A stretch of 64,000 nucleotides of DNA from IMG/VR virus record IMGVR_UViG_3300020308_000002, positions 1-64,000 of that record; one strand, written 5' to 3'. The notes below the pieces were generated by a model, which saw only the letters and a list, made by a program, of their open reading frames with translations, ran no database searches and was not told the DNA's origin. Positions within the stretch are counted from its first letter, which is position 1, and the number at the start of each line of letters is the position of its first letter. Both the position numbers and the translations under genes were made by a program. The DNA is from a virus. Lineage: Duplodnaviria; Caudoviricetes. This document shows positions 1 to 64,000 of the stretch, in pieces.

Positions 1-519
1 ACCATCAGAGAATGAACCCTGACCGAATGGGTAAACAAGGAATACAGCGAAAGCAGCAGATACTGGTGCAGAATATGCAACACAGATCCAAGGGCGCATG
101 CCTAGTCGATAACTAAGTTCCCATTGGCGTCCCATGTAAGCTGAGATACCGATGAGAAAGTGGAACACAACGAGTTGATATGGTCCTCCGTTATAGAGCC
201 ATTCATCGATGGTTGCAGCTTCCCAGATTGGGTAGAAGTGAAGACCGATTGCGTTTGACGACGGTACAACGGCTCCTGAGATGATGTTGTTTCCATACAT
301 GAAAGAACCAGCTACTGGCTCACGGATTCCGTCGATATCGACTGGAGGGGCAGCTATGAAAGCGATGACGAAACAAGTTGCTGCGGCAAGTAGACAAGGA
401 ACCATTAAGACTCCGAACCAACCAACGTAAATACGATTGTTAGTAGATGTTGTCCACTCACAGAACTCGTCCCAACCTTTCAACAAACTGCCGCTTCTTG
501 TTAAAGAAGAAGAAGTCAT
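1..519 (-). CDS. psbA: Photosystem II D1 protein, N-terminal 173 codons (runs off window edge)
   Basis: Manual translation from ATG at 519: [39 protein letters not shown]...[45 protein letters not shown]...[45 protein letters not shown]. No stop in the window, so it is missing from the ORF track. Confidence 0.98.
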
Positions 520-544
520 TTAAGTAATAGTACGATTTTGTGAA

Positions 545-615
545 CTTGTATGACGAGAGACTTAGCCCCATGGTCTCGGTTTGAGGCAGGGAAATACCCA
601 GACCTAATGTTAGCA
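545..615 (-). ncRNA. Possible structured psbA 5' leader (PhotoRC-II-like)
   Basis: GAGAC/GTCTC stem (557-561 with 573-577) upstream of the psbA ATG. Structured leaders are known upstream of cyanophage psbA; family identity not verified. Confidence 0.35.
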
Positions 616-705
616 ATTCGGCACATTATCTGTATTAATGATTTATATAAGCTCTTCTTCTCTATTTGAAATATCGCTATTTTAAAGTGAGGAGGCTATT
701 AATTT

Positions 706-990
706 ATGGCAAAGAAAATAAGATATGCAGGGGAGGTTTTCGAAGGCTACAACAAGCCTAAGAAGACTAAAGGAGGTAAAAAGAAATTTGCAGTTTTAGT
801 AAAAGATGGAGGAAAAGACAAAATAGTGCGTTTCGGTGATCCGAATATGCAGCACTTCAAAGAAGGCTCAAAAGGCAAAAGTGGTCACGGAGATAAAAAA
901 CGAAGAGCTAATTTCAAGAGTCGCCACAACTGCGACCAAAAGAAAGATAAAACTACACCAGGGTACTGGTCTTGTAATTGGAGTTGGTAG
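706..990 (+). CDS. Small Lys/Arg-rich phage protein (DUF5754-like)
   Basis: KIVRFGDPNM...RRANFKSRHNC...YWSC pattern typical of a widespread basic phage protein family. Confidence 0.65.
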   Translation: MAKKIRYAGEVFEGYNKPKKTKGGKKKFAVLVKDGGKDKIVRFGDPNMQHFKEGSKGKSGHGDKKRRANFKSRHNCDQKKDKTTPGYWSCNWSW

Positions 991-991
991 C

Positions 992-1222
992 ATGTCTGAC
1001 GGAACAGCTAAAAAAAGAGATCCTAGAAAGTGGGCAGAAGCAAAAGCTCGTGCTCGCAAAAAGATGGGAGGTCACAGTGCTAGAGCAATGCAACTGGCGA
1101 CTAAGTACTACAAAGATGCAGGGGGTACCTACGAAGGTAAGAAATCTAAAAACAACAAATTATCTAAATGGAGTAAAGAAGATTGGCAGACTAAAGAAGA
1201 ATACGAAAAGAAAAAGAAATGA
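992..1222 (+). CDS. Basic protein, DUF5872-like N-terminal part
   Basis: Start reassigned to ATG 992 just after the previous stop; HSARAMQLA.KYYK.AGG.YEGKK and LSKWSKEDW motifs. Confidence 0.6.
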   Translation: MSDGTAKKRDPRKWAEAKARARKKMGGHSARAMQLATKYYKDAGGTYEGKKSKNNKLSKWSKEDWQTKEEYEKKKK

Positions 1223-1452
1223 CTTGGTCAAGGATTAGCGACGAAGACCGACAAATCGCAACCAACATCTACAACGAAATAAAGATTGGTCGTATTTCAA
1301 CTCGTCAAGTTTATGATGCTGTCCAAGCAGGTCAAATACCTTCAGGGGCAGCAGCTTTATTGGCGGATGGAATTGATTTTTCAACGTTCAAAGCTGATGA
1401 CTTAATGGAGTCTTACAAAGCTGAAGCAATGAAAATTTACCAAGGAATGTAA
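1219..1452 (+). CDS. Hypothetical protein
   Basis: ATGA overlap with the upstream gene; abuts the next gene. Confidence 0.65.
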   Translation: MTWSRISDEDRQIATNIYNEIKIGRISTRQVYDAVQAGQIPSGAAALLADGIDFSTFKADDLMESYKAEAMKIYQGM

Positions 1453-1662
1453 ATGGCTGATCGAGCAAGAGAAAAAGGTCGTACAGAAAGGTACCTACCT
1501 AAAAAGGCTTGGGCTTCTATGACCAAGGAAGAGCGAACTGCAACAGACGAAAAGAAGAAAAGAGCTACTAAGGGTAAACCAGTCAATACTCAAGTTCCAA
1601 ATACCGAGAAAGCCAAAGAAGCTCGTAAAAGGGCTACTGAATATAAAAAATCAAAAGGCTAG
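1453..1662 (+). CDS. Basic protein, DUF5872-like C-terminal part
   Basis: ERYLPKKAW motif, Lys-rich. Confidence 0.6.
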   Translation: MADRAREKGRTERYLPKKAWASMTKEERTATDEKKKRATKGKPVNTQVPNTEKAKEARKRATEYKKSKG

Positions 1663-2234
1663 CGTCTATATAGCTGTCTTTCTGACTCCACACCTTTCAA
1701 CATAAAATTCATATTGATAACCATTCTGGAGTGATGATGTTCAGGATCATGAGAGCAGTGCATTAAACTTCCAGGAAATAAAACAATACGACCTTTCTTA
1801 GGCTCAACATTTACTTCTTTATCATCCCAATCAACAATAGTGGTCACACCATCACTGTCATTGACGTAGTACAACATATTTTGATGAGGAAAATCATAGT
1901 CAGTATGCATCCTATGTTGTGTACTTTTATTCTTCATATTCATCGTATGCAGGAATAATCCAATCCTGAACCTCATCACTTCTGATACGTTTGTATCAAA
2001 TACCGTATAAACAGTTTGCATCAATATTGGCAACGTTAGGTAATACAATGACGGATTATTTATATGTCCACTATTTCCACCATCAAAGATAGGAGCCGAC
2101 ATGCCTTGATATCTATCGTGTTCTCCTCCGTTGTACCAAGCCATGTTAGGAGCGGTAGCAATGGCGTGAACAGCATCCTGCAAAGCAGGGCATACTAAAT
2201 CATCTTTAACAATGATTTGATTGTGTAAATCCAA
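1659..2234 (-). CDS. 2OG-Fe(II) oxygenase family protein
   Basis: HxD (MHTD), YYVNDSDG, FPGSLMH and distal R (SRMVIN). Confidence 0.85.
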   Translation of the reverse strand: MDLHNQIIVKDDLVCPALQDAVHAIATAPNMAWYNGGEHDRYQGMSAPIFDGGNSGHINNPSLYYLTLPILMQTVYTVFDTNVSEVMRFRIGLFLHTMNMKNKSTQHRMHTDYDFPHQNMLYYVNDSDGVTTIVDWDDKEVNVEPKKGRIVLFPGSLMHCSHDPEHHHSRMVINMNFMLKGVESERQLYRR

Positions 2235-2246
2235 TATTTTAAGTCA

Positions 2247-2281
2247 CAAAAAAGCCACCACCATCTTAAATGGCAGTGGCT
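2247..2281 (-). terminator. Rho-independent terminator after the scaffold-like gene
   Basis: Minus strand AGCCACTGCCAT-ttaag-ATGGTGGTGGCT followed by a T run. Confidence 0.8.
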
Positions 2282-2295
2282 AAATGTAAAGCTAT

Positions 2296-3387
2296 TTAAG
2301 CTTCAGATACTAACACTTTGCTACGAAGAGCGTCAGGTGTTGCTTGGCTTAAAATTTGCCATGCTGCCTGAGGATTCTTGTCACTCATAGCAGAGAAGTT
2401 AGACCAAAAATCCTCTCCTCCTGTAGGAGCCTGAACGCCAGGTTGAGGCATATCTAACTGAGGTCTACGAAATTCTGGTGCTGGAGCTTGAGGAGCTGGA
2501 GCCTGAGGAGCTGGAGCTTGAGGAGCTGGAGCTGCTTGTGGCACTGGAGCTGCCTGAGTCTGACCAAAACGAGCTTCGTTAGCCGCTACTTCAGCAGCTA
2601 GCCTGTCTTGAGCTAGTTCAACAGGATGAGGACCTTGAGGACCAAAGAATTCGTTGACGTAAGAAGATAGCATGTCGGGATTAGTCAACATGGTGTGGTA
2701 AGCAGCGTTGTCTTCTGCTGCTGCGTCGACAACCTTCTTAGCTCCAGCAATATTCTGAGTTAATGTCTCTACTTGCTTAAGAGCATCTGCAGCAGTTTGA
2801 GTTTGCTTCAACAAAGCATCTTCTACTACACAAGAATATCTATTTAATAGAGCTGGTGCTTCTGCTCCGAAATGATTTAATACTTCAAGACTTTCTTGGC
2901 TTACGTTGGCGAGATACTCGTCGCTTCCTGTTTGATTCGCTACGCTCGGCGAGCTCTGTGTCTGTGGCTGCTGTGTCTGGGAATACTCCTGCGTTGCTTG
3001 GGGCACGTAAGTCTGCATCCCCGAAACTGATGGAGCTGCCTGATACGTTGGAGCCTGAGACTGGTAGCTTGGCTGTTGTGTTGGTGCCTGTGGGGTCGGT
3101 GTCGAGTAAGCTGCCTGGGGTTGGGAGTTCTGCGTTCCGCTCAAACTGTCGCTGAGACTCTTGAACGCCTCCTGCCATGGATTCGCCTCCTGCACTGGTG
3201 CCTGAGCCTGCACCTGCTGTTCCACCTGAGGGGCTACCGTCTGTGGTGAGGGAGCCGAAGCTGTCTGGTATGAAACTTGGGCGGTCTGGGCTGGTGCTTG
3301 TTGGTAAGCCACGGGCGGCACGGGTGCGCTCGATGGTATCGAGTTCTGCTGGGTCGCCGGAGCCTGTGTCATCTGTGTATTGTCCAC
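2296..3387 (-). CDS. Gln/Pro/Ala-rich protein, putative capsid scaffolding protein
   Basis: Low-complexity N-terminus, coiled-coil middle, short conserved-looking C-terminus; lies directly downstream of the portal-like gene. Confidence 0.5.
   Translation of the reverse strand: MDNTQMTQAPATQQNSIPSSAPVPPVAYQQAPAQTAQVSYQTASAPSPQTVAPQVEQQVQAQAPVQEANPWQEAFKSLSDSLSGTQNSQPQAAYSTPTPQAPTQQPSYQSQAPTYQAAPSVSGMQTYVPQATQEYSQTQQPQTQSSPSVANQTGSDEYLANVSQESLEVLNHFGAEAPALLNRYSCVVEDALLKQTQTAADALKQVETLTQNIAGAKKVVDAAAEDNAAYHTMLTNPDMLSSYVNEFFGPQGPHPVELAQDRLAAEVAANEARFGQTQAAPVPQAAPAPQAPAPQAPAPQAPAPEFRRPQLDMPQPGVQAPTGGEDFWSNFSAMSDKNPQAAWQILSQATPDALRSKVLVSEA
2481..2532. repeat. 15-bp tandem repeat (about 3.5 copies) encoding PQAPA
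   Basis: ctggagc(t/c)tgaggag units. Confidence 0.85.
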
Positions 3388-5122
3388 TGTAAGTTAGTTC
3401 TCGTTTAAGGAATTCTATTGCCCTATAGACATAGGGTGTTAAATCTAGTTTAGGGTCTGCCAATAAAGGAAGATCCGGTGCCTGGGGATGAGGCGTTTGT
3501 CGCATGTCATTTATAAGCGACAAGAAAGTCCCAATACTGCTTTGAGTAGCTTGAGCCATTCTGAATGGATAGCCACTAAGCATTGCACTTCGCTCCTCAT
3601 CTGTTTTATCAGGGAAGAGATACCTAAGGGCCTCGACGCTATTAACGCCTAATTCCTGTAGGTTTCTGACGACAATACTTGAATTCAGTATATCGTCTGT
3701 TCCGTCCTCGAAGACTGGACCCTTCCATCTCCACTCAACTTTTCTGTTGCCATCAGGAATAAGACCAACCACTCCAGGTGGTAAATTCCTGTCCTGCACT
3801 GCTGTTTGAATGGCTAAATCTAGTTCTGCTTCAAATACCTTACGTTGTTCACCGAATACATTAACAGCTAAGACATAGTCTTGTTCTTCTGCAAAATCTT
3901 CCTTAATAGGAACAATTGGAGTTTCTAATCCAATAGCTAATGCAAATGAATCCCTGAAAATCTTCTCTTCGTGGTAAATAATTAAAGAGAATAACTTAGA
4001 CAATCCATAAGTTAAAAGACCTCTACACCTACGAGTAGCTGTTGTAGCAGCACGTCCGTAAAGGGATTTAATTTCATAAGCAGTAGCTCCTGAACTAATA
4101 CCTAGTTCATCTACCCCTCCTAAAGCTGTCCTTAGTTCCTCTCTATATTGTCTTGCATACAAATTTTGATCGCCTGAGACAGCATCTGGGGTTAAGTAAA
4201 CAGCCCTATCAGTTGGCTCAACGTTCGCAATAATACGAGGAACTTTTCCTGACCCTCCTGAACCCCCAGGATCGCTATTCCTTGTCGAAGGTCTAGCTGC
4301 AGAAGAGAAGCCAGCCTGAGAGCTGATAGTAGGTCTTAGACTGTCTTCCCCTGCGGATTCAACTAAGTCATGTTTTGGACGACTAGAAACAAGAGTCGGA
4401 TTACCAAAGAAAGTAATATTAGTTCTGATATTTTTAACTAAATCGTCATGTAAAACGATTTGATCTGCCAACCAATCAAAGTCACCTGTTGAATCCATAC
4501 CTGTGGATTTCATCGTATTAAACGATTCCACTGCAGGGACAAATCCTAAGCTATTGGTTAGTGTTCGAGTCGTTGTCGGAGAATAAGAGAAGTTATTGAT
4601 AGCACCTGCTTCGAAAGAAGGCTTCTCTGATGTAATAGATTCTTTAATAGTGTCTCGTCTTACTCTGAGTTTGACGTATTTTTTACTTCCTCCATCCATC
4701 CCTGGTATAGCTAAAGCTCCTATTCCTGAGCGAACGTTAAAAGAATAAATTAATTCAACTTCTTCTAATTCAGACTGTGCATCGTAATAAGCTCGGTAAT
4801 TATCCTTGCTAAACCACATCAAACGATAAGTGTCGTTAATAGGGCGAAAATAAAATAATCCTTTTCCATCGATCAAGAAATCATCTACGATTCCTTCCAA
4901 ACGACTGTCTATTTCATTCTCTTCAACCAATTGATTGAGGAAAAGCCTTCTAAAACCAAAAGTATCTTGAGTAGGGAAAAACTCTATTCCTTGACGAAGC
5001 ATGAATAGCTTCATCTGGGCTAGATGGCTATTAACCACCATCGTATCGGTACCGCCACTGCCATCCCTCTTGCGTGCAGTTTCCAGTATTTGACGATAAC
5101 GTTCGTTGTTTGGATTACTCAT
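2885..5122 (-). CDS. Putative portal protein with long low-complexity C-terminal tail
   Basis: 745 aa directly downstream of TerL; size, position and helical character fit a portal; last ~167 codons overlap the next gene. Confidence 0.6.
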   Translation of the reverse strand: MSNPNNERYRQILETARKRDGSGGTDTMVVNSHLAQMKLFMLRQGIEFFPTQDTFGFRRLFLNQLVEENEIDSRLEGIVDDFLIDGKGLFYFRPINDTYRLMWFSKDNYRAYYDAQSELEEVELIYSFNVRSGIGALAIPGMDGGSKKYVKLRVRRDTIKESITSEKPSFEAGAINNFSYSPTTTRTLTNSLGFVPAVESFNTMKSTGMDSTGDFDWLADQIVLHDDLVKNIRTNITFFGNPTLVSSRPKHDLVESAGEDSLRPTISSQAGFSSAARPSTRNSDPGGSGGSGKVPRIIANVEPTDRAVYLTPDAVSGDQNLYARQYREELRTALGGVDELGISSGATAYEIKSLYGRAATTATRRCRGLLTYGLSKLFSLIIYHEEKIFRDSFALAIGLETPIVPIKEDFAEEQDYVLAVNVFGEQRKVFEAELDLAIQTAVQDRNLPPGVVGLIPDGNRKVEWRWKGPVFEDGTDDILNSSIVVRNLQELGVNSVEALRYLFPDKTDEERSAMLSGYPFRMAQATQSSIGTFLSLINDMRQTPHPQAPDLPLLADPKLDLTPYVYRAIEFLKRELTYSGQYTDDTGSGDPAELDTIERTRAARGLPTSTSPDRPSFIPDSFGSLTTDGSPSGGTAGAGSGTSAGGESMAGGVQESQRQFERNAELPTPGSLLDTDPTGTNTTAKLPVSGSNVSGSSISFGDADLRAPSNAGVFPDTAATDTELAERSESNRKRRVSRQRKPRKS

Positions 5123-5131
5123 TTTATAATT

Positions 5132-6664
5132 TTATCTCCATTCTATTTGAGCACCGCCACGTTTCATCAGACCTTGTACAACCATATTCAAAGAATCAGC
5201 ACAATCGTCATGTGAAGCATGACCAAAGTTAATCACTTCATCAGTCATGCAGGAGAAATCTCGATATTTGTTAAAAATAATCTTTTTACCTTGAAAAAGA
5301 CCGATAATCCCTCTAAGGCGTGCAAGCTTGTCACCTCGAAAACCTTTGACAGGACTAATACTTAAATTATAGAGCTGCCATTCGTTAAACAACATTCTCT
5401 TTAAATCTCCTTCAAAACTTTTTTGATATGCGACGACTTCAGGCCATATAACTACAGGCGAATCAGTTCTAAAAAATTGTCCATCATCATTCATTCTTAA
5501 AAGATTCCATTCCACTAGTAATTCACATAAAGCTTCTACTTTTTCAATGTTTCCCATCGAACGCATTCTTTTGTAATCAATGATATAAACCTTGTCACCT
5601 ACTCTCCCTGCCAAGGTAAACACTGTCCAATCATTGCGTTCTGACATCCCTGCAGACAAGTCAATTCCAACTCCAACAATGTCGTAATCGTCAGGAACCT
5701 CACCTTTTACAAATAATTCAGGAGATATTCCTAATTCTGTAGTTTTGATTGGCCTGTTTAAATACTGATAAGAAAAAGAAGTTCGATCTTCTCCTTGCAG
5801 TTTTAAAAGATATTTAATCGACCACATCTTGGGCCAATAAGATTTAGGATTGCCACTATCGTCGTAAGACAAAGCTCCTTGTGTTATAACTTTCCAGCCT
5901 CGCTTCTCACAAAACGTAGTTGTAAATAAATCATCAAAATGGAATCTAGTACCTAGAGCTATTGCACGAGCACCTTGGAACATGGTGGGAACAATAACGT
6001 TGTTCCAGTTAGTTTCCATCTCTCTCCTGATATCTGGATTAGCGATAGCTGCAGCACTTTTGATTGCGTCATCAACGATGATCAAAGAGCTTCTTTTAGA
6101 TGTAATAGTTCCTTTTAGTCCCGCACAAGCAACTGTAAAAGCATCTTCTCCTCTTATATCTATCTCTGCAAACTCAAAATCAATAGACCATAATTCATCG
6201 CTTGTTCGGTGTTTAGATAAACGAACAGTTGGAAAAATTTCCTGATATTCCTTATTGCAAATTAAGTTCTTTATCGCAGCACTTTTATTTCTTGCAACAT
6301 CAACGTTATAAGAAACATATAGTGTTCTGAGTAATTTCTTTTTCTCTGCATGACGTCCTATTAACCATGCAACCAACATTCCTATAACAGTCGATTTAGC
6401 ACTTCCTCTTGGGCTTAATAAACAGGTATTAGGGCCGGCTACATCTAATAAATGCTCATTACTTTCTCCTGTTAGAAAAGCGTTATGCCATTCTTTCATG
6501 TGCTTAGCGGCTGGCTTGCCCATGAGTTCACAAAAATATGCAAAACTCTTGCGTGCTTTTACAACATGAGGAGGAGTAATTACAACTTTAGGTTCAGTCG
6601 TGATGGACTGAGCAGCTAGCTGTGCGCTACGTCTACGAGCTAAAGATATGGAAACATTTGACAT
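5132..6664 (-). CDS. terL: Terminase large subunit
   Basis: Walker A-like SPRGSAKST, Walker B IIVDD, coupling motif GTRFH, nuclease GIDLS and HDDCADS. Confidence 0.93.
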   Translation of the reverse strand: MSNVSISLARRRSAQLAAQSITTEPKVVITPPHVVKARKSFAYFCELMGKPAAKHMKEWHNAFLTGESNEHLLDVAGPNTCLLSPRGSAKSTVIGMLVAWLIGRHAEKKKLLRTLYVSYNVDVARNKSAAIKNLICNKEYQEIFPTVRLSKHRTSDELWSIDFEFAEIDIRGEDAFTVACAGLKGTITSKRSSLIIVDDAIKSAAAIANPDIRREMETNWNNVIVPTMFQGARAIALGTRFHFDDLFTTTFCEKRGWKVITQGALSYDDSGNPKSYWPKMWSIKYLLKLQGEDRTSFSYQYLNRPIKTTELGISPELFVKGEVPDDYDIVGVGIDLSAGMSERNDWTVFTLAGRVGDKVYIIDYKRMRSMGNIEKVEALCELLVEWNLLRMNDDGQFFRTDSPVVIWPEVVAYQKSFEGDLKRMLFNEWQLYNLSISPVKGFRGDKLARLRGIIGLFQGKKIIFNKYRDFSCMTDEVINFGHASHDDCADSLNMVVQGLMKRGGAQIEWR

Positions 6665-6696
6665 GCCTCAAGTCTAGACATTATTCACTATTTCTA

Positions 6697-6930
6697 CTAC
6701 ATAAGAATAATTTTTTCTTGCTTTCTCCAGCCCTTTCTTTCTACCCAATCTTGGAATTCCGCCTTAGCTTCTGGGGTTAGATACCCAAAGAATCTATTCA
6801 ATGCATGCTTTAGGGCATAATTTTTATCTTCGAATTTCTCCAGTTCTAGACCACCATGCAAGGCACAGCATGCATCTAGGAGATCGTACATGGGTACTGA
6901 CTTCTCAACGTTTTGTTGTTCCCTATTCAT
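6697..6930 (-). CDS. Hypothetical protein
   Basis: ATG ORF in operon context. Confidence 0.6.
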   Translation of the reverse strand: MNREQQNVEKSVPMYDLLDACCALHGGLELEKFEDKNYALKHALNRFFGYLTPEAKAEFQDWVERKGWRKQEKIILM

Positions 6931-6965
6931 AAATAGTGATAAACTTAATTACTGCTTATTGTTCA

Positions 6966-7607
6966 CTATACATCGAATTTTATAGACCAGGGAGGCGTGT
7001 TAGGAGGATTGAGTCGAGTAGGCATTAAATTATAAGCAATGCTAATCCTGTTAACGTCCGTTTTGTTGATATTCGGTTGATGAAGTAGGTGACTTGGAAA
7101 TAATATTACATCTCCTACCTCAGTAGGGATATTGGCGTCTTCGTGCCAACGATGACGTACTAATAAATCATAAGAAGATTCTCCAGTCTGATCGGCAGGG
7201 CAAAGCCTTGACTCATCTCTAAAATCAATAGACATATCTTTTCCTTCCAAATAGACAACGCAAGACATAAAAGATTCTGCATGTCCATGGTAGTAAAATC
7301 CTTTTTGGCCTGGTGATTGATTGTTGATCCAACCAGAAACAATTTTCCATTCACCTATGCGATCATGTTTTTGTGGTGAACGCATATGTCGCAATCTAGG
7401 GGTACCGCCTGGGCAATAAGGACTAACACTCGAAAGCACTTCTTCTTGTAGGGGGAGAAATTCTGGATGATCCAAAATTTCGTTATAAGTATGATTAGGT
7501 CCTCCTTTTTTCTTATGTTTCACGACATCTTCAATGATCTGAAGATCTATCCGAAATTTAAAAATACGAGTAGGAAATAGATCTATTACACCATCAAGAT
7601 CAGCCAT
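6966..7607 (-). CDS. 2OG-Fe(II) oxygenase-like protein (TIGR02466-like)
   Basis: YHGHAESFMSCVVYL, ILFPSHLLH, RISIAYN. Confidence 0.85.
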   Translation of the reverse strand: MADLDGVIDLFPTRIFKFRIDLQIIEDVVKHKKKGGPNHTYNEILDHPEFLPLQEEVLSSVSPYCPGGTPRLRHMRSPQKHDRIGEWKIVSGWINNQSPGQKGFYYHGHAESFMSCVVYLEGKDMSIDFRDESRLCPADQTGESSYDLLVRHRWHEDANIPTEVGDVILFPSHLLHQPNINKTDVNRISIAYNLMPTRLNPPNTPPWSIKFDV

Positions 7608-7881
7608 GCTTTACCTTTTCCACTATTTGATCAATCACATTCACATCTAATCCAAGAAAAGGAGGAATGATTCCTAATATACGCAGTAGACCATCTAAAA
7701 ACAAGGCTAAACAAGTAAAACCAAGAATCATGCTAATAATTGTTGCATTTCGATTATGCTGCTTCATCGAGGCTTCATCTATAGCTTTAGCTTTCGCTAC
7801 GGCATCAGCCAACATAATATCTACTTCTGCTTTCGTATAACAAACGTCTGGTAAAATCTCTCTGATTTTTTCCTCAGTCAT
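7600..7881 (-). CDS. Small membrane protein
   Basis: HNRNATIISMILGFTCLALFLDGLLRILGIIPPF hydrophobic hairpin. Confidence 0.75.
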   Translation of the reverse strand: MTEEKIREILPDVCYTKAEVDIMLADAVAKAKAIDEASMKQHNRNATIISMILGFTCLALFLDGLLRILGIIPPFLGLDVNVIDQIVEKVKHG

Positions 7882-7903
7882 TGAATTGTTGTTTAGGTGA
7901 ATA

Positions 7904-8410
7904 CTACCGTTCTTCTATCAATGCCGCCCATACGGATTCATAGGCAAGGTCAAGAGCATTAATAACGTCATCATTGCCCTTAAATATTGATCTTAACTCA
8001 CGCATGACTTTATCAGCACCTGCCAATATTAAACCTCTTCTATCTATACTCTTAGTCATCTTTTCTGTTTCAACAATATGACCTCGTAATTCTTTAGATA
8101 AATGAGCTATACGAGTAGCTGCTGCGTCAGGTTTAACTAAATCAGCTTGTACTTGTTGTCTAAGAAAATCAACGTCAGCTTCTAATTTAACGGTCTCTGC
8201 AAGAAGGATCTCTCTTCTATTGAGTTTTGGGTAATTTTTAGTCACCCATTTTTCTAATAAGTTAAATCCTAACTCATACCCAATAACTCTTGCGTAGAGC
8301 CATATTTCGTAAATCGAATAAGTATTCTCGACATACGCTAAAAAAGCCTCTCGGCGATCATTATCTAAAGCTGTTAAAAACGATTGAATCTCAGGAAAAT
8401 CTACCTTCAC
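7904..8410 (-). CDS. Helical protein, candidate terminase small subunit
   Basis: 168 aa, helical, upstream of terL; no diagnostic motif. Confidence 0.35.
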   Translation of the reverse strand: MKVDFPEIQSFLTALDNDRREAFLAYVENTYSIYEIWLYARVIGYELGFNLLEKWVTKNYPKLNRREILLAETVKLEADVDFLRQQVQADLVKPDAAATRIAHLSKELRGHIVETEKMTKSIDRRGLILAGADKVMRELRSIFKGNDDVINALDLAYESVWAALIEER

Positions 8411-8412
8411 AA

Positions 8413-9126
8413 TTAACCGAAAAATCTAGACCCTGCGCCTCTTATAGCACCTCTAGCATCAGCACGCATTTTTCTTTGTCCTCTAAATGCGTCTCTTTGT
8501 GTTTTACGTTCTTGATCTCCTTTTGTTTGAGTTAATAGTCTGTCTTGAAGTCCTTGCTCTCTCCTGCTCAACCTATCTTCCTTACCTTTTGCTTTAGTTC
8601 CTAAACGATCTTGTATTCCTTGTGCTCCAAGAGTCATCCTATTCTGAGATCCTTCTTCCATCATGCTTAGGCGTGACTCGTCTCCCAACACTCGAGCAGT
8701 TCTACGCTCCTGGTCTCCTTCTTCTCCTATCTGTCTACTTCCAATATTGCCTGATAAATTAGTTAGGTCTTTAGTTATATTACCTTCCATCCCCATCAAA
8801 ATGGCAGTATTACCAGTAGTAAGTTGCTGCATTCCTTTTTCATAATCTAAGTTCTGACCTAATTGAGCCTTTCTATATGTCAGGTCTTGTCCCATATCCA
8901 TGTAGTTTTTATATGCTCCCATTAAGCTTCCAGAAGTAAAACCTCCAATTGTTTTATTAGTAGGATTCAAGATAGCCCAATTAATAAGCCCACCCATTCC
9001 TTTTTCTACTAATTTTCCTTCAGTAGTTACGGCTGGGTTCGTAGGATTTGACTTTCCAAATTTATTCCAAAAATCAGTTAAAGACTGATTGTTAGACGAA
9101 GAGTCGGTATTAATAGTTGATGACAT
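8413..9126 (-). CDS. Putative virion protein with 11-residue repeats
   Basis: QGIQDRLGTKA/KGKEDRLSRRE/QGLQDRLLTQT/KGDQERKTQRD periodicity. Confidence 0.6.
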   Translation of the reverse strand: MSSTINTDSSSNNQSLTDFWNKFGKSNPTNPAVTTEGKLVEKGMGGLINWAILNPTNKTIGGFTSGSLMGAYKNYMDMGQDLTYRKAQLGQNLDYEKGMQQLTTGNTAILMGMEGNITKDLTNLSGNIGSRQIGEEGDQERRTARVLGDESRLSMMEEGSQNRMTLGAQGIQDRLGTKAKGKEDRLSRREQGLQDRLLTQTKGDQERKTQRDAFRGQRKMRADARGAIRGAGSRFFG

Positions 9127-9147
9127 GAATATTGATACTAGGTATTA

Positions 9148-9777
9148 CTATGATAAGCCAAAGCTGTCTGTGTCGTTTTGATTTTTCTTCCTATCCCAAG
9201 AAGGTTGATCTGAGATAGTTGGTTCTTCTTTTTTGGTTCCCTGTTGAGCTTTTGATCTTTCTAAAGCCTCTGTTCGTGATTTATTGCCAATCTCTTGTTG
9301 TTCGGTAGTTTTAGTATCTTCACCCGCTGTTAACTCAGCTTTCTTTTGGTTTCTAGCCTCATCGAAATAATTAATAGCAGATCTAACCCCTTCTAAGTCT
9401 TGCTCACCTTTAGATGATGATTGAGTCTCTTTTTGTTGGTTTTCAGCTCTTTTTCTTTCTCCTGTCTCACGAGATGCTTTATACATAGACGCCAACCTTT
9501 CTGAGGCTGTCATTCTTTGAGCAGGGATACTTTCTGGTAGCTGATTATCGTTTACGACAGACTGAGACCCATTATCAGCCATGGCTTGTATGCCATTAGT
9601 AAATTCGGATTGATTAGGGTTCTGAGAAGGTATAGGAGCTCTTTGAACGTCACCATACTGAACAGTGCTTGTGTCCTGAGCGTAAGGATTGTATTTATCT
9701 TGAGAATCCTTAGGAGAGTTGGATAATGCTAACTCTAGATTTGCTAGTTGAGGATTGTCGCCTGCAAAACGTTCCAT
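9148..9777 (-). CDS. Hypothetical protein (Q/E/S-rich)
   Basis: 209-aa ORF in a tightly packed operon. Confidence 0.7.
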   Translation of the reverse strand: MERFAGDNPQLANLELALSNSPKDSQDKYNPYAQDTSTVQYGDVQRAPIPSQNPNQSEFTNGIQAMADNGSQSVVNDNQLPESIPAQRMTASERLASMYKASRETGERKRAENQQKETQSSSKGEQDLEGVRSAINYFDEARNQKKAELTAGEDTKTTEQQEIGNKSRTEALERSKAQQGTKKEEPTISDQPSWDRKKNQNDTDSFGLS

Positions 9778-9781
9778 GTTC

Positions 9782-10258
9782 TTACTTAGATAACAGTAGA
9801 CCTAGACCAAACATTAAGTCTGTCCCTAGCTGCTGTTTTAGTTGAGGGTTTAGAATTTGCTCTTTATATGCCTTATATTGTTGTGCTGCGGCATACCCAT
9901 CGTCTTGAGCTCTTCTAGTTCCTATGCTTACCTCGTTGTCGGCAGTCAGTCCTCCTGGTCCTAGATTTGATATCTGCTGTTTTTGATTCAGTAAATTTGG
10001 AACCATTAAGTTTATATCTTTTAATTTCTGATTTCTATTCGCGTCTAAAAACTGGTCAGCTACATTTATCCCCTGAGTAGCGGCTACAGCAGAAGGCCCT
10101 TGCTCTTGTATTTTTATTTGGTTATCAGCAAATTGTCCTTGCGCTTTGATGTTATTGAAATGACTCTCGATATCTTGTTCTGAGACCTTGCCCATCTTTA
10201 AAAGAGCAGCATACTCACTTGGTGAGTAAACCTTCTTAGCATTTAACTTGAAAGACAT
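9782..10258 (-). CDS. Hypothetical protein
   Basis: Operon context; hydrophobic C-terminus. Confidence 0.7.
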   Translation of the reverse strand: MSFKLNAKKVYSPSEYAALLKMGKVSEQDIESHFNNIKAQGQFADNQIKIQEQGPSAVAATQGINVADQFLDANRNQKLKDINLMVPNLLNQKQQISNLGPGGLTADNEVSIGTRRAQDDGYAAAQQYKAYKEQILNPQLKQQLGTDLMFGLGLLLSK

Positions 10259-10295
10259 TTAAATAAGCTACCAACCTTTATTAATAATAGCTCTC

Positions 10296-10916
10296 TTAGA
10301 GAGTGCTAAAATCGAAGTTCTGTGCTGCAGGGATAAGTGGCTGTTTCAGGTCAAACATTATGGCTTCTTCCATGGCAGTGTCTAAATTTATATTGGTAGA
10401 TAATTCATTAACTTCTTTTAATAACTCACTAGTATCTTTTTGCAGTAAATCATTTTGTTCCAAGTTTTGTAAAATATTCTTTTGACTGCCGGTTACTTTT
10501 GTAGGCTTTCCACTGATATTTGTTAGTGTCGATTTCAGGGCTTCGTTTTGAGCATCTCTTGTTCCAGCCATTGGAATCATGGAAGGAGTTGCTAATTGAC
10601 GACTACCTCTCAAGTTTGAGAAAGCGGTAAGCTTGTCAGCAAGAGTAGATTTCTGTCTAAGTTCTGCTTCTTTAAGAGAATTTTTGCTTGCTATTTCTTG
10701 ACGTTCTATAGCACCTGCTTCCATTAATGCTCTAATTGCTAACTCATTCGAATATTTCTGATTATTTTTCTCGACATCTAACATTGCCTCTACAGCCGTA
10801 TCCCCAGAAGCAATAGTGCTTAAAGCCCTGGTAGACGGATTTGCAGTTCGAGCCCCAACACTAGCTAAGTATTGTTGAGACGCACTAGGGGTAAAGTCCA
10901 GTCCTCTAAAAGCCAT
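10296..10916 (-). CDS. Hypothetical protein
   Basis: Operon context. Confidence 0.7.
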   Translation of the reverse strand: MAFRGLDFTPSASQQYLASVGARTANPSTRALSTIASGDTAVEAMLDVEKNNQKYSNELAIRALMEAGAIERQEIASKNSLKEAELRQKSTLADKLTAFSNLRGSRQLATPSMIPMAGTRDAQNEALKSTLTNISGKPTKVTGSQKNILQNLEQNDLLQKDTSELLKEVNELSTNINLDTAMEEAIMFDLKQPLIPAAQNFDFSTL

Positions 10917-10921
10917 TTAGG

Positions 10922-11782
10922 TTATCTCCTAGCTAAAGAACTTTCAATCAATGCATTAGCCACGCTAGCAGCCGTTTGATTAGCATTCAGTGCTGCTTGC
11001 AATTCGTTTTGTCTTGATATTTCATCTAACATTCTACCTTGACGATAATCACGAACATATCCATCAGGAAGTAGAACTTCAGCTAATCCTCTAGCGGCAT
11101 TTTGTCCTAAGCCTGAACCTATGAAAGCACCTCCAAGACCACCTGCAAGTGTTCCGAAAGGACCAAACGCTGATCCTGCAGCACCACCACCTAAAATAGC
11201 TCCTAGCAATCCTCCTCCAGCTCTACCAGTTCCTTCTGCTAAATTGACAACCATAGGATCGTTTTTATCAGCTAACTCGGCTAACGCATCGGCAACTAAT
11301 AATACTCCTCCTAGTTTTCCTACACCTCCAATCCTTGGAATTTTTAATTGATTCATCCCCTTAGGCATGACCAATTTCCCAGTAGCAGGATTAAATCCCA
11401 TTCCAGCTTTCTGTGCTGCGGCTACATCTACATTGCCCAGTATTAAGCTATTTCCTTTTAAGGCGTTTTGGAACTGATTACTAAAGGCTAATCGATTCAT
11501 AGGTCCTGCTTGACCTCCTTTCATTCCGAATACACCCTTTGATGCATAAGGTTGATTTGCTTGGATTGCCTTGTTAACTGCTTTATTGGCAGCATCATCA
11601 AGACCACTGGATGTAACGGTAACGTTTCTATTTCTATTTACATTAAATGGCTGACTTCTATTTGTACGACCAACAGGCTCAATAATAGTTCCTGAATCGT
11701 AAGACTGAGTAATCGGAATTGTAGGTGACTGACCGCCGATATTAACCGCCGCCAATAATTTCTGCAATAAATTCTCTTCCAA
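10922..11782 (-). CDS. Glycine-zipper membrane-active protein, putative virion protein
   Basis: GGGLLGAILGGGAAGSAFGPFGTLAGGLGGAFIGSGLG. Confidence 0.7.
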   Translation of the reverse strand: MEENLLQKLLAAVNIGGQSPTIPITQSYDSGTIIEPVGRTNRSQPFNVNRNRNVTVTSSGLDDAANKAVNKAIQANQPYASKGVFGMKGGQAGPMNRLAFSNQFQNALKGNSLILGNVDVAAAQKAGMGFNPATGKLVMPKGMNQLKIPRIGGVGKLGGVLLVADALAELADKNDPMVVNLAEGTGRAGGGLLGAILGGGAAGSAFGPFGTLAGGLGGAFIGSGLGQNAARGLAEVLLPDGYVRDYRQGRMLDEISRQNELQAALNANQTAASVANALIESSLARR

Positions 11783-11837
11783 AATTAGTCACACGAATCC
11801 TATAACTAGATTCTAATGACTATCAGGAATTGACGTT

Positions 11838-12644
11838 TCAATCTTGCATATAACTCAATTTCTCTGGTTCAACCCATGGAACCATATGAGCCATATTTTC
11901 CGTGTCCATGTTCAGTTTTTTGCATCGGAAAAAATTAGGGGCATTTTCTCGATTATCTACGCATTCAATCGATGCATGAACGTAGTCTGCATTATGTCTC
12001 TTCTCAGGTCTTTCTCTCCATTTGCCGTTTACCTTTTCATACCGCTTCTCGTCAAAAGGAACATCATACTTTTCTATGTACTGCCAAACATCGTCATGAG
12101 TCCAATCACGTAATGGATATAAGAAAGCAGGTCCTTCAGGTAATGTCCTTGCTTCCACCCTTGTACCAGCATCCCCTCCAAGGATCGGATCTGAATCACA
12201 GCGTTTATGTCCAATCCATATTGCATTAAATATTGGTACTTCTATCTTCTCTTGCGTTGGTCTATTCAAAATATCTAAAGCCGTTACGAAAGGTAAATCA
12301 TCTACAGGTTCTGTGATACCTGTCGGACACGTTAAAACAGTATTGTTTATCTTGTAATAATTTTGCACTTCAAATTCATCCCCACTACGTTGCATCGCCG
12401 TGGCGAAAGGGTGCCAAGTGTGAATTAATAACCCCCAGTCTCGAATGATTTGATCATGAAATTCATATTTAAAAGGTTGCCATAATTCTCTAAAAAATAT
12501 GACAGGTACACGAATACCATGACGTCTAAGTAAATGTAATAACACCATGCTGTCTTTTCCTCCAGACCATGCAACCATGGTTGAAAAGAAATGATTTACT
12601 GATGTATCGATAATCTGATCTGTACGTTCTAACTTCGTAAGCAA
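11838..12644 (-). CDS. Phosphoadenosine phosphosulfate (PAPS) reductase family protein
   Basis: PP-loop AWSGGKDSMVL, IGHKRCD, YPLRDWTHDDVWQYI. Confidence 0.85.
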   Translation of the reverse strand: MLTKLERTDQIIDTSVNHFFSTMVAWSGGKDSMVLLHLLRRHGIRVPVIFFRELWQPFKYEFHDQIIRDWGLLIHTWHPFATAMQRSGDEFEVQNYYKINNTVLTCPTGITEPVDDLPFVTALDILNRPTQEKIEVPIFNAIWIGHKRCDSDPILGGDAGTRVEARTLPEGPAFLYPLRDWTHDDVWQYIEKYDVPFDEKRYEKVNGKWRERPEKRHNADYVHASIECVDNRENAPNFFRCKKLNMDTENMAHMVPWVEPEKLSYMQD

Positions 12645-12676
12645 ATGCGTATCCCCAATACGCTTCTCAATATACC

Positions 12677-13087
12677 TTAAATTAACGCAGCGCCAATAGT
12701 TACCCCAGCTCCAATGATTGCAGAATTTCTTGCTGCTTTAGCTTGCTTAGAGGCAGCTTCTCTAATAGCGTCAGCTTGAATCTGGGCTGCTTCCTCTGCT
12801 GCTTTAATTCCAAGTAGATCTCCTGCGAAAGCCATATTCTTCTGAGCATCCGATGTTATAGGACCTAGTCCTACTTCTAATCCTTCTTCTCCTCCGCTCA
12901 TATCAAATCCTTTTCCTACTGAATAAGCAAATGGATCATCTTTTTTGGACTTGAAGAAACCTTTAGAATTTTCAAAATCCATTGAAAACTGATCAGGATT
13001 CGGTCCAGAAAAATCACCACCATCCTTTCCGTAGTTGCCGAAATCTTTAATAGTCCAAATTGAATTAGGGTCTGTTTTAATTTCCAT
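12677..13087 (-). CDS. Hypothetical protein with Ala-rich hydrophobic C-terminus
   Basis: Operon context. Confidence 0.7.
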   Translation of the reverse strand: MEIKTDPNSIWTIKDFGNYGKDGGDFSGPNPDQFSMDFENSKGFFKSKKDDPFAYSVGKGFDMSGGEEGLEVGLGPITSDAQKNMAFAGDLLGIKAAEEAAQIQADAIREAASKQAKAARNSAIIGAGVTIGAALI

Positions 13088-13090
13088 TAT

Positions 13091-13552
13091 TTAAAACCAG
13101 CTTGTGTTTAAACGACCGCCCAAGATTGAGTCGACTGTTGGTTGACTTTGTACTTGACGATAGATAGGGGATTCGTTTACACCCATATCAGTATCCCAAT
13201 AGCTCCAAGTCTCATTACCTCCAGTAATTGCAGGATCTTCATACATTGGGTAGTCATAGTCACTATTAGCATAGATGTTGCTGGCTTGATTAGCGTTATA
13301 TGATTTGATACCTGCCCCTGCTAATGCTCCAACACCTCCAATAAGTGAATTAAAAAATGCACCGCTAGCTAATTTATCTGCTGCGTCCGTTCTCGCTTCA
13401 CCAGTTATCTCAGCTAAGTTTGTATTAGCTTTGGCAGCCAACATTTGCCTTGCAAGTTGTGTTCCCATATTTTCGTCGTAAGCACCAGACATAAGCTTCA
13501 TAGCTTCGTCATCACTTCTTATTGAGGCAAAGGGTTTAATTCTGTTAAGCAT
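13091..13552 (-). CDS. Hypothetical protein with central glycine zipper
   Basis: LIGGVGALAGAGI. Confidence 0.7.
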   Translation of the reverse strand: MLNRIKPFASIRSDDEAMKLMSGAYDENMGTQLARQMLAAKANTNLAEITGEARTDAADKLASGAFFNSLIGGVGALAGAGIKSYNANQASNIYANSDYDYPMYEDPAITGGNETWSYWDTDMGVNESPIYRQVQSQPTVDSILGGRLNTSWF

Positions 13553-15002
13553 CTACTTCCTCTGGTGTCTTCAAAGACCTTCTTAAAGATTCTAAAGCCT
13601 GTCCAAGAACAGCAGTACTTGCTAATCCTCCAGAACCGTATTGCACTGCAGATAAGAAGGCTTCTCTTTCATTAGCAGCTTTTCTTGCTTCATTTATTGC
13701 TTTCATCTCTGGAATGTTTTCCTGTAAACGAGCCTTTCTTCTTAGCTCTGCTTTTCCTTTAGCTCCTTCGAAATATTTATCTTCTGCTTTGTATTGTCCT
13801 AATTTATAAGCTAATTTATCAAACTCTTCTTCTTTAGCTGCTAGACGACTTTGAATACCTTGTTGTTTAGAAATACCCCCTCTCGGTGCAAGTAATCTCT
13901 TTCCTCCTCTTCTTAAGCCATAGCCTGTGCCAACCGCTGCTGCTACCGCTGGCAAGACACCTGTCGCTATAGGGATGCTTTTGCCCATGAAGTTAACTTC
14001 AGGGCCTTGAATACCATCTACGGTACCTTTCAAAGCACCTAGAAGATTAAAGTCTCCATCGAAAGGATTTAAGTCTGTTTTTTGGTCAAAGGTATAAGCT
14101 TTATATCGTCTATATTCTTCAGGAGAAACGTCTGGTCTTTCCTTAGAAAATTCACTATAGGGAAGGAGTCTGCCTGAGCGTCCTAGGAAGTATCTACTTA
14201 ATAATTCAGCAGCAGGAGCATCACTCTTACGAGGATCATCTTCACTTGGAATAATTGCTTTATAGCCTGGTTGACGTCCAATATTTCCGACAGCGATAGA
14301 AGTTCCTATTACAGCAGGCATGGTTGCAGCCAATCTGTATCCCCTCGTAGGTAATAATCTTGATTTAATTGTTTTTTCTTTTCCTACTGGGATGTCAGGC
14401 ATCATGTCTGTTAAAGGCTTCTCACCCATATGCATACCTTGCAAGGAGCCTAAGGTTGCCACAGCCTGAGGTGCATTTAAGAACCACCAAATAGTTCTCA
14501 ATCCGTCCGTCATAACATCGCCAGCCGCTATACCTGAAGCCTGCAACATACGTGCTCGACGTCCTAGCTTTGTACGATCACTAGGAACGGCATCTTCTGC
14601 GACTTGGGGCAATCCAAATCTAGATGTCTTAGCAACGGTGTAACCAGGATCAACAGTTTCTCTAGCTATTCGAGGATCTAAGTCTCTTTGAACCCTGTAT
14701 TCTTCTTTTTGAACTTCTGACATTCCCCCTAGAGGAACGGAAGAAATAGCATTAGCAATTTTTCTCTGCCAATTAGGGGCAGTTTCCATGCGACGTTGGA
14801 AATCATTACCCCATGCAGTAGCTCCTACATCCGAAGGAAGTGCTCGTCTTAATGCGTCTAGAGCTGAAGAGCTCATAAACATATCTTCGATAGGATCTGC
14901 CCTGACAATATCTTCAGGATTGAAGAACCTAGGGTTAGATCTAAACCCTTCTTCGAATATCCTCAAGCCATCTTGAGGTCTACGTCCTAATCCTTCAACC
15001 AT
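13545..15002 (-). CDS. Large hypothetical protein, putative virion protein
   Basis: ORF-track frame; start moved to ATG 15002, which overlaps the upstream stop; several Gly/Ala hydrophobic segments. Confidence 0.75.
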   Translation of the reverse strand: MVEGLGRRPQDGLRIFEEGFRSNPRFFNPEDIVRADPIEDMFMSSSALDALRRALPSDVGATAWGNDFQRRMETAPNWQRKIANAISSVPLGGMSEVQKEEYRVQRDLDPRIARETVDPGYTVAKTSRFGLPQVAEDAVPSDRTKLGRRARMLQASGIAAGDVMTDGLRTIWWFLNAPQAVATLGSLQGMHMGEKPLTDMMPDIPVGKEKTIKSRLLPTRGYRLAATMPAVIGTSIAVGNIGRQPGYKAIIPSEDDPRKSDAPAAELLSRYFLGRSGRLLPYSEFSKERPDVSPEEYRRYKAYTFDQKTDLNPFDGDFNLLGALKGTVDGIQGPEVNFMGKSIPIATGVLPAVAAAVGTGYGLRRGGKRLLAPRGGISKQQGIQSRLAAKEEEFDKLAYKLGQYKAEDKYFEGAKGKAELRRKARLQENIPEMKAINEARKAANEREAFLSAVQYGSGGLASTAVLGQALESLRRSLKTPEEVDA

Positions 15003-15552
15003 AATTATCCATAAGGTTAGGAGACAGTCCCGCACCTTCTAAAACAATCTTCAGCAAAGCATCGCTGCGCTCTCGTTCTTCTTGTCTTATCTGTGCTCTT
15101 AGAAGTTCTTCTCCTTCTAGCTGTGCTGTCTCATAAGCCTTATTAGTTAATGGTCTTGGAGCAAGCATTCTGGCAGGAGCACCAACAGTGAAGTCACCTG
15201 CAGTTTGGAGCAAGCCGAGTGCCTGTCCACCCGAAGGCAATTTTAGTAATTTTTTACCAAGTCCTATACCTGCAGACTGACCAACCAAAGAAGCAAGAGT
15301 ACCAATAGTGGCCTCTTCTCCTGCTATCCCTAGTCTGTCCATTGCACTTGTTCCTTCTGGAGCCGTAGCAGCCATTAATGCAGGGAAGACCAATACATCA
15401 GGTCCCCACCAAACAGCAGTCATCAAGGCTCTCTCCATTGGAGTACCTTTTGGAATCAACTCTTTTCCAAGCTTGCCAGCATTTCTAGCCAACATACCAG
15501 CCCCTTGTTTAATAAAGGGCAGCATTTTTGCTCCTGCTAAAGGTATGCTCAT
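14995..15552 (-). CDS. Hypothetical Gly/Ala-rich protein
   Basis: Start moved to ATG 15552 (ATGA overlap with the upstream gene). Confidence 0.7.
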   Translation of the reverse strand: MSIPLAGAKMLPFIKQGAGMLARNAGKLGKELIPKGTPMERALMTAVWWGPDVLVFPALMAATAPEGTSAMDRLGIAGEEATIGTLASLVGQSAGIGLGKKLLKLPSGGQALGLLQTAGDFTVGAPARMLAPRPLTNKAYETAQLEGEELLRAQIRQEERERSDALLKIVLEGAGLSPNLMDNYG

Positions 15553-15812
15553 GCGTATGGCCCCATAGGTCCGTACTGACCTCTTTGATATTGCTCCATC
15601 CACCTTGCTAAGAATTCCTTAGCGGCTGGGTCAGAGGCAGGATTATTAGCTAAATTATCAAATTCTCTTTTATTAGGTCCTGCAAACTGTTGAAACGCAC
15701 CTTCTTCATAACCACCTTTTACGGATGTCTCGTCTCTAGCCTTCTTTTGTGCGATAGCACGGTCAATCGCATTATTAGTCGTACCTAAGTGATCAGTAAG
15801 ATTATGCGCCAC
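15549..15812 (-). CDS. Hypothetical protein
   Basis: GTG-start ORF in operon. Confidence 0.6.
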   Translation of the reverse strand: MAHNLTDHLGTTNNAIDRAIAQKKARDETSVKGGYEEGAFQQFAGPNKREFDNLANNPASDPAAKEFLARWMEQYQRGQYGPMGPYA

Positions 15813-15847
15813 GCTAAGAAGATACCCTTTATTACATATAATAACTG

Positions 15848-16594
15848 CTATTGAACAGTGATAGATCCTTTCATGCTGGAGTGGTTTTGACAGATGTAAT
15901 AGTAATCACCAGTTTCCTTGAAAGAAACCATCAACTTATCGGTGTCAACTGCTGTATTGTTATTGTCTATGCGTGCCCAACCAGGATTAGTTAGACCTGC
16001 ACCTGTTGTTGCTCCACTGATATTTCCTTTTTTGATGACAAAAGGATGAGTAGAACCAGATTGGTTTTCGATAATTAAAAGCTGTCCAGCAGATAACGTT
16101 AAATTCGGGTTAGCTTGATCCGTGAGGCCACTACCATTAAATACAAACTGACCACTATCTGCGGTTACAACGTAAGAGTCTAAAGCGTCAGCAGTGATAT
16201 CTCCTACTATTACCCACTTGTCGGTCGATATGTTGAATAAATTAACTTTTGAATAAGCAAATGTATTTCTGTAGGTACCAGTCGAAGACGTGTTAGATGA
16301 AGAAGAGAACAGGTTGACTCCACTAGCTACTAAAGTTATTTGATTAGAAGCACCTGATACAAGAGTTATTTGACTTCCCTGCCTAAATGATCCTGAAGAC
16401 AAAGTAAATGTGGTATCAACAGTATCAGCAATTAAATAACTTTCTTCGTCATCAGGAGTCAGACTATAAGCTGCATCGCTGATTGTCTTAAATTCAGGAG
16501 TAGGTAGTACTTTGGTAATACCTTCTATCTTGCGTGCTGCATATAACTTGAATTGAGCAGGATCATACTCTACTTCTAAAAATCTATTAGGCAT
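15848..16594 (-). CDS. Putative structural protein with C-terminal cupredoxin-like domain
   Basis: THPFVI and YYYICQNHSSMKGSITV give a His...Cys-x2-His-x2-Met type-1 copper ligand pattern. Confidence 0.65.
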   Translation of the reverse strand: MPNRFLEVEYDPAQFKLYAARKIEGITKVLPTPEFKTISDAAYSLTPDDEESYLIADTVDTTFTLSSGSFRQGSQITLVSGASNQITLVASGVNLFSSSSNTSSTGTYRNTFAYSKVNLFNISTDKWVIVGDITADALDSYVVTADSGQFVFNGSGLTDQANPNLTLSAGQLLIIENQSGSTHPFVIKKGNISGATTGAGLTNPGWARIDNNNTAVDTDKLMVSFKETGDYYYICQNHSSMKGSITVQ

Positions 16595-16620
16595 GTCTAC
16601 AAAGAATTGTTAATTTTAGT

Positions 16621-16857
16621 TTACTTAGAAATAACGTTCTTATAAAAATTAGCCTTTCTCACCATCTTGTCAGAATATTCGTCTTTATTTTTTAAAATCT
16701 TATTAGCAAATTCCAAGCGAGCTTCAGGAGTATCGTCATATCCAGCCTTAGTTGCAGCAGCAGTAAAGGTTCCTCCTGTACCGCCTTTGCTCATAGGCTT
16801 ATCCATTTTTTTAAAAGCTTTTTTCAGCTCTTCTCCAGCTTTTCTACTTTTTGTCAT
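16621..16857 (-). CDS. Small basic protein
   Basis: Lys-rich; GTFTAAA and RKANFYKN motifs. Confidence 0.7.
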   Translation of the reverse strand: MTKSRKAGEELKKAFKKMDKPMSKGGTGGTFTAAATKAGYDDTPEARLEFANKILKNKDEYSDKMVRKANFYKNVISK

Positions 16858-17555
16858 GCTTTAAATCTAGCCATATCAGCTAAAACTTGATTTCTCATTC
16901 TGATACCGAAATCAGAATCTGTAGTAATACTAGTTTTTTCTCCGTCACGACCATAGGTAGCACCTCTATTCAATCCTCTATTAGGATCAGGGCCACCAGC
17001 TATGTTAAAAGATCCTGAATATAAGGATTGCAAGTTAGATGGAACAGAGAATGACATTGCGAATTTCCTTGAGCGAGGGGAGGAGCTAGAGCTAACGGGT
17101 CCTCGAGATCCATCGCTTCTTTCACCTACTCCATGAGTGTTGTAACTATTTTTTCTACTGTGATTGCTATAACCAAAACCTTCTGCACTAGTAGGGTGTT
17201 GTCCTTGAGTAGGGCTAAATCTTGCTGTAATGCCCCTTGCCATTTGACCAAGATGGAAACCTAATCCGGGACCACGACTAGCGGCATTTGCTTCTGCTCT
17301 AGCTTTTCTTGCAGCATTAACTGCTGCTCCGCCTGAACCCATTTTGTTACCACCTCCCCACTTCTTCCAACTACCTAATCCATGATCATAATCTTTGAAA
17401 GTTTCTTTGAAATCCGAAAAATCTTTGTCGGTAGCAACGCGACTCAGTCTTATAGCGTTGGCAATAATCTTTTCGGTGTCGTAATTGCCTTTACTATTAG
17501 CCTCTGCTATTTGATTAGCGTATCTATTTTCGTAATCAGCTATCGAATACGTCAT
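16854..17555 (-). CDS. Hypothetical protein (G/S/R-rich)
   Basis: ATGA-coupled ORF. Confidence 0.65.
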   Translation of the reverse strand: MTYSIADYENRYANQIAEANSKGNYDTEKIIANAIRLSRVATDKDFSDFKETFKDYDHGLGSWKKWGGGNKMGSGGAAVNAARKARAEANAASRGPGLGFHLGQMARGITARFSPTQGQHPTSAEGFGYSNHSRKNSYNTHGVGERSDGSRGPVSSSSSPRSRKFAMSFSVPSNLQSLYSGSFNIAGGPDPNRGLNRGATYGRDGEKTSITTDSDFGIRMRNQVLADMARFKA

Positions 17556-17629
17556 TTCTTCTGCCTTTGGTAAGCTTGTGCCAACTCTTTAGCGTGCTTG
17601 CACTTAGGACAATCAGTTTTGTTAGCCAT
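17552..17629 (-). CDS. 25-aa CxxC microprotein (MANKTDCPKCKHAKELAQAYQRQKK)
   Basis: Fills the gap between two genes, overlapping both; below the ORF-track size cut-off. Confidence 0.45.
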   Translation of the reverse strand: MANKTDCPKCKHAKELAQAYQRQKK

Positions 17630-18131
17630 TTTGTTCTTTTAGAATTCCGACAAGGAGCTCTTTAAGCATTTCTTTGTCTATAGGAGCACCAGGTTGATCT
17701 TCTTCGTAGAAGTCTTGCTGCCTACCTGACATGTTAGGAACACCTACGGCATTTAAATTATTAGCCAAGAAAGGAGCAAGATTAGCACCAGCAATTCCTC
17801 CTCCAGCCCCAGCTAAAGCGAGTGAGACAACGTTTGGAGCTACTGCGGTAACTGGGGTTTGAAGATTTGTTGGTATCTTTCTTTTTAGATTGGTTCTTAA
17901 TTGCCTATATTGTGGAGCTCTAATTCTTCTGTTGATATTTGCCGCACCTAATACACCAGCTCCTGCTCCTAACGCAGCCATGATGGACTCAAGAATCATT
18001 CGACCATCAGATTTTTGTAGCTGATTCTCTTGTAAAACATTACCGTAAGCGGATGCACCACCATGCAATGCCATACTCGCAGGTACAGCAATAGCAGGTT
18101 GAGATATCTGTCGTAGAAGTAATCTATTCAT
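17622..18131 (-). CDS. Hypothetical protein with glycine-rich hydrophobic segments
   Basis: ALGAGAGVLGAA; LALAGAGGGIAGANL. Confidence 0.7.
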   Translation of the reverse strand: MNRLLLRQISQPAIAVPASMALHGGASAYGNVLQENQLQKSDGRMILESIMAALGAGAGVLGAANINRRIRAPQYRQLRTNLKRKIPTNLQTPVTAVAPNVVSLALAGAGGGIAGANLAPFLANNLNAVGVPNMSGRQQDFYEEDQPGAPIDKEMLKELLVGILKEQNG

Positions 18132-18345
18132 CTACTAATTCTATAGCCTGAAATTTATTAGTTTTATAAACATACTCATGGATCAGCCATGTATGCGTGT
18201 TAAAAATTAAAGTTGATAAAATTACGACTCCAACAGGGTCGAAACCTCTCTTATCAGTGATAGCACCAAGAACAGCATATCCTTGAGCTGTATGCTCCCT
18301 CATCTTTTCAGGAGTAATTTCAATTAAATGTTTTTTTCTTGCCAT
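18124..18345 (-). CDS. Hypothetical protein
   Basis: TAATG-coupled. Confidence 0.65.
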   Translation of the reverse strand: MARKKHLIEITPEKMREHTAQGYAVLGAITDKRGFDPVGVVILSTLIFNTHTWLIHEYVYKTNKFQAIELVDE

Positions 18346-20498
18346 TAACGACCTCTGATACGACGTAGTTTTTGAACAAAGTCCATATCTGAATATTTGT
18401 TCAGTAATTCATCAACTTTTGCTTGCCTAACCAAATCAACGTATTCATTGGTTGTAGGTCTCATTCCTGCTGGGACGTTGGCCTGACTTACCGAAGGTTT
18501 CCTATTTATATTTGCGTCCGGGCTGGGGTTTACAGGAGCGTTCTGGGCTTCAGGAGTGTACAGATTAGGGGCTCCTGCGGCTCTAGCGTCTCTGACTATT
18601 TGAAGCATGCGTTCTTTGAGTCCCATCTTGTCTCTGAACGCATCTCGTTCTAGAGGAAAACGATCTGTCGCTAAAGGAGAGAAGTTCACTCTTTCTGCAC
18701 TTCCAAGCATTCGATCTATATCTCTTCCTTCTTGTAACTGATCAAGTAAGTCTTGTAAAGGATTGCCAGTAATAGTAACCATTGGTTTTCCTTTTTGGTA
18801 TTGCTTAGCTGGCTTTGTAACTTGCATCAAGCGTTTTTGCATGTCACCCAAGATTGGATCTTGCAATTTGAAGTTTGAAACTAATTGCATACCAGTTATA
18901 TCTTCTAATAAGTTATTAATTGTGAGATATCCTTGATTAGTTATGCGACTAGTTCCAAGTCTTACTGTTGTTTCTCCATCTGACTGACCACGTCCCAAAG
19001 GAATTACTCTTTCGTCGTTTAAAAAGAATTGATTAGGAGAATTTTCATATTTACCGGCTCTCACATCCAAATTTGAGCTTGGAATAGATACTACAGGAGC
19101 TAAATTTCCACGAATTATCGCATTAATTGCTTCTCCTAATGTTTGTGCTTGACTTTGAGGTCTACCACTAGTCCTGTCTGGGACAAAATAAGACAAACCA
19201 TATTTCTCAGCAATATCAATCGGTAGTCTTGCACTTGGATCAAGCAATTCCAACCTGACTGCTGTTGGGTTAAAGCGTCTTGTTCCTTTTTGACCAACAG
19301 TATATGTAGAAGGCTGCCTGACACCAGTACCCTCGGCAACCATCATTTTTTGTCTGCGTGTTTCTTCAGGCGTTGACCCGAGCGGTTCGATTGTCTGAGT
19401 TTGCAGATCGTAGAATTCGCCAGCCGGAGCCATCAAAGCAGGTACAACATAAGGACCAACCGCAGTCCGTGACTGTTTTAGCTTGTCATTAGGGGCTACT
19501 CCTATTTTTGCAAGTTGATCATAGTCTTGAACCATCTGAACAGTGGGAACTTCCTTGAATTTCTCGGAATCAGCTCTTAAATATTTCCCTTCAGGGTCGT
19601 CATAAGAAGTCGCCACTCCTGACTCAGGACCAATCTCTCCAGATCTACCTAATCTTGCTAAGACACCTTCGGGGCGCGTTGATGGATCTTGTATAACTCT
19701 TTGATTATCTAATAAATAGTTAACTCCTTCTCCACTTAATTCGGGCATTGCAGACTTTAACTGCTGTGAACGAGTTTCTGCAGGTCCTACTTGTCTTCCT
19801 TCTGCAGCAGATGGACCGTAATCCCAGTTTGCATACCTTTTTATTAGTTCTTCTTGTGGTTTTAAGTCTGTTTTTTGTTGCAAAGTCTCTTTACGCACGT
19901 CTCTCAGAGCTTTTTCCATTCTTGGATCCCTCTGAGTAGGGTATTTTGCTTGTGTTTCTGAGAAAAAGTCTTTAGTAGGTACAGGTTCCTTGTCAGGTCT
20001 GTAAACACCAACCATTTTGTAAGGCATTTGCTTGCCTGTTCTGCCAGAGTATTCGCCTGTGTCTGGAAAATTTCCCCTTGGAGGGACAGATGGAGAAATT
20101 TCGTCAGTTTTTCTAGCAGGGATTGGTGTTAAAACGCCGCCTGCCGTGTTGTTTTCTTTATTAGGTTGAATAATACGACCACCCGCACCCCTGTTTGGAG
20201 TAAATGCAAAATCTCCAGAAGGTGTTGCACGAGTTTTCTCAGGCATTACATAAGTGCCTGTGTCTGGATTTATAGTTCTACGAGTATTTTCGGGTTGCTG
20301 TTGTTGTGGAGAACCAAATATTAAGCCTTGCCTACCTCTTTTTTCTACTTCGGCTAAATTCTCTGCTGCAGTTTGTCCTCTATACGGCGCGGCGCTTTCT
20401 TCTACTAGCTTTTGCAGGCGTTTGAGTTGATCTCCTTCGGGGCGACGTCTGTCGTCTTTGTCATCCCAGAACCTAAAGTTGCCGATACCGCCAAGCAT
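18345..20498 (-). CDS. Large hypothetical protein (717 aa)
   Basis: Long ORF, first gene of the leftward block. Confidence 0.8.
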   Translation of the reverse strand: MLGGIGNFRFWDDKDDRRRPEGDQLKRLQKLVEESAAPYRGQTAAENLAEVEKRGRQGLIFGSPQQQQPENTRRTINPDTGTYVMPEKTRATPSGDFAFTPNRGAGGRIIQPNKENNTAGGVLTPIPARKTDEISPSVPPRGNFPDTGEYSGRTGKQMPYKMVGVYRPDKEPVPTKDFFSETQAKYPTQRDPRMEKALRDVRKETLQQKTDLKPQEELIKRYANWDYGPSAAEGRQVGPAETRSQQLKSAMPELSGEGVNYLLDNQRVIQDPSTRPEGVLARLGRSGEIGPESGVATSYDDPEGKYLRADSEKFKEVPTVQMVQDYDQLAKIGVAPNDKLKQSRTAVGPYVVPALMAPAGEFYDLQTQTIEPLGSTPEETRRQKMMVAEGTGVRQPSTYTVGQKGTRRFNPTAVRLELLDPSARLPIDIAEKYGLSYFVPDRTSGRPQSQAQTLGEAINAIIRGNLAPVVSIPSSNLDVRAGKYENSPNQFFLNDERVIPLGRGQSDGETTVRLGTSRITNQGYLTINNLLEDITGMQLVSNFKLQDPILGDMQKRLMQVTKPAKQYQKGKPMVTITGNPLQDLLDQLQEGRDIDRMLGSAERVNFSPLATDRFPLERDAFRDKMGLKERMLQIVRDARAAGAPNLYTPEAQNAPVNPSPDANINRKPSVSQANVPAGMRPTTNEYVDLVRQAKVDELLNKYSDMDFVQKLRRIRGR

Positions 20499-21290
20499 CC
20501 TATTTATACGAGTTATATCTGTATTACAAGTCTACCGAGTCGTTAAAGGCGTTAGCCCTGGTTTTCTGATGTTAAGCGGCGGATAAGCGCTTCGTAGCTC
20601 TTTATCGCGTTTTCTCCTCATGAAGCGTTTTAACTCCCCTTAAGAGGGCCTCGCGGGAAAATCTCGAAAAATGTTGCTCAGCGAGATATACATCAAACAC
20701 CCTCGCCTAGTTGAAGCACCGCTCAAACAAAAAAAAGAAGGGCATATGTAATGAAGCGACGCAGCAAATGTTAAACAGCAGAAGACTTATGTTAGTTAAT
20801 TGTTTAACAACAGAAGAACTATCTGACTACGTTTAATGTTTAGCTGCGGAAGTTTGCGTTGCGACGTGTTACGCGACCGCGTTCAAGGGTGCAATCCATA
20901 GTTATCTTTTGCATAATCTATTGTTTCCCTTACGAGCCTGAGTTAGCAACAGTTATCCCACGCATCCCCGCATACATAGCGCATTTATCGCACTGCCCCT
21001 TCTTCGCTCTCTCGAGGGCGTCAAACCCTGTGACACTAGGCTAACACGTACCCAGTTGCTAACCGCTGCGCTCGTTTCACTCGCTTGCTTATAATGATTC
21101 ACTCCAAATTGCTACGCAATTGAGTTCACTTTTCCCATGGCTCCCCATGCGCTCGCTAATGCTCGCTTTGTGTTCGCATTTTGAGTTACCTGTTTACATT
21201 GTGACGATCACGCCTACTGTTTAGTAGATTAGTTGACAAATATAGCTACTTTGTGGAGATAATGCAAGTTTTGATGTTAGTGCGATGTTA
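20499..21290. other. Non-coding divergence region (candidate genome end or control region)
   Basis: ~790 bp without a convincing ORF between divergent blocks; short CGCTCG/TCGC-rich repeats; TTGACA at 21233-21238. Confidence 0.5.
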
Positions 21291-21291
21291 A

Positions 21292-21313
21292 TGCAGTAAT
21301 TCAACAATGCATT
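21292..21313 (+). promoter_or_regulatory. Conserved cassette motif copy 1 (TGCAGTAATTCAACAATGCATT)
   Basis: Immediately followed by ATG 21314. Confidence 0.85.
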
Positions 21314-21562
21314 ATGTCTATCCAAGTTAAGAGTATTACAACTAGCACCGCTAAGTATGTATACAGCTTGAACAAGGAATTTAAGACTTGCGTGATCACT
21401 TACCTGCCTAAGGCTAAGAATCCACGCAATAAGGTGTATGCTCAGTGCTCGCTGTTGATGTCCCTTGAAACAGCCAAAGAGCACTGGAAGAAGACCCAGA
21501 CCTTGGCTGGTCATCCCAGATACACCACTAAGAAGGTCAAGAAACTCCCTGCCGCTAGGTAG
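21314..21562 (+). CDS. Early small basic protein
   Basis: Flanked by motif and terminator. Confidence 0.75.
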   Translation: MSIQVKSITTSTAKYVYSLNKEFKTCVITYLPKAKNPRNKVYAQCSLLMSLETAKEHWKKTQTLAGHPRYTTKKVKKLPAAR

Positions 21563-21570
21563 GGTTTTTT
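21547..21570 (+). terminator. Rho-independent terminator
   Basis: CCCTGCC-gcta-GGTAGGG-TTTTTT. Confidence 0.8.
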
Positions 21571-21572
21571 AT

Positions 21573-21594
21573 TGGACTAATTCAACAATGCATT
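21573..21594 (+). promoter_or_regulatory. Cassette motif copy 2 (TGGACTAATTCAACAATGCATT)
   Basis: Directly before ATG 21595. Confidence 0.85.
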
Positions 21595-21819
21595 ATGAAA
21601 TCATCTTCGATTCTCTATCCTATTTGTGTTTTTTGTTTCTCTTGGGGAACAATCATGTTAGTAAACCAGCTTGTGACTGGCTTGTCTGCCTCTACTCAAA
21701 TGCAATGCGCTGGAGCGGAGTATTTGAGAGGCGATCAACGCGCTCAAAAGCTGGCTTTAGTTGAGTTTTGCCGCGATAATGGTTACTACGTTGGTAAGCA
21801 TTTGCAGCAAGAGCAATAA
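21595..21819 (+). CDS. Early small membrane protein
   Basis: N-terminal hydrophobic helix; starts right after the motif. Confidence 0.7.
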   Translation: MKSSSILYPICVFCFSWGTIMLVNQLVTGLSASTQMQCAGAEYLRGDQRAQKLALVEFCRDNGYYVGKHLQQEQ

Positions 21820-21822
21820 CCC

Positions 21823-21860
21823 AAAGCCCCTGTCTAGGTCGTCCTGGATGGGGGTTTTTT
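21823..21860 (+). terminator. Rho-independent terminator
   Basis: GCCCCTGTCTAGG-tcgt-CCTGGATGGGGGT plus T run. Confidence 0.8.
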
Positions 21861-21862
21861 AA

Positions 21863-21884
21863 TGTAGTAACTCAACAATGCATT
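21863..21884 (+). promoter_or_regulatory. Cassette motif copy 3 (TGTAGTAACTCAACAATGCATT)
   Basis: Directly before ATG 21885. Confidence 0.85.
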
Positions 21885-22040
21885 ATGAATGAGTTGTGGG
21901 CAGTCATCCTAGATAGGAAGTTTTCTAGCTTCCATCGATCTAGAGAGGATGCAGAGTCTGAAGCATTCTTGCTTGAGGTCGTCCTGTGCGAACCTAATAA
22001 ACCTAGTCATATCGTTGACTACGTTCAGTTATCTGCTTAA
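21885..22040 (+). CDS. 51-aa early protein (MNELWAVILDRKFSSFHRSREDAE...)
   Basis: Manual translation; not in the ORF track. Confidence 0.7.
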   Translation: MNELWAVILDRKFSSFHRSREDAESEAFLLEVVLCEPNKPSHIVDYVQLSA

Positions 22041-22070
22041 GTACATCAGTACTACCCCTTATCCACTACG

Positions 22071-22115
22071 TTCCCCTCGGTCGGTCTGGTCTTCAGGTCG
22101 GTCGGGGGAATTTTT
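22071..22115 (+). terminator. Rho-independent terminator (long G-U-rich stem)
   Basis: TTCCCC...GGGGGAA followed by TTTTT. Confidence 0.7.
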
Positions 22116-22117
22116 AG

Positions 22118-22139
22118 TGCAGTAACTCAACACTGCATT
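22118..22139 (+). promoter_or_regulatory. Cassette motif copy 4 (TGCAGTAACTCAACACTGCATT)
   Basis: Perfect TGCAGT/ACTGCA arms; pyrimidine-rich leader to ATG 22159. Confidence 0.85.
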
Positions 22140-22158
22140 ATTCTCTCTATCCACCACC

Positions 22159-22338
22159 ATGGTTAACGATTTAATTACTGAGTATCTTGCTCAAGAGGAT
22201 CACGCTTTGTTTTCCCTTCTTAGAGCCACTAGTAATTATGCGGCAAGTCTTGGTACCACTGACGAGTTTAACTACAGGTCGACTGTAGCCCTCCGAGCTC
22301 GTTCCTTCGGTATCGACCCAGCCGCCTTCCTCGATTAG
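22159..22338 (+). CDS. 59-aa early protein (MVNDLITEYLAQEDHALF...)
   Basis: Manual translation; not in the ORF track. Confidence 0.7.
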   Translation: MVNDLITEYLAQEDHALFSLLRATSNYAASLGTTDEFNYRSTVALRARSFGIDPAAFLD

Positions 22339-22355
22339 GTCAGCCTATCCCATGT

Positions 22356-22390
22356 ATCCCCTGCCAGTTCTAGCTGGTGGGGGTCTTTTT
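22356..22390 (+). terminator. Rho-independent terminator
   Basis: CCCCTGCCAGT-tcta-GCTGGTGGGGG followed by a T run. Confidence 0.75.
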
Positions 22391-22392
22391 AT

Positions 22393-22414
22393 TGCAGTAA
22401 TTCAACACTGCATT
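22393..22414 (+). promoter_or_regulatory. Cassette motif copy 5 (TGCAGTAATTCAACACTGCATT)
   Basis: Perfect 6-bp arms. Confidence 0.85.
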
Positions 22415-22435
22415 GTTCTCTATCTCCACCTAAAA

Positions 22436-22882
22436 ATGGTTGCAACTCCAACTAAAACTCCTGCAAAAGCATCCGCCAAGGCTGCTACTCCAGAGCGTAT
22501 CGATGATGACGTCGTTATTGTCGGTCTGCTCAAGAACACACAGGAGTTTATTGGGCAAGGTGAAAACGCTAAGCGTCAAGCCAAAGGCTTCCTTAGCTGC
22601 AGTTCTACTGACACCTTCAATGATCAGAAGATCAACATCGACTTACCTGTCGACAACTTTATTGCTAGTGACAACGGTGTTCCATTAGCCCAAGAGTTGC
22701 TTGATTTACAAGCCAAGCACTCAGAAAAAGGCCAGTGGGTCAAAGTTGCCTTAAAAGGCTTCTGGGTTCCTTCTTCTAGCCCACAGTTAATGGGAGGCTA
22801 CATGAAGGCTCAGTACAAGGCTCTTAGAGTTAAGAGTTACAAGATCATCAGATCTAGTCTTGACAAGCCTGTCACTAAGTAA
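22436..22882 (+). CDS. Early hypothetical protein
   Basis: Start moved to ATG 22436, downstream of motif copy 5. Confidence 0.75.
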   Translation: MVATPTKTPAKASAKAATPERIDDDVVIVGLLKNTQEFIGQGENAKRQAKGFLSCSSTDTFNDQKINIDLPVDNFIASDNGVPLAQELLDLQAKHSEKGQWVKVALKGFWVPSSSPQLMGGYMKAQYKALRVKSYKIIRSSLDKPVTK

Positions 22883-22889
22883 CTTACTT

Positions 22890-22919
22890 GCCACCTAGCT
22901 TCGGCTGGGTGGCTTTTTT
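22890..22919 (+). terminator. Rho-independent terminator with TTCG tetraloop
   Basis: GCCACCTAGC-TTCG-GCTGGGTGGC-TTTTTT. Confidence 0.9.
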
Positions 22920-22921
22920 AT

Positions 22922-22943
22922 TGCTCCAACTCAACATTGGTCA
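22922..22943 (+). promoter_or_regulatory. Cassette motif copy 6, degenerate (TGCTCCAACTCAACATTGGTCA)
   Basis: AACTCAACA core at the same distance from the terminator. Confidence 0.6.
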
Positions 22944-23212
22944 TGAGGTACAACGACATAACTGGTCAGCCACAGCCTGGTCAGTCCACTGAAACTTTTA
23001 TTCCTTTTGGTTGCATATCAGCCAAAGAAGCTTTATTACTCATAGATGCTATGCAACGATCTAATGCGAGAGGATTAGAACGTGTACATGCTGAGATGAT
23101 TAGAGCTGTTGAATGTTATTTCGATCATACGGATAATAAGGTTCGTGAACTTGACAACTGTGAAACCAAGCTCAAGCAGTACGCTAAGCAACAACAGAAG
23201 GTGAAATCATGA
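22943..23212 (+). CDS. Early hypothetical protein
   Basis: ATG 22943 preferred over TTG 22937. Confidence 0.7.
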   Translation: MRYNDITGQPQPGQSTETFIPFGCISAKEALLLIDAMQRSNARGLERVHAEMIRAVECYFDHTDNKVRELDNCETKLKQYAKQQQKVKS

Positions 23213-23385
23213 GTGACCGACGTGGTCTCGAAGGTCTTCCTAAGAAGATCAACCCTGCTAAGACTGAATGGATAGGCACTCACCTAACTACCAGTCTTTA
23301 CGAGGAAGAAGAGATTCCAGACAGAGAAGGCTATGCCGCAAGCTGTCTAATGGAAGACGATACTCTTGATGAATCCCACATATAG
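23209..23385 (+). CDS. 58-aa acidic protein (MSDRRGLEGLPKKINP...)
   Basis: ATGA overlap; manual translation; not in the ORF track. Confidence 0.65.
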   Translation: MSDRRGLEGLPKKINPAKTEWIGTHLTTSLYEEEEIPDREGYAASCLMEDDTLDESHI

Positions 23386-23391
23386 ATACAC

Positions 23392-23418
23392 AGCTCCACC
23401 TTCGGGTGGGGCTTTTTT
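23392..23418 (+). terminator. Rho-independent terminator with TTCG tetraloop
   Basis: AGCTCCACC-TTCG-GGTGGGGCT-TTTTT. Confidence 0.9.
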
Positions 23419-23420
23419 AT

Positions 23421-23442
23421 TGCACTAACTCAACAGTGCGTC
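23421..23442 (+). promoter_or_regulatory. Cassette motif copy 7 (TGCACTAACTCAACAGTGCGTC)
   Basis: Arms GCACT/AGTGC, a compensatory change relative to copies 4 and 5. Confidence 0.8.
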
Positions 23443-23460
23443 CTCCTACTTACTATTCAA

Positions 23461-23853
23461 ATGACACCACCTAACTCAAAGTGGGACATTGCACCTGTTC
23501 AGCCCGGTGAACTGGTTGACTATGACCCAACTAACCACGACACTAGTAATAAGTACGAAAATTTCAAAGAATCCTTCTTAAATTTCTCTACTCAATTCCT
23601 TTTTGTCTGTTATTTCATGGCTCGCTTCACTCAAGAACTTTGCCATAAGCTTTTACCTCCTATTGTTCGCTTCCTCTGGCAGATCAAGAAGCTAGCAGCT
23701 AGGTATGAATCTTGGGCAAAGAAGAACAAGCCATTTATGCAAATTATTGAATATCTATACAGTTTTAGAAGAGAAGACTATTGGGTCGGAAAGACCAAGA
23801 CTGGACGATTACAGAAGCCTGATGGCACCTTCCTCAAGAAGACTAAACCCTAA
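23461..23853 (+). CDS. Early hypothetical protein
   Basis: ATG after a pyrimidine-rich leader. Confidence 0.7.
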   Translation: MTPPNSKWDIAPVQPGELVDYDPTNHDTSNKYENFKESFLNFSTQFLFVCYFMARFTQELCHKLLPPIVRFLWQIKKLAARYESWAKKNKPFMQIIEYLYSFRREDYWVGKTKTGRLQKPDGTFLKKTKP

Positions 23854-24062
23854 GCCCCGTATGCCACTTCAGGTTGATAACTGCCTGACATTGTATATTC
23901 AGGTTCACTATTCTCAGGAGACATAGCATTGAAAGTCTTCTGTAAAGACGGTATCAACTTGTCACTCCTAAAGCTTCGACGCAGGCTATCCAAGTTACCA
24001 TCCTTCAAACCTTTTTTCAGGTCAAGATCAAATAATTCTCCTGCAAATCTTAGGTCGTCCAT
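23850..24062 (-). CDS. Hypothetical protein
   Basis: ATG ORF converging on the previous gene. Confidence 0.55.
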   Translation of the reverse strand: MDDLRFAGELFDLDLKKGLKDGNLDSLRRSFRSDKLIPSLQKTFNAMSPENSEPEYTMSGSYQPEVAYGA

Positions 24063-24201
24063 TCTTTATCCTCTCTTACTTGACAAATCCGAACAGTCTC
24101 CTGCTGAGATATATAGGCAGAAGAGTGAGTATTCCCATGAGCCTCCATGGAATACAAGATCTTTCTTGCCATGTCACATTCAGCAGGAGTTGGATTTTTA
24201 A

Positions 24202-24807
24202 TCATACTAAAGTGTTTGCTCTGTCAACAATTTGCTGCTCTGTGCTTTCTACGTAAGCCATAAGATCAAGTAGTCCTGAGCCTGCTGCAGTCAAAGCGGA
24301 ACCTCCCGCTACACCAGCTACACCTGCTCTTGCTACTTGTGCTTGTCTAAATGATGCTGTCCTCTGATCTGGAGATCCTCCCATAAATGTCAAGGCGTCA
24401 CCCACTGCTCCTGCTATATCTGCTCTTGTATTAGGCATTCCACCTAAAGCCGCTTGTATAGCAGTTCTGTCTCCTGGCTGTACTTGAGATAATACTGCCT
24501 TGGCATCTGCTGAGAAAGCGTCTGGATTAGTAATCATCCGAACAGGATTCCTACTCTGTCTTGCAACAATCGCTTCTGCAAGGCGTTGTTTATCCTGTTC
24601 TCCTATTAACTCATCTGTAGCAGCCTGAATCCGAGCATTCGTTCTGTTGGCACCAAAGTTGCTAACGTTTGCACCTGCTTCACGCAAAGCTTGAGCTATT
24701 GAAGCATCAGCCTGACCAACAGAAGGCACAGCATTCTGAGCAGCTAAATACCTTTTATTAATAGCTTGCTGTAATTGGTTAAGTCGAGTCTGTGGATTGA
24801 TGTTCAC
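24202..24807 (-). CDS. Ala/Gly/Gln-rich protein resembling the virion-block proteins
   Basis: GVAGVAGGSALTAAGSGLL near the C-terminus; opposite strand to its neighbours. Confidence 0.7.
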   Translation of the reverse strand: MNINPQTRLNQLQQAINKRYLAAQNAVPSVGQADASIAQALREAGANVSNFGANRTNARIQAATDELIGEQDKQRLAEAIVARQSRNPVRMITNPDAFSADAKAVLSQVQPGDRTAIQAALGGMPNTRADIAGAVGDALTFMGGSPDQRTASFRQAQVARAGVAGVAGGSALTAAGSGLLDLMAYVESTEQQIVDRANTLV

Positions 24808-24854
24808 GCCTTAAAAATTCTATCAATACATCTATATTAGGTGTATTTTTTTGG

Positions 24855-24876
24855 TGATCTAATTCAACAATGCATT
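24855..24876 (+). promoter_or_regulatory. Cassette motif copy 8 (TGATCTAATTCAACAATGCATT)
   Basis: Core intact, arms unpaired; restarts the plus-strand block. Confidence 0.75.
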
Positions 24877-24886
24877 TTATGTATTA

Positions 24887-25345
24887 TTGCGTAGATCTTC
24901 TGTTCACAACTACCAAACACCTATGACCCTACACTTGGGTACTAAATCGTTCTCGTTCTTCATCAGACCAGACGTATTTAATAAGACTGGTTTAATATCA
25001 GTCGGTTTCTGCCGTAACAGGCACACCAAAGCCTGCATGGAAGATCACATCACTCTTGGTGCAAGATCTGACACGCTTGCTGAATTCGTTGCCAACGAAG
25101 ATCCAACAAACACTTGTTCTGTTGACGGCAAGACATACTCAGCCAAGTCAATTGGTTGGGGTCGTGATGAACATGGTAATCCACAGAAGATTACATACTC
25201 AGCCGAGGAGATTGCAGCGAGAGCCAAGCTACGTGCTATCAACAAAGCCGAGGAAGAACTCAGGCGTCAGAAATTAGATCTCGAGATCAACAATGTTGAC
25301 GCTGACTCCGAGATTGTAGTTGACACCTTTTCTACACCCGCGTAA
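24887..25345 (+). CDS. Hypothetical protein (start uncertain: 24923 or 25037)
   Basis: ORF track; C-terminal coiled coil. Confidence 0.6.
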   Translation: MRRSSVHNYQTPMTLHLGTKSFSFFIRPDVFNKTGLISVGFCRNRHTKACMEDHITLGARSDTLAEFVANEDPTNTCSVDGKTYSAKSIGWGRDEHGNPQKITYSAEEIAARAKLRAINKAEEELRRQKLDLEINNVDADSEIVVDTFSTPA

Positions 25346-25465
25346 CTAACCGCGTAACTAGATGATGCTGGCGTTGTCGTTCTGCTGACATGACAGCGCC
25401 AGCTCTACCCAATCCTTGATTTCTGCGGCATCATTCGCAAGCAGCATATTTAATTATGAATATAA

Positions 25466-25879
25466 ATGAATTTAGTCCTGTTGCGGATAGTCCACGCAGT
25501 CAACACCTGCTTGAACTTATTGATGCCATCAAACAATCTCAAGCAACTTTACGATCTTCGGGAGACTCAAAGAATCAAGGAAAGATTGACACACTCATTA
25601 ACACAATCAACAGGAAACTTTATGCATCCTGAAGATCGGTATAGAATCAACCCCTTTCGTGGCGACTTCAAACGCCTATTTATTCATGACCTCAAAACAG
25701 ACCTCGCCTGGGTCGAAGACTTCGACTGTGAAATCGACGCAGGAAACCACTGCCTCAACATCTATTCCAGTGAGTACTTCGAAGGTACTCTCGAAAGATC
25801 TAAGGCACCGAATCAGCTCATTCGACTTAGCTCTTCAACATCAGAGCTCACTCAAAGACCTAGACCAAGCAATAGTTGA
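25466..25879 (+). CDS. Hypothetical protein
   Basis: ORF track; 3' part overlaps the next gene. Confidence 0.55.
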   Translation: MNLVLLRIVHAVNTCLNLLMPSNNLKQLYDLRETQRIKERLTHSLTQSTGNFMHPEDRYRINPFRGDFKRLFIHDLKTDLAWVEDFDCEIDAGNHCLNIYSSEYFEGTLERSKAPNQLIRLSSSTSELTQRPRPSNS

Positions 25880-26372
25880 TCTAGAGAGTGAAGATCCTGT
25901 TAAGAACCAAGAAGCTGTCAGCAAGATTGAGGTGTACTTAGCTGATAAAGAGAACTTCGAGAACAAGGCTACAGACCTTCTCAACTTCTCGTTTGCTTTG
26001 ATAGCTATGGCTAATGCAAAGAAAGCAGAAGCAGACAGGCTGAAGAAACTAGCTATCCCAGAGCTAGCTAAAGCTTATCGATTACAGCAGCTAGTAATCA
26101 GATTATTCAGGACAATCATTAACGATGACAACAAACTGACTAATTACAGATTGCCTATGCATACAATCAAATCCATGATTACTTCGTCAGTACATGTGGA
26201 TGAGTACCTTTGCGATCCCGATAGTTTGCCAGATGAATTCAAAAGAACCAAAACAACGGTAAACAAACAATCACTCAAAGAGGCTTTCAAAGCATCTATC
26301 AAGAACAAGACAAAATCTCCATCATATGAAGGAGTTGAATTCATCCAAGAGCGCCAATGGAGAGTTGAATGA
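25686..26372 (+). CDS. Siphovirus Gp157-like / host-nuclease-inhibitor-like protein
   Basis: Coiled coil KKAEADRLKKL followed by DPDSLPDEFKRTKTTVNKQSLKEAFK...EGVEF. Confidence 0.6.
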   Translation: MTSKQTSPGSKTSTVKSTQETTASTSIPVSTSKVLSKDLRHRISSFDLALQHQSSLKDLDQAIVDLESEDPVKNQEAVSKIEVYLADKENFENKATDLLNFSFALIAMANAKKAEADRLKKLAIPELAKAYRLQQLVIRLFRTIINDDNKLTNYRLPMHTIKSMITSSVHVDEYLCDPDSLPDEFKRTKTTVNKQSLKEAFKASIKNKTKSPSYEGVEFIQERQWRVE

Positions 26373-26965
26373 GTGACAAGTATGACTTCTTTGCCTCTAC
26401 AAGCAAAGGAGCCAGTGAAGTAACTCTTACTCCAGTCTCCCCAGAGGCTATGAAGTTCATCCCTGAACTATTCCCTGATTTGAAACTCGGTCAGTCTGTG
26501 GTTTACAGCCTACGTGACCTGTATCAAATCGTTGACCTGTTTATTCCACCGCATTTTTCTATCAAATGGTTACCACCACTCCGACCTCCGTCTTCATCTT
26601 CACCTCGAACCCCCAGCTCAGCGCCAAGCCAGCTCAGAGGCAAGACGGCATCCACTATGCCTATTACAACGCCCCAGCAAAAAACGGAGGAGGGGGAGAA
26701 TGCTCCGTCAGCTTCCCCGAAAGCGTCAAAGACCATGTCAAGGTTGGGCAACCCTTCAGTGTTGACGGCACACCCATCGCAGGACTTGGATACACCACTC
26801 GCATCCAATACGATGAGAGATACAAGTGTTCCATGCTCATATTTGACTACATCAAACAAGAAAGCCACCAAGAGGTGGAAGAAAGTGCTCCGTTCATATC
26901 AACACCTTTCCCTACCGAGGGATGGGGAGATGCAGACGGTATCACTGCAACTGCCCAGCCAGTAA
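26369..26965 (+). CDS. Hypothetical protein with overprinted S/P/T-rich tail
   Basis: ATGA-coupled start; overlaps the next ORF by 400 nt. Confidence 0.55.
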   Translation: MSDKYDFFASTSKGASEVTLTPVSPEAMKFIPELFPDLKLGQSVVYSLRDLYQIVDLFIPPHFSIKWLPPLRPPSSSSPRTPSSAPSQLRGKTASTMPITTPQQKTEEGENAPSASPKASKTMSRLGNPSVLTAHPSQDLDTPLASNTMRDTSVPCSYLTTSNKKATKRWKKVLRSYQHLSLPRDGEMQTVSLQLPSQ

Positions 26966-27255
26966 GGAACGGTATTCCTAGAGCTGGAGTCAGAGCACCG
27001 CAAGCCAGAAGAAATGCAGCTCGCAGTGAAACAGAACACGCTAAACGTGTACGTGAAGCTGGTGATCGTTTAAACCCACGATTCAAAGAGCTTCTTGACG
27101 AGTACATCAACGGTCAAGTCTATGCCGCAGGCAAACTTGGATGCAGAGAACCTATCCGTCAAGACACAATTCAGAAACATGTTACTTCAGTAGGTATTGC
27201 TTACGTTGACTATCTCAAGTCACAAGTGCAAACTGAAAACATCATTGAAGATTAA
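26566..27255 (+). CDS. Hypothetical protein
   Basis: 229 aa, globular-looking composition. Confidence 0.7.
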   Translation: MVTTTPTSVFIFTSNPQLSAKPAQRQDGIHYAYYNAPAKNGGGGECSVSFPESVKDHVKVGQPFSVDGTPIAGLGYTTRIQYDERYKCSMLIFDYIKQESHQEVEESAPFISTPFPTEGWGDADGITATAQPVRNGIPRAGVRAPQARRNAARSETEHAKRVREAGDRLNPRFKELLDEYINGQVYAAGKLGCREPIRQDTIQKHVTSVGIAYVDYLKSQVQTENIIED

Positions 27256-27258
27256 CTG

Positions 27259-27501
27259 ATGACAAGTCACAAAGTTTTTGAATTTTCCTTGCTTTTTAGT
27301 AAAAAATGGCCTTTTATTCGAACTTCTACCAAAACATTGGTGGAATATGACAATACTTGGCCTATCAAAAGTGACTATCCACCCCCATTCACCCTCGATT
27401 CCTACAACATCCAGTGTCAAGATGAAACATTTAACACAACCACGGTACACAACGTCATTTGTGAAGACTCTGAACCCCAAAGTACAGTTTTTGTTGACTG
27501 A
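27259..27501 (+). CDS. Hypothetical protein
   Basis: ATG 3 nt after the upstream stop. Confidence 0.5.
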   Translation: MTSHKVFEFSLLFSKKWPFIRTSTKTLVEYDNTWPIKSDYPPPFTLDSYNIQCQDETFNTTTVHNVICEDSEPQSTVFVD

Positions 27502-27640
27502 GATTGCCAAAGACAGTCAATACGACGAAGCACAAGTGCTTGAGAAACTGGTGGGCAAGATGGAAAAATACGTTGCCAACGGAGGCAGCATTAAAGATTC
27601 AGTTAAAGATATCTTCGCTGGCATAGGTGCTGAATTATGA
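27422..27640 (+). CDS. Hypothetical protein
   Basis: Start moved to ATG 27422; ATGA-coupled to the next gene. Confidence 0.6.
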   Translation: MKHLTQPRYTTSFVKTLNPKVQFLLTEIAKDSQYDEAQVLEKLVGKMEKYVANGGSIKDSVKDIFAGIGAEL

Positions 27641-27906
27641 CTCGTGCCAAACACACTACATCCCTCCTTCGGGAGGGGCTTGGGGTCAAAGTCGCTATCG
27701 ATGACACCGAGTTTCATGCTTGGATTCCTTGCAAGAATCCTTCCGAACAATGGTCAATGGATCCTAGGATTCGTTCCTATCTTTTCATTAAAGGAAAAGG
27801 AGGAAACATGAAAATATTAAAACTATCAGAAGCTTGTACAGAGATCCAATGTATCCAAGCTATGAGTACAGATAAGTCAGTTGTCGTTCAATCTTTAGTT
27901 CCATGA
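27637..27906 (+). CDS. Hypothetical protein
   Basis: Coupled ORF. Confidence 0.65.
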   Translation: MTRAKHTTSLLREGLGVKVAIDDTEFHAWIPCKNPSEQWSMDPRIRSYLFIKGKGGNMKILKLSEACTEIQCIQAMSTDKSVVVQSLVP

Positions 27907-28115
27907 AACAACAACAAATCAAATTTCTCATCAAGCCAGATGGCACAGTTGACGAGGAAGTTATTGGTGTTACTTGCAATGAATGCACAGCAATTACCAA
28001 GCATGTAGAAGCTAACCTAGGCACCATAACTAAGGTGACTTATAAGCCTGATTACTATGCACCTTGTGAGATTCGAACCGTCACTCAACACGAGTCAGAG
28101 TCTCTCGTCGACTGA
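27903..28115 (+). CDS. DUF2997 family protein
   Basis: IKFLIKPDGTVDEEVIGV...C..IT..VEANLG...KPDYY. Confidence 0.75.
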   Translation: MKQQQIKFLIKPDGTVDEEVIGVTCNECTAITKHVEANLGTITKVTYKPDYYAPCEIRTVTQHESESLVD

Positions 28116-28211
28116 GCTATTGATCATAGCTGGTACATAAAAACTCAACATTTCTTTATCTTATGAGCTTCATAGACTACATAGGATTCTTTTCTTTATT
28201 CATTATTCTTT

Positions 28212-28430
28212 ATGGCATCCAGAGAAAAGCAATCCATCGACGTAACAACAGGAGAACATCAAATGCCAGTCATTGCTGACCAGCTACTACCTAGAGATGC
28301 TACTCAGTTAGATGAAGTAGATCAGTATCTAGAGTGTGCTACGGATTGTGCTATCAACGACAAGGATTGCAAAGATGCCTGCTTAGAAGAAATGAAAGAC
28401 GCCGCCCACTTAGACGTTCCTTCTTACTAA
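28212..28430 (+). CDS. Small acidic Cys-rich protein
   Basis: VDQYLECATDCAINDKDCKDACLEEM (C-x3-C-x6-C-x3-C). Confidence 0.65.
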   Translation: MASREKQSIDVTTGEHQMPVIADQLLPRDATQLDEVDQYLECATDCAINDKDCKDACLEEMKDAAHLDVPSY

Positions 28431-28954
28431 TACTGATCTCTAATAACTGATCGAATCATCCAACAAGCTTTGGATGTTTGAGCTAAGAGTTCAGCTAAAT
28501 AGTTAGCAACATCATATAGGTCAGATGCTTCAACTGCTGGTTGAATCAATTTGATCATATTTTCTAGCGTCCCTAAGTTGTCGTAGTACACCTTAAGTTG
28601 AGCCGTGCCATCGTATGACTCAACATTTTTAAAACAAGAACCTAACGCATCCTTCAAACCACAGGCACACATCGGCATCCAATAATTCAAGATTCTTACA
28701 AATTCTCCTAATTGATCGAACTGTTCTAAATGCAGGTCATATTGATCTTTTAGGAAATTATGAATATCTAAGAAGTTTGAACCTTCGTAATTGAAGTGAA
28801 TGAGATGTGATTGTGTCTGTAATTCCTTAACAAAAGAAGCTAATAAAACCAATTTCTGAGAAATATCACTGGATTGACAAGACTCTGGCTTGCTATTCAT
28901 CATTAGCACTAGATTGTGCTGCTCAGGATTGTTTGAGGTCTCTGCTGTTTCCAT
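28427..28954 (-). CDS. dps: Dps / ferritin-like protein
   Basis: H-x11-H (HFNYEGSNFLDIH) and D-x3-E (DQLGE) ferroxidase pattern. Confidence 0.8.
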   Translation of the reverse strand: METAETSNNPEQHNLVLMMNSKPESCQSSDISQKLVLLASFVKELQTQSHLIHFNYEGSNFLDIHNFLKDQYDLHLEQFDQLGEFVRILNYWMPMCACGLKDALGSCFKNVESYDGTAQLKVYYDNLGTLENMIKLIQPAVEASDLYDVANYLAELLAQTSKACWMIRSVIRDQY

Positions 28955-28993
28955 AGGTTGACTGCTGTTGACCTTAGTTTAGGTTCTTAAGTT

Positions 28994-29015
28994 TGCAAAC
29001 TTTCAACTATGCATT
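28994..29015 (+). promoter_or_regulatory. Cassette motif copy 9 (TGCAAACTTTCAACTATGCATT)
   Basis: TGCA-N12-TGCA spacing kept; ATG at 29031. Confidence 0.7.
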
Positions 29016-29030
29016 ATTTCTGCTTCGTTT

Positions 29031-29669
29031 ATGAACTCTGCAATTATTCAATCTCCAACAGGTATTCATCCTACGAGACCCAACCAAAAGATCCAAACTT
29101 ATGGATTAGATCTTAATGCCCAATGGTTTGGCTGGGGTGCTAAAGCTGGTAGTCCAGAGTTTACTCTTGCTCCAGATGAAGGCATTAGCTTCGTAGGTAA
29201 ACCCATCGTTGGAATTGATTGGCATACAAGCCAAGGCGTCTCATGTCCTTACTTCAGGTTTGCTTTCCTTGAGCCAACTGAAGATCGTCAGACAAGACTG
29301 TCAGTAATCAAACTTAAATGCAATGGCAGTTCAACAAGTAACGGTAAGATCCTCGTGCAAAATCATGCTGCCTGTCTCGTTGGTGCTCTTCATGAGCTAG
29401 TACAACGAACCATCTTGTCCGACCTTGACTTGGAAGATATTTCAGGCACATTGTATGCAAGGAAAGGAGAAGGACGTGAAGTTGTAAACCCAAGTACTGG
29501 CTTCAAAACCACGTTCAAAGGTACCTTCATCGATTGTTTCCTTGGCAACGATCAATTGCGATTCAAGCAAGCAGATAGAGAACTCATGGCTTTCCAATCT
29601 CAAGTCAATGATCTCGCTGCCTCATTACACCAACCAGCTCCTTTTTTACAATCAGTTTCTGATGAATAG
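29031..29669 (+). CDS. Hypothetical protein (beta-rich, possibly OB-like)
   Basis: 212-aa ATG ORF. Confidence 0.7.
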   Translation: MNSAIIQSPTGIHPTRPNQKIQTYGLDLNAQWFGWGAKAGSPEFTLAPDEGISFVGKPIVGIDWHTSQGVSCPYFRFAFLEPTEDRQTRLSVIKLKCNGSSTSNGKILVQNHAACLVGALHELVQRTILSDLDLEDISGTLYARKGEGREVVNPSTGFKTTFKGTFIDCFLGNDQLRFKQADRELMAFQSQVNDLAASLHQPAPFLQSVSDE

Positions 29670-29928
29670 CCACATACACACCTCTAACGGAGAAGTTTTG
29701 GAAATCCCTGATTCAATTCCTCCAGCAAGCCTATCTCAGTACAGGCAAAAACATTTCCTCAAAGAAATAACTAAACAGGAACTTCCCCCTGGAGGTGTCC
29801 TACCTAACTTGGAGTACATCCAATCTCATGTTCAAAGCATGAAACAAGAAGTTCCCACAATTCATCGACCTAAGGTCACTCGAATAGAGTTACTCATCGA
29901 TGAAATGATTAATACATTAAACTCTTAA
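29662..29928 (+). CDS. Hypothetical protein
   Basis: Start moved to ATG 29662, overlapping the upstream stop. Confidence 0.6.
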   Translation: MNSHIHTSNGEVLEIPDSIPPASLSQYRQKHFLKEITKQELPPGGVLPNLEYIQSHVQSMKQEVPTIHRPKVTRIELLIDEMINTLNS

Positions 29929-29941
29929 TTGCATTCCCACC

Positions 29942-31033
29942 ATGAATCAATCACCAGCTACCGTCATGCCTTACACCACCTCAGGGCTATGTACAAAAGA
30001 TGTAGAAGATCCCGGCTCTGAAACTTTCAGGCCTGGCAAAGTCACTCGAGCAGACGCTAAGTTCTTCCAAGGACTTAAATCCGAATGTCGAGAATGGCAA
30101 TCAACAGAAGAGCAATTGAAATCTATTGGTTGCAATTGGTTGGTCACTCCTGAACCTTTATATTCAAAAAGATACGACAGAACATACCCCGAGATTGTTA
30201 ATTGGTATACCAGTGATGGAGATCGACTAGGTCAATTCTCTAATTGCAGGCACATTATCCATCCTCAAGATGGTTTGAATTGGTACAAAGAGTTCATCCG
30301 TAAAACCAAAGCTGCTTTCTTGCAAGAACTCACGCTTGATGTCATAGGATATCTACCTGATCAAAGGGTTTTATATTTTGCATCCAAGCTGACTGACATG
30401 AATCCTGAAAGGTTGAAAGAAGTTGGTGATACAACTGATTTCTTCCTCATGTTTAGTATCAATTACATGGAACCTAGAGCTATGAAAGCTCAGATCTGGG
30501 CTAACGAATTAGTCTGTGACAATGGCATGACACGTCGAATCAGAGATGGTCAGGCAACTATTAATCACAGAAAAGCTCGTGGAGAAGTTGATGTCTACCA
30601 AGCACTAGAAGCTGCTGTACTAGAAGCTAAGCGACATGTGTACATCAAGGAGAGTTTCATAGATACTCCTTGTGATCTTTACGACGGAAAGAAATTAATT
30701 CGTACTTTCTTCAAAGATTTCATTCCAGAAGAAAATCGTAAATCTCAAATAGAGAATGTTTGGGAACCTGTGGATTCCAGATATATTCAACAACTAGAGC
30801 ATACTTACGTGCATGGCTTGATAGGTGGAGAATTAGAAACAAGAAAAGACAATCTCTTTCGTGTTCATTCAGCCATAACCCAATTTACGAGCCACCATAA
30901 GCGAGTTAGAAACGGTGATGATTCTAGATTTGCCAAACAATTGGATGGCAACCTGTCAAGAATCAACACTCAGTTCACCAAGTTCCTACAGGAACAAACA
31001 ACAGGTCACAATTACGATGCCATTTCGACGTAA
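29942..31033 (+). CDS. DUF932 family protein
   Basis: FFLMFSINY...ANELVCDNGM...INHR matches the DUF932 VCxNG signature. Confidence 0.65.
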   Translation: MNQSPATVMPYTTSGLCTKDVEDPGSETFRPGKVTRADAKFFQGLKSECREWQSTEEQLKSIGCNWLVTPEPLYSKRYDRTYPEIVNWYTSDGDRLGQFSNCRHIIHPQDGLNWYKEFIRKTKAAFLQELTLDVIGYLPDQRVLYFASKLTDMNPERLKEVGDTTDFFLMFSINYMEPRAMKAQIWANELVCDNGMTRRIRDGQATINHRKARGEVDVYQALEAAVLEAKRHVYIKESFIDTPCDLYDGKKLIRTFFKDFIPEENRKSQIENVWEPVDSRYIQQLEHTYVHGLIGGELETRKDNLFRVHSAITQFTSHHKRVRNGDDSRFAKQLDGNLSRINTQFTKFLQEQTTGHNYDAIST

Positions 31034-31283
31034 ATCAGGAAAGACTGAAGGTCCCCGCTTTCAAGCAGGGGATCGAGTCTATAAAGCTAAGAATGGTAAC
31101 ACTGGACGGAAAGATGGAATCATCGTTTCACGAGAGGACATCAATTACAAAAATGGAGCCACTCATAAAGCTTATTGGATTCGATTTGACAACAACCCTC
31201 GTTTACACCATCTTGAACAAAGACTCCTTAAACCAGTAGAAAATGGGCAAACACAAAAGGAAAACATACAGCCAAAAATATAG
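31017..31283 (+). CDS. Small SH3/KOW-like protein
   Basis: FQAGDRVYKAK...GIIV...YWIRFD; start moved to ATG 31017. Confidence 0.6.
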   Translation: MPFRRKSGKTEGPRFQAGDRVYKAKNGNTGRKDGIIVSREDINYKNGATHKAYWIRFDNNPRLHHLEQRLLKPVENGQTQKENIQPKI

Positions 31284-31354
31284 ACTAAGAGAAGGTAGCT
31301 ATAAGCGTTCCCTTCGCCACCAACTGAACACTGACGGTACCCACTTATTCCAAA

Positions 31355-31552
31355 ATGGACACATTGATGCTTCCGACGTTAACGCCTCGAGAAAGATTCC
31401 TAATGCAAATAGAACAAGCAGCTAAAGCAGTTCTATCTAAGCAACCTAATGCCTTCTGTAACCTCTACCCCTTCTCATCCCAATGCCAGATCCCAACCAC
31501 TTCTTTGAAGGTCGCAACCTTGAAGCCGACACAAAAGCAATACAAGAGTTAG
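31355..31552 (+). CDS. Hypothetical protein
   Basis: ORF track; start uncertain. Confidence 0.45.
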   Translation: MDTLMLPTLTPRERFLMQIEQAAKAVLSKQPNAFCNLYPFSSQCQIPTTSLKVATLKPTQKQYKS

Positions 31553-31755
31553 TCGATAGACCACAAGATGTCGAGTACTCCATCTCTGAACTTTTGTTTA
31601 TAAGGACAGCAATAGATCATGTACCAGCTACTAACAACGAAGAAAAGAAAGTTAAAGATACGATGATTTCTAAAACTAATGCATTTGTAAAAGAGATCAT
31701 GTATAGCAAGAACAAGACAAGAAACTCCCACTCCAGACTTGACCGACTAGATTAA
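31483..31755 (+). CDS. Hypothetical protein
   Basis: ATG ORF. Confidence 0.65.
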   Translation: MPDPNHFFEGRNLEADTKAIQELVDRPQDVEYSISELLFIRTAIDHVPATNNEEKKVKDTMISKTNAFVKEIMYSKNKTRNSHSRLDRLD

Positions 31756-31910
31756 GTTTATTGGCGTGGGAGTACTAGGAGAATAAGGGAGTACTCCTTG
31801 TAAGCCCAAGCTAGATCCTCTGGGTTTGGTGGAGCTCAGAGGATTCCAGTCTTTACTTTACAAATCCACAAAGATAAGTTACTCTCCTCTTGGGAAGTGA
31901 ACAGCCTATT

Positions 31911-31945
31911 ACCCTCTCCGTCTTGCATAGCGGAGGGGGTTTTTT
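31911..31945 (+). terminator. Rho-independent terminator
   Basis: ACCCTCTCCGT-cttgcata-GCGGAGGGGGT-TTTTT. Confidence 0.8.
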
Positions 31946-31947
31946 CA

Positions 31948-31969
31948 TGCAGTAATTCAACGATGCATT
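31948..31969 (+). promoter_or_regulatory. Cassette motif copy 10 (TGCAGTAATTCAACGATGCATT)
   Basis: Directly before ATG 31970. Confidence 0.85.
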
Positions 31970-32662
31970 ATGCCTTTACTGGGGCCTGCATATTTTAAAT
32001 TCAGCCCTCCAAACATGAAGTTCAAAAAGACTCTGCAACAGCAAGGTCTTTATATTATTAATTTCAGTCTTCCTGCTGGTCGTGCCTGCCCTGGTGCCGA
32101 CAAATGCTGGGCAATGGCTACCGTTGATCCTGACGGTAAAGTCACATTAAAAAAGGGCGTGGACAACGAGTACATCTGCTATGCCGCTAAAGGCGAAGTG
32201 GTGTATGCGAATGTCCGTAGAGCTCGTGCTCACAACAAAGCACTTATCGACGGTCTATCTACCCATGAGATAGTCGACCTGATGCTTCTCTCTCTTGAGT
32301 TCAATTACAAAAGTCTCATCAAAAAAGCCAACTTATTTAGATGGCATGTCTCGGGAGATTTCTATCTACCTAAATACAGGGATGCGATTTTTATTCTTAC
32401 TCAAGAGTTACCCAACCTCATTCATTACGCCTATACGAAAAATCTTCCTTTATTCAAAGATGTCAAAAAACCTGACAACTTCAGACTCAACGCTAGTTGG
32501 GGTGGTCGCTTCGACCATATGATTAACTCCAAAGACTTTCCACGCTCTGCTCGAGTCGTCAAAGACCAAGCAGAAGCAGACAAACTCGGTCTACCAGTCG
32601 ATGTCAATGACTCCTTGGCATTCGGTGAGATCGACCAAAACTTTGCCCTTATTGATCATTAA
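31970..32662 (+). CDS. Phage gene product 88 (GP88) family protein
   Basis: FSLPAGRACPG, CYAAKG, FRWHVSGDFY, YAYTK. Confidence 0.8.
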   Translation: MPLLGPAYFKFSPPNMKFKKTLQQQGLYIINFSLPAGRACPGADKCWAMATVDPDGKVTLKKGVDNEYICYAAKGEVVYANVRRARAHNKALIDGLSTHEIVDLMLLSLEFNYKSLIKKANLFRWHVSGDFYLPKYRDAIFILTQELPNLIHYAYTKNLPLFKDVKKPDNFRLNASWGGRFDHMINSKDFPRSARVVKDQAEADKLGLPVDVNDSLAFGEIDQNFALIDH

Positions 32663-32664
32663 TT

Positions 32665-33123
32665 ATGTCAAACTTCACCAAAGACAAACAAGTCACATGG
32701 AATCCATTAGTCCTTGCCTACGAAAATGTAGAACAAGGTTACATGGAATTCAAATCAGAAGAAGAATTAAATATTTACAAGAAACAAATCAAGAACAGAG
32801 AGATCGTTGACTTAGCTACCGTTGAAGATGACAAAGATATAAAAGTTGAAATACAACAAACCACTTTATATGTGGCTTACCCTCGTAAAGATATTACGTT
32901 TAACTGCGATTTACCTGAGGATGAATACTACCCATTCGATAAGACCGAAGTAACTAGTCCAGAAGGTGACTCTTTCTCTAGTAAAACAGAGAACGAACAA
33001 TTCGTTGGTGATGTGGTTACTAAATGGGCGGGAGTTCCAAAAGATACACCATTCAGTTCAGATCAAGAGAACACTTTCATGAAAATGATTAACAGCATTT
33101 TCGATAGCAAGGAGGAATCATGA
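32665..33123 (+). CDS. Acidic hypothetical protein
   Basis: Operon context. Confidence 0.7.
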   Translation: MSNFTKDKQVTWNPLVLAYENVEQGYMEFKSEEELNIYKKQIKNREIVDLATVEDDKDIKVEIQQTTLYVAYPRKDITFNCDLPEDEYYPFDKTEVTSPEGDSFSSKTENEQFVGDVVTKWAGVPKDTPFSSDQENTFMKMINSIFDSKEES

Positions 33124-33305
33124 AGATAGAAGATGCTATGAAGACCAAAAACTTCCTCCCTTGGATGCGTCTCGAAATTCTGGAAGCCAAATCAGAGAGA
33201 GAAGCTTTAGAGTTTCTGCTCGACGAGTGGTTATTCCCTTGGCAGCAAGACGCATATGATGAATGGTTCCAAGCTAATCGTGGTTGGCTTAAGGAGGAAT
33301 CATGA
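33120..33305 (+). CDS. Hypothetical protein
   Basis: ATGA-coupled; GGAGG RBS. Confidence 0.7.
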   Translation: MKIEDAMKTKNFLPWMRLEILEAKSEREALEFLLDEWLFPWQQDAYDEWFQANRGWLKEES

Positions 33306-33496
33306 TGGATCAAAAAACTAGAGACAAAATTATTCATCGATGTGAAATTTTACAGTACATGGGCGATGCCTCTATCTGTTCTGATTACGATCAAATTCCT
33401 CCCGATGAATTGATGAAAGATTATGGATGGGTTTTAGAAAAAGCCCATGACGATTTAGACAGGTACAAGATCCAATGCACTATTACAGATGACTAA
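33302..33496 (+). CDS. Hypothetical protein
   Basis: ATGA-coupled; GGAGG RBS. Confidence 0.7.
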   Translation: MMDQKTRDKIIHRCEILQYMGDASICSDYDQIPPDELMKDYGWVLEKAHDDLDRYKIQCTITDD

Positions 33497-33713
33497 ATTC
33501 ACCAAGAAATTTAATCATGCCTTTTGGTTGGGATTCTCAGTCGACACAGACAATGAAGACTTCCCTACAGAACAAGAAATCCTACATGCTTTAGCAGGTA
33601 GGCTTACAGGCATTCTTGATCCGACTCCACACCCTTCTAACGGGAACCTGCTCAGTGAGCTGAAGCAGGAATTGGATGGACCTCACGACACTTACACAAA
33701 CGAGGAAAACTAA
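33489..33713 (+). CDS. Hypothetical protein
   Basis: Coupled ORF. Confidence 0.7.
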   Translation: MTKFTKKFNHAFWLGFSVDTDNEDFPTEQEILHALAGRLTGILDPTPHPSNGNLLSELKQELDGPHDTYTNEEN

Positions 33714-33871
33714 TGCCAAAAGCACTAGAAGAACAATTTCGTGAGTGGTTAAAAACGTGTCCTGTCGAGGTCACATTTGTTCAAGACAATAGTTCAGAGG
33801 GGTATGTCGGATATGCGGTTGACTTTGAACTTAACCCTAACCCTCACAAGGAGAACAATGAAAGAACTTAA
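33713..33871 (+). CDS. 52-aa protein with FxxWLxxCPVE motif
   Basis: MPKALEEQFREWLKTCPVEV...; TAATG coupling; not in the ORF track. Confidence 0.65.
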   Translation: MPKALEEQFREWLKTCPVEVTFVQDNSSEGYVGYAVDFELNPNPHKENNERT

Positions 33872-34058
33872 AACGTGGAGATTGACTGCTTCCAAGACAA
33901 TCACTTACACCACAACAGTCGATGCCTTTGACCGCATCGAAGCTGAATCCATGTCTAGATCAGCAGGTCTGGATTGGCAAATGATTCAAGACGATGAGCT
34001 GGAGATGGAAGAGAACACTGGCTACAACGTTCACACTATCGAGGAGGTCGAAGGATGA
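33858..34058 (+). CDS. Hypothetical protein
   Basis: Start moved to ATG 33858. Confidence 0.65.
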   Translation: MKELKTWRLTASKTITYTTTVDAFDRIEAESMSRSAGLDWQMIQDDELEMEENTGYNVHTIEEVEG

Positions 34059-34201
34059 ATAAAAACATCGTCGCCAAACAAACATTCATTGATTGGTTAG
34101 CTGAATGCCCTGTGGAGGCTATCCGTAACGATGATCTCAACTTCGGAGACCATGAGGACTCTGAAGAAATTAACTACTCTTTTTACATTCCTTATGAGTG
34201 A
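34055..34201 (+). CDS. 48-aa protein with FxxWLxxCPVE motif
   Basis: MNKNIVAKQTFIDWLAECPVEA...; ATGA coupling; not in the ORF track. Confidence 0.65.
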   Translation: MNKNIVAKQTFIDWLAECPVEAIRNDDLNFGDHEDSEEINYSFYIPYE

Positions 34202-34364
34202 CGAAACTAACACCAACAGTCTTCAAAGACATTATCAAGATGTCTTAGACGAATGCCCTGAGTACTCTGATCCGTCCAGTGCTCATTACGATCTTGCACA
34301 TTGTGCAGACCTAGCCCAAATTCGTTTCGACAGAGAAGCAGATGGCTTCTACAACGACAACTAA
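34194..34364 (+). CDS. Small acidic protein
   Basis: Start moved to ATG 34194. Confidence 0.55.
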   Translation: MSDETNTNSLQRHYQDVLDECPEYSDPSSAHYDLAHCADLAQIRFDREADGFYNDN

Positions 34365-34381
34365 CTCCAACCCTTATCCCC

Positions 34382-34756
34382 ATGTCTAAATTCGTCATGA
34401 TGAAAACACCCTCAAGAGAAGAATTCGATGACTTCATTAACCAGTCTCCTGTAGAAATTCTTACCAAAGAAGAAACAGAACAGGTGTATAACACTGGTGG
34501 AAAAATGTATGTCAAAGTTAATTATTCTTTCAAAGTTCCATTTTCTAAAATTCAATATGAAGAATACTGCTTTCAAAAATGCTTGATGGATCTATTGAGA
34601 AACTACTGCGAGAACCAAAGAATTCAATTTGGTGCAGTAGATGACATCCTTGCAAAGCCTCAAGACAACTTTGATCAAGAAAAAGTACTAACTGGCGCAC
34701 AGAAGTCAGTTCTATTAAATTACAGCAAGATCTGGGACAAGCTGCTTGACTCTTAA
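34382..34756 (+). CDS. Hypothetical protein
   Basis: Start moved to ATG 34382. Confidence 0.65.
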   Translation: MSKFVMMKTPSREEFDDFINQSPVEILTKEETEQVYNTGGKMYVKVNYSFKVPFSKIQYEEYCFQKCLMDLLRNYCENQRIQFGAVDDILAKPQDNFDQEKVLTGAQKSVLLNYSKIWDKLLDS

Positions 34757-42744: not shown

Positions 42745-43344
42745 TCAACAGTCGTGATACCACTCCGCTAGATTTTCTCCTACTTCACCACCTTTTTTAG
42801 CTCCGAAAGCAGTAGCAAAGCCAGATGCAACCCAACCGATAATAGGTATGGAACTAACGGCAGGAGAGATATACTGAGTAGTTGCTGCAGCGCCAATCGC
42901 AGCCCCTGTTCCTTGACCTGCTCCAGATTTTTTGATGCAGGCGATTTGTTCTGCAGTAAGTTTTCCGTCTCCTGTTCCTTTGGTTTGAAAGATACCTGGT
43001 CCCATCATGTGCTGATGACCCTCCATTGTGTATTGCTCAAACTTGTAGATTTTCTTATCCTTGCTGGTACCACCAAACAAGCCAGTTTTGCCAGGGATAA
43101 TAACATCCTCCCTCATCTCCATGACTTTCGGATCATTCATTCGATGCGTGATACTGTAACCATCTTTACTAGCATCGATCGTGTACTGACTGTATTGTCC
43201 GACAGGTAGATCAAATTTAGGAAGTCCTGCTTCTTTGTTAGCAATTAAACTAATCATCCAAAGGTGAGACAGTCCAAAGGTTCCTGCAACTGCAATGACT
43301 GCGGTTTTTTGTAACCAATTATTATTTGTCAACGACATAATCAA
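42745..43344 (-). CDS. Cyanophage-type membrane protein with glycine zipper
   Basis: N-terminal TM segment; CIKKSGAGQGTGAAIGAA...IPIIGWVASG. Confidence 0.7.
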   Translation of the reverse strand: MIMSLTNNNWLQKTAVIAVAGTFGLSHLWMISLIANKEAGLPKFDLPVGQYSQYTIDASKDGYSITHRMNDPKVMEMREDVIIPGKTGLFGGTSKDKKIYKFEQYTMEGHQHMMGPGIFQTKGTGDGKLTAEQIACIKKSGAGQGTGAAIGAAATTQYISPAVSSIPIIGWVASGFATAFGAKKGGEVGENLAEWYHDC

Positions 43345-43413
43345 AAGTACTTTAAATAGATTTTAGAATAAGAAAGTTAATTTGCAATTCCCGAAATAAA
43401 CGGCATACTCTTT

Positions 43414-43629
43414 ATGCATGGTTTTAGACGAGAAACAGAAGTGCCTACTATCCCTGAACTGATCTTAACGACACCACTCGGCGGAACAGTCCATACCTAT
43501 CCAATTACTGGAGGTAAGACAACTTTTGTTCGCCACCTTGCATGTTACTTAGGATCCTGTCGATTCTGTAACGACTTAGAAGAAGCAACTAATCATTTAA
43601 AACAGGTAGAACCAATTGAAGAAAATTGA
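43414..43629 (+). CDS. Hypothetical protein
   Basis: ATG ORF; TTGCAA-N16-CATACT upstream. Confidence 0.6.
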   Translation: MHGFRRETEVPTIPELILTTPLGGTVHTYPITGGKTTFVRHLACYLGSCRFCNDLEEATNHLKQVEPIEEN

Positions 43630-45994
43630 ATTCAGCGTCCACCCAACGCTCAAAGATAAGCCAAGCCATTGGGCTGCGGCTTATGGAAAAAATTGGCGTC
43701 GTCAATCTGGCACGTTAAATGAATTAAAAGACCACGTCAGTCATGGCGGAGCATTCATTGCTTCTGCGATGATCTCTGGTCACAGGAATAGTGCCGCCTT
43801 TGATCATTCCGACTTAGCTGTTGTAGATATAGACAACGGTTTAACGTTAGAAGATTTCTTCAAGCATCCACTATCTAAATCTGCAGCTTGGGTTTACACC
43901 TCTGCCAGTCATAAGCCAGAACAAGGTAAAGATCGATTTCGTATTGTTTTTCAACTACCAGAAAGAGTTTCCGATGGGGAACTTTATAAATCCATTACAG
44001 GATTGCTGATCAGATCTTTAGGTGGTGATGCTAATTGCTCTGACTTATGTCGTGTATTCTATGGCAACAGTCGATCTTCTCATCCTCTTTGGCAACCTAA
44101 AGCAGAACTAACTCCAGAAATCATTAGTGATGCACAGAAAGCATCTGATTTACATAAATCGACTTATAATTCTCAATCAGCAAATGTAGATGAACACTCA
44201 ATTAACCTTGCTGCTTATTGTCTCGAGCACGTGTTGGATCCTACTTCCGATGGTGATAGAGACCAATTCTGTAATATCACCAGAGCAGCCAGCACTGGAG
44301 GAGACGCCTTGTTTTCCTACTGGTCAGACTGGGCATCTAGAGGACATCATGGAAAAGGAAAAAACTCATCCCAAACTTCAGAAAGATTTTTCAGAGGTTG
44401 GAGAGGACGTTCATTAGCTACCATCTTTTGGGTTGCCGATACTCAATCACCTGACTGGAGAAAATCTTTACCACCTGAGCTAAAAATAGCGACTGGAGAT
44501 TTTAAACTAGGAGTACATGGCAATGCCTTCGGTGGTTATGACCACGAAGATTTTTGCGGGGAAAGCGAAGCAAACCGATGGGATGATGAAACGGAAGAAA
44601 AAATACAAGGATTATTTGGCTCAGACAAGCCATGGTCACAAGTAGCAGTATTAACTAAGCCAAATGAGGAAAGTGAACCGGCTGAATCAGTTCTTCCAGA
44701 AGTAGCAGCTCCATTCGATCACGACGAACCAGATGAACCAGCTCCACCTAGGAGAAGAGGAGGAGGCAACGATGAAGATTTAGTTGAAAGAATTAAGGAT
44801 TTACTGAATGCTCATTACAACGGTCTAAGACTGAATTGCATGAGTCAACAGCTTGTCTACGGACCGCAAAATAATCCTCAAGAGATTCACGATGTTTCTC
44901 AATCTTATGTTTATATATCTAGAGGCCAAGGACAAATCTTCCCTAAAACTCTTGTCTTTGATTTAGCAGGAGTTATAGGTTATGAGAATCGTTACCATCC
45001 TGTAAAGTCATACCTTGAGCATTGTGCTGCTACCTCGGATATCTGTCCTTACTTCGACAAGATTGCTACTGAGCTATTAGGAGTACCAAAAGATAGTATT
45101 CAAAATCCAATCATGCCGTGTGGAAATCACTTGGCTGATGTCGTTATGAAGCGATTCTTGATTGGTGCGGTTGCTCGTGTACTAAATCCTGGATGTAGAC
45201 ATGACTGGATGCCAATCCTAATAGGTAGTCAAAACTGTGGTAAGACAACATTCTTCCAATACTTAACTCCTCCTGCTGTTAATGACCCCGGTAATTACCC
45301 TTGGGTCGTAACAATGCAGCAAGGAATTGAATATTTAAAAGAAAAACCTCATGCTTTACATGCTGGATGGTTTGTCATCATGGATGAATTTGAACGTTAC
45401 TGCAAAAGAAAATATTCAGAAGAATTAAAGAACCTTGTTTCTGTTTCAGTTGATAGATCTGCGAGGAAGTATGAGAATGAAAAATCTTATCCTCGTGCTT
45501 TTGTTTTAGGAGCAGCTACTAATAACTCTGATTTCCTCTGCGATCCAACAGGTAATCGTAGATTCATGCCAATCATTGTTGAAGGTAAGGTTCCCTCGAA
45601 AGACAACCCTGCTGTAAAGATTATTGATCTAGATCGCTTAAAGAAAGATCGTAACTCAATCTGGGCAGCAGCATATAAGGCATATCTTGATAACCCTGTG
45701 CATGTCTTCTCTAGTTATGAATTAAGTTTCATCTCCGATTATCAAGACTCTTTCACAAGGGATACTCCGATTGATTCGGTTGTTACTCGTGCATTAGAAA
45801 CTAATTCCAGTGGCTATCACGGCGACAAGTCTTACGTTGTATTGGCTGATTTGTTCGGATGGATAGATGTTAACGTTGCTCAACAAGGGCAAATGAACAC
45901 TCCTGTAACAGATTGTTTAAAAAGATTAGGTTATAAACCGAAAAGAATCAAAAGAAATAATAAAAGTCAGAGGGTTTGGATGAAAGATTCCTGA
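43616..45994 (+). CDS. Primase / PriCT-2 / VapE-family helicase fusion
   Basis: AVVDID and YTSASH (primase), WSDWAS (PriCT-2), Walker A GSQNCGKTT, Walker B VIMDE, DPTGNRRF. Confidence 0.88.
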   Translation: MKKIEFSVHPTLKDKPSHWAAAYGKNWRRQSGTLNELKDHVSHGGAFIASAMISGHRNSAAFDHSDLAVVDIDNGLTLEDFFKHPLSKSAAWVYTSASHKPEQGKDRFRIVFQLPERVSDGELYKSITGLLIRSLGGDANCSDLCRVFYGNSRSSHPLWQPKAELTPEIISDAQKASDLHKSTYNSQSANVDEHSINLAAYCLEHVLDPTSDGDRDQFCNITRAASTGGDALFSYWSDWASRGHHGKGKNSSQTSERFFRGWRGRSLATIFWVADTQSPDWRKSLPPELKIATGDFKLGVHGNAFGGYDHEDFCGESEANRWDDETEEKIQGLFGSDKPWSQVAVLTKPNEESEPAESVLPEVAAPFDHDEPDEPAPPRRRGGGNDEDLVERIKDLLNAHYNGLRLNCMSQQLVYGPQNNPQEIHDVSQSYVYISRGQGQIFPKTLVFDLAGVIGYENRYHPVKSYLEHCAATSDICPYFDKIATELLGVPKDSIQNPIMPCGNHLADVVMKRFLIGAVARVLNPGCRHDWMPILIGSQNCGKTTFFQYLTPPAVNDPGNYPWVVTMQQGIEYLKEKPHALHAGWFVIMDEFERYCKRKYSEELKNLVSVSVDRSARKYENEKSYPRAFVLGAATNNSDFLCDPTGNRRFMPIIVEGKVPSKDNPAVKIIDLDRLKKDRNSIWAAAYKAYLDNPVHVFSSYELSFISDYQDSFTRDTPIDSVVTRALETNSSGYHGDKSYVVLADLFGWIDVNVAQQGQMNTPVTDCLKRLGYKPKRIKRNNKSQRVWMKDS

Positions 45995-46028
45995 GATTCT
46001 CAAGACAAGACTAAGACAATCCAACTTC

Positions 46029-46064
46029 AAGACTGCTGATATAACTTAATCAGTGGTCTTTTTT
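46029..46064 (+). terminator. Rho-independent terminator after the primase-helicase
   Basis: AAGACTGCTGAT-ataactta-ATCAGTGGTCTT-TTTT. Confidence 0.8.
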
Positions 46065-46079
46065 ATTGAGCATTCACCA

Positions 46080-46310
46080 GCTTAGGTGCCAGGGTCTCTC
46101 CTTGTTCTTCCTTGTGCGGGAATAAGTCTTATTAAGAAGTACCAGGGGTGCCACCTTTCTACAAAACCTCTCTCGATTAAAAATAAAATTATTCACTTTT
46201 TTCTTCTCTTATTATTTACATATGTGAAGAAGTTAGTTATAAATAACAAGAAAGGAGAATATCTCTAAAAAAGTTTATAGACACCCTGTCACCCCCGGCA
46301 CCCTGGTTAC
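46080..46310. other. Candidate replication origin
   Basis: GC-rich inverted repeat ACCAGGGGTGCC (46141) / GGCACCCTGGT (46297) around an AT-rich core with an inner inverted repeat. Confidence 0.45.
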
Positions 46311-46315
46311 ATCCT

Positions 46316-46618
46316 ATGACTCATCCAATGTACAATACCGACCGCGCAATCGTGGATCGGCTATCATCAAAACCATTAGACGAGCTATCCGATGCAGACA
46401 TTGTCAATGCAGCACGACTTCTTATTCGTTATAACGGCATATCTGACGGTAAAGATATTCGAGGTGATATTGTCTTGGCGCTTCATAAGTGGAACAAGAC
46501 TCCCAATCAGCTTCACATTAAAGCAAGAGAAATCTGGCAAGGAGGCTGGAGACCAAGCGATCTCCTTAAAGACGAAGTAGGGTCAGGTGCTGACGTTATC
46601 TCAGGTTGCGGCTCTTAG
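46316..46618 (+). CDS. DUF3288 family protein
   Basis: HPMYNTDRAIVDRL...AARLLIRY...DI..DI...L.KW. Confidence 0.75.
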   Translation: MTHPMYNTDRAIVDRLSSKPLDELSDADIVNAARLLIRYNGISDGKDIRGDIVLALHKWNKTPNQLHIKAREIWQGGWRPSDLLKDEVGSGADVISGCGS

Positions 46619-46808
46619 TAAATAAAGTCTGAGTATCTACAGCATCCGCATCTGGCGGACCCATGGATTTGTATTCCAATTGTTGTTCTAAAAATTTAAT
46701 CTTGGCAGACTTTTCCTTTAATTCTTGTTGTAATTCTTCGATGTGATCTTGATAAACAGTAATCATACTTTTCAGTTGAGTAACTTCATTTTCTAGATCC
46801 CAGTCCAC
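46596..46808 (-). CDS. Small coiled-coil protein
   Basis: Heptad pattern. Confidence 0.6.
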   Translation of the reverse strand: MDWDLENEVTQLKSMITVYQDHIEELQQELKEKSAKIKFLEQQLEYKSMGPPDADAVDTQTLFTKSRNLR

Positions 46809-47030
46809 TCATCTACGCCCCTTAGATGAACTTTCCAGTTGTCTTAACCTCATTTCATGATCTTTGACATCTTCCTTTAAGATTATTATATCTTTGCCAA
46901 GTTCATTTCTTAATAATTGAACTTCATGGAGTATGGCTTCCATACCTCTTTTCATGCTTCCTTGAGTGAATGCCATGCGCCACAAAGCACTCGCAGTTGC
47001 AATTCCAATAACAGCGGTGACTTCTAGCAA
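46809..47030 (-). CDS. Small TM plus coiled-coil protein (holin-like architecture)
   Basis: N-terminal hydrophobic helix; DHEMRLRQLE tail. Confidence 0.5.
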   Translation of the reverse strand: MLEVTAVIGIATASALWRMAFTQGSMKRGMEAILHEVQLLRNELGKDIIILKEDVKDHEMRLRQLESSSKGRR

Positions 47031-47057
47031 GATAAAACCTCCTTACATCTTTATTCT

Positions 47058-47564
47058 ATGTCATCTTTAAGACCACCTCGATCTCCAAAAAGTTGGGATC
47101 AACGTTTTTTATACGCAGCAAGAATGTTTGCTAGTTGGTCAAAAGATCCTAGTACTAAAGTTGGTGCCGTAGCAGTACGTGATAGACGAATTCTAGTCGA
47201 AGGTTACAACGGTTTACCGAAAGGTATAACAGATTCTGACATAAGACTCAAGAATCGAGACACTCGCTTAAGTATGACAGTGCATGCTGAGATGAATTGT
47301 GTAGCTTTTGCGGCTCGTAATGGAGTGTGTTTAGCGGGAGCAACAATGTATGTTTGGCCTTTAATGACTTGTAGTCAGTGTGCATCGGTTCTAATTCAAG
47401 CAGACATCGCCTCTATTGTTGTCCCTGATTTTGTAGAACCTTTCAGATGGCAAGAATCATTCGACAAGGCAAGAGAAATGTGCGTAGAAGCAGGGATCGC
47501 AGTTCACCGCATCCCTATGGAAGGATCTGTAGATGGTATAGAAGAAGAACTTCCAACCGAGTAA
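47058..47564 (+). CDS. dCMP deaminase family protein
   Basis: SKDPSTKVGAV, GYNG, HAE, CxxC (TCSQC). Confidence 0.92.
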   Translation: MSSLRPPRSPKSWDQRFLYAARMFASWSKDPSTKVGAVAVRDRRILVEGYNGLPKGITDSDIRLKNRDTRLSMTVHAEMNCVAFAARNGVCLAGATMYVWPLMTCSQCASVLIQADIASIVVPDFVEPFRWQESFDKAREMCVEAGIAVHRIPMEGSVDGIEEELPTE

Positions 47565-47635
47565 AGGGTTGATAAAAATTTATCACTAGTTAGATTGACT
47601 ACCGTAGCTGGTAAGTGAATGACTACACGTTCTGA

Positions 47636-47860
47636 ATGGAAAAACTACAAATTGGACACAGAGTGAAACATAAGAATGACAACAGAGATGGTTTTGTAAT
47701 AGGTAACCCAACGAATGAATTGGTTCCTATAGCAATAGAAGGCAGTACTCGTAAGGAGCAATGGCCTATCTCTCTGATTCAAAAGAAACCTAAAAGACAA
47801 CAACTACCTTTGTTTGGTGGAACATTTAAACCACCCACTGGTTTTCCTCTGAATATTTAA
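47636..47860 (+). CDS. Small SH3-like protein
   Basis: LQIGHRVKH...GFVIG. Confidence 0.55.
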   Translation: MEKLQIGHRVKHKNDNRDGFVIGNPTNELVPIAIEGSTRKEQWPISLIQKKPKRQQLPLFGGTFKPPTGFPLNI

Positions 47861-47862
47861 CC

Positions 47863-48543
47863 ATGGCTCAATGGCCTTTACCGCCAAACCTACACAGTGA
47901 AATAGCAGGTGGACCTGTGTGTTTTCATGCGGATCATTCCATAGGATCGAAAGATGGATTGGTGCCTAGATATACAGATAGTCATGCTTGTGTCAAATGT
48001 ATTAGTGCTTTAACTGAAGGTCGCTTATCTTTAGATGTTCATAAAATAGAAAGAAAATATCGTCGACGTTTTTTAGAATTTTGGTCATTTGTTGAAATAA
48101 AAGATCCTGACGAATGCTGGCCTTGGAGGGGTAAGTATCATTCAAGATCTAACTCTAGTTATTTTCCTATCCCAAGGCATTGGGGATCAGGTAGACAATA
48201 TTCTGCTCAACGTGTTGCTGCTTGGTTTACTTGGGGAGACATCGGACGCCTGCCTATTAAAGCTGTGTGTGGAAATAATAATTGCTGTAACCCTTTACAT
48301 CTAAGAGTCAAAGGAGTTCCACACTTCTTTCACAATCGTCATATGCAATTAATTGACTTAGAGTTTAATTCCAATAAGTTGACTCATGAGACACAGCTAT
48401 TTTTAGAAACCACTTGCGATAAAGATCCTCGTCGTTTTGAAAAGATACAAAAAGCCAACCGATTATGGATTGATTTCAGACTTCAAGCCAGTGGTCCTCT
48501 AAGTCCTTTCACAATGGGAGAGAAGACTTTCTCGGACGATTAA
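47863..48543 (+). CDS. HNH / His-Me finger endonuclease-like protein
   Basis: DECWPWRG, CGNNNCCNPLHL. Confidence 0.7.
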   Translation: MAQWPLPPNLHSEIAGGPVCFHADHSIGSKDGLVPRYTDSHACVKCISALTEGRLSLDVHKIERKYRRRFLEFWSFVEIKDPDECWPWRGKYHSRSNSSYFPIPRHWGSGRQYSAQRVAAWFTWGDIGRLPIKAVCGNNNCCNPLHLRVKGVPHFFHNRHMQLIDLEFNSNKLTHETQLFLETTCDKDPRRFEKIQKANRLWIDFRLQASGPLSPFTMGEKTFSDD

Positions 48544-48576
48544 TATATAAGTATTGGTAATTAATCAACTACGATA

Positions 48577-49485
48577 ATGGCACCTAGATGGGATTGGTCA
48601 ACGCACTCTCCAAGTAAAGGAGGTATATCTGGCAATTATGGAGGTTATAGAGACAGCATTGGAGCCGACATATTAGCAGGCTATGGCGACGATGATACTT
48701 TTGATAGAAGCGAATTAAACACAATTACTAGTCGTTTATACGACATCAAAGGAGATGGCAGAGCTCCACATCGTGGTAATTATTTTGATGATGGAGCCGC
48801 CACTCAAGATGCAATCGCTCGCTTGATAACCACCAAAGGTATTAAGACTAGTGATGATATTCTCAAACAATATGGCTTAAGACAAGATCAAGCAACTGGA
48901 GATATTATTTCTAGTGCAGGATTTTCTAGTCATGCTTTTGGTGCTAGCCCAGGAAGTAATGCCACTTTTGCAGGCTACGGTTCTAAGGGTGACTTCGCAG
49001 GTTCACAATACAGTTACGACGATTTTGCTGAAGGAGAAGTACCTACATGGAGATACACGTATCAAGGAGACTGGACTCCCGCTACATCAGACCCTAAATT
49101 ACCAGATCCCATATTATCTGACGACCCTAAAGGAGATCCAACAGCTACTCAGCAACATTCAGATAATCAACAGGAATATCTTAAGTTCACTTATGGCGAT
49201 GATGATACTTCTATGAAGATCAAGCAAGGCTTTGATGATCCTGATATAAAAGCTGCATTACTAGGCGAATTCATGAAGCCTGAGAATTTAAATGCAGATG
49301 GTTCTTATAAATATGTCACACCTGGGCGTCGACTTGGAGTCGACTTAACCCCATCAGAACAAAGAGGATCAATACCTTATGTAAGTCCTGCTCAATACAT
49401 GAGCAATTTTATTAAAGCTCCACAACTAGGCAGTGCTTCCGACTTGGCATCTAGTTTAAAAAGCCTATCTGACTTGAAAGCTTAA
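48577..49485 (+). CDS. Gly/Asp-rich hypothetical protein
   Basis: 302-aa ATG ORF. Confidence 0.7.
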   Translation: MAPRWDWSTHSPSKGGISGNYGGYRDSIGADILAGYGDDDTFDRSELNTITSRLYDIKGDGRAPHRGNYFDDGAATQDAIARLITTKGIKTSDDILKQYGLRQDQATGDIISSAGFSSHAFGASPGSNATFAGYGSKGDFAGSQYSYDDFAEGEVPTWRYTYQGDWTPATSDPKLPDPILSDDPKGDPTATQQHSDNQQEYLKFTYGDDDTSMKIKQGFDDPDIKAALLGEFMKPENLNADGSYKYVTPGRRLGVDLTPSEQRGSIPYVSPAQYMSNFIKAPQLGSASDLASSLKSLSDLKA

Positions 49486-49526
49486 TAAATTGAATTAAAC
49501 TAAAAGATATAAATATATAAGACAAC

Positions 49527-50306
49527 ATGTCTTCATCTCTAGACGCATTAAAGAAAACACAATCTTGGACTAAAGATCCTGAATTTTCATCTTGGTTACA
49601 AGGTGTTTACAAAGAAGATCTTGGCAGAGATTTAGGAACAGAAGGTTTGGAATATTGGGGCGGAGATTACCGTGGTGAAGATAGTGGATACCATAAGGGA
49701 TCTGGCCTCACTACTGGAGGAACCAAAGCAACTAAACAGCAAATAAGGGATAATATTCGTCGTTCCGATGAATATGCAACTTACCAAGCAGGTAAAGGAA
49801 GTGATGACGATGACGATGACGATAATGGTGGCGGTGGAAATGGCGGTGGTGGAAATGGCGGTGGTGGAGATGATAGTGGCGGAGGAAGTAATGCCAATGT
49901 CAATGTAGGGGGATTCTCTGACACTCTTCCTGAGTATGAAATCAATAATGCGATGGATGCTGCAACTTCCTACGGCAACAGACTGGTTGACCACTACACC
50001 ATGAGATTTCTTCCTGAATGGAAAAAATCCACCAATCTAGCTATTGACGAAGGCACTGCTGGGCTTGGTTTTCATGCTAATAGAGCGTTTACTTTAGATG
50101 CAGATGGTAATCCTAAAGCAAGATTTGCTATACCAGAGGCAGAAGATCCTAAGGATATGTTTGACTATTACTATGACAAGCTTTACGGAGATAATAAAAC
50201 TGGCAACTCAGGTGTTACTATTGATGATTTAAATAAAAAAATTGATAGTTTAACCAAACAATTAAACGATGCAAAATTAATTTCTAACGCAAAGACTATC
50301 GTCTAA
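49527..50306 (+). CDS. Protein with DUF4214-like domain and Gly/Asp linker
   Basis: VYKEDLGRDLGTEGLEYW...IRRSDEY; GGGNG repeats. Confidence 0.6.
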   Translation: MSSSLDALKKTQSWTKDPEFSSWLQGVYKEDLGRDLGTEGLEYWGGDYRGEDSGYHKGSGLTTGGTKATKQQIRDNIRRSDEYATYQAGKGSDDDDDDDNGGGGNGGGGNGGGGDDSGGGSNANVNVGGFSDTLPEYEINNAMDAATSYGNRLVDHYTMRFLPEWKKSTNLAIDEGTAGLGFHANRAFTLDADGNPKARFAIPEAEDPKDMFDYYYDKLYGDNKTGNSGVTIDDLNKKIDSLTKQLNDAKLISNAKTIV

Positions 50307-50383
50307 GTGATAAAACTTAACTGATCAGCACTTGTGTTTTAGTTGCTAGGTATTAATATCGACGCGAATGTACTTAATAACCT

Positions 50384-51142
50384 GTGTTCAAAGTTTGCAC
50401 AATTGCGGCTACAGAAATGCCGCAAAAACTAGTTTGTAAAGCATTACTTACCTCTAAAGGAGATCATTTAGACGGTCTTACTTCGCCCTTTGAATTTGCA
50501 GATCAACCATTTGAATACTGGAATGACACAGATTGCGGTCAAGCCGTTACACAATATTATTCCATTCTCGGTCAAAAAGATCCTAACTATGGCTTATATA
50601 CTCCTTTTGATCACCCTTCGTTAACTCTTGACATAGAAGCAGATCATTACTCTTTGTTTCAGTTGATTGTGAAATCATCCGACATCACATTCAACTTAGA
50701 ACCATTGAAAAGCATTGCTAATGATATGAAGGAAGAAATAGTTGATTTTCCTCATAGCGAAAATAAAATTGAAGATTGGTTTTACGTAAGGCAACCAGGA
50801 AATTATCCAGACTTTTACCGCCATAGAAATCCATTCACTCCTGAACATCGAGAAGAACTGTTAGCAGCTTGTTCTTCTGCTGTGCATGAATATTCCCAAA
50901 GAAAAGACGCTCAAATAGATTGCGCTGAAAGACTTTTTCCTATGAATATATTGCAGAAGGCTACTGCTTCAGGTAGTCTGCGAACATGGCTACGTCTTTT
51001 AGACATTAATTCTAGGCCACACAACTCTTATGAGATGCAAAGTTTGATACAACTCATTGCTGACGAAGTATCTAAATGGACGCCACAAATCTATAGTTGG
51101 TGGTCTAACAACTATCGTTCTCAGCAATTCATATCTTTCTAG
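50384..51142 (+). CDS. ThyX-like protein lacking the RHR catalytic motif
   Basis: ThyX-like N-terminus (FKVCTIAAT..PQKLV) and C-terminus (AERLFP...SLRTWLRLLD...WTPQIYSWW); RHRxxS replaced by QLIVKSS. Confidence 0.6.
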   Translation: MFKVCTIAATEMPQKLVCKALLTSKGDHLDGLTSPFEFADQPFEYWNDTDCGQAVTQYYSILGQKDPNYGLYTPFDHPSLTLDIEADHYSLFQLIVKSSDITFNLEPLKSIANDMKEEIVDFPHSENKIEDWFYVRQPGNYPDFYRHRNPFTPEHREELLAACSSAVHEYSQRKDAQIDCAERLFPMNILQKATASGSLRTWLRLLDINSRPHNSYEMQSLIQLIADEVSKWTPQIYSWWSNNYRSQQFISF

Positions 51143-51144
51143 CT

Positions 51145-51357
51145 ATGAAAATTTTAGTAACAGCAGCTCAAATCCATGAAGCTTCGAGCGATGTATTAGA
51201 TGTATGTAATTGCACTGGTAAAATTTTGCCAGATTCTAAATATGCACAGATTCTTCCCTTAGTAAAAGAGTTAGAAGAATCATGCGATCAATTACTTGTA
51301 GACCTTCAGTTAGATTTTTTTCATGGCACGACCAAAGCCCATAGAGCTATTAGTTAA
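51145..51357 (+). CDS. Hypothetical protein
   Basis: Operon context. Confidence 0.6.
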   Translation: MKILVTAAQIHEASSDVLDVCNCTGKILPDSKYAQILPLVKELEESCDQLLVDLQLDFFHGTTKAHRAIS

Positions 51358-51778
51358 ATTCTTCCCAGAATTAACTGATAAGACATTAGCTTCTTCTAAT
51401 AAGGAAGCATCCAAAGAATTAAACGTTCGCATCTGCGAGGCGATTATTTCTGATCTAATAAATAAATATGACTCCTTACACAGCTATATGGGTGACGGAG
51501 CATTAATAGTTAAACTAGCCTCGCTGCATGGAAAACCAACAGTTCAAACACAGAATTTTATAAACAAGTTTTCATTAGAACAAGACTTAGCAGAAGCTAA
51601 GAAAAATGGAGACTCTACTGTAGAAGAATTTTTAAAAGACATACTTCAAAAAGTAAGCAAGATGAACCTCGCGGAAGAAATCTGTATTTTATTAATCGAT
51701 AATTCTGGAGGCTCTGCCGCAATATTACCTCGAGAAAATCCTGCAAAAAGAATTCAAGCGATGATGAATGATTTATAA
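51323..51778 (+). CDS. Hypothetical protein
   Basis: Operon context. Confidence 0.7.
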   Translation: MARPKPIELLVKFFPELTDKTLASSNKEASKELNVRICEAIISDLINKYDSLHSYMGDGALIVKLASLHGKPTVQTQNFINKFSLEQDLAEAKKNGDSTVEEFLKDILQKVSKMNLAEEICILLIDNSGGSAAILPRENPAKRIQAMMNDL

Positions 51779-51783
51779 ATTTT

Positions 51784-52419
51784 ATGATTACAAGATTACC
51801 TGAGCGACCTAATAAATGTGATCTTGCACCGCCTAAAGATGTTGTGCTTGGAGCTAAATCAGTTCTAGGTGCTATTGATTTCGATCCTTATTCGACTAAA
51901 GATATTAATAGATTAGTTAACGCTGCTCGTTTTATAGATAGAGATGAAGTTAGTTTAGAACAAATCATTTATCAAGATTGGGAATCCCCTGGCGATAAAA
52001 GAGTCTTTGTAGGAGCACCTACTGGAGCCGCTTTAACAAGACGTTTAATTAATAAAACACTAAAAGAATACAGAGCTGGTCGGATAGAACATGCTGTCCT
52101 TTGGTTAGCACATAACGAAGCAATTATCAGAGCCCCTTGGCTGTGGGACTTCCCTTTATGTATTCCTTTTACACGTTTAAGACCGACTTGGTGGGATGAC
52201 GAGTTAGAAGTGTTTAGACCTGTTGCCCCTTCTGATTGGTCAGCAGTTGTATATCTTCCGCCTCCACATCCAAGCAGTAGATTTCAAACAATGATTTCAA
52301 AATTTCATACTGCTTTTAGTCCTTTAGGACGCATTGTTTTTAATGAATACAGTGGTGAAACAGACTGGGAAAATTCATATAAAAGTACGAAAAAACATGC
52401 ATATAATTACAGGGAATAA
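51784..52419 (+). CDS. Phage N6-adenine methyltransferase-like protein with altered motif IV
   Basis: VLGAIDFDPYS (motif I-like); VFVGAPTG where NPPY is expected. Confidence 0.55.
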   Translation: MITRLPERPNKCDLAPPKDVVLGAKSVLGAIDFDPYSTKDINRLVNAARFIDRDEVSLEQIIYQDWESPGDKRVFVGAPTGAALTRRLINKTLKEYRAGRIEHAVLWLAHNEAIIRAPWLWDFPLCIPFTRLRPTWWDDELEVFRPVAPSDWSAVVYLPPPHPSSRFQTMISKFHTAFSPLGRIVFNEYSGETDWENSYKSTKKHAYNYRE

Positions 52420-52853
52420 TGATAGAAGAAAGTTTATTTGATAAATTTCCTGATTCGTTTATTGCTCCTGATGGTAATAAATACTTGAGCATTCGTTCTA
52501 TTGTTTATGATTCATGGATTACTTGGCAAGATGCCATACCGTTTTCTAAAGATCAGCATCAAGCTTTGACTCCAGAAATACATACAAACATTATTGAATT
52601 AGCAACAAAAATACATAAGTTACATCAATCTTTTCCTAACTATAAAACGTTAACAGAACCTCCTTTTGAATTTGTTTTATGGTGGGATCCATTAGATAAA
52701 GACCCTGCATGGAACCAAGGTAAAACATGTCGATTTATGATTGATGAATTCACTGCTGCAGATATTGAATATTACAATTCCAATAAGAAAAATAGCAGAC
52801 TATCTGTTAAGCCTTTAACAAGAAGATTAGTAGAAGTAACTCTAAGTACCTAA
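52419..52853 (+). CDS. Hypothetical protein, weak peptidase M15-like resemblance
   Basis: ITWQDA...NIIELA..I...PFEFVLWWDP...GKTCRF; no Zn-ligand His/Asp. Confidence 0.35.
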   Translation: MIEESLFDKFPDSFIAPDGNKYLSIRSIVYDSWITWQDAIPFSKDQHQALTPEIHTNIIELATKIHKLHQSFPNYKTLTEPPFEFVLWWDPLDKDPAWNQGKTCRFMIDEFTAADIEYYNSNKKNSRLSVKPLTRRLVEVTLST

Positions 52854-53117
52854 ATCCCTACGAGCTTCCCATGAGGCAGCTCTTCCGCCATATTCACCGC
52901 TACCAAGCTTCTCGAATACTTTCTTTTTCTCTGCAGCTTCAGCAGATCTTCTATTCAGAACGCTTAAGCCAGAGCCTGTATCAATACTTTTTCTTCCTCC
53001 TGTACTTCCACCATAAGATTGAGCATTAGCATTAGCAGTTCTTGCTGCCGCTAAATATTTTCTGACCAAACCATCGGTCTTACGATTTCTATACGGAGCT
53101 CCTGAATTGCCTCTCAA
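52842..53117 (-). CDS. Basic Gly-rich hypothetical protein
   Basis: ORF track. Confidence 0.55.
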   Translation of the reverse strand: MRGNSGAPYRNRKTDGLVRKYLAAARTANANAQSYGGSTGGRKSIDTGSGLSVLNRRSAEAAEKKKVFEKLGSGEYGGRAASWEARRDLGT

Positions 53118-53156
53118 AACTTGTTATGACTTGATTCCTTTTCTATCCTAGGCAAA

Positions 53157-53489
53157 ATGGAATCATTAATGGAGAAGACACGTTTTGATCTCGTCCCTTG
53201 GCAAGCTGTTGGAGACATCGCTGACGTTCTCGGCTACGGCGCTCGAAAGTATAGCTCTAATAATTGGTGTAGGGGAACTGAGTGGGGGCGTTACTTTGCC
53301 GCGCTATGTAGACACCTCTTTGCTTGGTGGAGAGGAGAGAACAATGACCCCGAGACAGGATACTCTCACCTTGCCCACGCAGGCTGCTGCCTCCTCTTCC
53401 TTATGGAATACCAACGAAATGGATGGGGAACCGATGATCGATTCACAGGACCCGATTCAGAAACCTTTACAAAAGGAGACGGCAGATAA
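53157..53489 (+). CDS. dATP/dGTP diphosphohydrolase domain protein (DUF5664)
   Basis: RFDLVP...VLGYGARKY..NNW...ALCRHL...DPETGYSHLAHA.CC..FL. Confidence 0.9.
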   Translation: MESLMEKTRFDLVPWQAVGDIADVLGYGARKYSSNNWCRGTEWGRYFAALCRHLFAWWRGENNDPETGYSHLAHAGCCLLFLMEYQRNGWGTDDRFTGPDSETFTKGDGR

Positions 53490-53675
53490 TTAATCGTCAG
53501 AATCTAACGATTTCACTAAATCAGAGACATCAATCAATGCATCTATCCTTAAAGACATGTCGGCAATATGTTTAGCAACTATAGGCTCTTCAGTTCTCGC
53601 AGCAAAGGCCAAAGTCTCACGTAATCTAGCTTGAGCAGATCTCAGTCCTTCTTCTACTGTTTTAGTTAATTTCAT
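53490..53675 (-). CDS. Hypothetical protein
   Basis: AQARLRETLAFAARTEEP helical motif. Confidence 0.7.
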   Translation of the reverse strand: MKLTKTVEEGLRSAQARLRETLAFAARTEEPIVAKHIADMSLRIDALIDVSDLVKSLDSDD

Positions 53676-54106
53676 TGTTTTTGTTGCAGTTGTTCAAAAT
53701 TTTTGAGCATTGCATCTAACTCTTTCATTTTTTCTAAGTTAGCTTGTGCTGCTTTCAATGTAGACGTAGATGGAACCCTTGCTTGATCTGGTTGTTTAGA
53801 GGGAACCGTAAAAGGGTTGACAGGATCTTTTTGAACAAAACTACCAGCGACTTTTCCATTCATTTCGCTTTGAACAGCTTGCATGACTAAAGGAGGAACC
53901 TGATTGATTGCAGACTGAACTTCATTACGAGAAATCAAAGTAGGTATGATTCTTTCGACAATATCAACTCTGGTTACCAACTCGCTGTATTCGCTGTGTT
54001 CATGATAAGCAAGGTCTTCTTTCTTCCCCTTAAGCTTTGAGGTAATTGCACTGCCCGAAAAAATTCCTACTAAAACTGCGGCTGCTCCTGCTATTAAAGC
54101 TTCCAT
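53672..54106 (-). CDS. Membrane-anchored coiled-coil protein
   Basis: N-terminal TM segment. Confidence 0.7.
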   Translation of the reverse strand: MEALIAGAAAVLVGIFSGSAITSKLKGKKEDLAYHEHSEYSELVTRVDIVERIIPTLISRNEVQSAINQVPPLVMQAVQSEMNGKVAGSFVQKDPVNPFTVPSKQPDQARVPSTSTLKAAQANLEKMKELDAMLKNFEQLQQKQ

Positions 54107-54141
54107 CTAATTAATACTTGTATCAGTAATAGTGTATCGAG

Positions 54142-54483
54142 TTATTCTTCAGATTCAAGGACTATGGCATCCATGTCTAATTCCATGTTGGCTTCGTCAA
54201 AAAGATTTTGCATGATCTCTTCTGCCTCTTCGACGGAAGGAGCATAGCCATTTTCTGCTTCGAACTCGTCACAAGCAGTGTTTGAAATGATTGCTGTACC
54301 TTCGTTTAATTTGAAATTAAATCCAGCTTCTCTTGCACTATCCAGAAAAGCTGCCTTCTGCCTGAACCTCGCCTCCCAAGAGTCTAGTAATGCCACAATA
54401 AGCTCCTCCCTGCTGAAGTTCTGTATCTCTATTGAAATTTTGTTGAGAGTGAACTGTTGTTCGAGGCTCAAATCTATCGGCAT
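54142..54483 (-). CDS. nblA: NblA-like phycobilisome degradation adaptor with acidic extension
   Basis: MPIDLSLEQQF...IQNFSREELIVALL matches the NblA LSLEQQF signature. Confidence 0.65.
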   Translation of the reverse strand: MPIDLSLEQQFTLNKISIEIQNFSREELIVALLDSWEARFRQKAAFLDSAREAGFNFKLNEGTAIISNTACDEFEAENGYAPSVEEAEEIMQNLFDEANMELDMDAIVLESEE

Positions 54484-54850
54484 GTCTTCCTCCTTTTGCT
54501 ATTAACCATAAGTCTAAATCCTCCGTAAGTCGTGGCTTGATCCATGATTCTATTCGTGAGGCTCTTTGAACACAAAAGAAACTTTGACTTTTGTACCAAG
54601 ACTGCCAATCACGATGAGAACCTTTGTTTGCATTGCATGTTCTGCAAGCGGGAACCAAGTTATTTCTCATACTATCGCCTCCGTGAACTCGAGGCTTAAC
54701 ATGGTCAATCGTTAGATAAGTAGGCTTGTCACCACAGTAGGCGCAACATCCCCATTCATCTTTGATTGACTGGCGAAATCTTTTACGCGCTGCTTTCCTT
54801 GTCAGTTCGACAAGGCCAAAGACGTAATTTCCCCAGTGCTCTGGTGTCAA
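54338..54850 (-). CDS. HNH endonuclease
   Basis: CAYCG, TIDHVKP..GG, NLVPACRTCNANKG. Confidence 0.9.
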   Translation of the reverse strand: MTPEHWGNYVFGLVELTRKAARKRFRQSIKDEWGCCAYCGDKPTYLTIDHVKPRVHGGDSMRNNLVPACRTCNANKGSHRDWQSWYKSQSFFCVQRASRIESWIKPRLTEDLDLWLIAKGGRHADRFEPRTTVHSQQNFNRDTELQQGGAYCGITRLLGGEVQAEGSFSG

Positions 54851-54951
54851 TAGGAATATTCAGTTACATTTAGATTAAGAAAAATTCAAGTTGATTTTTT
54901 TGTATTCACTACTGAAAATCATCTAAGATTAGAAATGGCACCTATTTTCCC

Positions 54952-55218
54952 ATGAAAAATCCTTTTCACATCCTTGGCGTATTAGGCTTTCTTATGTCAG
55001 GTGGCATGCTTCTTTCTGCTGGAATAGTCAGTTTCTATCTAAGCACTCCAAAAGGAAAAGAAGCAGCACAACAAAGATTAATTAAACAAGTTGGACCGAT
55101 TATCCAATCTCAAATCAAGAATGCACTACCTGGTATCGGTGGTAGTCCTTCTAATGGCACTAGCAGTCTTTTATCTATTCCTAGTACCACTGGGCCAGTT
55201 ATGCCAGTTAACAAGTAA
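54952..55218 (+). CDS. Small membrane-anchored protein
   Basis: N-terminal TM segment; Pro/Gly/Ser tail. Confidence 0.7.
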   Translation: MKNPFHILGVLGFLMSGGMLLSAGIVSFYLSTPKGKEAAQQRLIKQVGPIIQSQIKNALPGIGGSPSNGTSSLLSIPSTTGPVMPVNK

Positions 55219-55223
55219 GATCA

Positions 55224-56018
55224 GTGGGTTCCATCCCTCGGATAGGAGTACGGGAGATATACGTCCCGCAAATTCCGACATGGGCAATTGACTTACCTCT
55301 TAGTATTCCTCAAGCTCCTCCTGTCACGCTACAGATAGGATTCCCAACCGTTGAGATGCCAGGTTGTGTTGAAGCAAGAGAGACTCAAGGTAATAATAAG
55401 CTGGCAGAAGAAGACCCTCAAGGCAATCTAACGCTTTGTACTGGGCCAGGGATGCCCTATTTCAATCCTCCTGAATTCGACCCTAGTAAAGAGTTAGTCG
55501 TTATTCCAATGGAGAGTCAGGTCAATCTTGGAGCAGTGAGTGGACTAGGAAATAATTCTAAAACTAATGAACAATCTTCAGAGGGAACGCCTCAAGACAC
55601 TAATATTCCTGATCTTAACCTTGACGGTGTTTCACCTACTCTCCCTAATTTGCCATGTCCTAGACCAGGAAGTCCACCCCCCGGAGCTTATGGAAAATAC
55701 GGCACGAAGCGAGTTACTGGATATGAAAAAACTTCTAATGGCGAATGTATCACGTTATATGAAGATATAGCTCTATTGAATGTAATAAATAACTACACTC
55801 CTCCTCCTGCGACTGTTTTAAATACTACTTCGATAGCTGTAGGCGCAACTCTAGGGGTGGCCCTAGTGGGCCAACCTCTCCAGCAGTACTTAATGAAGAT
55901 TGTGAAGCCTCTGACGAAGAAAGTGACGAAGTTGATCCTGAAGAAGATTCTGAAGAAGCCTGAGAAGATTCTGTCGGTTCGAGAACGGATGATTGATCAG
56001 AGGAAGAATCGAAAGTAA
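55224..56018 (+). CDS. Pro-rich protein with C-terminal TM and basic tail
   Basis: MPGCVEAR, CPRPG; IAVGATLGVALVG followed by a Lys-rich end. Confidence 0.7.
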   Translation: MGSIPRIGVREIYVPQIPTWAIDLPLSIPQAPPVTLQIGFPTVEMPGCVEARETQGNNKLAEEDPQGNLTLCTGPGMPYFNPPEFDPSKELVVIPMESQVNLGAVSGLGNNSKTNEQSSEGTPQDTNIPDLNLDGVSPTLPNLPCPRPGSPPPGAYGKYGTKRVTGYEKTSNGECITLYEDIALLNVINNYTPPPATVLNTTSIAVGATLGVALVGQPLQQYLMKIVKPLTKKVTKLILKKILKKPEKILSVRERMIDQRKNRK

Positions 56019-56670
56019 TAGGTGGTATTGAATGACTGTGATTTAATAACACCCCAGGAGGCGAAGTTAATAAAACGTCCTCACATATAACTTTGTATTT
56101 GCTGGTTGGATCCCACACTATGCCCTCCTTCGCTAAGGTTCCACAATGCTTCAATCTTGAAATCTCATAGTCAAGCACCCTTAAGTTTAACTGTGCCTTC
56201 CTGAGAGCTATTTCAGTGGCAGCAGCATCCTTACAAAGAGCCATCATCTGCTTATCCAGTGGTCGACTCCATTGAGCCGTTACACCGAGATTGAGGGAGT
56301 AGTTATCCTTCTGCAAGGTTTGTACTGTCTTGTACCAAAGAATATCGCCAGGGTTGTCTGGAGCTCCGTCACCATCAATATCTCGAACGTCGTATACTGG
56401 ATCCTCGTATGTTTCAAAAAATGGTTTTTTAATATTTGCCGAACGCCCAACATAAGGAGATATTGTTAACGTTTCTGATTGACAAACCACACCATTAGTA
56501 AATGCTGACTGCATAAAATTTCCTGTCAGGACTTGGTATGCATTCACATTTGCTTGACCGGAAGAGTTAGCCACCGGATTAGACGTAGCCGATATCCCTC
56601 CTACATCACTCGCCTTGACGACAGGACAAAAAGGGATTAGCATTAATATGCTAAGAACCCTTGGTATCAC
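55825..56670 (-). CDS. Signal-peptide protein
   Basis: Start moved to GTG 56670 (GTGA overlap); VIPRVLSILMLIPFCPVVKA-SDV signal peptide; SATSNPVANSSG. Confidence 0.7.
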   Translation of the reverse strand: MIPRVLSILMLIPFCPVVKASDVGGISATSNPVANSSGQANVNAYQVLTGNFMQSAFTNGVVCQSETLTISPYVGRSANIKKPFFETYEDPVYDVRDIDGDGAPDNPGDILWYKTVQTLQKDNYSLNLGVTAQWSRPLDKQMMALCKDAAATEIALRKAQLNLRVLDYEISRLKHCGTLAKEGIVWDPTSKYKVICEDVLLTSPPGVLLNHSHSIPPITFDSSSDQSSVLEPTESSQASSESSSGSTSSLSSSEASQSSLSTAGEVGPLGPPLELRLQLSK

Positions 56671-57155
56671 TGAGAAAACACGGAAACCGATTCTATCGTT
56701 GTGTCCGTCTCTATGGTTCTCGTTATGGTTGTGCGATTCTGGAGTCCGGGTCCGGAATAACTGGATTGAAATTGGAATGCGGCTCCCGGTTGAGTCAGCG
56801 TCCAGTTCGGTTTGTTTTGAACGTCCAGACCTGTCCATTTAGTCGTAATGCCTGACGCAGCAGTTGTATTTGTATTGATTATGGCAGATGGCTCAATAGA
56901 TGCACCATTTAAAGAAATACCTGTGCCACTTACCGTATACTGCCAACCGGTGGCGAAATCCTCTGACACTATCGCCTCAGATATCACAGATCGCGACGTT
57001 GTCGTTTGGGTGAGCTGACCGGACGAAAAATTTGGTACTACCGGAACCGCACCTGCAGGTATGGCAAAGACACCCGCCGCAATTACGACATACTTTAATT
57101 TCGATATGGCGCCAACAATCGGGGCAGCCAGTCTCTCGGATGCATGAGTAGACAT
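56667..57155 (-). CDS. Signal-peptide, Thr/Ser-rich beta protein
   Basis: AIPAGA-VPVVPNF cleavage-like site. Confidence 0.75.
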   Translation of the reverse strand: MSTHASERLAAPIVGAISKLKYVVIAAGVFAIPAGAVPVVPNFSSGQLTQTTTSRSVISEAIVSEDFATGWQYTVSGTGISLNGASIEPSAIINTNTTAASGITTKWTGLDVQNKPNWTLTQPGAAFQFQSSYSGPGLQNRTTITRTIETDTTIESVSVFSQ

Positions 57156-57162
57156 ATGACAT

Positions 57163-57693
57163 CTACTTCACGTTAAGAGTAGATATAAATTGTCCAATCG
57201 CCGTAGTACCCGCGCCGCCGGCAGTTAACGACGTAATTGTTCCACCAGCTAAACTCGATACTCCACCAGCCAAGGTGCCTTTAGTACCTCCGGCAAACGT
57301 GGTGGTGCTTCCGAAAGCCGGAATGGACTGTACCTGACCGGTGGTTGTCGACACAGTTGAACCGGCGTTTATTGCAGGTATGGCGTCTCCCTGGAGCCAA
57401 CTTTCAGAAAAACTGAACTGATTTCCGGTGGTATTAATATCGTACGTACCAGCCTTCATTGTCGATGCCGCAGTAGCTGAGCCGGCTGTTAAGCCTCCAA
57501 ATACATCGCTATTACCAGCTCCAACTTTAATATTTGTACCGCTTACTGCGTAAGTTGAACCCAACCTAGTTGCAACTGAGCTAGCACCATCCACGGTGAG
57601 CTGCACCGAAGAACTCAGGCTATGAGTGATATCTGCCATCGCAGGTGCTGCAACCGATGCAAGTAACAGCGCTGGTAAAACTATGCGCTTCAT
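57163..57693 (-). CDS. Signal-peptide, Gly/Ser/Thr-rich beta protein
   Basis: MKRIVLPALLLASVAAPAMA-DITHSLSSSVQL. Confidence 0.8.
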   Translation of the reverse strand: MKRIVLPALLLASVAAPAMADITHSLSSSVQLTVDGASSVATRLGSTYAVSGTNIKVGAGNSDVFGGLTAGSATAASTMKAGTYDINTTGNQFSFSESWLQGDAIPAINAGSTVSTTTGQVQSIPAFGSTTTFAGGTKGTLAGGVSSLAGGTITSLTAGGAGTTAIGQFISTLNVK

Positions 57694-57835
57694 GGAAGGG
57701 ATTCGAATGTCTCCTTCTATAGTAGGTAATTATTTTTGCTTACAGATTTGCTTCGCCTGCCAATGTTGCAGACGATACTGTTGTCTAAGAATCTCTTGGC
57801 AATGCTCGCAAGAGCACTCATTTTGATGCTGATAA

Positions 57836-58099
57836 TTACTTCCTACTCTTTGGTCCTGTGTGTCCATGAGCAATACCTAGTTCGTGCATCTTGGAATGTT
57901 CATCAATAGTATCTCTTAACTCTTTCTTTCCTGCTCCCAATGTGAAGTAAAGCCCATATGCGACCAAAGATAAAACTATTAATCCGAAAAATAATATAAA
58001 ACCTTGGTCAGGAGTTAAATGAAAATGAGGAATCATAGGCTGTTTTTCCCATGTTCCAGGCAAGGAATAAACAGAAGGTATAGAGAGTAAAAGCGTCAT
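57836..58099 (-). CDS. psbN: PsbN-like protein
   Basis: TM helix followed by YGLYFTLG...ELRDTIDEH, compare PsbN LYTAFG...LRDPFEEH. Confidence 0.6.
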   Translation of the reverse strand: MTLLLSIPSVYSLPGTWEKQPMIPHFHLTPDQGFILFFGLIVLSLVAYGLYFTLGAGKKELRDTIDEHSKMHELGIAHGHTGPKSRK

Positions 58100-58308
58100 A
58101 AATAAGCCTTAGAGATGTTAGTTGCAAACCCTATAAGAGTAACGCCAGCGGCTAATACTGCTGCGGCACCTATGACCCATTTTTCTACAGCCTTAAGCCG
58201 TTCACGTAACTCATCCTGCTTCTCTTCCAGTCTTTCGATCTTTAGAGCTTGTACTGTCAGACGAGTCTCTTGAGACGCATCAACATGTGAATGGTTTTCG
58301 CAGGTCAT
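58096..58308 (-). CDS. Coiled-coil plus C-terminal TM protein
   Basis: RLKAVEKWVIGAAAVLAAG. Confidence 0.7.
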   Translation of the reverse strand: MTCENHSHVDASQETRLTVQALKIERLEEKQDELRERLKAVEKWVIGAAAVLAAGVTLIGFATNISKAYL

Positions 58309-58745
58309 GATTTTTTAGAAGAATTAACAACATCTGCACCTAAGATTTTAATCGGAGTTTCTACACGAATTGTCTGGAAACCACCCCCTGTATTCATTAA
58401 GGCCAACATCTCCTTTTTACTTAGAGGCTTATCATCGCCACTAGCGTCATAAGTTCCATCACCTTTCTTCTTAGCACTCTTATCCAGGCCAAAACTTGCA
58501 AGCGAAGAAGCCAGGAGCGACGCCGGAAAAGTTATATCCTGCTTTTCCCCTGACGTCAACCCAGGAATCTCTGGCAAATAATTTAAGGTCACTAGTGCCC
58601 CGGACCAAGCAACTACTACCAGTCTCACTAGGACTGAGATGTACTCAAACTGTTCGTCTTTATCGTCTACCTTCTCCTTGATCTTTTGAAAAATGCTCTT
58701 CTTCTCTTCCGCTTTTGGAGCTTCCTTATCTGCCGTAGTAGCCAT
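58305..58745 (-). CDS. Two-TM membrane protein
   Basis: LVRLVVVAWSGALVTL...LASFGL. Confidence 0.75.
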   Translation of the reverse strand: MATTADKEAPKAEEKKSIFQKIKEKVDDKDEQFEYISVLVRLVVVAWSGALVTLNYLPEIPGLTSGEKQDITFPASLLASSLASFGLDKSAKKKGDGTYDASGDDKPLSKKEMLALMNTGGGFQTIRVETPIKILGADVVNSSKKS

Positions 58746-58779
58746 TTCATTTTTCTAATCTACATTAATAGTAGACGTT

Positions 58780-59007
58780 TTAAGTTGGGTAGTACGCAGG
58801 GACTAATGTACCTCTATCGTCATCGTCGTCATCGTCGTCCTTGAAAGGTAATTCACCCAGCATAAGAATGCTAACGATGAATACAGATATAACAGGTAGA
58901 AATGGAAATAGAAAAGCTAATTGAAGTGTTGACGGGTCAGCTAGTTCGTTCATGAAGTTTGTTTTGTGCTTTGAGAGCTTTTTTAAGGATCTTGCGTGCT
59001 TGGTCAC
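58780..59007 (-). CDS. Small TM protein with poly-Asp tail (true start probably internal, MNELADP)
   Basis: PFKDDDDDDDDRGTLVPAY. Confidence 0.6.
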   Translation of the reverse strand: MTKHARSLKKLSKHKTNFMNELADPSTLQLAFLFPFLPVISVFIVSILMLGELPFKDDDDDDDDRGTLVPAYYPT

Positions 59008-59122
59008 GAGTCACGCACTTCTCCGCCTTTTTATTAAGACGTAAAAGTTTTTGATGTTGTTTCTTAATGTTAGGCTTTTCTGTTTTCGTACTGATTCGCA
59101 TTAACCAAACCTCCTGCACCAT
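58937..59122 (-). CDS. Small basic protein
   Basis: AEKCVTRDQARKILKKA. Confidence 0.55.
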   Translation of the reverse strand: MVQEVWLMRISTKTEKPNIKKQHQKLLRLNKKAEKCVTRDQARKILKKALKAQNKLHERTS

Positions 59123-59990
59123 AAAGTCCTAATAAGGCTCCTAACGTACCACCTCCATATAAAGCAGCTTTTCTATAACGACCCATTACTGGAGGTCTCA
59201 TTTGCTTAGCCTTATCTAGAGCCTGAGCTATATCATCAGCTTTAGCCATTGTTACAGATGGATCCGCAACTCCAGGAGCATTAGCAATGCTTCTCTTCAT
59301 TAATTCAGCTTCCTGTTCAGGAGTCATTGCTCTTCGCTGAGCATAAATTTGAGCCTCTTCAGCTTGTGAAGCCTGCTGAACTTCTGCTAAAGCTGCAAGT
59401 TGTTCAGGGCTTAACTTGTAAACACTATCTGGTGCTGCTCCAAGATCTCCTTGTAACTCTTTAATAACCGAATTGTAGACTTCACCTTGCAAAGTTTGTG
59501 GACTTATGTTTCTTTCTTTTAATCTTTCTTTTCTAAGACCTTCTTGCATTCGATATGATTCACTTCTATCTCTTGTCCTACCTGGATTCACATAATCTTC
59601 GTCAGGAGGAGTAGCAGTAGGAGTTACGTTTGTTGACTCAGGAGCATTCAAAGTAGAAGCTGGTGGCTTATTGACTAAAGCGTCAGCATCATATCCTTGC
59701 TGAGTTAACCTTTGTCTGATTTCTCCTTCTCCTACGTTGTCAATAGCTGCTTGAACAAAGGCTTCTTCTCCTTGAGTAGAGAGCAACACATTTCGAACAA
59801 CACTTTTAGCCGCTCCATCACCTGCTTTAGCGAGGATAACAATATCATTAAAAGCTCTTTTAGCAGCTTCGTCTCCTGCTATTAATCCAACTTTCAGCAA
59901 GCCTAAAGAACCAGCTAGCCCTTTACGACCAGACATTGCCCAGTCGTCGGCAGCTTTTAATACTCGATCAATACCGCTGTTCGGATCCAT
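59070..59990 (-). CDS. Hypothetical protein with C-terminal glycine zipper
   Basis: GGTLGALLGLYGAGG. Confidence 0.75.
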   Translation of the reverse strand: MDPNSGIDRVLKAADDWAMSGRKGLAGSLGLLKVGLIAGDEAAKRAFNDIVILAKAGDGAAKSVVRNVLLSTQGEEAFVQAAIDNVGEGEIRQRLTQQGYDADALVNKPPASTLNAPESTNVTPTATPPDEDYVNPGRTRDRSESYRMQEGLRKERLKERNISPQTLQGEVYNSVIKELQGDLGAAPDSVYKLSPEQLAALAEVQQASQAEEAQIYAQRRAMTPEQEAELMKRSIANAPGVADPSVTMAKADDIAQALDKAKQMRPPVMGRYRKAALYGGGTLGALLGLYGAGGLVNANQYENRKA

Positions 59991-60481
59991 TAGTAGTTAT
60001 TGTATTGATATCCTGGAGCCACATTAGGGAGCATGATCTCAGGCAAGGGTGTTCTAGGAGCCATTCCTCGTGCCTCTCCCATTTGAGCACCTAATTGAGC
60101 TTCGTAAGGTATTACTGGGATTCTTTGTATTGCTGGATTCAATATTCCGTCTACTGCCTCTGCTGCGTCTAATTCGTCCTGAATAGCTTTTAATTCTGAT
60201 CCTGAAGGACCGCCAAAGCCAACACCAAAGGGCTCACCACTTGCTTCTCTTGCATTCGTTAATCCTTCGGTCGTAACATTACCTTCTGGCGTTAAATTTG
60301 GATTATTATGATGAGCTAAAAGCTGAATACCTTGATCATCCTCCAAGGCTGTACCTCCCAATATACCTTCTACATCCTCTGCAAAAGCATTAGGATCACC
60401 AGTAAGTTTGCTTGACAACCAAGCCGCTAAAGCCCGTTGATCTTCCTCCGTATTACCGAAGCCTCCTGCAGCTAATCTCAA
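59990..60481 (-). CDS. Acidic hypothetical protein
   Basis: TAATG coupling. Confidence 0.65.
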   Translation of the reverse strand: MRLAAGGFGNTEEDQRALAAWLSSKLTGDPNAFAEDVEGILGGTALEDDQGIQLLAHHNNPNLTPEGNVTTEGLTNAREASGEPFGVGFGGPSGSELKAIQDELDAAEAVDGILNPAIQRIPVIPYEAQLGAQMGEARGMAPRTPLPEIMLPNVAPGYQYNNY

Positions 60482-60540
60482 GGGTCTAACAGATTACGTT
60501 CATTCCCTATTGTAGTAGGTATTATGACATCACTCGTCTA

Positions 60541-61272
60541 CTATCGAGGTACAAACAGATTATCAGTAAAGTAATATCCTTTCTTATCTTTCAGGCTATC
60601 TGGTGTTTGATACACAGTATCCAAAGGTAAATAATTAAACCAACCAGTTGCAATATATTTTGTTTCAGTAGGACTAACGATTCCACGATGTGTATAAGTC
60701 CAATCCACAGGCCATATAACAGTCAAACCTTTTTGTGCTTTCAGTTTTAATTTTTGATGATCCCATTCCGTTCCTCCTCCGTCGTGAACATCATTTAAAT
60801 AGGTCATCCATGTTAAGTGACGAGCTATAGTTGTTGCATTCATCGAAGATCTTTCTGTATGCCACCTAAAAAATGCTTCGTTAGGTTTGTACTTTTGAAT
60901 ATTAAATACTTCATATAACGCATTTCCCCATGCCTGATGAGCTAATTCGCAATTAGGAAATTTTTTACAATAATCGTCTAAAACTTTATTTAATTCTGTA
61001 TTAAACTTTTTAATTCTTTCATCCTTCATTAAATATGGCACTCCTAAATCAGTAGATTTTTTACCTTTTTCATCTAGTTGATTGTTATTAGAACCAGCCA
61101 ATCTCCCTTCTCTTTTTAAACAAATCCAATATCTTCCATCCTCGTGAGGAATATTGTGCGTACCCATAGGGGTTTCTTCAAAATATTCAATCAATCCATC
61201 GCAAATATCTGGATCTATTTTTCTCCCATACAAAAATTCATGGTGAGTAAATTCCATATAAAAACCGCCCAT
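60541..61272 (-). CDS. 2OG-Fe(II) oxygenase (prolyl-hydroxylase-like)
   Basis: WHTE, RHLTWMTYLND..GGGTE, WTYTHRG, KYIATGW. Confidence 0.9.
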   Translation of the reverse strand: MGGFYMEFTHHEFLYGRKIDPDICDGLIEYFEETPMGTHNIPHEDGRYWICLKREGRLAGSNNNQLDEKGKKSTDLGVPYLMKDERIKKFNTELNKVLDDYCKKFPNCELAHQAWGNALYEVFNIQKYKPNEAFFRWHTERSSMNATTIARHLTWMTYLNDVHDGGGTEWDHQKLKLKAQKGLTVIWPVDWTYTHRGIVSPTETKYIATGWFNYLPLDTVYQTPDSLKDKKGYYFTDNLFVPR

Positions 61273-61317
61273 ACTTAGTACAGTATGAACGGTTTTCAGT
61301 GAAAATCTATTAACTAA

Positions 61318-61506
61318 TTAACAGTTACATAGATTAGGATGTTCTCCAGTAGCACAATAATCCTCATGGAAAGACGTATTTTCACAAGTACGTTCTTCAG
61401 GTACACCTGGTCCCATGGTAAATCCTTTCGGTAAGGAGATGCCACCATGATTAGTACATCCCACTAGCAATACCGCAAGCAGTAGTTTAGAAGCTGTACT
61501 TAACAC
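61318..61506 (-). CDS. Small lipoprotein
   Basis: Lipobox LLLAVLLVG-C. Confidence 0.65.
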   Translation of the reverse strand: MLSTASKLLLAVLLVGCTNHGGISLPKGFTMGPGVPEERTCENTSFHEDYCATGEHPNLCNC

Positions 61507-61858
61507 CTAGCTTTCCACCAGAACCAAAGTTTTCTTCTTCTTCGCCTGTGAGGAAAGATACTTCACCGTAGATATCTGTAGAGTCAGATACTGCAATACT
61601 TCCACCAGCTTTTCCTGAAAGACGAGTTTCAGTGTCTGCATCTTTAACAGCTACGAATGCTGGACCACCTTGTACGTAGTAAGAAACCTTACCAGTATCA
61701 TTAGCACCTGCATAACCTATATGAAGGTCTGTTGTAGCGTTTGTATATTTTTTATCTGTCCAACTTGCGTTAGTTTCAGCGTTAATATAAGGACCAGCAA
61801 GGGTAGCAGGAGCAGCAATTAAAGTTAAAGCAGCAGCGCTATAAAAAGTCTTTAGCAC
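61487..61858 (-). CDS. Small outer-membrane beta-barrel (porin-like) protein
   Basis: Signal peptide, alternating beta strands, terminal GVKYSF. Confidence 0.75.
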   Translation of the reverse strand: MLKTFYSAAALTLIAAPATLAGPYINAETNASWTDKKYTNATTDLHIGYAGANDTGKVSYYVQGGPAFVAVKDADTETRLSGKAGGSIAVSDSTDIYGEVSFLTGEEEENFGSGGKLGVKYSF

Positions 61859-61938
61859 GAAATAAGTTTTTGTAATAACATTTCTTATTTTATATATAAA
61901 ATGTAATGTTTTAAGACCCTTGTGCCAGTACGTTAGCC

Positions 61939-62205
61939 TTATGTCGTCTTTTCCTTGTCATAAAAATCCTTCATTACTGATTTCATTTCTGCAGGTAAAG
62001 GGTAGTGTCTTAGTAAAGTTCTTGCTTCTCTCCTAACCTCTAAAGGAATTCTTGGTGTTTCTTTAGTGGAGGTCAACCTTAAAAGATAATCTCTTGTAGA
62101 AACAACAGCATTAATTTTTTGATCTTTACTGCTAATAGGATTCCTTTCTGGAACGGGAGGATATTTCCTAAGCTTCATCGTATTCAAGACTAACAGGTCT
62201 AGCAA
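61939..62205 (-). CDS. Hypothetical protein (BPSL0761-like RARxLLRHYP motif)
   Basis: TPRIPLEVRREARTLLRHYP. Confidence 0.6.
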   Translation of the reverse strand: MLDLLVLNTMKLRKYPPVPERNPISSKDQKINAVVSTRDYLLRLTSTKETPRIPLEVRREARTLLRHYPLPAEMKSVMKDFYDKEKTT

Positions 62206-62437
62206 TGTTAGATGCTTTTATTTGCTCTCTTGTTTTTTCGTCATGCCATAAATCTACTTGACGTTCTATCTCTTGCATCCCTACATGCTTCGCGTAAGTC
62301 TCGGCTAATCCTGTATACGTATTTCTTTTAGGAATAGGAGCATCATTTCTTTTATATAAATCATATAAATAACTCATAAAATCAGATCTATTCTGATTAT
62401 TCCTTACCCTACGTCGAGGGTTCATGCTGTCAGCCAT
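62168..62437 (-). CDS. Hypothetical protein
   Basis: LYDLYKR...YTGL. Confidence 0.7.
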   Translation of the reverse strand: MADSMNPRRRVRNNQNRSDFMSYLYDLYKRNDAPIPKRNTYTGLAETYAKHVGMQEIERQVDLWHDEKTREQIKASNIARPVSLEYDEA

Positions 62438-62483
62438 CTTAAGAGATCGTGTCTTTAAAGATTAGCTGAGAATTCGAAAGAAG

Positions 62484-63275
62484 CTAGCCTCTTCCTGCTA
62501 GAAGTCTTCCTATCAAAGCTGCAGATCTCATTTGACCTTCTTTCTCTTCATCACTCCTGCCTCTATTGTCACGGTCTATTGCTGCTTTAACTGCTGTAAT
62601 TCCAGTAGGTGACTCCATTTTTGGCTTAGGTGTCTCTCCTCTCATTCCTTCATCTGTATCTTTAGTAAAAGGAACAACAGGCAGAGGTCTAACCATGTCG
62701 TCTTCTGGTGGCCTTGTCTTTCTGTATTCTTCAGCTTCTTTAGATCCTTTGATAGCACTATAAACTTGATCTCGATCCATCTTTCCTGACTTCAACTCAT
62801 TAGCCCAGTAGTCAAAGCCTTCAGTATCAGCGTCTCTTCCTAAGTTATTTCTGTAAGCATCAGTTAAGAAATTTTCCACAACGCCGCTATACTCGTCTGA
62901 CCTACGAAGATTACCTATGACATCGTCTTTAGTAGCTCTACCACTACGAAGTTCCTCTCCCCAATATTGTTTACCTTCATCATCTACCTGCCTATCTAAA
63001 TTTCTTAGGTATGCATTGTTCAGAAAAGTGTCAACTTCGTCCATAGCTGGAGGTTTTTGTCCGGGAAAACCTGGTCGACCGGGATCCTTGGGACGAGGCA
63101 AACCAGGCTCATAGTCAGGCATTGGATCTCCAGGGCCGTATTGATCTTTTCCCCTACGTCTACCTGGCAGTCTTTCATCAGGTCTACCTGGCATTCTCTC
63201 CTCTTTTGGAACCCCGTCAGGGAAATAAGGTAATCCGTATATCGGGCCGTCTATTTTTGTACCAATTACTGACAT
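62484..63275 (-). CDS. Pro-rich protein with two DUF4214-like repeats
   Basis: AYLRNLDRQVDDEGKQYW...SDEY and AYRNNLGRDADTEGFDYW...SKEA. Confidence 0.7.
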   Translation of the reverse strand: MSVIGTKIDGPIYGLPYFPDGVPKEERMPGRPDERLPGRRRGKDQYGPGDPMPDYEPGLPRPKDPGRPGFPGQKPPAMDEVDTFLNNAYLRNLDRQVDDEGKQYWGEELRSGRATKDDVIGNLRRSDEYSGVVENFLTDAYRNNLGRDADTEGFDYWANELKSGKMDRDQVYSAIKGSKEAEEYRKTRPPEDDMVRPLPVVPFTKDTDEGMRGETPKPKMESPTGITAVKAAIDRDNRGRSDEEKEGQMRSAALIGRLLAGRG

Positions 63276-63300
63276 CTTTAGTTATAAGGTCTATTAATCT

Positions 63301-63996
63301 TTAATTTAGCATGAATTCTTTTCCTAGAAATTCATGAAAAGGACACTTCAACCTAGGGACATAGTTAATGTTTACAACATATCTCGCTTTCTCATTACTA
63401 GTCGTTGTCCCTGCATGTTTCACTGAATTAGGAAAATAAACTAACCGATTAGCAACGCTTTCAACTTTATCTCCTGGTTTTCCATCCTTGTCTAAAAATC
63501 GTGTATAGCCATCGCAAGTATTAAGGTAAAAACAAGCATTCATCATATGATCAAATTCACCTGTTTCACTGACTCTATCTTGGTGGTAACCTAATTCAAC
63601 AACTTCAGAACTATTGAAAGTTACGTTAACTTTTAATCGAATTAAAGATAAAGGATTAAGGTATTGAACTAAGGCATTCATAAAAGGCTGATACAACTGC
63701 GTGCGAGCTATAAATATGTCATTTGGATTTCCAAAATAAATAGTCTGCAAGGAGTCAGCTAATAATATGACGTTTCCTTGTATATTGTTTAAATCTCTTG
63801 CAGGTTGGTAATGTTTGAATCCTTTAGCTGTTTTATTAACATATAAGTCAGGACTAGCAGTCTTCGTTCCTATCGTCCACTCAGGAACGTTTGACATCAT
63901 AAATTCTTGAAATTCTACAAAAGTATTGTGTGGAACTGCGTTGTCGATGACGGCATATTTTTGATCCTTGTTATAGAAAACCTGTTGTTCTGACAT
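63301..63996 (-). CDS. 2OG-Fe(II) oxygenase family protein
   Basis: YHQD, FYLNTCDGYT, FPNSVKHAG, RYVVNINY. Confidence 0.88.
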   Translation of the reverse strand: MSEQQVFYNKDQKYAVIDNAVPHNTFVEFQEFMMSNVPEWTIGTKTASPDLYVNKTAKGFKHYQPARDLNNIQGNVILLADSLQTIYFGNPNDIFIARTQLYQPFMNALVQYLNPLSLIRLKVNVTFNSSEVVELGYHQDRVSETGEFDHMMNACFYLNTCDGYTRFLDKDGKPGDKVESVANRLVYFPNSVKHAGTTTSNEKARYVVNINYVPRLKCPFHEFLGKEFMLN

Positions 63997-64000
63997 GAGT

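Follow-up and report, generated by a model that had tools for sequence, protein, structure and literature searches.

We identified a repeated sequence unit that stands at the head of nearly all early gene groups of an uncultured Prochlorococcus-type cyanophage, studied here in a window of 64,000 nucleotides that is from a marine relative of cyanophage S-EIV1. A psbA gene in a syntenic relative suggests Prochlorococcus as the host. The early region shows repeats, predicted terminators, a fixed geometry and lineage-specific motif versions, canonical promoter features are absent, and no phage polymerase or sigma factor is detectable. We tentatively propose that each unit is a PeSL-like terminator-restart joint, at which a clade-specific promoter-type signal, read with a putative factor, would give rise to leaderless or short-leader mRNAs. 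An earlier reading made from the letters alone (the sequence-only reading) had suggested that a phage-specific cis signal is joined to terminators in front of early genes, and our analysis bears this out.

Results

Motif copies and their distribution

Motif scans were run over the full record of 74.6 kb. The 22-mer consensus with at most three mismatches gave seven plus-strand matches (versus zero expected, 100 shuffles), and a weight matrix recovered all ten copies listed by the sequence-only reading with scores of 17.9-36.1, the rest of the record reaching at most 11.4. The core TAAYTCAACA occurs eight times on the plus strand of the whole record and never on the minus strand. The motif is 22-26 nt long, with ten plus-strand copies in the window (Table 1), and is confined to one strand and to the early class; its final copy always precedes the GP88 gene, and no copy was found in the replication and late modules. 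Three divergent gaps also carry copies, and plus-strand transcription must begin there. Twelve matches in four picocyanobacterial genomes were mostly intragenic, and the motif does not mark a host regulon. Rfam returned nothing at E <=1 except two chance-level matches, and complementarity to 16S rRNA was no higher than for shuffled versions of the motif.

Both Pfam and PHROG assigned the gene behind copy 10 to the GP88 family. Of the ten ORFs that directly follow a motif copy, eight had no match in either database; the two with a family assignment, the GP88-family gene and ORF 21595-21819, were also the only two of the ten with tblastn matches in the relative G014. The motif-headed early region is ORFan-rich, as in the PeSL hyperplastic region. 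Small, basic proteins (pI about 10) come first among the early products of the window phage and of the relative G002.

Table 1. Motif copies, predicted terminators and associated boxes in the early region
Feature	Position	Strand	Remarks
Tandem (G/T)ATGTTA boxes, 11 nt apart	21273..21290	+	Replace terminator and T-run before copy 1; second box runs into motif
Motif copy 1	21292..21313	+	No upstream terminator; abuts ATG of ORF 21314-21562 (82 aa, pI 10.1)
Predicted terminator hairpin, T-run	21547..21570	+	After ORF 1 (21314-21562)
Motif copy 2	21573..21594	+	Abuts ATG of ORF 21595-21819
Predicted terminator hairpin, T-run	21826..21860	+	After ORF 2 (21595-21819)
Motif copy 3	21863..21884	+	Abuts ATG of ORF 21885-22040
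Predicted terminator hairpin, T-run	22074..22115	+	16 pairs
Motif copy 4	22118..22139	+	Perfect 6-7 bp dyad, -7.6 kcal/mol; 19-nt pyrimidine-rich leader to ORF 22159-22338
Predicted terminator hairpin, T-run	22358..22390	+	
Motif copy 5	22393..22414	+	Perfect dyad, -7.0 kcal/mol; 21-nt pyrimidine-rich leader to ATG 22436 (ORF end 22882)
Predicted terminator hairpin, T-run	22890..22919	+	
Motif copy 6	22922..22943	+	Degenerate, matrix score 17.9; final base is A of ATG of ORF 22943-23212, behind which ORF 23209-23385 is coupled
Predicted terminator hairpin, T-run	23392..23419	+	
Motif copy 7	23421..23442	+	C-G-swap dyad, -6.1 kcal/mol; 18-nt leader to ORF 23461-23853
T-run without GC hairpin, motif copy 8	24846..24876	+	Divergent gap behind minus-strand genes; 46-nt leader to ORF 24923-25345
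Motif copy 9	28994..29015	+	Degenerate; divergent gap behind minus-strand Dps-like gene; 15-nt leader to ORF 29031-29669
Predicted terminator hairpin, T-run	31911..31945	+	
Motif copy 10	31948..31969	+	Last of class; abuts ATG of GP88-family gene 31970-32662

Geometry of the terminator-motif joints

Copies 2-7 and 10 directly follow a GC hairpin with T5-7, as had been noted, at a gap of at most 3 nt. These seven hairpins of about 7-16 pairs are predicted intrinsic terminators, being GC-rich, followed by a T-run and located 3' of a stop codon on the coding strand. Between 20.4 and 32.7 kb, the six highest-ranked terminator-like sites all precede motif copies (the seventh, before copy 3, was read in the sequence), and each strong plus-strand terminator of the early region has a motif within 3 nt downstream. 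The record has just one further strong intergenic terminator on the plus strand (46059), and a motif-like stretch lies behind it. Joints of the copy-8 type keep the T-run and have no hairpin. In the relatives, up to 10 terminator-motif joints follow in succession, and expression by read-through alone would therefore fade fast.

The gapless alignment of 36 sites from four phages shows the T-run, the TG box and the 3' box as one rigid unit. The distance from motif to ATG is bimodal among 49 sites, with 0-6 nt in 29, 16-26 nt in 14 and 7-15 nt in two; the ATG stands 0-9 nt behind the motif in 30 of the 49, and the remaining 19 have 16-48 nt. The sequence-only reading counted four window copies abutting the ATG, to which copy 6 has to be added as a fifth, and its estimate of ~25-45 nt between U-tract and ATG is correct for the terminator-linked copies. 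No purine-rich Shine-Dalgarno site was found before the motif-headed ORFs, whose leaders are absent or pyrimidine-rich. The motif is fixed to the T-run, whereas its spacing to the ATG varies freely and falls into two modes, a geometry that suits a transcription start immediately behind the motif and then leaderless or S1-type initiation. In Prochlorococcus, 6-8% of primary starts are no more than 10 nt away from the start codon, and pyrimidine-rich leaders are used (PMC5607370).

Promoter features and candidate readers

In a consensus scan, none of the seven terminator-motif joints held a sigma-70-like site, in agreement with the earlier remark that the space is too short for a normal -35/-10 promoter plus leader. 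Only one promoter-like site lies close to a junction copy, with its end 17 nt ahead of copy 8, and the region holds fewer sigma-70-like sites than expected (12 versus 22.3 +/- 4.7). The gapless alignment contains no TAnnnT -10 column in all phages and no -35 box at workable spacing, and AT-rich sequence in the unit is supplied by the T-run alone. Several phages have -10-like boxes upstream of the junction copies (GATGTT/TATGTT at copy 1, TATATT/TATAGT at copy 8 and TAGTTT at copy 9), which can equally serve the divergent minus-strand genes. The tandem boxes upstream of copy 1 are kept in five phages.

Searches of 115 ORFs (roughly >=60 aa) of the 74.6-kb record against Pfam, PHROGs and NCBIfam returned no recognisable RNA polymerase, sigma factor or known transcription factor. 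The longest ORF in the record is at most 792 aa, and no plausible protein of the record carries a DxDGD motif. An 11.5-kb segment found only in G002, with psbA, lysozyme and endonuclease, likewise contained no RNA polymerase, sigma factor or transcription factor, and the surroundings of the repeats yielded no integrase or recombinase. A promoter for a phage-encoded single-subunit or two-barrel RNA polymerase is unlikely, as the 115 ORFs scanned held no matching polymerase family, but a very divergent enzyme may have escaped these searches. Given that neither a normal promoter match nor a recognisable phage RNA polymerase or sigma factor was found, we infer that some other, putative factor reads the signal.

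Motif versions and cassette content in relatives

The same architecture was found in six relatives, each with its own motif version even at orthologous genes. Orthologous sites and orthologous cassette genes bear the version of the resident genome, a pattern of concerted evolution; the copy-8 position is occupied by each phage's own version, and the relatives carry orthologous copies before GP88. The frame common to them all is a T-run, TG, ~8 nt, TCAWCNGTRCA and then the ATG. The 5' half of the motif is variable and the 3' half is common to the phages, and phage-specific promoter families have the same pattern of a variable upstream half and a shared start-proximal half. The most conserved positions, T7/G8 and A18/C20, are spaced about one helical turn.

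The proposal that the motif makes each gene a swappable cassette is not supported as it was put forward. Three relatives that are 87-89% identical in a neighbouring 717-aa protein have the same cassette order and spacing, and no swapping is seen among close relatives. Among distant relatives, early content turns over: it is almost wholly different, with just scattered cassette genes in common, while the DNA is 82-93% identical from the GP88 gene onward. The sole breakpoint examined adjoins the motif, as DNA homology with G014 begins at 31976, 6 nt into GP88 and just past copy 10. Gene 1 is not conserved between phages of one motif type.

Dyad and hairpin folding

According to the sequence-only reading, the motif arms pair around a constant loop. 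The stable dyads of copies 4, 5 and 7 are real; pairing, described as poor in copies 2, 6 and 8, is weak in all other window copies, and the constant-loop hairpin is not a conserved feature. Arm positions are 61-70% paired (in one test, 69.5% of cells versus 63.5% in shuffles). In G014, nine of ten well-conserved copies were folded; their MFE averages -0.06 kcal/mol, which is weaker than for shuffled sequences. Hairpin shapes differ, with an 8-nt loop in the window phage and a 4-nt loop in a relative. An N4-type hairpin promoter (5-7 bp stem, 3-nt loop) was rejected because loops span 8-14 nt and most copies barely fold, at energies near those of shuffled sequences. A partial dyad between columns 7-12 and 21-26 has 188 Watson-Crick pairs versus 170 +/- 4.5 in column shuffles and pairs better than slid registers. 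Pair 9-24 shows C-G to T-A covariation between phages, which is mostly one between-genome event, and G-U pairs are not in excess over A-C pairs. The base-paired stem is not kept in all members, and the motif is not a conserved RNA hairpin element.

None of 30 ATG-abutting copies forms a stable hairpin, whereas seven of the 19 copies set further from the ATG do (Fisher p = 6e-4; roughly five independent cases), and a leader of 18-26 nt always follows these hairpins. This confinement is easiest to understand if the mRNA holds both arms, which would place the start upstream of the motif and counts against a restart promoter.

Discussion

After analyzing these data, we suggest a putative mechanism for early expression. 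An intrinsic terminator would close one early message, and the T-run together with the 22-26-nt motif (TG box, ~8 nt, TCAWCNGTRCA) would open the next expression unit. The motif may act on double-stranded DNA as a promoter-type restart signal peculiar to the clade. The host RNA polymerase would read it together with a putative specificity factor rather than by plain sigma-70-type recognition, and transcription would start at or just past the conserved 3' box. Where the ATG is 0-6 nt away, a leaderless or near-leaderless mRNA would result, and elsewhere one with a 16-26-nt pyrimidine-rich leader; both routes are plausible because Prochlorococcus is not reliant on Shine-Dalgarno sites. This restart reading is supported by the position of copies at divergent gaps, by their class and strand specificity, concerted evolution and place outside the host regulon, and by a working precedent in PeSLs. 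However, an early promoter that needs a phage factor faces a bootstrapping problem, which speaks against it.

That joints of terminator and promoter exist and work in front of small early genes is known from the PeSL cassettes of T4-type phages (Arbiol et al. 2010, PMC2839356). The loose analogy drawn to them earlier is apt for the architecture: in both systems a stem-loop terminator and a start signal stand directly before small ORFan genes, in many copies of one orientation within a fast-changing early region, and single-gene cassettes are transcriptionally insulated (predicted here). In contrast, PeSLs have a strong sigma-70-like -35/-10, an AT-rich upstream region and a Shine-Dalgarno site, none of which is present in the window motif; the conserved part here is instead a 22-26-nt phage-specific motif reaching the ATG, the window phage does not belong to the T4 type, and close relatives show no sign of recombination between copies. 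Promoters of the T7, T3 and SP6 groups, and SPO1 and T4 late promoters, are also ~20-nt signals that are near-identical within a genome and different between relatives, with a variable upstream and a shared start-proximal part, often right after terminators. As is generally known, such phages bring their own polymerase or sigma factor, whereas none is detectable in this record or in the G002-only segment. In Thermus phage phiYS40, promoter-like elements lie a short fixed distance from the ATG, and mRNAs start at or near the start codon. The closeness of signal and ATG is shared, but in the leaderless units of the phiYS40 type the host polymerase reads a -10-type element that is still recognisable, and the window motif has no such element.

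A close rival, only somewhat less probable, is that the motif acts in RNA. The region would then be driven from a small number of host-type promoters ahead of copies 1, 8 and 9, and the U-run and motif would form a class-specific 5' element bound by a fast-evolving phage protein. Such an element could serve translation as an operator or as a target for shut-off, could mark a place of processing between two hairpins, or could work like a nut site and reload an antitermination factor after every terminator. The lambda nut site (boxA-boxB) with N, and T4 RegA/RegB, offer parallels, as a small fast-evolving phage protein there reads short RNA signals that are specific to one class, lie close to the 5' end or the start codon of early mRNAs and co-vary with the protein, and the first early proteins here are small and basic like lambda N. 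Yet nut occurs once per operon with a conserved hairpin, whereas here a long motif follows every terminator and the hairpin is optional; RegA/RegB sites are short, degenerate, and AU-rich or GGAG; and gene 1 is unconserved even within one motif type. Proximity to the AUG (0-6 nt in 29 of 49 sites) in genes without a Shine-Dalgarno site favours a role in RNA, as do the motif's own want of promoter features and the -10-like boxes upstream of three junction copies, although these boxes may serve the divergent minus-strand genes instead and the motif is locked to the T-run, not to the AUG, which is 16-48 nt away in 19 sites. Strong hairpins, missing at AUG-abutting copies and common with 18-26-nt leaders, and their variable shapes are expected of generic 5' stabilisers, not of a protein-specific fold; however, the dyad is not conserved, with G014 unfolded and no G-U excess over A-C, and 16S rRNA complementarity does not exceed that of shuffles. 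Moreover, transcription would need to read through seven to ten good intrinsic terminators one after another.

We consider it improbable that the motif is a double-stranded DNA operator for a dimeric regulator, of phage or host, that switches the early class while minimal promoter determinants lie elsewhere in the unit. An early-gene dyad element in T4-like cyanophages was reportedly described by Doron et al. in 2016; like the host CGRE1/PlmA element, it resembles our motif as a 21-22-bp dyad marking an early class in the same hosts, with ecotype-specific versions. The host CGRE1 site begins 55-57 nt upstream of the start site, and host regulator sites differ between Prochlorococcus ecotypes (PMC6191309), which could yield phage-specific versions without a phage factor. 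Here, in contrast, the ATG lies 0-9 nt behind the dyad in 30 of 49 sites, leaving no room for a -10 box and leader, and no -10 box stands at a fixed distance downstream because the ATG comes at once. A guessed CGRE1 pattern had no match in three of these phages, and the same pattern also missed host sites. The partial dyad, which beats column shuffles and slid registers, the covariation at pair 9-24 and the helical-turn spacing argue for an operator; the asymmetric conservation of the centre and 3' half, with varying arms, is the reverse of a typical dimer operator. Still more remote is the idea that the repeats are mainly recombination sites, with cassettes inserted, deleted and exchanged as between PeSLs or integron attC sites. 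Although early content differs among relatives, which share just scattered cassette genes, and the G014 homology starts right behind the motif, the three close relatives agree in cassette order and spacing, the repeats are short (about 26 nt) with no integrase or recombinase detected alongside, and shared cassette genes carry the resident genome's motif rather than a travelling version.

Following the restart reading one step further, we speculate that in this clade of Prochlorococcus phages, which has no recognisable RNA polymerase or sigma factor, a new and fast-evolving factor, phage-encoded or injected, might steer the host polymerase to a terminator-fused, non-sigma-70 promoter and so give mostly leaderless early mRNAs, a scenario that we regard as unlikely. 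If such a redirecting factor does exist, marine cyanophages would have an early transcription system of a kind not described before.

Results

Phage and gene layout

The window spans positions 1-64,000 of an IMG/VR record of 74.6 kb, which is an estimated 88% complete. The minus strand encodes the large terminase subunit and a 745-aa virion protein; the latter has a counterpart in Synechococcus phage S-EIV1 with 50% identity. The structural module, read leftward, reaches up to 20498, and small genes run rightward from 21314; next come DUF932, GP88-family, methylase, SSB, exonuclease and primase-helicase genes. The record carries several cyanophage markers (a cyanophage outer-membrane-protein domain, DUF3288 and a Dps-like gene). 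The syntenic relative G002 contains an 11.5-kb segment lying beyond the ends of our 88%-complete record, with lysozyme and LAGLIDADG endonuclease genes and a psbA whose product is 91-93% identical to Prochlorococcus D1. The lineage fits the uncultured marine S-EIV1 relatives known from metagenomes. That S-EIV1-related lineage has been described as widespread, uncultured and known from metagenome-assembled genomes only, in a report that does not mention promoters, terminators or motifs (bioRxiv 10.1101/325100).

Public assemblies contain many copies, at 95-100% identity, of the 717-aa protein encoded beside the early region, but relatives G001-G004 lack a homologue; we take it as a probable host-range (fibre-type) protein that is swapped between relatives. 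Across the whole window, Pfam identified a dATP/dGTP diphosphohydrolase N-terminal domain, dCMP deaminase, a Thy1 (ThyX) domain and a C5 methylase, a set that might indicate modified DNA; PurZ-type adenylosuccinate synthetase was absent among the Pfam families listed for the window.

Coordinates of features in the window and, where stated, in a relative
Feature	Position	Strand	Remark
Gene for 717-aa protein	18345-20498	minus	beside the early region
Gap between structural and early modules	20499-21313		815 nt, no plausible genes
AACAGTTATCC block	~20948-20958		within the gap
Motif copies 1-10	21292-31969	plus	numbered by position
Pyrimidine-rich leaders	22140-22158, 22415-22435, 23443-23460		behind hairpin-type copies
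Copy-8-type leader	24877-24922		ahead of operon with Gam-like gene
GP88-family gene	31970-32662		after copy 10
Start of DNA similarity to G014 (L324/L325)	31976		6 nt into GP88 gene
Isolated terminator	46059-46090	plus	behind primase-helicase gene
Genes with displaced homologues in G014	57836-58745
psbA of G002	L191:17021-18106

Copies of the motif and their terminators

All ten motif sites listed by the sequence-only reading were recovered with a weight matrix at scores of 17.9-36.1, compared with at most 11.4 in the rest of the record, and the 22-mer consensus with up to three mismatches gave 7 plus-strand matches versus 0 expected. Minus-strand matches all scored 11.4 or lower, and an antisense copy or sRNA partner in the genome was rejected. 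The claimed link to terminators held: copies 2-7 and 10 are each preceded by a GC hairpin with T5-7, and these hairpins rank highest among the terminator-like sites in the region. The motif was also seen to abut the ATG, at five copies rather than the four first stated. No hairpin lies upstream of copies 1, 8 and 9; the first of these comes after the non-coding gap behind the structural module, and the other two each lie behind minus-strand genes.

The gap itself contains the AACAGTTATCC block, which is invariant in five phages and similar to a DnaA-box half (TTATCC), and downstream of it a conserved GC-rich hairpin with a T-run and a TTGACA-like box; this stretch may be an origin or control region. 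Elsewhere, the isolated terminator is the only other strong intergenic one on the plus strand. It is followed by TTTTTTATTGAGCATTCACCAGC, similar to the motif over the latter's 5′ two-thirds and possibly a degenerate eleventh copy, and then by a GTG-start ORF.

Motif anatomy and leaders

Thirty-six sites from four phages aligned without gaps. A T-run (columns 1-4 or 1-6) is followed by a purine-rich dinucleotide, TG (columns 7-8), a variable box A (columns 9-12), a genome-specific stretch (columns 13-16) and box B, TCAWCNGTRCA (columns 16-26), which is common to the phages and has invariant A18 and C20. At copy 1, two tandem (G/T)ATGTTA boxes, 11 nt apart, replace the T-run in five phages.

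According to the ORF calls made in this analysis, the distance from box B to the ATG at 49 sites was 0-6 nt in 29, 16-26 nt in 14, 39-48 nt in four and 7-15 nt in two, with one site (G1_56913) miscounted at 16 nt instead of 4 nt because it shares its 30-mer with another site. Where the leader is longer, it is rich in pyrimidines, includes CCACC or CCUCC words and has no Shine-Dalgarno site. Such leaders behind hairpin-type copies occur in the window and in G001, G002, G004 and G015, and the words CCACC, CUCCACC and CCUCC have the same sense as the anti-Shine-Dalgarno sequence and are not its complement. The copy-8-type leader, with orthologues in the same four relatives, is 39-48 nt long and partly conserved; it is rich in G and T, contains a GTTGTTCAC word and could form a small structure or encode a leader peptide.

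Pairing within the motif

The sequence-only reading had the arms of most motif copies pairing as a hairpin. Pairing above the level of shuffled sequences and some stable folds were indeed found, and the fold proved to be optional and not the conserved feature. With the register fixed (columns 7-12 against 21-26), pairing reached 69.5% of cells, compared with 63.5% in shuffles and at most 56% in slid registers. Watson-Crick pairs were enriched among 51 distinct sites (188 versus 170 ± 4.5), with no excess of G-U over A-C pairs at these sites, and pair 9-24 switched between C-G and T-A, mostly between genomes. The nine G014 copies examined formed no structure (mean -0.06 kcal/mol, below the stability of shuffled sequence), and for most G001 copies the energy was no stronger than -2.6 kcal/mol. 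Stable hairpins (-5 kcal/mol or stronger) were present at 0/30 sites with an ATG within 9 nt and at 7/19 with longer leaders (Fisher p = 6e-4, representing about five independent cases). All seven had 18-26-nt leaders, and their shapes varied, from an 8-nt loop in the window to a 4-nt loop in a G004 copy. The partial pairing, the lack of a fold in G014 and the varying shapes therefore indicate that the linear sequence is conserved and that the hairpin is an optional extra.

Versions of the motif in relatives

Three metagenome contigs with 87-89% identity in the 717-aa protein had the same copies, order and spacing, with few substitutions. More distant syntenic relatives, retrieved through the portal-like protein and the GP88 gene, shared the architecture of hairpin, T-run, ~22-nt motif and ATG, with a different motif version in each phage. 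A version based on TTTTCATCAGTAC occurs 13 times in G001, and nearly the same motif type is found in G015 (7 copies) and G004 (6 copies). The version in G002, present 8 times, is based on AACAGTGCA, and that in G014, present 10 times, on TAYATCAACTGTGCA; G016 has a single copy. The architecture was absent from S-EIV1 and three relatives at ~45% portal identity, and scanning IMG/VR for the exact motif returned 90 single, chance-like matches and no second multi-copy genome.

The site before GP88 has a distinct version in the window, G001, G004/G015, G014 and G016, the unit there being identical at 15/26 positions between the window and G014 (manual count), and the copy-8 and copy-9 positions likewise carry each phage's own version. 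Orthologous cassette genes, such as that of a 51-aa membrane protein (67% identical between G001 and G002), bear the motif of the resident genome. This correspondence points to a trans-acting reader that would differ between phages or between their hosts.

A sharp mosaic boundary was also observed: from within GP88, window and G014 DNA are 82-93% identical, and almost nothing in the ~10 kb upstream can be aligned. Homologues of a further group of window genes sit between the DUF932 and GP88 genes in G014, which indicates a transposed block.

Candidate readers and signals rejected

Alignments and scans rejected a sigma-70 promoter. All plausible registers were tried, taking the T-run or TTG box as -35, columns 4-9, 12-17, 15-20 or 18-23 as -10, or the TG at columns 7-8 as the beginning of an extended -10, and every one failed in at least one many-copy phage or placed the start within the ORF. 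Sigma-70-like sites are depleted in the early region. Bacteroidetes-type (-33/-7), sigma-54, NtcA, CRP and LexA-like readings misfit in spacing (alignment judged by eye). Membership of a host regulon was rejected (12 matches versus 3 for the control in four picocyanobacterial genomes, nearly all within genes), as was 16S rRNA pairing in place of a Shine-Dalgarno site, at which the motif was no better than its shuffled versions. The motif matched no Rfam family. Family scans, which can overlook very divergent polymerases or sigma factors, found no recognisable RNA polymerase, sigma factor or known regulator in the record or the extra segment of G002, and gene 1 was rejected as a specificity factor, being unconserved between phages of one motif type.

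Discussion

The joint of intrinsic terminator, T-run, motif and ATG resembles in architecture the promoter-early stem-loop (PeSL) cassettes of T4-type phages and, by analogy, probably works like them; it falls outside the PeSL family because a sigma-70 promoter and a Shine-Dalgarno site are absent. The conservation pattern of the motif is similar to that of the phage-specific promoters of the T7 group, but no matching enzyme was recognised here. The motif also lacks the geometry of the dyad-plus-(-10) early promoters of T4-like cyanophages and of the host CGRE1 (PlmA) sites.

Overall, we tentatively favor the motif as a promoter-type signal that would restart transcription behind terminators, a reading of the sequence pattern to which we give somewhat less than an even chance. 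Restarting would explain why no strong early terminator lacks a motif directly behind it, and how genes downstream of 7-10 serial terminators escape silencing. A promoter-type signal would also account for the rigid T-run and two boxes combined with a free, bimodal distance to the ATG, and for the copies at divergent gaps. Leaderless initiation and S1-dependent initiation on pyrimidine leaders have both been reported as likely in Prochlorococcus (PMC5607370). Three points weaken the promoter reading: its reader is missing, the sequence is non-canonical, and hairpin strength is linked to leader length. This last link, together with the closeness of the motif to the AUG, would be accounted for by an element acting at the RNA level, which is possible but somewhat less probable; it would require efficient read-through or antitermination and leaves the lock of the motif to the T-run unexplained. 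An operator for a dimeric DNA-binding protein is less likely than either reading and, in our judgment, improbable, and a primary role in recombination is more improbable still, to the point that we give it little credence.

For the question of how phages without a recognisable polymerase start their programme in Prochlorococcus, the motif provides a precise handle, through which the early class can be defined gene by gene. A trans-acting reader evolving together with the motif is predicted. In the host, which makes no use of Shine-Dalgarno sites, the early mRNAs are further expected either to be leaderless or to share a 5′ RNA operator across the class. For this lineage, the motif can also serve in practice to mark early genes during annotation and to follow the exchange of modules.
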